Assembly: GCA_964016885.1 (NCBI GenBank)
Contig: OZ024746.1
Location: forward strand, 62,248,001-62,312,000
Length of the DNA: 64,000 bases
From: Eledone cirrhosa
Taxonomy: Eukaryota
Direction of reading: 5' to 3'
The notes under the pieces were generated by a model. It was not told the DNA's origin. It saw only the letters and a program-made list of their open reading frames with translations, and did not search any database. Shown here piece after piece: positions 1 through 64,000 of the stretch. Within the stretch, counting starts at the first letter, position 1. Each line of letters opens with the position of its first letter. A program made the translations under genes and the position numbers.

Positions 1-2217
<2,217 letters not shown>

Positions 2218-2219
2218 CC

Positions 2220-2990
2220 ACATCATACAACTGACAGAGCGCTCATAACGACGCAGGAGAGAATAGGCTTTGGACTTTTCAAACCAATTCCAGAAATCGA
2301 TTCCTGCAATGCCATTTATTTTATTTATTTTGATTTGTTTTTGTTTTTTGTTTTAATTGACCTTTGAGATGCTTCAATTATCATAAAATGTTGTTTCACA
2401 GGGGAAGAAGATAGCAGGCATCATTATTTACAGTAAGGTGAGATCGATAAAATATATAGAAGAGAAGGATAATGGTATCTGGCTGTGTAGAACAGAAGGT
2501 TTTAAGGATAAAAAAATACATCTTGTAGGTTATGTCAACATTTAGGTTTGATGTGGACACTCCAGTTTAATTCTAACAGCTACGTCGAAGTCACTTATGT
2601 TATTTGGTACCATGTGGATTTATCCCGAGGGAAGAGAAGATGGTTTAAATCCATCAATTTTCCACGTTTAGCAGCATTTTTCCTTATTCATTGACTAACA
2701 AGTTGAAGATCTGATTAGAAGTATGTTCAGTATCCAACTCTGTTCTTGTCAATCTGAAGCCTAGAGTCATTTGAAAAGGAAGTTATTAGTTGCTCTGTGT
2801 TATAACATCTATGATGTCATTAATATAAATAAGAAATAGAAGTGGGCCCAACATAGTATCTTTATGGGACACCACTAATGACTTTTGCTGAGCTGGATTG
2901 CACGCCATCGATCACAAGATGATGGATTCTGATCACCAAAAATCAAGTATTCCACTGTAATAGCTTCCCATGGTCTCCAAAGTTCTGGTC
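2220..2990 (-). mobile_element. Degenerate non-LTR retrotransposon (CR1/L2-like) reverse transcriptase fragment
   Basis: Minus strand at ~2846-2875 reads ggtgtcccataaagatactatgttggg, a decayed GVPQG(T/S)xLGP motif; no intact ORF; boundaries approximate. Confidence 0.45.
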
Positions 2991-3387
2991 ACTATTTACT
3001 GGTACGCAGTAAATCGTGACCAGAACTTAAGATGACGTGGAATAACAACAGCCAATGGCATGACAAGAGTGGAAGAGGTTTTTTGAAGGTGTTTTTGTTT
3101 ATGATAACACTCCAGTGATAAAATTTGCTCCGAACGAACTACCCGTGTCTGAAGGAACCTGCAGCCGTAGAATCAGCTAGATCCATACAGGGACCATGTC
3201 TCGAGCTACCTGCCGGCGAAACAATTGTAACACGCAATAAAATGAGTCCAGATGCATCACTGATTTTTCGTTTTTTTATACTATCCACACTCTACTCTGT
3301 TGAATATTGAGTGTTAATTTTGGCATACCGCCTATGGAAGTACCATAGCTACCATTATACAGAAGTATATATATACATATATATATA

Positions 3388-3461
3388 CAGGTGTCCCAAA
3401 AAATGTATACACACTTCCATAGCATTCTAATCAAAGGATGTGTAATTTGGGGGGGACCCTG
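3388..3461. mobile_element. Small Tc1/mariner-type MITE remnant
   Basis: ta|caggtgtcccaaaa ... tttgggggggaccctg: imperfect terminal inverted repeats with a left TA. Confidence 0.45.
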
Positions 3462-4309
3462 TGTGTGTGTGTGTGTGTGTGTGCCTATATATATATATAT
3501 ATATAAAGTTATGAAACGAAAGGAGCTGTGTGGTTACTAAAAACAAAGCTTAGGATGGTGGTTAGGACGGAACAGGGGGAGAAAGGAAGAAAGGAGTTTC
3601 CATCGTCAGCTGAAAATGATTCCCGGACCGATGTTTCGGCGCTAAATTACAGGACATCGGCGTAGTTCGGGTGCGCCCGAGGCCTTTTATTAATCAAAAG
3701 GCCAGATTCAGGAACCCGACGGCTGAGTTTCGGCCGCTTCGACAGCTAGATCAGAACTAAATCGCCGGTTTTCGAACGGCAGGAATCTAGCTGAACTTAT
3801 CAAGGGGTACAGTCCTTATAAGGCATATAGTCAAAAGCAAAAGACAAAACATTCAAAAAAATCCCCCCAAGATTAAAGACATCAACAATGTCAGTATTCC
3901 GTGTGTCATAATTCTCGATTATCATTGGTTCATAGGTTTCAAACGACTCCGCCCACCCCAACGACGCCAAACTGAAATTAATATGCATAATGCCAATGGG
4001 GGAGTGAGAGGGGAGAGTGTGAACGCTGTGTTCAATAACTATTAACATGTGTGCGTGTGTATGTTTATGTGTGCGTGCGTGCGTGCAGCGTTCCACAGAA
4101 AGTAAAAACTATCAACGTGTGTGCGTGTGCGCGTTTCCATGCGTGTATGTGTGTGGCGTTCCACAATCGCCATGCAGTTTATCTGTCTGTGTGCCTGTCT
4201 GTCAGTCTAACATACACAGAGTTGTGATGGGAGTAAATAGGGACCTTTCTTTACATTGACGGACATCTTTTATATTTATTATTGTGTCATTTTTTGACAA
4301 TTGCTCGAA

Positions 4310-7300
4310 ATGAATACTGATAATAAAAGCAATTCGACTTTATCAAACAGTGAACTACAGCGGCGACGACGTGCAGCCAGCAATGAAGAAAAGCGGGCCG
4401 AACAGCGCCATCGGAACGCCGAACTTCAGAGGCGAAGACGTGCCAGAATTCAGCAGCAACGGCGTGCTGCGATGGATGAAGAGGAGCTGGCTGAACAGCG
4501 CCAGCGCAATACAGATGTCCAGAGAATGTGTCGACAAAATGCTCCTCATTCCAGTAAAGAGGCTAGAAGGCGAACGGATGATATTAAAAATGGATCATGG
4601 CAACCGTGTCATTTTCAGATTGGTGGAAGAGCAGAGTGTCCATATTGTGGAGCATTGCTTTGGAGGCACGAAAAGACGTGGACCACAATGTGCTGTCATA
4701 AAGGAGCAGTTCAACTAGAACCCTTGCGAATGCCGGATGATGAGGAGTCACCGGAGTTTAAAATACTAAGTATGTGGGGTGATCAAGGAGACCGAGGTAA
4801 ATTACTGCGCAAATATTCGCGGCAAATTAACAATTCATTAGCTTTAGCATCGCAGAGAGTTAGTGAGATGTTTGAGAGTGGAGCATGGCAGCCGAATGTA
4901 GTCATTCAAGGCCGTTTGTATCATTGTATCGGTAATTTAGAAGTTACCCCAGGAGAGAGGCCTCGATTCGCTCAAATTTACGTTAACGATCCAGATTATA
5001 GTGAATCAGAGGAGGATATCAGGATCGGTTGGATGAATTTGCCGGGAATTATAACTGAACTTGAACGGCAAGGGTTAAGTGATTTGATCCTTGATTTGCA
5101 ATCATGGCTTAGACAGTGTAATCCTTATGTTATGGATTTCCTGTTGGTGGCTGAACTGCAAAATGTTCAGCAGCAAACATTGGTGATTAAGGCTGACGTA
5201 GTGCCAAGGAATCAACACGAACGGCGATATCATGCCCCTGAAGGATTTCGTGAAGTTGCTGTGTTGATGGACGATAAGCCTGGATCGAGAGATATCGTCC
5301 TCAATCGCAGAGATGGTGGTCTCAAGACTATCAATGAGTCAAATAGGGCATACGAATCCATTGCATTATGTTCTTTTATTCCCAAAAAGTGAAAATGGAT
5401 GGAACATGTCTGTTCATTTAGATGATCATGAGAATCAGCATCAACAGGGAAGCAGCAATAGACACGATAATTCGATTCGCGACTTTTACGCGTTCCATTT
5501 GAACGAGAGTAATCAACAGAGAAATGCGCTATTTCAAGCCAGTAAATTGTTCCAGGAATACTGTTGTATGGCATTCGCAAAGATCGAAAATCAAAGGCTA
5601 AATTATATAGCTTCACATCAGCAACATATCAGAGCTGAATTGTATAATAATATACAGGATGCGATAACAGCCGATAATGCCAATTACAAGCAAATTAGTC
5701 GACGCATCATTTTGCCATCGTCGTTCATCGGCGGCCCGAGATATATGAAAATTCGCTATCAGGATACAATGGCTATTGTCAGAAAATTTGGAAAGCCAGA
5801 TTTGTTTATAACGGTTGCATGCAATCCTGAATGGACTGATATTAAGGATACACTTTTGCCAGGACAACAGCCAAAGGACCGTCCTGATATTGTGGCAAGA
5901 GTATTCAAAGGATATCTGAAAAAGATAATGGATGATGTGGAAAAAGAGGGAATCTTTGTAGGTATAGTTGCTTTTACATACGTAATTGAATTCCAAAAAA
6001 GAGGATTGACACATGCAGATTTGCTGATCATTTTACATAGAGATTGCAAATTGAGATGTGCTGAGGATGTCGACAGCGTTGTGTATGCTGAACTGCCGGA
6101 GAATGAGGCACTACGCAACTTGGTGGCAAAGTCAATGGTGCACAACCAATGCGAAGTGGCAAATCGGAAAGCGCCTTGCATGAAAAATGGCCAATGCAGT
6201 AAGCAATTTCCGAAATCTTTTGTCACGAACACTTCCTGGAACGATGGGGATGCTCATACAGAAGACGGTCGCCTGCAGATGGCGGTTTGGTCGAAAATGT
6301 AAACGGTCGACAGGTTACAAATCAATAGGTTGTGCCATACAATCCATATTTGATTATGAAATATCGTTGTCATATTAATGTGGAAATTTGTAGCTCAGTG
6401 AAAGCTTGCACATATCTATTCAAATATGTTTACAAAGGTCATGATCGGGCAATGATCAATGTCAGGAATGAGGAAGCGAACCAAGGAGATGAAGTTGGCA
6501 GGTTCCAGAATGTTCGTTCGATTGGATCTAGCGTAGCTTGCTGGAGATTGTTCGATTTTGATCTCAATGAACGCAAACCCAGCGTTCAGAAACTGACGGT
6601 TCACTTAGAGAATAGGCAAATGGTCTGTATTCAAGACACTAGAAGAGGTGTCGAAAGAATTGCTAAGGCACCACCTCCTAAGACGGAATTGACTGAGTGG
6701 CTCAAGCATAATAGGGAACATGCTTTGAACCCGGAACAAAGCAACTCTACTGCGATTTCCCTTCGCACTATACGTGGGATAAGAAGGGAAAGAAATGGAA
6801 TGATAGAAAACAAAAGTTGAGATTCGTGACTATTGGACGGGTTTGTAATGTCCATCCAGCATCTGGTGATGTGTTTTATCTCCGAATTCTGTTGCATAAT
6901 GATTTTTTGAAAGGTAAACAGAGCTTCACTGATTTGAAAACAATCAATGGCGTGGAATATGAAACATACCAGGCTGTGTGTCAGCATCTGGGACTCCTTC
7001 AGGATGACGCTGAATGGAATAACGCCATGGGGCTGCAGGAACAACACAGATGCCAGCTCAAATAAGGTAGTTGTTTGTCACGATTCTAGGATTCTGCAAT
7101 CCTGCCGATCCAAGAGAGTTATTTGAACGCCATTGGGGAATTATGGCTGATGATTTTAGGCATCATCTTCACGTCGATGATGAAAATTTGATGAAAGCTA
7201 TTGTTTTGCTCAATATTGAGAAACTGCTTGAAGTTCATTTCAAATGTTTAACAGATTTCAATTTGCCAATTCCTGATGAAGAAATGCGGCAACGTGTCTT

Positions 7301-8809
7301 AGCATTGAATATGAGATTGCAGCTTAGACGGTTGCCACTCGATCGGAGGGAACTATTCCAGTTTGATCCACTGGAACAGCAATGTATTGTGGATGAACGT
7401 ATGCCAATGTTGACCCAATCTCAGAGAGAATTGGTCGATGGCGTTCTCCACTCGATTTCCACTAATGAGCAACTTTGTGCTTTCATAGATGCTCCAGGAG
7501 GCACCGGAAAGACATTCTGTTTCAACACTATGTTATCGGCAGTCAGAGCTCAGAGGAAGATTGCTCTCCCTGTGGCCACCAGTGGGATCGCTGGCACTTT
7601 GCTGAGTGGTGGAAGGACCTGCCACTCATGCTTCAAGGCTCCATTGGCTCCAGATGAGTTGAGTGTCTGTAACATTACAGGACAAAGTGAATTCGCGGGC
7701 CTTATACGCAATACGTCTCTGATTATTTGGGACGAGGCTCCAATGGCACACAGATATTTGCTGGAGGCATTGGACAGAACTTTGAGAGATATCTGCGGTA
7801 GTGACCTGCCATTCGGTGGTAAGACTATCGTTCTTGGTGCTACCAATTGTTAGGAATGCTCAAAGAGCACAAATTGTCGATGCATGTCTGAAAAAGTCCC
7901 CGTTGTGGCGCCATTTCATAGTTTTGCGATTACACGATAATATGCGACTTTGTATGTTCGGGCAAAACGAAGAGGCTGAGACATACCGCCGATGGTTGAT
8001 GCAGTTGGGAAACGATGAATTGCCACACGTTGGTGATAATCAGACTGTAAGAACCCCAGACCATTTGGTCATGCTACTGGACCGCCAAGCATTGATTGAC
8101 TGGGTGTTCCCTAATTTGAATGCTTTTTGGCAGAATATCTCCTGGATATCAGAACGCGTTATTCTAACTCATACGAATGCAACGGTCGATGAAATAAATT
8201 CACAAGTAGCCGGAATGTTTCCTGGAGAGGAATGGTTGACCGTCAGTGCGGATCAATGGAGCTTAATCAGCAGAACAATATGGATGTTCCGACTGAGTAT
8301 CTAAATTCACTTCAAATACCCGGATTTCCCCCACATATTTTGAGGTTGAAAAAGGGTATGCCGATTATATTGCTTAGAAATATCAATAATAAAATGGGTC
8401 TTTGCAATGGTACCAGATTGATTGTTGAGAGATTGATTAACGGAAGAGTTTTAGAAGCTAAACTCCCAGGCAGAGAGGAATCGGTTCTCATTCCGAGGAT
8501 CATGCTGAGACCAAGTGAAGATCTGCTGCCATTCATTTGGCAAAGGAGTAGTTTCCTGTCAATTTGGCCTTCTCCATGACTGCCAACAAGGTACAGGGAC
8601 AGACTTTCAAGCGAGTCGGTGTCTACTTGAATGATCCAGCATTCAGCCATGGGCAACTGTATGTTGCTGCATCTCGAGTGTGCGATCCTGATGGTGTAAA
8701 ATTTGCAATTGATACCACTAACAGAGGAACAGCCCTGAATATTGTCTATAATGAAGCTTTGAGCCGATGTATGCATATATTTAATGCTATCAATAAGCGA
8801 CGTAAATGA
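4310..8809 (+). pseudogene. Helitron Rep/Pif1-helicase (RepHel) pseudogene, about 7 frameshifts/deletions
   Basis: Zn-finger CPYCGALLW..CCHKG; Rep motifs DLFITVACNP, VIEFQKRGLTHAD (HUH), YLFKYVYKG; Pif1/SF1B motifs DAPGGTGKTF, IIWDEAPM, FGGKTIVLG, LLRNI..GLCNGTRL, AFSMTANKVQGQT, FSHGQLYVAASRV, split over ORFs 4301, 5313, 6332, 6817, 7071, 7801, 8232, 8564. Confidence 0.93.
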
Positions 8810-9131
8810 TTGGACATTGGTGTCCTTTGATCAGTATTGTGAGCTTTGGCAGAGTTATCATTTATGTTCAATGTCATTTAATGTCGTTATGAGCAATAAA
8901 AACAAACAAGTATTGATAAAAATTGCTTTCACTGCTATATTGCGCAATAAATACCAACAAGTATTGGTAGAAATTGCCTTCACTGCTATGAATATTCGAG
9001 GTAAATGATTCAGACATTGGTGTCCTTTGATCAGTATTGTGAGCTTTGACAGAGTTATCATTTCTGTTCAATGTTATTTATTGTCGATAATGAGCAATAA
9101 AAACCAACAAGTATTGATAGAAATTGCCTTC
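8802..9131 (+). repeat. ~200-bp duplicated block with ~50-bp subrepeats in the Helitron 3' region
   Basis: gtaaatgatt..gacattggtgtcctttgatcagtattgtgagcttt at 8802 and 9001; gcaataaa..caacaagtattg..gaaattgc occurs three times. Confidence 0.85.
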
Positions 9132-9531
9132 AAATTTATCGCTTCTGATAGTGATGGTAATAAAACCTCATCATATGCTGAGTCTGGCAAAAAGTTTGGT
9201 GCCTATGGCCGGCCAGAGCTAGAGTAATATTGAAAAACGATTCTATTTTCGAAGTAGAAAGATCCGGCATTTGGAGTTCAAACCAGGCCACCTTCCCGAG
9301 TTGAACTCTGGGCAATATTGACTGTATATTACTCAGTGGCTAAGAGCCTGGAAATTACTGAATAAATTTTTGTGTCATATAATTTGTTGTTTTATTATTA
9401 TAGCTGACCACTTATAGATAAGCATGTTATCCATATCCATATTAATTTGGCATTTGTATAAACCATTTCAAGTAAATAGGGACCTTTTTTACACTGACGG
9501 ACATCTTTTATATTAATTATCTATATCTATA

Positions 9532-9879
9532 TCTACATATAATATAAAAGATTGGAACTTCCATCATCCTTTTGAGAAACGTGGAACAACCACGTCTATG
9601 CAATGATACACGTTTCACAGTCAGGCAGAAGATGAACCATCTCCTAGAGGTCACTATTCTAGGTGGGAGCACCTAGGAGTTGTTCATATACTATGCACAA
9701 ACGGTACAACGAAGAATTTGGTATATCTGGAAGATTTTTTTTACTGTTTTTGGTATCACACAGACACCACGGACTCGCCTCATACTGTAACCAGACAAAC
9801 ATCCAATACAGTCATTTTCTCTTTTACCTGTCTTCTCTTATCATCTGTTTAGCCGGGCGAAGCTGGGTACGTCAGCTAG
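9532..9879 (+). mobile_element. Non-autonomous Helitron (or distal 3' end of the large Helitron)
   Basis: 5' A|TCTACATATAATATAAAAG; 3' gccgggcgaagctgggtac hairpin-like motif, then CTAG|T at 9876-9880. Confidence 0.6.
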
Positions 9880-10102
9880 TATATATATATATATTTATAT
9901 ATATATTTATTTCTGAAGACGGCGTATATATGTGTTTGGTAAGTATATTTAATCTTGATAATTTGTATAATTTTGTATAATTTTGTACATAGATCTGTTG
10001 AATATGCATACCAATTCTAACACATATATATCCTAGAAACGATCGTTAAATAATGAACTTTTTTTGTTTAATATAAGGAATTGTTTATTCATTATTTGTT
10101 TA

Positions 10103-10133
<31 letters not shown>

Positions 10134-10512
10134 GTGAGTGTGTGTTTGCGCATGTGTAACTATATCTCTGCAAAGAGTGCAAGGGAGATAAATTAATATG
10201 TTAATATATACTTAATTCCCTTCAACGAAAAAAAATAAATACATATTTTAAATATTTAATTTACATTTTTTTATTACAACCACAAAACATTTTTTTTTAA
10301 ATAATACATGTGTAATCTGTATATGTGTATATGTTACATATTTTATTTTCTGAAACTAAGATATATTTATATTTTGGTATAGTAAACAAATTCTTTCGTC
10401 ATATCAGATTTTCAAAAGTTATCGCCCCTGAAATCCTCTGCATGTTTTGAAAATGAATATTTTGTTCTACACCGGATGCCTGGGATTTAATTGGTTTTAT
10501 TCACTTAATTAA

Positions 10513-10518
10513 GTAAGT
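10513..10518 (+). promoter_or_regulatory. Candidate splice donor of a non-coding first MUS81 exon
   Basis: aa|GTAAGT in unique sequence upstream of the acceptor ttccag at 12489; exon start unknown. Confidence 0.3.
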
Positions 10519-11448
10519 ATTAAAAATAACTAATTTCAATTATACTTTTAAATAAATATTCATAACTTTACTATTTTGGTTTGGTTATATTAAATTTAAT
10601 GATTTGGACGTTATTTCATTGATTTCGTTATTTGATTTTTTTCGTTACGTGGTTGTGTCTGAACTTAGTTTGAAATGTGACATTGTTTATTTTAATTTCA
10701 ACTGTAATTTTCTATTATAAAATGAATGTATTTTAAAATCATCAAGTTTAACGAGCGGAAACAGTAAAGCAGTGGACTAAATAAAGCTATATTATTTAGT
10801 TTCGTTCCACCACAAGTTCAAATCCCGCCTAGTGAAGAGAACTTCTATGTGATCGTACAACCTGCTAAAAACAGCAGTCAAATCTTTCTCGAATGACACC
10901 CTAGCTGTCTTATAAAAGAAGGATACATTGGGTAATATGGTCTTCGGTGTTCTGTGTATGAGCTTCTTACGGGATAGCTATGGCTTGAACACAAAACTGG
11001 CCCGAGGCTTGACAATAACAACTAAAAACAGCACACCGGCGACTTGCTCTTTAAATATAAAAACAATCTTTATAATATTTATGATCTTGGTTATAGTTAT
11101 TTTTATATTAGATTGAAATACATATAATTATTGTTAAGAACCTTATAAATATGATACACAAAAATATATAATCAAAGCGAGAAGAAAAAAAAACATCAAT
11201 TCAACACTAAGTGAGTCAATCGGTCACACACACACCTCAACGGTCATCGGAACTTTTGGAGGCAAGCCAACACGCTCGAAGCATTACCGTGGGTGATGGC
11301 GAGGCTAAGACACTGAAACAACCAAGCACCCTCACGAGCATCACCTAACACACCGATAAGGCGAGCCGCTAACGATGACAAGATCCGTTTCTTGTTTTAT
11401 TTTGTTTTTTTAAACATAGACGATCGGTAAATTTACAGAACTTAGTTA

Positions 11449-11504
<56 letters not shown>

Positions 11505-11554
11505 CCACCACCACCACCACCACCACCACCATCATAATCATCATCATAAAATAA

Positions 11555-12132
11555 TAATTGTTTCTACTTTAGGCACAAGGCCAGCAATTATCCAGTGCAT
11601 TACTGGTACTTTATTTTATCGACCCCGTAAGGATGAAAGGCAAAGTCAACCTCGGCGGGATTTATTTATAATAATAATGAAATGATTGTGTACAGTGCTC
11701 AGGTGCACTACAACTCATCAAAGGTGCATGTATAGTACATAGAATAATTGTTTCTACTTTTGGCACAAGGCCAGCAATTATCCCAGTGCATTACTGGTAC
11801 TTTATTTTATCGATCCGGTAAGGATGAAAGGCAAAGTTAACCTCGGCGGGATTTGAACTCGGACCGTAAAGGGGCGTAACTCTATGCTGAAATGCATGGC
11901 GTCTGACCTTCTACCGATACTGCCAATCCACCGTCAGGAAAGTGAACAGTGTATGAGTCCTGATATACATGTGTGCGTGTGTAGGCAGGGAGGATATCAA
12001 GGGGGTAGTGTTGGCGAATTTCAGGATGCAGTGTCTCAGCAGCCAACATCTGATGCAGGTAGTTGGTTCCATGCTTCAGCAACTCTAAGCATGAAGAAAT
12101 GTTTCCAAAAGTCATGGGAGCTCTGCTGTTCA
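11555..12132 (-). mobile_element. Nested cluster: 5'-truncated SINE, CR1-like LINE 3' end, and a full SINE inserted in the LINE
   Basis: SINE 11555-11663; LINE tail taataatgaaatgattgtgtacagtgctcaggtgcac from 11667; SINE 11744-11933; LINE resumes 11934-12132 and matches 12960-13070. Confidence 0.8.
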
Positions 12133-12134
12133 CG

Positions 12135-12445
12135 ATCATCATCATCATCATCACAATCACCATCATCATCATCATCGCCATTATCATCCACTCAACCACC
12201 ATCATAATCACCATCACCATTATCACCATTATCATCTCAACAACCAGCATGATCACCACAATCACCATCATCATCATCATCACCATCATCATCATCATCT
12301 CAACAACCAGCATGATCACCACAATCACCACAATCATCATCATCATCATTATCATCATCTCAACAACCAACATAATCACCACAATCACCACCATCATCAT
12401 CACCACCATCATCATCACCACCATCATAATCACCACAATGATTAC
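12135..12445. repeat. (CAT/CAC)n trinucleotide low-complexity tract
   Basis: catcatcat/caccac runs; similar tracts at 11450-11548, 22408-22770, 27880-28002. Confidence 0.9.
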
Positions 12446-12562
12446 TATTCTGATATCTCCATACCATACCATACTACTTTTATTTCCAGTGTTCTATTAA
12501 AGATAAATGAAAGAGGAGGAGAATCAACAACAACAGCAACAGCAACAGCAACAACAACAACA

Positions 12563-12700
12563 ATGGCAACAACGACTGTGAGAGTTAAAAAAAAGAAGGC
12601 ACTTCCGTCCAATCCAAATGCTCTGATGATCAAATGGCTGCAGGAATGGACGAAGGAAGCTGGTGATAAAGGAAGTAAAGTCCAGTTTACTTACAACAAG
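12563..12700 (+). CDS. MUS81: MUS81 coding exon 1 (MATTTV...[13 protein letters not shown]...TYNK)
   Basis: acaATGg start; aag|gtagcg donor; matches the MUS81 N-terminal NPxxxxWLxEW motif. Confidence 0.88.
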
Positions 12701-15700
12701 GTAGCGACAAATATTGGTTTCTTATATAGGCACAAGGCCAGCAATTTTGGGGGAGTGGGTGACTGTTACTATATTTTATCGACCCCCGTAACGATGAGAG
12801 GTAAATAATAATAATAATAATAATAATGAAATTATTGTGTAAAGTGCTCAGGTGCACTACAACTCGTCAATATAGTACATAGAATAATACACAAATGCCA
12901 GGGAAGTACATGTTTGTATGTGTTAGCTGTAGTGTTGGCGGATCTCGGGAAGCATGGAGGCCTTAAAGGATGCAGCGTCTCGACAGCTAACAACTGATGC
13001 AGGTAGTTTGTTCCATGCTTCAGCAACTCTGAGCGTGAAAAAATGTTTCCGAAAGTCATGGGAACTGTGCTGTTTTCTTACTTTGTGGGCATGTCCACGT
13101 GTGTTAGACACATGGAAATCGAAAAGGCACTCAGGGTTGTTGTTGGCAACATGGTTAACAATTTTGTGGGTGTTTACCAAGTCAGTTGCCAGGCGTCGGA
13201 GCTTCAATGAATCCATGCCCAGGGAAGCAAGGCGATCAGAGTATGGTAGATGCCTGATGGAGGGTATTCGCTTGGTTGCACGTCTCTGAACAGTTTCCAG
13301 GCGGTCAATGTCCTGAGCAAGATAGGGGTTCCAGACTGGTGATGCAAAGTTAACCTCGGTGGGAGTTTGAACTCAGATCATAAAGGGTCGTAACTCTATG
13401 CTACAAAGCATAGCGTCCGACTCTCTCCCGATACTGCCCATCCACTGCCATAAGGTAGCTACAAATGTTGATAAATTCTACAGCCATGATTACTAAGTGT
13501 GATTGGGTGTATGTGTGTGTCTGTGTATGTGTCTCTGTGTGTGTGGTTGTATGTCTATGTCCGTCTGTGTGAGTGTGTAGTTGTGTGTGTCTGTGTGTGG
13601 TTGTATGTCTATGTCCGTTTGTGTCTGTGTCTGTGTGAGTGTGTAGTTGTGTGTGGTTGTATGTCTGTGTCTGTGTGAGTGTGTCTGTGTGTGGTTGTAT
13701 GTCTATGTCCGTCTGTGTCTGTGTGAGTGTGTAGTTGTGTGTGTCTGTGTGTTTGTATGTCTATGTCCGCCTGTGTCTGTGTGAGTGTGTAGTTGTGTGT
13801 GTCTCTGTGTGTGTGGTGGTATGTCTATGTCCGTCTGTGTGTGGTTGTATGTCTATGTCTGTCTGTGTGAGTGTGTAGTTTTGTGTCTGTGTTGGTGTAT
13901 GTGTATGTCTGCATCTGTGTGTGAATGTGTGTATACACATACAGATATATGCACTGCACACCCATTGCCTCTTACCCAGGGTGTACTCCCTATCCAGCCC
14001 CTCCATAAGATAGGTGGGGAGGGGGGGGGGGGGTCTTCTGTTGAATTAATGACCAGGAACCCCTCTAGTGCTTGTACAACAATAAAATGCACCCAGTACA
14101 CTCTGTGAAGTTGTTGGTGTAAGAAAGGTTTCAAGCCATAGAAACCATACCAAAAAGAGTTGAGACGACCTTCCAGTCATGAGGCAGTAATCTCTAAAGG
14201 TGGCACCATGAAAAATGCACCCTGTATACTCTGCAGTTTAATTGGTGGTAGTTAGGGTATCGAGCTGTAGAAACCATGCCAAGAAAGGAGTATGAAGACT
14301 CTTCAGTTATGTCATGAGCACAACAACCTCTGTAGTGTTGGTGATCTACATGATAAATGCACCCAGTACTCTCTGTAGAAGGGCTGGTAATAGGAAGGAC
14401 ATAGAAAACCTGCTAAACAAAAGACCGGAAGAACTCTTCAGCTGTGTCAAAGACATTACAACTTCCCTAATGCCAGTGCCATGTTAAAATGCACCTAGTG
14501 CACCCTGTAGAATGTGGGAACATATGTAAGTAAGGCCAGGAGGCAAGGCAGATTCTATCTGAGAGGTCAGTAGCTCCAATTAAATAGTGACTTGATTTGT
14601 GATGGCCCATCTAACCCTTGCTTACAGAGAAAACAGATGCCCTTTATGGCACCGACCCTTTCAGTCACCTCATATAACTTCCAAATGTATGATGCACATA
14701 TTCTAAACAGAATACACACTGTATTTCTATATCTACATATATATTAATTAAAATCTTTGCAGTTAAAAACTGACATTCTTTTTTCTTTTTATTATAAATT
14801 ATTTTTAATTCCATTTTTTAAGTTTTAATCTACAAGAAACTCCAATGTTTAAATTAACCAATTTGTTTTGTTCTGGTTCTATAGGCCCTGAATTCAATAA
14901 AGAAATATCCTCTACCTCTGAGAAGTGGTAAAGAATGTCTCATCTTAGAAAATTTTGGTTTGTATCTGTACAGCTTTGTTGTTCTTTTTCTTTTCCTTCT
15001 TTTAACCCTTTAACATTCAAACCAGCCATAACCGGCCAGAATTCTCTCACCTCTTTCTGTTCAAACAGGCTATAACTGGCCACTTATACTGATGTTAAGG
15101 TATTGGTCTCAAAATAAATAATATCAAAATCTCATAGATTTGATATTATGTGAGGTAAACCCTTTACCATGAAAATACAATAGTAAATATAGGGTAATGT
15201 AAATGCTAAAGGGTTAATCAAATGATTATTTCTATATTGTAAAATAACATTTCAGTTCTCTGCCAGTTGAGTCGCCAAGCAATCCATTTATCATATTTTA
15301 ACAGGAATGTGTGGATGATGTATATATATATTTTAAAGGAGCATTTCATACTTATATACTCCTCAGTCTTAGCAGTATTATATAGATGTAGTAGTCCTAT
15401 TATAATTACCAGTTTAGCAGAGTTATAGAAGTAGTGATGTAATAGTTATAGCGCCATGAGTAACCAGTTCAGTAGAAAGGTAGGATAGGAATATCGACAA
15501 CGACTTTAGCTTGTTTTTATGTTATTTATTAACAAAGGTTGAGCTGAGTAGAGTTGGCATGCCAAAACGAATGAAACAAACGAATTAAGATTTCAGAAGT
15601 GTTGCCAGGCCGTGGTTAAATTGTTGTTACATATTGGCCAGTGATTACACGGCAAAAGAAAAGCAGTTGTTTACCTTAGCGCTGTCGGGCTGCAAGAGAG

Positions 15701-18700
15701 AGATCTTCTGAGCCGATGCGGGAAATTTTTCCCTCAGGGCGCGCAGAGATACATTCTCCTCTGCTGGCGGTCATTGGCTGGGCTGAGCCAAATAACGCAC
15801 GGAGAATGTATATGAGCCTGCAGAATGTCGGTCACTACACTATATATACTCGTATATAAGCTGAGAAATATGTAACAAAAAAATCGATGGTAAAATGGAG
15901 CATCAATATTTTCCTGATGTTCACCAACTTCTAAATTCTACGTAAATGAGGTGCTAAAATATTTTTGCTTTGGAGGTGAATATTACACTGGTTTCACTTT
16001 AGAAGTGTATATTATAATGGTTTCACTTTGCGGGTGAATATTACACCTCTAAAATATGATATGGCTATGGAAAATAATCCACTAAAATACTACGACACTA
16101 TTTAGACACTAGTGAGCTATGATATTACTGTGGAAAGTTATCCTCGCAAATATTACCATACACTGTTTAGACAACACTGAATTATGATATGGCTGTGGGA
16201 AGCCACCCTCTAAGATATTACCACTCACTGTTTAGATACCACTGAACTATGATGTGGCTGTGGAAAGTTATCCTCTAAAGTATTACCACACTGTGTAGGC
16301 ATTACTGAATTATGATATGGCTGTGGAAAGTACTCCACTAAAATATTACCACACTGTGTAGACATTACTGAACTATGATATTACTGTGGAAAGTTATCTT
16401 CTAAGATATTACCACACTGTGTAGACACTACTGTATTATGATATGGCTGTGGAAAGTACTCCTCTAAGATATTACCACACTGTGTAGACACTACTGTATT
16501 ATGATATGACTGTGGAAAGTACTCCTCTAAGATATTACCACACTGTGTAGGCACTACTGTATTATGATATGGCTGTGGAAAGTACTCCTCTAAGATATTA
16601 CCACACTGTGTAGACACTACTGTATTATGATATGGCTGTGGAAAGTACTCCTCTAAGATATTACCACACTGTGTAGACACTACTGAACTATATGACTGTG
16701 GAAAGTACTCCACTAAGATATTACCACACTGTGTAGACACTACTGTATTATGATATGGCTGTGGAAAGTACTCCTCTAAGATATTACCACACTGTGTAGA
16801 CACTACTGACTTATGATATGGCTGTGGAAAGTACTCCACTAAGATATTACCACACTGTGTAGACACTACTGTATTATGATATGGCTGTGGAAAGTACTCC
16901 TCTAAGATATTACCACACTGTGTAGACACTACTGAATTATGATATGGCTGTGGAAAGTACTCCTCTAAGATATTACCACACTGTGTAGGCACTACTGTAT
17001 TATGATATGGCTGTGGAAAGTACTCCTCTAAGATATTACCACACTGTGTAGACACTACTGAACTATATGACTGTGGAAAGTACTCCACTAAGATATTACC
17101 ACACTGTGTAGACACTACTGTATTATGATATGGCTGTGGAAAGTACTCCTCTAAGATATTACCACACTGTGTAGGCACTACTGTATTATGATATGGCTGT
17201 GGAAAGTACTCCACTAAGATATTACCACACTGTGTAGACACTATTGAACTATATGACTGTGGAAAGTACTCCTCTAAGATATTACCACACTGTGTAGACA
17301 CTACTGTATTATGATATGGCTGTGGAAAGTACTCCTCTAAGATATTACCACACTGTGTAGACACTACTGTATTATGATATGACTGTGGAAAGTACTCCTC
17401 TAAGATATTACCACACTGTGTAGGCACTACTGTATTATGATATGGCTGTGGAAAGTACTCCTCTAAGATATTACCACACTGTGTAGACACTACTGTATTA
17501 TGATATGGCTGTGGAAAGTACTCCTCTAAGATATTACCACACTGTGTAGACACTACTGAACTATATGACTGTGGAAAGTACTCCACTAAGATATTACCAC
17601 ACTGTGTAGGCACTACTGTATTATGATATGGCTGTGGAAAGTACTCCTCTAAGATATTACCACACTGTGTAGGCACTACTGTATTATGATATGACTGTGG
17701 AAAGTACTCCTCTAAGATATTACTACACTGTGTAGGCACTACTGTATTATGATATGGCTGTGGAAAGTACTCCTCTAAGATATTACCACACTGTGTAGAC
17801 ACTACTGTATTATGATATGACTGTGGAAAGTACTCCTCTAAGATATTACCACACTGTGTAGACACTACTGTATTATGATATGGCTGTGGAAAGTACTCCT
17901 CTAAGATATTACCACACTGTGTAGACACTACTGTATTATGATATGACTGTGGAAAGTACTCCTCTAAGATATTACTACACTGTGTAGGCACTACTGTATT
18001 ATGATATGGCTGTGGAAAGTACTCCTCTAAGATATTACCACACTGTGTAGACACTACTGTATTATGATATGACTGTGGAAAGTACTCCTCTAAGATATTA
18101 CCACACTGTGTAGACACTACTGTATTATGATATGGCTGTGGAAAGTACTCCTCTAAGATATTACCACACTGTGTAGGCACTACTGTATTATGATATAGCT
18201 GTGGAAAGTACTCCTCTAAGATATTACCACACTGTGTAGACACTACTGTATTATGATATGACTGTGGAAAGTACTCCTCTAAGATATTACCACACTGTGT
18301 AGGCACTACTGTATTATGATATAGCTGTGGAAAGTACTCCACTAAGATATTACCACACTGTGTAGACACTACTGTATTATGATATGACTGTGGAAAGTAC
18401 TCCTCTAAGATATTACTACACTGTGTAGGCACTACTGTATTATGATATGGCTGTGGAAAGTACTCCTCTAAGATATTACCACACTGTGTAGGCACTACTG
18501 TATTATGATATAGCTGTGGAAAGTACTCCTCTAAGATATTACCACACTGTGTAGACACTACTGTATTATGATATGGCTGTGGAAAGTACTCCTCTAAGAT
18601 ATTACCACACTGTGTAGACACTACTGTATTATGATATGGCTGTGGAAAGTACTCCTCTAAGATATTACCACACTGTGTAGGCACTACTGAACTATATGAC

Positions 18701-21700
18701 TGTGGAAAGTACTCCTCTAAGATATTACTACACTGTGTAGACACTACTGACTTATGATATGGCTGTGGAAAGTACTCCACTAAGATATTACCACACTGTG
18801 TAGGCACTACTGTATTATGATATAGCTGTGGAAAGTACTCCTCTAAGATATTACCACACTGTGTAGACACTACTGAACTATATGACTGTGGAAAGTACTC
18901 CTCTAAGATATTACTACACTGTGTAGACACTACTGACTTATGATATGGCTGTGGAAAGTACTCCACTAAGATATTACCACACTGTGTAGACACTACTGTA
19001 TTATGATATGGCTGTGGAAAGTACTCCTCTAAGATATTACCACACTATGTAGGCACTACTGTATTATGATATGGCTGTGGAAAGTACTCCTCTAAGATAT
19101 TACCACACTGTGTAGGCACTACTGTATTATGATATGGCTGTGGAAAGTACTCCTCTAAGATATTACCACACTGTGTAGACACTACTGACTTATGATATGG
19201 CTGTGGAAAGTACTCCTCTAAGATATTACCACATTGTGTAGACACTACTGTATTATGATATGGCTGTGGAAAGTACTCCACTAAGATATTACCACACTGT
19301 GTAGGCATTACTGAATTATGATATGGCTGTGGAAAGTACTCCTCTAAGATATTACCACACTATGTAGGCACTACTGTATTATGATATGGCTGTGGAAAGT
19401 ACTCCACTAAGATATTACCACACTGTGTAGGCACTACTGTATTATGATATGGCTGTGGAAAGTACTCCTCTAAGATATTACCACATTGTGTAGACACTAC
19501 TGTATTATGATATGGCTGTGGAAAGTACTCCTCTAAGATATTACCACATTGTGTAGACACTACTGTATTATGATATGGCTGTGGAAAGTACTCCACTAAG
19601 ATATTACCACACTGTGTAGACACTACTGTATTATGATATGGCTGTGGAAAGTACTCCTCTAAGATATTACCACACTATGTAGGCACTACTGTATTATGAT
19701 ATGGCTGTGGAAAGTACTCCACTAAGATATTACCACACTGTGTAGGCACTACTGTATTATGATATGGCTGTGGAAAGTACTCCACTAAGATATTACCACA
19801 TTGTGTAGACACTACTGTATTATGATATGGCTGTGGAAAGTACTCCTCTAAGATATTACCACATTGTGTAGACACTACTGTATTATGATATGGCTGTGGA
19901 AAGTACTCCACTAAGATATTACCACACTGTGTAGGCATTACTGTATTATGATATAGCTGTGGAAAGTACTCCTCTAAGATATTACCACACTGTGTAGGCA
20001 CTACTGTATTATGATATGGCTGTGGAAAGTACTCCACTAAGATATTACCACACTGTGTAGGCATTACTGTATTATGATATAGCTGTGGAAAGTACTCCTC
20101 TAAGATATTACCACACTGTGTAGGCACTACTGTATTATGATATGGCTGTGGAAAGTACTCCACTAAGATATTACCACACTGTGTAGGCACTACTGTATTA
20201 TGATATGGCTGTGGAAAGTACTCCACTAAGATATTACCACACTGTGTAGACACTACTGAACTATATGACTGTGGAAAGTACTCCTCTAAGATATTACTAC
20301 ACTGTGTAGGCACTACTGTATTATGATATGGCTGTGGAAAGTACTCCTCTAAGATATTACTACACTGTGTAGACACTACTGTATTATGATATGACTGTGG
20401 AAAGTACTCCACTAAGATATTACCACACTGTGTAGACACTACTGTATTATGATATGGCTGTGGAAAGTACTTCTCTAAGATATTACCACACTGTGTAGGC
20501 ACTACTGTATTATGATATGGCTGTGGAAAGTACTCCACTAAGATATTACCACACTGTGTAGACACTACTGAACTATGATATGGCTGTGGAAAGTACTCCA
20601 CTAAGATATTACCACACTGTGTAGGCACTACTGTATTATGATATGGCTGTGGAAAGTACTCCTCTAAGATATTACCACACTGTGTAGACACTACTGACTT
20701 ATGATATGGCTGTAGAAAGTACTCCTCTAAGATATTACTGCACTGTGTAGACACTACTGTATTATGATATGGCTGTGGAAAGTACTCCTCTAAGATATTA
20801 CCACACTGTGTAGGCACTACTGTATTATGATATGGCTGTGGAAAGTACTCCTCTAAGATATTACCACACTGTGTAGGCACTACTGTATTATGATATGGCT
20901 GTGGAAAGTACTCCACTAAGATATTACCACACTGTGTAGGCACTACTGTATTATGATATGGCTGTGGAAAGTACTCCACTAAGATATTACCACACTGTGT
21001 AGACACTACTGACTTATGATATGGCTGTGGAAAGTACTCCTCTAAGATATTACCACACTGTGTAGACACTACTGACTTATGATATGGCTGTGGAAAGTAC
21101 TCCACTAAGATATTACCACACTGTGTAGGCACTACTGTATTATGATATGGCTGTGGAAAGTACTCCTCTAAGATATTACCACACTGTGTAGACACTACTG
21201 ACTTATGATATGGCTGTGGAAAGTACTCCTCTAAGATATTACCACACTATGTAGGCACTACTGTATTATGATATGGCTGTGGAAAGTACTCCTCTAAGAT
21301 ATTACCACACTGTGTAGGCACTACTGTATTATGATATGACTGTGGAAAGTACTCCTCTAAGATATTACCACACTGTGTAGGCACTACTGTATTATGATAT
21401 GGCTGTGGAAAGTACTCCTCTAAGATATTACCACACTGTGTAGACACTACTGAATTATGATATGACTGATAAATATAATCTTTTGATTTTTGAATCTTTT
21501 GTAGGTCAGAAAATTTGTGATATGATTGATGCGAAGATCTCTGAACATGCAGCTGAGACAGGTAAGACATATTTCAAAGTAGATTATCAAATAATTCTTA
21601 TATTTTCATCATAGTAATTTATCTAAAACATCTTAGCTTACTAATGTAGCCACGCACATGTGTTGGTAGTTCATTGATGTAGCCACATCACATGTGTTGG

Positions 21701-24700
21701 TAGTTCATTGTTGTAGCCATACCACGTGTGTTGATGGCTCACTAATGTAGTCACACCACATGTGTTGCTAGTTCATTAATGTAGCCACACCACATGACTT
21801 TATAGTTCATTAATGTAGCCACACCACATGACTTTATAGTTCATTAATGTAGTCACACCACATGACTTTATAGTTCATTAATGTAGCCACACCACATGAC
21901 TTTATAGTTCACTGATGTAGTCACACCACATGACTTTATAGTTCACTAATGTAGTCACACCACATGACTTTATAGTTCATTAATGTAGCCATTGATAGAA
22001 TGATTGGAATCCTCATTCCAACCAACCATTCCATTCCTATGAGAAATACATTTTATCAACTAACTAAGTTAATATATTTCCATTTTTATTTTCATAATAT
22101 AAGTTTTGATTTTTTTTTCTTCTTATTTAAAAAAAAAAATTTCTCCTCGTTTCATTTCTGAAGGTTTGGAGATATCCGAGATATTTGATGTGGAATCTAA
22201 GAAGTCTAAATCAGAAAATGTTGCTAAAAAGAACCAGAACCCTAGAACTAACAAGAAGCCTGAAAAATGTCTAAAAACAACAACAACAGTTCACACTATT
22301 AGCAGCTCTGATGAAAGTAACACAGAAGAACAAGCTGATCTACCTTCTATAGATCCTCAGATAGATAGTTTGACTTCAACCAAAGTTTGTACTTCAATTC
22401 ATTTATATCATCATCATCATCATCATCTCCACCACAATCATTATCATCATCATCTTCACTACAACCATCATCAACATCATCACCACCATAACCATTATCA
22501 TCATCATCTCCATCATTTCATCATCATCATCATCTTCATCTTCATTACAACCATCATCATCTTCACCACAACAATTATCATCATCATTATCTCCACCACC
22601 ATCATTTCATCATCATCATCATCATCTTCACCACAATCACCATTATCATCATCATCTTCACCACAACAATTATCATCATCATCTCCACCACCATCATTTC
22701 ATGCTCATCATCATCTCCACTCCCATCACCATTACCATCATCATCTTCATCATCACCAACAACATCATTTTTATGTCTGTTTTTCCATGCTATCATGTGA
22801 CTTTTTTTTTCAAGCAGTATTATTTGGCCAAATATCTTTCCTGGTGTCAACCATTTCTTTTTATAAGTAAGGTATTGCTGATTTTTTAACAACTGAGCTG
22901 TAGGGGTTTTTAAGACAGAGTTTATTAATGTTTTTTATTCCTACCCTATGAAAGATGAAGTCATGTATGTAAAACACAATTTCAAATTTGCCAGAAATAT
23001 TTTACATTTAACCCTTTAGCATTTACATTACTCTATATTTACTATTGTATTTCCATGGTAAAGGCTTTACTTCACGTAATTATTTCACATAATATCGAAT
23101 CTATGAGATTTTGATATTATTTATTTTGAGAACAATACCTTAACATCAGTATGAGTGGCTGGTTACAGTCTGTTTGAACAGAAAGAGGTGAGAGTATTCT
23201 GGCTGGGTATAGCTGGTTTAGATGCTAAAGGGTTAAAATGTAATTGTTTATGTGTTGTAGTTTAACACAAGTTCAATCCATTTCCCTATCCTGCAGAGCT
23301 TTGAGCAAATTTGTTCTAATTGCTGGACAGATTTTACAGGCAAAGCCAACCGGCAAGAGACCCAGTGGGTAGACCCCGAGCAAGATGATTGGATAACATC
23401 CATGAGCTCTGTTGGTTTCACTTGGGGATCCAGCCATATCAATTCGAGATAGTTGCTGCCCCTACGATCCTCTCAGGAATAAGTGGGCAAAGAAGAAGAA
23501 CTCTGGTTAGACATCACCCCCAAATATTAACTTAATAACTGTTTCTACTTTTGGCACAAGGCCAGCAATTTAAAGGGAAGGGGACAGTCGATTAAACTGA
23601 TCCCAGTGCATGTGTTACTGGTACATTATTTTATCAGGATTGGCAGTATCGGTAGAGGGTCGGACGCCATGCTTTCCAGCATAGTTACGTCCCTTTACGG
23701 TCTGAGTTCAAATCCCGCCGAGGTTGACTTTGCCTTTCATCCTTACGGGGTCGATAAAATAAAGTACCAGTAATGCACTGGGTAATTGCTGGCCTTGTGC
23801 CTAAAGTAGAAACAATTATTTTATCAACCCTGGAAGGGAGAAAAGCAAAGCTAACCTTGGCCGGATCTGAATTGACGTAATAATGAGAAAGTTAACTGTT
23901 AACGAGATCCCTCCAAATCTTTGGTTAATTTCAAAATTATTTGAAAACTATAGTCAGTGCAGTGTGTTGTGAGATGTATAGTGTGCTATGTGTTGTATAG
24001 TGTGTTGTGTGTTGTATAATGTGTTGAGATGTAATGTAACTGCAGTGAAATGGCTGAGATGTAACCTAAACTCCATCAAAAGGTAAATCTCACCTCTCTG
24101 TTATTGCAGTCTAAAAATGGCAGTAAAACGAAGGAATATCTCCCCAAATATCGTTCTGGTGCTTATGCCATATTACTGACACTCTTCAGAAGTCAGAAGG
24201 TAAATGTTGCATATTTTACTTTTTTTAATGGTTATTGCAAGTAGAAATAATAATATTGATAATAATAATGATAGTAATAATTTCTAAAAGTGCAACAGCA
24301 TATTTTTACTTTTTCAAAAATGTGCCTGTGAGTAAAAAAAGTTCTAGAATCACTGCTCTAGATCAAGAAACTAAGATAAGAAACTTTGATTGAACACAGA
24401 CATACAAATACTTAGGAATCAATAAACAGTGTACAACACACACAAATAAAAGAAAATGATAATAACAATAATACATATTTCTTGACACCTTTTCAGGAAT
24501 ACATGACCAAAGAGGAATTGATTCTTGAAGCTCAACCATTAAGTGAGACATCATTTAAGTCAGTAAGTAATATCCTATATTATTTGTTAGAGCTACAGAT
24601 GATAGTAGAATTGAATTTTTTTAATCTTCTGGATGCTATAGGCGCATTATGTTGCCAATACAGTAACCTCCCCTTAACACATAATGCAGTGTCAAGGAAA

Positions 24701-27700
24701 GCAATTCATAAAAATTTCTAATATGCTAAAGGTTAACCCTTTCATAATAATATTTCTAATAAAATTCACTGCCTATATGTTTCATTATCATTTATCACCC
24801 TCATCTGCATTGGAAATTGTATCTTCCCTGCTAGCAAGAATTGGATGAGTTGTCATAGACCAAGTGTTTAATTCTAAGGTCCAGCCTTGTCAAATTCTAT
24901 GTCATGTTGTTTTTTCCTGAAGACTATATTAACCTTTTAGCATTTAAACCGGACATATTTGACCAGAATTCTCTCACCTCTTCCTGTTCAAACTGGCCAT
25001 AAGTGGCCATTCATTAAGGTACTGTTCTCAAAATAGATAATATCAAAACCTTGTAGATTCAATATTATGAGATATTTATGTGAGGTAAAGCCTTTACCAC
25101 AAAAATAAAATAGTATATATAGAGTAATAAAAATGCTAATGGGTTAAGGGTATACATATTTGTAGAATACTCAGCCATTTACATGCTTATCCAATGACCA
25201 ATTAATTTAATTATACAACTGAATACTCATCGTTGAGATCAACAGAGATTCATTTACTTGTGATTTTTAAAAGTAAAAAATTCAAATTTATATAATATTT
25301 CTATTGTACACAGTGTTTTATAAAATTTTATATTATTTTGATTATGTAACCTAATTAGTAGCAAAGAAGAGTACTCCGAGAGCATAGTAGCTAGAATAAG
25401 GATAGGATGGAAGAAGTTTAGAGAGCTACTCTCACTGTTGACAACCTGCATACAAAAGGACCTCTGTATGACACCTGTGTGTGAGGTGTGATGGTGCATG
25501 ATAGTGAAAGATGGGCAGTGACTGCAGAGGATATACTTAGGCTGGAGAGAAATGAAGCAACCGTGCTTCATTGGATGTGCAATATAAATGAGAGGAAAGC
25601 AAAGCTTAGATGAACTGAGGAATCAGAAGTGGTGTACAAGAGAGAAGACTGCAAGATAATCACTGGGTGAAGAAGTGCCAGGAAATCCCAGGGGAGGGAA
25701 GCCACAATAGAGGTAAACCAAAGAAGACCTGGGTGGAGGTGGTGAGAGCTGATCTCAAATCGCTGTGACTCACAAAGTAGATGATGAAGGAATGTGGCAA
25801 GTGGAGAAATGCTGTGCTGAAAAGGACCCCTCCAATCCATGCAAGCATGGAAAACACATAAAAATGATGATGATGATGGCAAATATCAGTGCCATAGCCT
25901 TTCTATAGTTCTTAAATTTCTTTGGCAATTCTTCAGCAAACTTTATCTTTTATCTTTCAGGTGACTGATTCTTACTACTCAGCCTGGTCTTCAGTTAGCA
26001 CTTTGATAAAGAAAGAATTTGTTGTGAAACAGAGCACTCCTGCAATGTAAGTACAGAAAATATTTCACATAATTAGTTCTTGGGGCTTACTTTTGTGTTG
26101 CACATATTATAAGTTCAATCACCCTCTTTGGGTTTGATCTTTGCATCCATTCCATTGATGTTTACTTATCTACTTCACTTTTCATGTCTCTTATAAACTG
26201 GCTATACATCAATTTCAGAAGTTTGGAGCCAGAGAGAGAGATAGTAAAGTGAGAAGTGTTGAGCTTTATATACCTCTAGCTGTCATCAAGGCTATTTTAG
26301 TCTGGGTTGCTGACACATGGCATTTCTGTAAACATAGAAAATTTATCCTGGGGAAAAGCTATAGCATTTAGCTTTCAAATGATCTGGTTTACTTAGGTGT
26401 CACAGGGTTAGAACAACTCACAGTGCTGTAGGTAGTGTAAATATGGCAAAACTGACAAATGTTTCACAGACTTTCAATGAGGAGAGTTCAAGTCCATATG
26501 CAGGTAAAGTTGCTTGGGGCACTGGTGTCCTATCCAGGAAGAGATTTATCTCATATCTGTTGAATACTATGCAAACTTATCATAAATATGTTATACAGCC
26601 TATTCTAAGAGGCCATGACAGATTATCCTTTTCTTTCAATTAACATATAAGACCTTAGTGAAGGCAAGTGGCCTAGTGGTTAGGGTGGTGTGTTGGTTTC
26701 AAGATTGTAAGATAGTGGATTTGATCCTCAGACTAGGTGGCACATTATGTCCTTCAGCAAAACTCTTCATCTCATGTTGATCCTGTCCAATCAAGTAGCT
26801 GGGGGGGAGATTAACCTTGGGATGAGCTGGCATCCTATCTTATATACCCAGTCACTTAATTCTTTTGATACCAAACAGCATGAAACTGCACAGGATTTAT
26901 GACATAAAGCTGCCCATTTTAAAATATTTATCCTTATATTAAAACCTTCCATCATAGTTTTATGTTAGAAAATATTCTTAAGTAATGTCCTAAATATCAG
27001 CTTACTAATGAAAACTTTAATTATGTTATTTAATTCCTTGAAATATTTAATTATTTTCAAAACTAATTGAAACACATAGGCAGTGTATTTCATTAGAAAT
27101 ATAATAATGAAAGGGTTAATGCCACATAAGTTCTGGCCTGATGAGCTTCTATGTTCAAGAAAGAACTTCTTGATCTGTATGACTCAAACACTGTTCACTT
27201 TTCTGACATTTGTACATTATTATATGTACTATACATGCACATTTGATGAGTTTTAGTGCACCTGAGCACTGAACACAACAATTTCATTATTGTTATTTTA
27301 TGAATTGTCCCAGGTTGTTGTCGTTTGCCTGATCATGGGGCATCAAATGAGTTTCCAGGGCCTACTGCAAAGAGGTCAACAAACTTGCACCCCAAGAAAG
27401 ACCTTAAATTAATATGCAAATTTACCAGCATGGTTATACCAACTGTTGTTGGTTTATTCTATCTTTTCTTCCTTCTTTTTTTATTCTCCAGATATTCTTT
27501 GACAGATTCTGGGCAGTCATTAGCTTTGAAACTTTCTCAGTCTGCTGCACGAGACAACCAAAAGGTTATACCTTCTCATACTAGTAAGGAATATACCAGT
27601 TCCATATCACTTCCATCAGCAACAGGAACATTCACAAAACTTCAGCCATTTTCAGATTCCAGAAAATTCTCACCAAACCAAGAAAATTCTTGTAATCTGA

Positions 27701-27844
27701 ATAAATATACTGGACAAAACTCTGAGTAAATATCAACATTTGGTATTATTTTTTTGGAAAAAGGTGGTACACCATCAGACATTTTAATATAAACTAACTT
27801 CTGTATAGGATGGCCTGCTTCCTTCAACTTTTCAGTTGCATCTG

Positions 27845-27875
<31 letters not shown>

Positions 27876-27968
27876 CATTTCATCATCATCAGGTTGCTAC
27901 ATTACTATTTTACCACCACCATCACAACCACCTCCACCACTGCCATCAACATGACCATCACCACCACC

Positions 27969-28000
<32 letters not shown>

Positions 28001-29719
28001 TATAGTGGATTAGCAGTATCGGTAGAGGGTCGGATGCCATGCTTTGCAGCACAGAGTTACGGCCCTTTGCGGTCTGAGTTCAAATCCCGCCGAGGTTAAC
28101 TTTGCCTTTCATCCTTACGGGGTCGATAAAGTAAAGTACCAGTAATGCACTGGGATAATTGCTGGCCTTGTGCCAAAAGTAGAAACAATTATTATCATCA
28201 TTATCCTCCTCATCCTCCTCATCATCATCATCAATATTTACATCACTGATTTACCTCAGTATTTCCATGCAACCATGAAATGTATGGGAATTTTTGGAGG
28301 CAATGTTCTATGGCTAGATGAGCTTCAGTGAAATAAACTTATATAAAGAGGCACATGGCTTAGTGGTTAGAGCATTGGCCTTGCAATCGAAAGGTTGTGA
28401 GTTCAATTCTCAGACTGGGTGATGTGTTGTTTCCTTGAACAAGACACTTTATTTCACATTGTTCCAGTTTACTCAGCTGTAGAAATGAGATGATAGGACT
28501 GGGGTCCCTATCATTCCACTGCAAAGTGGTCGTGAAGGTGCCACAGCAAAAAAGCACCCAGCACTCACTGTATATGAGGTTGGTGTTAGGAAGGGCATCC
28601 AGCTGTAGAAATCAAGCCAGAATCAGTCCCCGTCCCACCCTTGCAAGCAGGGAAAAGCGGACGTAAAATGAAATGATGATGATGATGAAAGAGGTAGTCC
28701 AACCATTCACATCATAAAATCAAGTTTGTAACATTATGAAAAATTGGCCTTAAAACACTGTTTATAAAAAAAGAAAATTAACACTACATTCTCTTTATAA
28801 AAGTTTCGATATTAAATTAACTCTGTACAATTAGTAAAATTTAATTAACTTAGTCAAACTTGATCATACAAGAAATATCATATTCTATGGCTAAAGATGA
28901 TAGCGGTGGAAATGAAAGACAGAAAGTTGATTGGTGGGGTTGGGGGTGGGGGGGACAAAGCTAAAAAAAAAATGGAGAAGCTCGTCATGGGGCCTGTTAG
29001 GCTAACTTCTGCTTTAGTAGGGGAGAAATGACCTTACAATGTTTGTTGTTCTGTTGTTGTTAGTGCTGTGCTTTCTTTGTAAAACTCTTCTGATAAAAAG
29101 ATTTTAAAAAACCACTCCATTTTATTTTTTTTAACCAATCAGAATGAAAAAGATTGTTCCTTCAGATGATGTAGTCTGCATTAATGATGACATCTGTGAA
29201 ATGGAGGATATTTGTGATGACGGTCCAGATATGGTTGTTACACAAGATGTTACCAGCCCAGAATTAGTATTACAGCCATACACATTTGATATTGTACTTC
29301 TTGTTGATAACTGTGAGTTCTATGGTGGGTAAGTGGCCAATTCATTTTATTTGTTATAGACACAATTACAAACATATCAAGTACATATACATGCCTTACT
29401 GAGTCCATTGCTTACTCTCACATTACCAATGGCACCTCTGTCTTAATCTCACTTTTTTAATAGCACCTCAGTACATGACTTACACTGCTCTGCTCTCAAA
29501 AACATTCATCTACTCCAGGACACTCTGTCAAAGGCCTTCTGCATATCAATGAAAGATAGATATACCAGTTTACACTGCTATATCTATCTGTCTATTTGTC
29601 TTGTCTGTCTATCTGACTTGTCTGTCTGTTTGTCTATCTATTTATATGTCTGTCTGTCTATTTATCTGTATATCTGTCTATTTAAAAATGAAATTAGAAT
29701 TTATATATATGTGTGTATG

Positions 29720-29768
<49 letters not shown>

Positions 29769-30143
29769 GAGGGCAATCCCAAAAGTAAGGTCTCCTTCCA
29801 ATATTGCAACTTTTCCGTTAAAATCCTGTGGATGGTGCTTTGGGAAACCTCAGGAACCAAAATGCAGAGAGCATCCAGAGTGATCCGCTGATCTTACTTT
29901 TGGGATTGCCTTCTATATAATAACTGCGCGAAATTCACACTTGGCGGTAGCATTCAACGGGAGCTCCATTCTCAATGGCTGCCAAGCCAAGATTGAGCAT
30001 CCCAGCGAAGCGCACGCATGCTTGTTTGGGAGTGAAGGAAGCACCAATCACAACAGTGTTGCCAACAGTCGTACGAACAGTTTCTCTGCGTCCCCATCGC
30101 TTTGGAGACCTTACTTTTGGGATTACCCTCGTATATATATATA

Positions 30144-30174
<31 letters not shown>

Positions 30175-32235
30175 GTGTGTGTACGTGTGCATACTTACAT
30201 CTGTCTATTTATTTATCTGTTTATGTATTTATATGTCTGTCTATCTATCTATATATCTGTTTGTCAGTTGAGTGTCTGTATGTCAGTGTGCATGTGTGTG
30301 GAATGCTGATGTGGTTTTCTTTCTATACGTAGGTCTGATGTAAACAAACCTATAATGACAGACTTAATCAAGAATGGTGTAAACTGTATGTTGAGGAAAC
30401 TGAATGTTGGAGATTTCCTTTGGGTAGCAAGGTCTAAACAAACTCACAATGGTATGTATATATGATATATAACCCATGCTAGCATGGAACAATGGATGTA
30501 AAATGGTGATGATGATGATGATGATATATGTATATATTAGGCACCTCTCATCCAAATATACACCCCAACCCACTACCCCTACTCCATCCTCCCACTCCCA
30601 CCAACACCACCCTTTCTCTGTAAAGTTATGTTGGTACCACAACATCCTGTCCAAACTAATGAGATTGTGTAGGTGTCACGACAAAAAAAAACACACAGTC
30701 CACGCTATAATGTGGCCGTGTAGGTAACACGGTAAAAAGCTCCCAGTTCCACACTGTAAACGTGGTTGGTGTTAGGAAGGTCATCCAGCCGTAGAAAACC
30801 TGCCAGACAGTCCTATACGAGCGAGACACAGTCACCCGACCAATTTTGCCTCAAGTGGGACAATTCCCATCTAACCCATGCTAGCGTGGAAGATAAACCT
30901 TAAACGATGATGATGATGATGTGTGTGTGTATCAGCCTTTTACACCCTCCATCCATGCGGACATGGGTTGGATAGGTCCTCATGGTCTAAGACTAAACAA
31001 CTGTTGTAGTCTAGCAAGAACAATAGAAAGAAATGTATCTGGCAGCAGTGTTAATCAAGAAATTGAGGTAGATTTAGGAGAATTGTATTGGTAGTAGTGT
31101 GGATATAGTCTGGCCAAACAGTTAAGAAGGTCTTGAGTTCAATCTCACCATAAGGTATCTGTGTCTAGTTCCATTTACCATAGCCTCCGGTCAACCCAAG
31201 TCATGCAAGTGGAATTGAGTAGATGGAAACTCTTTGGCTTTGTCACACACTGTGTCATGCTGAATCTCCCTGAGAATTACATTTAGGACACACCTGTCTG
31301 TGGAATGCTCAACCACTTCACAAGCAAGCCACTTCACAAGCAGGCTGTTCCATTGACCAAATAACTGAAACACTCATCATCAAAACCAATGGAGTTTCAT
31401 TCCATTCTGTTGGCAGTAATGAAGATTATAACATTGGTTATGATATCTTCATTGTCGTTGTCGTCATTGGTGTCGTCGTCATCATCATCATCCTTTAATG
31501 TCCACTTTCCGTGTTAATAAAGGTTGGATGGGTCTACATAGACCAATTCAGTGCTGAAGTAGGGCTACGCTGAGGTTGTTATGTCCTTGACACAACTGAA
31601 GGGTCCTCCCAACTATATTTGGCAAGCTTTCTATGGCTTGATGCCCTTCCTATCACCAACCACTTTACAGTGTGTATTGGGTGTGTTTATCATGTAGATC
31701 ACCAACACTAGAGAGGTTGCCATACTGTGGCATGACTGAAGGGTCCTCATGACCCTTTTTTATTTATGTAGATTTTTTTTTTCAGTATTCTTGGAGGAAG
31801 TCAACAATAATAATTTTTAAATGATGTTAAGACACAGGATTCCAGCCTGATTTTTCTTTCTACTTTTCACCAGAAAAACCAATTGAACTTGTCTTAAATT
31901 ACATTGTGGAGAGAAAACGAATGGATGATTTATCTGGAAGTATTATAGATGGCAGGTTTCGGGAACAAAAAGTATGTCTAAATTATTATTATTATTATTT
32001 ATTATTATTATATATTATAAAAACGTCTGGTGAATTGGCAGTATCGGTAGAGGGTCGGACGCCATGCTTTGACGCATAGAGTTACGGCCCTTGCCAATCT
32101 GAGTTCAAATCCCGCCGAGGTTAACTTTGCCTTTCATCCTTACGGGGTCGATAAAATAAGGTACCAGTAATGCACTGGGTAATTGCTGGCCTTGTGCCAA
32201 AAGTAGAAACAATTATTATATATACACTGCCCTGC

Positions 32236-32269
<34 letters not shown>

Positions 32270-35200
32270 GGTGGACGTAAAATGATGATAATGATGATGG
32301 CGGTGAATTGGCAGTATCGGTAGAGGGTCGGACACCATACTTTGCAGCATAGAGTTATGGCCCTTTATGGTCTGAGTTCAAATCCCGCTGAGGTTAACTT
32401 TGCCTTTCATCCTTACGGAGTCGATAAAATAAAGTACCAGTAATGCACTGGGGTAATTGCTGGCCTTGTGCTAAAAGTAGAAACAATTATTATATATACA
32501 GTGGAACCTTAGTTCATGAATTTAATTTGTTCCTAAAGGCATCACCTGAAAATTTAGTAAATCAAAACTGTTTTTCCCATACAAAATATTGAGAGAGAAA
32601 TACAGTAAGAGAGAGAGATATTACCATAGTAACTACACAGCAAGTGAGGCTTTCCTGCTGATATTCCGAACCATTGTTTCTAGCTTGTGTGTTCATTACG
32701 CAAGAGTCCGTTTGTCACCCAAGATGTTTTATGTTCGGAAACATTGTTCATGAACTGATTTGTTTATGATGAGAGGCATTCGTAAACTAAGGTTCCACTA
32801 TCTATAATATAATAAAGGGAGGAGTGCGGGACTGTGTCCATTTTATATTTTTTAATCCCGTTAGTAAAATAAGTTGCATTACTTTGAATAAATAATAAAT
32901 GTTGTTGTTGTTGATTTAACATAAATATTCTTATATATAATGATTACTTATTTTAAGATTCACTTCTTTTAAAATTTTCAAATGTCAATACTTCCAGTTA
33001 ACATCTGTGTGCTATATCACATCGCTTATATAAACATTCATATATTTGCATCGTTATATCATAACGTTTATATTTCTGTCTCTAATTTTCTCCTTTTTCG
33101 TTTTCATTACATTTCACCATAATGCAGTTTATATATAATATCATCTTTTTAAATGTATCGTGGACTACTTTACTTACAGAAGAGAGTGTAATACGGTCTC
33201 TCTTCAATTTCTGTGCATATTGTCAATTACGATTTTATTTGATGTATCATATCTACATGCATATAATACTTGCGTATAATATCAATATACACACTACATA
33301 TGCTAGCAACCCGAAGTGTGGTTTTCTGCTAGTATATTCTAATACATGTTGAGTGCAATTGTGATTTTATATATATTTTTTTTTCTTTAAATGCAGTTTC
33401 GTCTGAAGCAGTGTGGTTTAAGACATGCTATCTATCTAATTGAGGAATATGGCTCTGCAAAACACCTGAGTGTCTCTGAAGATAAATTAATTCAAGCCAT
33501 AACAAACACACAGGTAATATAGTTTGTTTATATATTTATTTATTTGAAAGGTGGTATTTGATGGTTGATTGGATCACCAGTAAAGGCTTTGGTGTCATTT
33601 GGTTGCTGTTGTTATAGTTTAGCCACAGGTCAGTACTGGTCAAGCACACCTTCAATTGCTGTTATAGTTTAGCCACAGGTCAGTACTGGTCAACCAGACC
33701 TGCAATTGTTGTTATAGTTTAGCCACAGGTCAGTACTGGTCAAGCAAACCTGCAATTGTTATAGTTTAACCACAGGTCAGTACTGGTCAAGCAGACCTGC
33801 AATTGTTGTTATAGTTTAGCCACAGGTCAGCACTGGTCAACCAGACCTGCAATTGTTGTTATAGTTTAGCCATAGGTCAGCACTGGTCAAGCACACCTGC
33901 AATTGTTGTTATAGTTTAACCACAGATCAGCACTGGTCAAGCAGACCTGCAATTGTTGTTATAGTTTAGCCACAGGTCAGTACTGGTCAAGCAGACCTGC
34001 AATTGTTGTTATAGTTTAGCCATAGGTCAGCACTGGTCAACCAGACCTGCAATTGTTGTTATAGTTTAACCACAGGTCAGCACTGGTCAAGCAGACATGC
34101 AATTGCTGTTATAGTTTAGCCATAGGTCAGCACTGGTCAAGCAGACATGCAATTGCTGTTATAGTTTAGCCATAGGTCAGCACTGGTCAAGCAGACATGC
34201 AATTGCTGTTATAGTTTAGCCATAGGTCAGCATTGGTTGGCATCAGGAAAGACATCTGGCTGTAACACCATTCCTTACGAAGAACCTTATATTATGGGGT
34301 CTCACACAGCTAACCCCTGCTTTACTGGGGTAGATGACCTTTAAACACTTGTTGTTGTTTTGTTGATATGTTTCTCGTTAATGTTTTACTGTTTGCTTTT
34401 ATACAGGTAATTGACGAATTCCAAGTTAAAAGAACAGAAAACTCTAAGGAATCGGTGGCTTACCTGACATTGTTAACACGTTACCTTCAAAGTTATTATT
34501 TGGTGAGTGACTATTGTTTCACACTTAAACATATATATATATATTGATGTGTCGAAACGTCCGAGACCCACAGCAGACAACTGAAGAGGGAATCTGTCCT
34601 TTGTTTATGTTTTCCTTATATTTCTAAACACTCATTTTTAGTAACCACACAGCACCGAGTCCCTTCTAAATTTTTATATATATATATAAATATATATAGG
34701 CGGAGGTGGTGAGAACAGACCTCAGATTGCTGAAGCTCACGGTGGAGATGACGAAGGACCGTGACAAGTGGAGAGATGCTGTGCTGAATAAGACCCGTCC
34801 CACCCTTGCAAGCAGGGAAAAACGGGCGTAAAATGATGATGATGATGATGATGATAGGTGGCGAATTGGCAGTCATTAGAACGCCAGATAGAATGCTTTG
34901 TGGTATTTGTTCCAGCTCTCTGATCTCTGAGTTCAAATCCCACCGAGGTCAACTCTGCCTTTCATCCTTTGGAGGTCAATAAAAAAAATACCAGTCTAGT
35001 ACTGGGGTCAATTCTTCCTCTATCTCTTCCTCATTTCCTCTCTCTCTTTTTCTATCTTTCTCTGGAATAAATCTACTGTACTCAGGCCTGGAGAAGGAGG
35101 GGTTCTGCCAGGCTTAAGAAACCACATAGAGGCTCATTGGTTTATCATTGTTGTTGTTGTTGTTGTTATCATTGCTGTCATTGTAGGAAAAGAGAAATAA

Positions 35201-38200
35201 TAGTATAGTTTCAAATTAACCCTTGCACACATCTCTATAAATGATTGAATGTTTGAGAATAACCCATAGCTTGAACACATCTAACACACTGCAGTATTAC
35301 GATATCTAGCCTGGGAGCATATGACGGTCAGCTGAAAGGTTCATAGGCTGACCAAATACTCTCATGGAATGACCAAATGAAGTTTATTTTTCAACATAGT
35401 CCCTTGAAAGAAACAATGTAGTTATTAATAAGAAGAATTAAAATTAATGCATGCCACGCAAGGTTTCACAGCTCTAGCACCAATCATTCATAGTCAGCCT
35501 ATGAACTTATTCAGCCAACCGTTGTAAGATATCTAGCAAATATGAGTGAGACCTGATCATCCTTCCTGTCTAGGAGTACAGTCATTCTGACTGATATTTC
35601 TAGCATGTCAAATGACCACATAGTCTCACTCATTAATTCAGATTCCCTTATTAACTCAAGATGACCAAAAAATGTAACAAGTGATGATATGCTGTACATC
35701 TGATATATGCCAGCACATTAAAGAAACATTACAATGATGATGGTGATGATGATTGTGGTGGTGGTGGTGGTGATGATGTAGTAGTAGTAGTAGTATCTGC
35801 TAGTTTATGACCTAGTATTAAATTGTTGATGACATCTTCTCTTGTATTACAGAAGAAAACTTTATATGGCAGCAATGAAGTAGTGAAAGATAAACCAGGA
35901 GAAGAGATGCTCAATAGTTTGGACAGTGCAGTAGAAATTTTGTGTAATTTCGAGCACTTCAATAAATCTGCTGTAAAGACCAAGGTGACTATGATTGCGT
36001 TTACTGTTCTGTATTTTATCAACGAAGCAATGTAAAGATAATTAAGGTGTTTGACTATTAACTTTGTATTAAGTTCACACTTTTCATCTCCATTCACTAT
36101 AAATAATTTGTTTTGCTGCAATAGTCTAAAGTCTGTCTTAAGCCAGAAGGCTCGTTAGGCCAGTGCTTATCCCAGTTTCATGGCATGAAATGACTGAGAG
36201 TACAAGACACCCCCTTGGACAGGACGCCAGTCCCTTGCAGGGTTAAACCTCCAACTATTGCTGGTATTCATTTTCAGCTGAGTGTACTGGAGTAATGTGA
36301 AATGAAGTGTTTTGCCCAAAAACACAACACGCAACCCAGGAATCGAACCCATGACATTATGATTGTAAGTCCAACACCCTGACCACTTGGCCAGATTTCA
36401 CAGCTCTAGCATCAATCCTGTGCTGCAATAGCTAGGTTTCAAATTATGTCCTGCTTCACAAAGCTCCATATGTTCCACTGATGTTGATCTGTGAAAGTCT
36501 GTTGTTGATGTTGTTGTTACGGCTCACACCTGCCTCCAAAGTGGTTTCATCTCAATAAAGGTTTCTTGGATGTTTTCAAAAAAGGGCCCTAGTCCTTTCT
36601 TGTCAACATTTTCTCAGTTACATCAGAGCAGTATTTGAACTCAGAACTAAAACAGATACGGCAAGGTGTCCTACATACTGGTCAATACTGTCCTTGACTA
36701 GTACATAATTAGTGACCATCCCATGTAATGGTCAATATTCTCATTGACTAGTACATTATTTAGTGACCATCTCATGTAATGGTCAACAGTCATTGACTAA
36801 TACATCATTTAGTAAGAAGCAATAGACTCTACACCCCATTCTGAATGGTATATTTCAGATGTGCCCCACAGACAAAGTAATTTGAAATCATAGGCAATGT
36901 CGTTCGTTAGAAATATGTTAACAAAATAGTTAAATATTAGATATAGTTTAGTTATAGGTCTGATACTGATACCAAGTTATACTGTATTGTAATTGATGGT
37001 CATATTTCTGTATGAACAGGTGTTAACAGTGAGGGAGATGTTTGCAAAGCAGTTGATTCATTTTCCCAACATGTCTGGAGCAAAAGCATTTGCTGTCACC
37101 GAGAAATGGCCAACACCTTCCAGGTGAGCCTTGTTTATTAAATTTATTTTTCTTGTATTTGTTTGTTTTTGATATATAAACATCGAAACAGAGCTGACTT
37201 GAGTGTAATTTGAATTCAGGATGTAAAGAACCAAAACAAATACTGAGCTAAATGCCCTGCAGTGTTTGTTATGGCTCTATATATTCTGAGCTTCAATTCC
37301 TCAAGGAATTTCATCATCACCATCATCATTTAACATTTGCTTTTCCCCCCCACACCACCCTTTCTCTGTAAAGTTATGTTGGTACCACAGAACATCCAGT
37401 CTACACTAAAGTGGTTGTGTAGGTGTCACGAAAAAAAGAACCCAGTACACACTGTAAAGTGGTTGTGTAAAAGACATGGTAAAAAGGCTCCCTGTCCACA
37501 CTGTAAATGTGGTTGGTGTTATGAAGATTATCCAGCTGTAGAAAACCTGCCAGATACAGTCCTATACGAGCGAGACAATCACCCAATCAATTTTGCCTCA
37601 AGTGGGACAAGTCCCGTCTAACCCATGCTAGCGTGGAAGATAGCTATTAAACGGTGATGATGATGATGATGATGATTTTCCTGCTAGCAAGGGTTAGTCG
37701 GGTCATCAACAGACCAACTCGGTACTCAAGCTGAACTACTGACCTCCCAGATGGACGAGGGGCCTGAATCTTGCTTACATACAATCCCACACTAGTACCA
37801 TTCTAATAATTCTGCCAATCTACACAACAACAACAACAATAACTACTGAATACTGAACTTAAGTTTCAACTGTTTCTGTCATTGGTCAATATATATATAT
37901 ATATAACTTCACTTATTTTATATTATAGTTTATTTGAAGCTTATATTGATATCATTGGCCAGTTTATATAATTCCACATATATTTTGTATTATAGTTTAT
38001 TTGAAGCTTATATTGATATCATTGGCCAGTTTATATAATTTCACATATATTTTGTATTATAGTTTATTTGAAGCTTATATTGATATCAATGGACAGTTTA
38101 TATAATTTCACATATATTTTGTATAATAGTTTATTTGAAGCTTATATTGATATCAATGGCCAGTTTATATAATTTCACATATATTTTGTATAATAGTTTA

Positions 38201-39897
38201 TTTGAAGCTTATATTGATATCAATGGGCAGTTTATATAATTTCACATATATTTTGTATAATAGTTTATTTGAAGCTTATATTGATATCATTGGCCAGTTT
38301 ATATAATTTCACATATATTTTGTATAATAGTTTATTTGAAGCTTATATTGATATCATTGGCCAGTTTATATAATTTCACATATATTTTGTATAATAGTTT
38401 ATTTGAAGCTTATATTGATATCATTGGCCAGTTTATATAATTTCACATATATTTTGTATTATAGTTTATTTGAAGCTTATATTGATATCATTGGCCAGTT
38501 TATATAATTTCACATATATTTTGTATTATAGTTTATTTGAAGCTTATATTGATATCATTGGCCAGTTTATATAATTTCACATATATTTTGTATTATAGTT
38601 TATTTGAAGCTTATATTGATATCATTGGCCAGTTTATATAATTCCACATATATTTTGTATTATAGTTTATTTGAAGCTTATATTGATATCATTGGCCAGT
38701 TTATATAATTCCACATATATTTTGTATTATAGTTTATTTGAAGCATACAATGCTTGCCCAAATAAAATCAGTCAGGAACAGATGATGAGTAATATCAAGG
38801 CAGGAAAATCAAACAGGTATACTCTTTTATTATTATTTTTCTAATGGTTTCAGTCATTGGACTGCTGCCATGCTGAGGTACTGCTTTTGGTTAATCTTAT
38901 TGATACTGTCCTTTTTTAAACAGGTGTTATATCAAACACATAAACACAAACAGTGATATTATCTAACCATCTTGCTCATGCCAATTGGTTTTGCCCAGAA
39001 AATTTGTTCAGAAAATCTGTCCTTAGACATTCTAACAACATGTCTGTCGTATTGGAGTTGTGATCTGTCAATTCAGAGAAGTAGCAGCTCTACCTGGAAT
39101 GACTCTGATCTCTGAGCTGCTTACTCTATTCACTGACGTTACTCTAAAGACCATTTGGAGGAAACCCATTTTGGCTGTTTGTATTTGCAATCCTACTCTT
39201 TCAGTCATTACCCATGATTCATAATTTAAAATTTAATCATTATTAAAAATTGTGGTTAAATTTTAAAATTATGATTAAATTTTAAAATGAAAGATACTGA
39301 GTTTCAAGTACTACTGAGTAATTTTCTTAAGAAATTCAAGGTGGACATAGGCTTGGCTGTGTGTTTATGAAGCTTTTTTTTTTACAACTGTATGGTTCTG
39401 GGTTTGTTCCCACTTCACTGTATCTTAAATAAGTGTCTGCTATAGTGTTGGGATCACCAAAGCCTTATGACTGAAATTTAGTGGACAGAAACTGTATGGA
39501 AGTCCATCAAAGTGGTAATTCCTGTTATTTTTTAAAGAGGGAAGACATAATCCATTGCTCTGTTTAATACCACTACCTTATTATTAGATGCCTTTACTAG
39601 ATATTACACTGTTGCAGGAATTAAGGCCAGGTGTCCAGTCTAAGGATAATTTCTTCCTATCACTCCTCTCTCCCTCTCTCTGTATTGCCATATCTCCATG
39701 GGTACTTCTTTCTTCTAAGGCATATTAAAAGAAAAAAGAATGGAGAAAAGATTTATGGAAAATTTATAATTTATAGCAATTAAAGAAAATCTGTCTCAGT
39801 CAGCCCATTCTAATGTTCTTGTTCCATTTGTTCTTGCAGAAATTTTGGTCCAGTTCTAAGCAGAAAAATTCAACAGTTCTACTGTCCAGATCGTTGA
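12563..39897 (+). CDS. MUS81: Crossover junction endonuclease MUS81, 17 coding exons, 652 aa
   Basis: join(12563-12700,14885-14957,21505-21561,22164-22384,24110-24199,24497-24562,25961-26046,27492-27725,29143-29328,30333-30451,31874-31971,33397-33513,34407-34502,35853-35984,37020-37123,38733-38816,39840-39897); all GT-AG, phases consistent, 1959 nt; motifs [73 protein letters not shown]. Confidence 0.96.
12717..13450 (-). mobile_element. tRNA-derived SINE split by a CR1-like LINE 3' fragment (12806-13343)
   Basis: SINE consensus breaks at gaggtaaa and resumes at gcaaagttaacctcgg; the insert encodes [31 protein letters not shown] (CR1 ORF2 C-terminus) with a (TTA)n tail. Confidence 0.88.
13505..13935. 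repeat. GT-rich compound minisatellite
   Basis: Recurring gtgtgtggttgtatgtctatgtccgtctgtgtgagtgtgtagtt units. Confidence 0.85.
14050..14515 (+). repeat. Four diverged ~130-bp tandem copies of a SINE-body segment
   Basis: aaatgcacccagtacactctg..gttggt..gaagg..tagaaacc near 14085, 14214, 14355, 14487; the same motif is dispersed near 28550, 30740, 37440, 41900. Confidence 0.65.
14885..14957 (+). CDS. MUS81: MUS81 exon 2 ([25 protein letters not shown])
   Basis: tctatag| acceptor, |gtttgt donor; N-terminal HhH motif. Confidence 0.93.
15006..15213 (+). mobile_element. piggyBac-like MITE (TTAA TSD, CCCTTT...AAAGGG)
   Basis: ttaa|ccctttaacatt ... aatgctaaaggg|ttaa; homologues at 23012, 24933, 42997. 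Confidence 0.85.
15387..15839 (-). mobile_element. Possible solo LTR
   Basis: TGTAGT...ACTACA termini, CpG-richer interior, AATAAA on the minus strand; no clear TSD. Confidence 0.35.
15840..15960 (+). mobile_element. Left half of a Tc2/pogo-type MITE
   Basis: tatatactcgtatataagctgagaaatatgt..tcgatggta matches the complete MITE at 39947-40121; no right TIR seen. Confidence 0.6.
16040..21468. repeat. 63-bp tandem satellite, about 85 units, in MUS81 intron 2
   Basis: Unit ~ctgtggaaagtactcctctaagatattaccacactgtgtagacactactgtattatgatatgg; 60-bp variants; degenerate left edge. Confidence 0.97.
21505..21561 (+). CDS. MUS81: MUS81 exon 3 ([19 protein letters not shown])
   Basis: ttttgtag| acceptor, |gtaaga donor; completes the FGxKIC hairpin; phase 1-1. 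Confidence 0.92.
21641..21991. repeat. 34-bp minisatellite, about 10 units
   Basis: taatgtagccacaccacatgactttatagttcat. Confidence 0.92.
22164..22384 (+). CDS. MUS81: MUS81 exon 4 (low-complexity linker GLEISEIFD...LTSTK)
   Basis: tttctgaag| acceptor, aaa|gtttgt donor; phase 1-0 bridges exons 3 and 5. Confidence 0.8.
23012..23232 (-). mobile_element. piggyBac-like MITE, inverted relative to the 15006 and 24933 copies
   Basis: ttaa|ccctttagcatttac ... gatgctaaaggg|ttaa. Confidence 0.85.
23295..23500 (+). mobile_element. RTE-clade LINE 3' remnant
   Basis: gcaaagccaaccggcaagagaccc..ggataacatccatgagct..ctctcaggaataag..(gaa)n; homologous to 62040-62410. Confidence 0.6.
23540..23872 (-). mobile_element. 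SINE (-) containing an antisense-inserted full SINE (+, 23637-23814)
   Basis: 12-bp TSD attattttatca at 23625-23636 and 23815-23826. Confidence 0.85.
24110..24199 (+). CDS. MUS81: MUS81 exon 5 (winged helix: [17 protein letters not shown])
   Basis: ttgcag| acceptor, aag|gtaaat donor; phase 0-0. Confidence 0.94.
24497..24562 (+). CDS. MUS81: MUS81 exon 6 ([22 protein letters not shown])
   Basis: ttttcag| acceptor, |gtaagt donor; winged-helix motif TKxELxxxAQ. Confidence 0.93.
24933..25143 (+). mobile_element. piggyBac-like MITE
   Basis: ttaa|ccttttagcattta ... aatgctaatggg|ttaa. Confidence 0.85.
25364..25880 (+). mobile_element. RTE-clade LINE 3' fragment with (GAT)n tail
   Basis: Decayed [14 protein letters not shown]..; ends catgcaagcatggaaaa..aaatgatgatgatg. 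Confidence 0.75.
25961..26046 (+). CDS. MUS81: MUS81 exon 7 ([28 protein letters not shown])
   Basis: ctttcag| acceptor, |gtaagt donor; winged-helix recognition helix YxAWSS. Confidence 0.94.
27492..27725 (+). CDS. MUS81: MUS81 exon 8 ([14 protein letters not shown]...)
   Basis: ttctccag| acceptor, ga|gtaaat donor; YSLTxxG winged-helix wing motif. Confidence 0.9.
28004..28193 (+). mobile_element. tRNA-derived SINE with Nin/Deu-like central domain (main family)
   Basis: A box tggcagtatcgg-like, B box gagttcaaatcc, core ttaactttgcctttcatccttacggggtcgataaa, tail agaaacaattatta. Confidence 0.88.
28348..28688 (+). mobile_element. Second tRNA-head SINE family with RTE-type tail
   Basis: tggcttagtggttaga..gagttcaattc..ccttgaacaagacactttatttcacattg; relatives at ~26660 (+), ~36150-36392 (-), ~40700-41005 (-). 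Confidence 0.7.
29143..29328 (+). CDS. MUS81: MUS81 exon 9 (...[19 protein letters not shown])
   Basis: aatcag| acceptor, gg|gtaagt donor; start of the ERCC4 domain (VLxVDxxE). Confidence 0.93.
29768..30131 (-). mobile_element. Mariner deletion derivative(s) with three TIR copies
   Basis: TIR cgagggcaatcccaaaagtaaggtctc at 29768, inverted copies ending ~29914 and 30131, TA flanks; minus-strand remnants [17 protein letters not shown] and [13 protein letters not shown]. Confidence 0.8.
30333..30451 (+). CDS. MUS81: MUS81 exon 10 (…[16 protein letters not shown]…)
   Basis: acgtag| acceptor, g|gtatgt donor; catalytic GD motif. Confidence 0.96.
30600..30920 (+). mobile_element. RTE-tailed SINE; close relative at 37350-37675
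   Basis: caccaccctttctctgtaaagttatgttggtaccac..taacccatgctagcgtggaagata..(gat)n shared by both copies. Confidence 0.75.
31874..31971 (+). CDS. MUS81: MUS81 exon 11 ([29 protein letters not shown])
   Basis: caccag| acceptor, |gtatgt donor; ERKxxxD active-site motif. Confidence 0.97.
32029..32492 (+). mobile_element. Two full-length main-family SINEs (32029-32218, 32299-32492)
   Basis: Both run from ggtgaattggcagtatcggtagagggtcgg to agtagaaacaattatta. Confidence 0.9.
32499..32800. mobile_element. Tigger/pogo-type MITE
   Basis: ta|cagtggaaccttagtt ... aactaaggttccacta TIRs. Confidence 0.8.
32801..33332 (+). mobile_element. Non-autonomous Helitron
   Basis: A|TCTATAATATAATAAAG start; aacccgaagtgtggtt hairpin, then CTAG|T at 33329-33333. 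Confidence 0.7.
33397..33513 (+). CDS. MUS81: MUS81 exon 12 ([19 protein letters not shown]...QAITNTQ)
   Basis: atgcag| acceptor, cag|gtaata donor. Confidence 0.96.
33604..34237. repeat. 50-bp minisatellite, about 12.5 units
   Basis: gcaattgttgttatagtttagccacaggtcagtactggtcaagcagacct. Confidence 0.94.
34407..34502 (+). CDS. MUS81: MUS81 exon 13 ([32 protein letters not shown])
   Basis: atacag| acceptor, |gtgagt donor. Confidence 0.95.
35322..35524. mobile_element. Mariner-type MITE
   Basis: ta|tgacggtcagctgaaaggttcataggctgac ... gtcagcctatgaacttattcagccaaccgttg|ta. Confidence 0.8.
35853..35984 (+). CDS. MUS81: MUS81 exon 14 (KKTLYG...[12 protein letters not shown])
   Basis: ttacag| acceptor (CAGAAG NAGNAG), aag|gtgact donor; FxxFNxxAxK motif. 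Confidence 0.92.
37020..37123 (+). CDS. MUS81: MUS81 exon 15 ([34 protein letters not shown])
   Basis: gaacag| acceptor, ag|gtgagc donor; first C-terminal HhH. Confidence 0.95.
37879..38744 (+). repeat. 67-bp tandem array containing the exon-16 splice acceptor (13 AG copies)
   Basis: tag|tttatttgaagc with AG ending at 37928 + 67k, k = 0..12; the last (38732) is the real acceptor. Confidence 0.96.
38733..38816 (+). CDS. MUS81: MUS81 exon 16 ([28 protein letters not shown])
   Basis: tattatag| acceptor, ag|gtatac donor; phase 2-2; matches LxxAYxxC...IKxG. Confidence 0.93.
39840..39897 (+). CDS. MUS81: MUS81 terminal exon 17 ([18 protein letters not shown])
   Basis: cttgcag| acceptor; RNxGPxLS second HhH hairpin; TGA at 39895-39897. 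Confidence 0.95.
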
Positions 39898-39946
39898 TAA
39901 TATTGTAGTATTGATGAAAATTTCAAACATCTACATTTTAAAATTA

Positions 39947-40121
39947 CCATATATACTCGAATATAAGCCAAGAAATATGTGACCAAAACATTCGATGGTA
40001 GGAGGGGGGTCAACTTATATTCAAGGTCAATATTTTAATGATTTTTCACCAATCAAATTGGATTTTTGCCCATTTCGCAGACATACAATAGTGGGGTCAG
40101 CTTATATTCGAGTATATACGG
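39947..40121. mobile_element. Tc2/pogo-type MITE in the probable MUS81 3' UTR
   Basis: ta|ccatatatactcgaatataagc ... gcttatattcgagtatatacgg|ta. Confidence 0.85.
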
Positions 40122-40446
40122 TATATTCAATAATTCCGTTGTACAAGTAATTATTACCTCCCTGAATTCAACAACAGTTTTACTGTACAAAATATTGATA
40201 TTTGAATATATTGATGAAAAGAAGATATTTAAAGCTTTGAATTATATTAAATGATTCTAATGTATTGATAATTGATTGAGTTTGAGAGGACATCAATAGC
40301 TGTTAATTACAGTTGTTAGTCCAATGGAACCTAGATGAACTTGAACAACTGTTTTATTGAAGAGTTCATCACAAAATGTACCCATCCTTTACTTGTTTTC
40401 AGAAGAAACGAATATTTTATATATCGCCTTTTTATCAAGAAATTGA

Positions 40447-40452
40447 AATAAA
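40447..40452 (+). terminator. Candidate MUS81 polyadenylation signal
   Basis: First AATAAA noticed after the stop, with upstream TGTA elements; ATTAAA at ~40246 is an alternative. Confidence 0.35.
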
Positions 40453-41261
40453 CATTTTTTAAAAATATATTTCTATCCATTTTACAAATTTCTGAAATTT
40501 GAAGCTTCCTCAACACAAAATTCAACCATTTTATTTTCTTCTGAAACAAATTGAGAGAATTTAGTATAATATTTATAAGCTTTGAAGTATATAGAAGTGT
40601 GATACTGATTAGTTGTAAGCTACAGAATATGATGGAGGCTTGTGGAAAATGAGGTAAGCAGGGTCTGTTGTATGGTTGATATTTATCTGCATAAAAGGTG
40701 GAGCACAAGATGGATGTACTCCATCGGTTACGACAATGAGTGTTCCAATTGATCCAATCAACGGAACACTCTGCTCAAGAAATTAACGCACAAGTGGCTG
40801 AGCATTCCACCGACGTAGTTCTCTGGGAGATTCAGCATGACAACGAATGTGAGAAGGCTGGCCCTTCAAATTACAGGTACAGCTCATTATTGCCAGCTGA
40901 ATGGACTGGGGCAACATGAAATAAAGTGTCCTTGAGCAAGAGCTCAAGGACACAACACACTGCCAGGAATTGAACTCACAACCTTACAATTCTAAGCCAC
41001 ACACCTTCTCTTATAATAATTGTTTCTACTTTTCGTACAAGGCCAGCAATTACTCCAGTGCATTACTGGTACTTAATTTTATCAAACGTGCATGTTTAGG
41101 AGGTTTCTATTTATATAGTTCTGGATCCAAATAGCTGTTTATATACAGCAACAGCTACATCCTGGTAAACCAATAGCAAAGGCCAGCTAAACAATTGAAT
41201 AAAATTAGTGATAGCCAGCTTGTGGTTCAGGAAAGTAGATATCTGTGTGTGGTGAGCTTAA

Positions 41262-41727
41262 TATGGAATATACTATAGCCGACAGGATGGAATATACTAT
41301 AGCTGACAGGATTGGAATATACTATAGCCGACAGGATGGAATATACTATAGCTGACAGGATGGAATATACTATAGCCGACAGGATCGGAATATACTATAG
41401 CCGACAGGATCGGAATATACTATAGCCGACAGGATCAGAATATACTATAGCCCACAGGATGGAATATACTATAGCCGACAGGATCGGAATATACTATAGC
41501 CGACAGGATCGGAATATACTATAGCCGACAGGATGGAATATACTATAGCCGACAGGATCGGAATATACTATAGCCGACAGGATCGGAATATACTATAGCC
41601 GACAGGATCGGAATATACTATAGCCGACAGGATCGGAATATACTATAGCCCACAGGATGGAATATACTATAGCCGACAGGATGGAATATACTATAGCCGA
41701 CAGGATCGGAATATACTATAGCCCACA
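41262..41727. repeat. 24/25-bp minisatellite, about 19 units
   Basis: ggaatatactatagccgacaggat(c) head-to-tail with no spacers. Confidence 0.95.
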
Positions 41728-42210
41728 GAGACTCTGAGTCTGATAATATTATGGGGCTATATAATAGAGGAGCACTAATGTTAGGAGATGAGTACTCTGG
41801 AGTAAATTCTCCAAACATACAATGTTTGGAAACACTGTACTCCATTCTGTTAGTTAACAAATCAGTAACACTTGAACTGCATAGAGTCAGAACAAATACA
41901 TTCCCAGCACACATTTTCAATGTGGTTGGCGTTAGGAAGGGCATCCAGCCGTAGAAAACCAGCCAGAAACACCCCTATATGAGTGAGACATGGTCACTCG
42001 ACCCAACTTGCCTCTAAATGTGACTCGTCTAACCCATGCTAGCGTGGAAGATAGATGTTAATCGATGATGATGAGGATGATGATTCTAACTACTTTGCCA
42101 ATTTATGGCCTTAAATTGTTCAAAATCGATTATTTAATAAAATTAAATCTTCATTTTCTTTTGTTGTTTTTTAATACATCAGCTAATATTCAGATGGTAT
42201 TATTATTTAA

Positions 42211-42793
42211 ATCCCGCCGAGGTTAACTTTGCCTTTCATCCTTACGGGGTCGATAAAATAAAGTACCAGTAATGTACTGAGTAATTGATGGCCTTGTGCC
42301 AAAAGTAGAAACAATTATTATTTAACTTTGTCAAAACTTTAGGTACCGTTCAATTTACTCCTTAAAATGTTCAAGCCTACACAATCAATATTTCAATAAA
42401 TTCATTAACACTTGTTACACATCAAGTAAGTTTATCATTTGAACTTCCAATGAACACCATAGAGAACCACTTTTGCCTTACACCAAATCCCGCCGGGGTT
42501 AACTTAGCCTTTCATTCTTATGGGGTCGATAAAATAAAGTACCAGTAATGCACTGGGATAATTGCTGGCCTTGTGCCAAAAGTAGAAACAATTATTACAC
42601 CAAAGGTGGATTGGCAGTATCGGCAGAGGATCGGATGCCATGATATGACGCATAGAGTTACAGCCCTTGCCATTCAGAGTTCAAATCCCGCCGGGGTTAA
42701 CTTAACCTTTCATCCTTACGGGGACGATAAAATAAAGTACCAGTAATACACTGGGTGATTGTTGGCCTTGTGCCAAAAGTAGAAACAATCATT
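42211..42793 (+). mobile_element. SINE cluster: two 5'-truncated copies (42211-42320, 42487-42597) and one full copy (42605-42793)
   Basis: Main-family consensus; TSDs attattatttaa and ttacaccaa(a). Confidence 0.88.
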
Positions 42794-42996
42794 ACACCTG
42801 TAGACTTGAGGGAGCATTAGCCCCAGAGGTCAGAGTGGCCATGGCTTTTTGTGAGCTTTCTCCACAAGTGACCCATGGTTTCCTCCAACCCCTATTTGGG
42901 GATTTGTTTTGTTTGATTTTTAAAGTTTTGCTGTTTTTTTTTTTTACACAAAGACCCACACTATATTGCCATGCACCTTCTTTATTGTTTGTTTAA

Positions 42997-43204
42997 CCCT
43001 TTAGCATTTAATCCAGCTGTATCCAATCAAATTCTCTCACGTCTTCCTGTTCAAACCAGCTGTAACCAGCCGCTCATATTGATGTTAAGATATTGTTCTT
43101 AAAATAAATATCAAAATCTCATAGATTCGATATTATGTGAGATAGTTATGTGAGGTAAAGTGTTTACCGTGAAAATATAATAGTATATATAGAGTAATGT
43201 AAAT
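42997..43204 (+). mobile_element. piggyBac-like MITE lacking its right end, abutting a LINE
   Basis: ttaa|ccctttagcatttaa ... gagtaatgtaaat, then CR1 sequence. Confidence 0.75.
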
Positions 43205-44550
43205 CATCAGAAAGAAACTGACCGCCTAACTAGCACACAGCATGGCTTTCGGCCAGGAAGAAGCTACCTTACACAGTGGTTACAACACTATGACTGGATA
43301 CTACTGAAACAACTGTTGGACAGTTCACATGTGGACGTGATATATCTTGAGTTTGTGAAGGCCTTTGACAAGGTCGACCACAGAATGATCTGTCACAAAC
43401 TACTCAGACTCAGCATAACTGGAAAAGTAGGTGAGTGGCTGCATGATTTCTTAAAAGACAGAAACCAGACAGTTGCAGCTAATGGGGCCCTCTCAAAGGA
43501 AACACCAATAACAGGTGGCGTGCCCCAGGGGACAGTCCTGGGACCACTGCTGTTTTTGGTGGCTCTCTCAGACATGCCCTCTGTAGTATATACAACATCC
43601 CTCACTAGCTATGCTGATGACACAAAGGTAGCACAGGCAATCAAAAACCTCGCTGATGCTGCCCTTTCACAACAAGATATGGATGCCATATACAAATAGG
43701 CTGAGGACAACAACATGCAGTTTAATGATGGAAAATGTTAGCCCTACAATAACAACCTGCAAACACAAATATAGTACAACACAGCTACACCGGACCAGGA
43801 GGGATTGAAATCCCCGTCAGAATCGATACGAGACCTGAGCGATGATGCATCTTTTTCTTCACACATCATGAGGGTGGCGACAATGTGCAGATGACTCGCT
43901 GGTTGGATGTTGAGGACTTTCCAGAAAAGAGACCGAGAGACCATGTTGATACTATGGAAGACATTTGTCCTAAGCTGACTGGACTATTGCTCCCAACTGT
44001 GGTCACCCCAAAGTATCAAACTAACTACGGAGCTGGAGGCAATCCAATGAAGCTACACCAAGAGGATTGCCACAATGAAGGAAATGAGCTACTGGGAGAG
44101 GCTAAAAGAAGTGAAACTCTACTCCTTGGAACAAGGATGAGAGATATGCAGTGATATACATATGGAAAATCCTGGAAGGACTAGCACCAAACTTTGGCAT
44201 CGAGAGCTGGACGAACCCCAGAACAGGACGTCACTGTGTGGTGCCAAAGGTCCCGTCTTTCACATCTAGAATAAAGAGCAGATATTGCAATAGCCTCGGG
44301 TTCAAAGAATCTCAACTCTTCAACAAGCTGCCAAGAAATTTAAGAGATCTACATGGTGTGGACGTGGATGTTTTCAAGAAACATCTTGAAATTCTGCTAT
44401 CCAGGATCCCGGATGATCCCACAGCACAGTATGAAGGTAACCTAATGGCAGCAACAAACTCTCTTTTACACCAATGGCCAGCCAACACAGGCTGGTGATA
44501 GAACGTGTAACAACGGCAGTGCCCCAGCTGGATGGCTGGAACAGGTAAAA
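43205..44550 (+). mobile_element. CR1-clade LINE, 5'-truncated, disrupted reverse transcriptase
   Basis: QHGFRPGRS, DVIYLEFVKAFDKVDH, GVPQGTVLGPLLF, YADDTK, LFNKLP..FKKHL with stops and frameshifts. Confidence 0.92.
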
Positions 44551-44743
44551 GAGTATATATATATATATATATATATATATAGGAAAAGAGTCAGAACCCC
44601 GACGGCAGAGCTCTGGCCGTTTTGACAGCTAGATCCGAACTGTTCAGATCTAGCTGTCGAAAAGGCTGGAGCTCACTCTACTACCCTTATTGAGTACTCT
44701 AGTGTGTTATGGTCCACCTGGTATCTTACCACACCTTTTCTGT

Positions 44744-44780
<37 letters not shown>

Positions 44781-44888
44781 TAAGCTGGAAAATAAGAAAG
44801 CATAAAAATGGAATTAAATTAAACACTTAAAACCAGATTAAATTAATGAAAGAGACAATATGGTGTACTGCTTCCTATCAAATCCCTT

Positions 44889-44894
44889 TTTATT
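44889..44894 (-). terminator. Candidate minus-strand poly(A) signal of a convergent neighbouring transcript
   Basis: Minus strand reads ..ttgtacataaggcttAATAAAaaggg, with TGTA upstream. Confidence 0.3.
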
Positions 44895-45153
44895 AAGCCT
44901 TATGTACAAATTTACAAGTGAGTAATTTCTTTTGAAGTTTGTTTTCATTTGTTTTTTCTTCATATAACCATTTTTTTTTTCAAATAATTCAATTTATTTA
45001 TTCATTATTTTTTTCAATTCCCAAAATCAGCAAGATTAACTACAAAAAGTTTTTAAAAAAAATTTCAAAAAATTCCATGTACATTTCTTATTGCACAATG
45101 AGTTTTAATAGTAAAGTATACATGAAAGTAAAGAGAGAGGATGAATTGATAAT

Positions 45154-45188
<35 letters not shown>

Positions 45189-45199
45189 ATATATATGTG

Positions 45200-45252
<53 letters not shown>

Positions 45253-46012
45253 GTGTATATATATACATATATATACATATACATATACATATATATATAT
45301 ATATACACATATATATATATACACATATACATATATATATACACATAGTGATCAGCATAGTGATTAATCTACAGGGGGTTGCACAGCACAAACAATTTTT
45401 CCAACGTATGTTGAAACTTTAAAATTGTTTGCTTCTGTAGAAAAAATGTTTCAATTTTAATTTCAGAAAAAAAAAAGAAAAATGAAATAAATTCTTCTGC
45501 ATAATGATTTCTTGGGTACAAAAATTATTAAAGTATAATAATAATAATAATAATAATTGCTGTCAGAGTGAGACCAGCTCTTGCAGCAAGACACACATAT
45601 ACAAAAATAAAAAAAAAGTAAATAACAATAATAATAATAATAATAATAATAAAAATATTTGTATCCAAACAAAAGGACAACTAATCATGCCAGATGGGAC
45701 ACTTCATGTTTCCTTCAGTCGGCCAAAATGTTGCTAGCAATCAAAAATAAACAGAGTTTTTTAGTTTAGCTTTGTATAGTTACTACAAAAGAGTGTATCT
45801 ATATATGTGTGTGTTTTGGAGTGTGTCTATATGCATGCATGTGTGTGTGTATTTAGCTTTATATAGTTTTGAGAAAAGGACTGTATTTATATGTGTGTGT
45901 GTGTGTGTGTGTACGTTTAGAATGTGTCTGTACTTGTTTGTTTCAGGTGAGCAAAAAAAAAAAAAGGAAAAAAAAATTGTGTACAATTCTTATTTTTATT
46001 TGACGGTGTGTA

Positions 46013-46044
<32 letters not shown>

Positions 46045-64000: not shown

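Follow-up and report, generated by a model that had tools for sequence, protein, structure and literature searches.

A 67-bp minisatellite repeats the intron 15/exon 16 splice acceptor of MUS81 thirteen times in Eledone cirrhosa

Minisatellites whose units contain an intron end and the adjoining exon head have been described in amphioxus as 'mirage' minisatellites, and the reports place them in Adh3, troponin C, the globin genes BflGb6 and BflGb9, and PGBD5, where they leave splicing undisturbed (PMC3087553, PMC3902484). The earlier report also describes block-wise turnover of units, a diverged edge and length variation (PMC3087553). In the human F7 gene, a 37-bp VNTR in intron 7 carries identical pseudo-donors that are functional but silent (PMC1557585). 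The 25-bp VNTR in intron 18 of human ABCA7 is leaky, with one-unit retention, a stop, exon skipping and an effect of repeat length (PMC5954066). No cephalopod report of a mirage-type array was found in the literature searched, which takes in few subscription journals.

The window, that is, the whole 64,000-nt stretch of DNA that was analysed and to which coordinates refer unless a locus is named, comes from a 3.0-Gb genome with chromosome-scale contigs and contains a MUS81 gene. Its 17 exons were placed by hand, and a frame check showed 652 open codons and GT-AG ends at all introns.

12563..39897, plus strand: host gene MUS81, 17 exons, 652 aa, with Pfam and PDB matches
37020..37123, plus strand: exon 15, 104 nt, where the C-terminal HhH region starts; donor at 37123, phase 2
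38733..38816, plus strand: exon 16, 84 nt, phase 2 to 2, penultimate exon; donor at 38816
39840..39897, plus strand: coding part of exon 17 up to the stop, which fits the length of the spliced contig described below

Exon 16 is flanked by introns of 1609 nt on the 5′ side and 1023 nt on the 3′ side. MUS81, an XPF/ERCC4 nuclease, is built from an N-terminal HhH, a winged helix, an ERCC4 nuclease domain and a C-terminal HhH pair, and Pfam matches in six of the nine exons sent followed the MUS81 order (HHH_8, MUS81-like_WH, ERCC4 three times, and EME1-MUS81_C). One ERCC4 exon passed the curated Pfam cut-off (E 1.6e-7); the remaining matches fell below it because the exon pieces are short. Exons 13, 14 and 16, each sent alone, gave no Pfam match, and exon 15 matched MUS81 chains in the PDB with an E value of 0.01. 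Exon 14, used as query in a protein search of low sensitivity, recovered no relatives.

The window contains several other repeats and mobile-element remains. A 63-bp minisatellite of 86 copies occupies 16055-21468, its 3′ end separated by 36 nt from MUS81 exon 3; the long open frames on its minus strand probably result from the 63-bp period. Further tandem arrays lie at 21642-21991, 33607-34237, 36679-36813 and 41265-41728. A Helitron Rep/PIF1 helicase gene at 4298-8760 (plus strand) is split over several frames and shows the domains Helitron_like_N (E 3e-54) and PIF1 (E 7e-46), and a LINE remnant at 43193-44500 (plus strand) retains a piece of reverse transcriptase (RVT_1, E 3.5e-16). Very long (TA)-rich blocks stand on either side of MUS81, at 1-2216 (2.2 kb) and 47827-60461 (12.6 kb).

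The array itself covers the boundary between intron 15 and exon 16, and its unit consists of the last 55 nt of intron 15 followed by the first 12 nt of exon 16.

37900..38744, plus strand: 67-bp minisatellite (TRF: period 67, 12.6 copies, 98% matches, score 1571)
37879..37928, plus strand: 5′-most acceptor copy (AG 37927-37928), diverged upstream of its AG by TA expansion and indels
37994..38665, plus strand: 11 further upstream acceptor copies, with AGs ending at 37995 ... 38665
38731..38732, plus strand: AG of the used acceptor, the 13th copy; the loose end of the spliced contig matches 38733-38762

A script run on the sequence located 13 AGs spaced 67 bases apart, at 37928 + 67n up to 38732, and confirmed the original prediction that only the last of them continues into exon 16. 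The same 12 nt follow each of the 13 AGs; past the GAAGC motif, ATACAAT follows the 13th AG, in contrast to TTATATTG at the other 12. Twelve units, each departing from the consensus at zero to three positions, fall into six types, and units with the same variant stand next to one another in blocks. Five copies in the middle of the array (AG 38129-38397) carry the acceptor end TATAATAG, and their description as weaker sites was borne out by scores of 1.7-2.3 bits, obtained with the matrix introduced below. The upstream copies had also been called 12 near-identical decoys, a description that holds for eleven; the 5′-most copy has diverged in the stretch before its AG and scores higher than the used acceptor.

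A genome search, which skips very common words, returned 13 matches to the unit, all 13 at the MUS81 array; as they all lie at this one place, the idea that the unit derives from a transposon or other dispersed sequence was rejected. Micro-exons inside the array were likewise rejected, the unit having just three weak GT sites. Each unit also holds three adjacent palindromes (AAGCTT, GATATC and TGGCCA; for example at 37941-37965), the middle one being lengthened to 12 nt in units 3-5, and these would be convenient for restriction typing of array length.

In its anatomy, the MUS81 array closely resembles the amphioxus mirages. It is a head-to-tail repeat whose unit lies across an exon–intron boundary, its extra copies are intronic and all 12 upstream ones keep their AG, and its interior shows concerted evolution with a diverged copy at the 5′ edge. 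Tandem intron end plus exon head is common to both, BflGb6 is of the same acceptor-side type, the 67-bp unit falls within the reported range of 10-160 bp, and a homogenised interior with a diverged edge recurs. Normal mRNA splicing is also shared, being indicated at MUS81 by one spliced contig, from one of four runs, that joins at the exon-adjacent site. The amphioxus cases differ in lineage and genes, and length polymorphism and somatic instability were shown there. The F7 VNTR is similar in that its first unit crosses an exon–intron boundary and its exon-proximal site is used, but it lies on the donor side and was explained by 5′-to-3′ scanning (PMC1557585). Scanning from the 5′ side cannot explain the choice at MUS81, because 12 other copies precede the used site. 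The ABCA7 VNTR likewise carries a splice site in each unit and yields a frameshift and stop when an extra unit is included, which makes it a precedent for a length-dependent dial; it differs in lying on the donor side and in having a measured leak that depends on length, whereas no leak was seen at MUS81 (PMC5954066). The MUS81 array is a 'mirage' minisatellite and likely harmless, repeats of its kind being on record from lancelets and humans, and the original prediction's treatment of the arrangement as unusual does not stand, all the more as it recurs in other genes of this genome (see below).

The use of the 13th acceptor was examined in transcripts by aligning contigs from four sequencing runs of one study, their kind unrecorded, to exon 15. 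One run, X1, gave a single contig of 2,076 nt (depth 9.17) that aligned over exon 15 only and was flanked by the end of exon 14 in front and by window positions 38733-38762 behind. This contig is therefore spliced, and spliced to the 13th copy. Just 30 letters of each loose end are visible; by length arithmetic, the contig has room ahead of exon 15 for exons 1-14 and 26 nt more, and after it for exon 16 and 149 nt of exon 17. The other three of the four runs gave continuous genomic contigs over exon 15, which are uninformative on the array, and X1 belongs to the same study as the DNA runs possibly behind the assembly. No contig on exon 15 in the four runs had an upstream-copy tail or skipped exon 16, at a depth of about 9 in X1. 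A minor leak would stay invisible here, because contigs lose rare variants, the depth is about 9, and decay would probably remove stop-bearing mRNA. These results show that the main stable form of MUS81 mRNA uses the last AG, with minor forms left unbounded; of the junctions foreseen from donor 37123, the one to 38732 was seen in one contig, and none to an upstream copy was seen in that contig at depth ~9.

The strength of the sites does not account for this choice. With a matrix derived from the other 15 acceptors of this gene, the used acceptor scored 3.4-3.9 bits, eleven upstream copies were equal or nearly equal to it, and one, the 5′-most copy (AG 37928), was above it at 6.2-6.7 bits; site strength thus fails as an explanation, because the 5′-most copy outscores the used 13th copy. 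The used acceptor is weak, with about 5% of 112 called kinase acceptors scoring lower in a set that is biased upward by calling. Predicted RNA structure left the used AG most open (0.50 vs 0.14-0.41 in the other copies), and the last 10 nt had a predicted openness of 0.06 in the used copy vs 0.02-0.13 in the others; as a cause of site choice, predicted structure thus gave no clear signal among the 13 copies. Only the last AG defines a short exon, of 84 nt vs 151-888 nt for the upstream copies, most of which would yield exons of more than 300 nt, and only the sequence after the last AG is exon-like (35% GC and 23% U vs 21% GC and 49% U in the unit). Carranza et al. report that with long flanking introns the sites nearest across the exon are favoured, and that for human 3′ sites the preference for upstream sites is reduced, though still present, under exon definition (PMC9225289).

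The consequences of upstream joins were computed. Exon 15 joined to any of the 12 upstream copies leads to a TAA 41 nt downstream of the acceptor, and the peptide that had been predicted to precede it was recomputed for all 12. The stops lie 108-845 nt before the exon 16 donor, which is the last junction, so that every upstream join is computed to place its stop more than 50 nt before the last junction, as in poison splicing; the 50-nt rule has been reviewed as widespread in eukaryotes, flies included (PMC6173133). The distance of 108 nt given beforehand for the nearest stop is arithmetically right. Two stop-free outcomes had been missed: skipping of exon 16, which by phase arithmetic keeps the frame, and use of a second AG at 38699.

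38706..38708, plus strand: TAA that use of copy 12 would reach, 108 nt short of the last exon junction (38816)
38698..38699, plus strand: weak second AG in the last unit, predicted to add 11 residues in frame, without a stop

How often exon ends in this genome carry copies of their own splice site was estimated from 60 stretches of 10 kb around short-exon matches, taken from 138 protein-kinase matches. The kinase profile gave 163 exon-like matches, of which 148 at 15 bits or more were kept and 15 under 15 bits were dropped. Minisatellites with a period of at least 20 bp numbered 58 in these 600 kb of kinase-gene DNA and were present at 30 of the 60 loci. Exon ends, 245 of them in 59 loci, were called from the kinase frame and without an RNA check, and the 24 letters across each exon boundary were sought within 1.5 kb. 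Local copies of the own splice site were found at 5 of the 245 ends (~2%, 95% interval 0.7-4.7%), a count reached after inspection, in which L076 was dropped (a mis-called acceptor with an intronic 29-bp repeat) and L042 was added (the caller had taken an upstream copy). The same boundaries sought in another locus gave 4 of 2450, so the MUS81 array, as a repeat, is far beyond chance, but splice-site capture by a repeat is no rarity in this genome. The presence of further arrays over splice sites, for which a genome scan had been proposed, was thus verified among sampled kinase genes.

L042:2844-3141 (G000:C15:13221844-13222141), minus strand: acceptor array in front of a kinase exon that we take, from its motifs, to be CDKL-like; ~7 copies of ~37 nt, each joining an intron end to an exon head
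L084:5084-5720 (G000:C1 near 322459200), plus strand: donor array of ~10 decaying copies, starting ~280 nt behind the exon of a presumably ERK-like kinase
L097:3542-3770: three donor copies downstream of a kinase exon, presumably PKC-like by its motifs
L059:3809-3873: one donor copy downstream of a kinase exon, presumably PKG-like by its motifs
L061, 61 nt downstream of the donor: one donor copy, in a presumably Chk1-like kinase gene (motifs)

At all five kinase exon ends, the copies lie on the intron side. The MUS81 array is longer and more homogeneous than these cases but of the same kind. Local copies were found for 212 of 1800 intronic AG/GT-centred look-alikes and for 301 of 2737 random non-exonic positions, dispersed repeats being included in both counts, and splice-site copies are thus about six-fold rarer at exon ends than at the intronic look-alikes (Fisher p 1e-7). 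Such depletion is what one would expect if these copies were accidents, either tolerated or slightly harmful, and it suggests that arrays at splice sites carry a cost in general. At the rate of 5 in 245, a gene with 17 exons, and thus 32 exon ends, has a chance of 0.33-0.48 (33-48%) of holding at least one captured splice site. Captured splice sites are thus a side product of repeat turnover throughout the genome, and some purifying selection acts on them.

The reading we favour, and regard as probable, is that a 67-bp minisatellite copied the intron 15/exon 16 boundary 13 times, that the last copy is the one used, and that the 12 upstream copies are tolerated by-products leaving with the intron. 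The array most likely arose from one duplication across the boundary, possibly where the two ends briefly resemble each other in TGAA(G)CTTA; the stretch preceding the first copy has a short resemblance to the unit junction, which may mark the origin. Slippage or unequal exchange would then have expanded and homogenised the units, leaving the 5′ edge copy to diverge. The last copy is probably chosen by exon definition, given the long flanking introns, the short exon and the exon-like sequence beyond it, and the likely mechanism is that preference for this exon-proximal copy removes the array together with intron 15. Rare use of an upstream copy would lead to a stop and probably be cleared by nonsense-mediated decay as noise, without regulation. 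Both alternatives that the original prediction had offered, skipping of the upstream sites or a repeat-number dial on dosage, can be weighed here: skipping fits the spliced contig, and the dial lacks support, no upstream junction having been seen and copies being depleted at splice sites.

The upstream copies might instead be leaky but unselected, taking more than ~10% of splicing or promoting in-frame skipping of exon 16, with degraded products and a somewhat lowered MUS81 output as mutational load. Eleven copies roughly equal to the used acceptor and one stronger, a stop in every upstream join at 108-845 nt before the last junction, a frame that survives exon 16 skipping, the six-fold depletion of splice-site copies in the genome, and the ABCA7 precedent (PMC5954066) all agree with such a leak. 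It is opposed by the lack of upstream-copy or skipped contigs on exon 15, by the exons of more than 300 nt that most upstream copies imply, and by the silence reported for amphioxus mirages and F7 pseudo-sites (PMC3087553, PMC3902484, PMC1557585). We consider this leak unlikely, while leaving it some weight because the upstream 3′ preference is described as reduced and not abolished (PMC9225289). In a further reading, selection has made array length an inherited regulator of MUS81 dosage that works by unproductive splicing. The anatomy permits it, amphioxus minisatellites of the same kind vary in length (PMC3087553), and VNTR length alters splicing at ABCA7 (PMC5954066). However, the spliced contig gives no sign of upstream-copy use, the same accident is found in decaying states at several unrelated kinase exons, and arrays are depleted, without enrichment, at splice sites; nothing supports a selected dosage dial, and we give it hardly any credence. 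Equally little likelihood attaches to an assembly artefact in the array or its copy number. Array length is taken from the assembly, but the six unit types stand in ordered blocks beside a diverged edge copy, an array of 845 bp is small by the standards of a chromosome-scale assembly (the contig measures 103 Mb), similar arrays are common in this genome, and the 13 unit matches all lie at one place in a search that skips very common words.

Such repeats change length by way of recombination and replication intermediates, and MUS81 also acts on these. There is a slim chance of a leak that grows with array length and is masked by nonsense-mediated decay: the upstream copies, which include one that outscores the real acceptor, would draw off part of the splicing, and a mutable repeat would thereby set the dose of a crossover nuclease. 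If true, a leak that scales with length would matter more here because MUS81 acts on those very intermediates. The useful addition is the rate of captured splice sites at exon ends, the MUS81 array being otherwise one more mirage. If about 2% of exon ends carry such arrays, there would be thousands of them in this genome, a natural panel for studying the choice among identical 3′ sites, and acceptor-side cases like this one, in which the used copy comes last among 13 without being the strongest, offer a clean test of exon definition.
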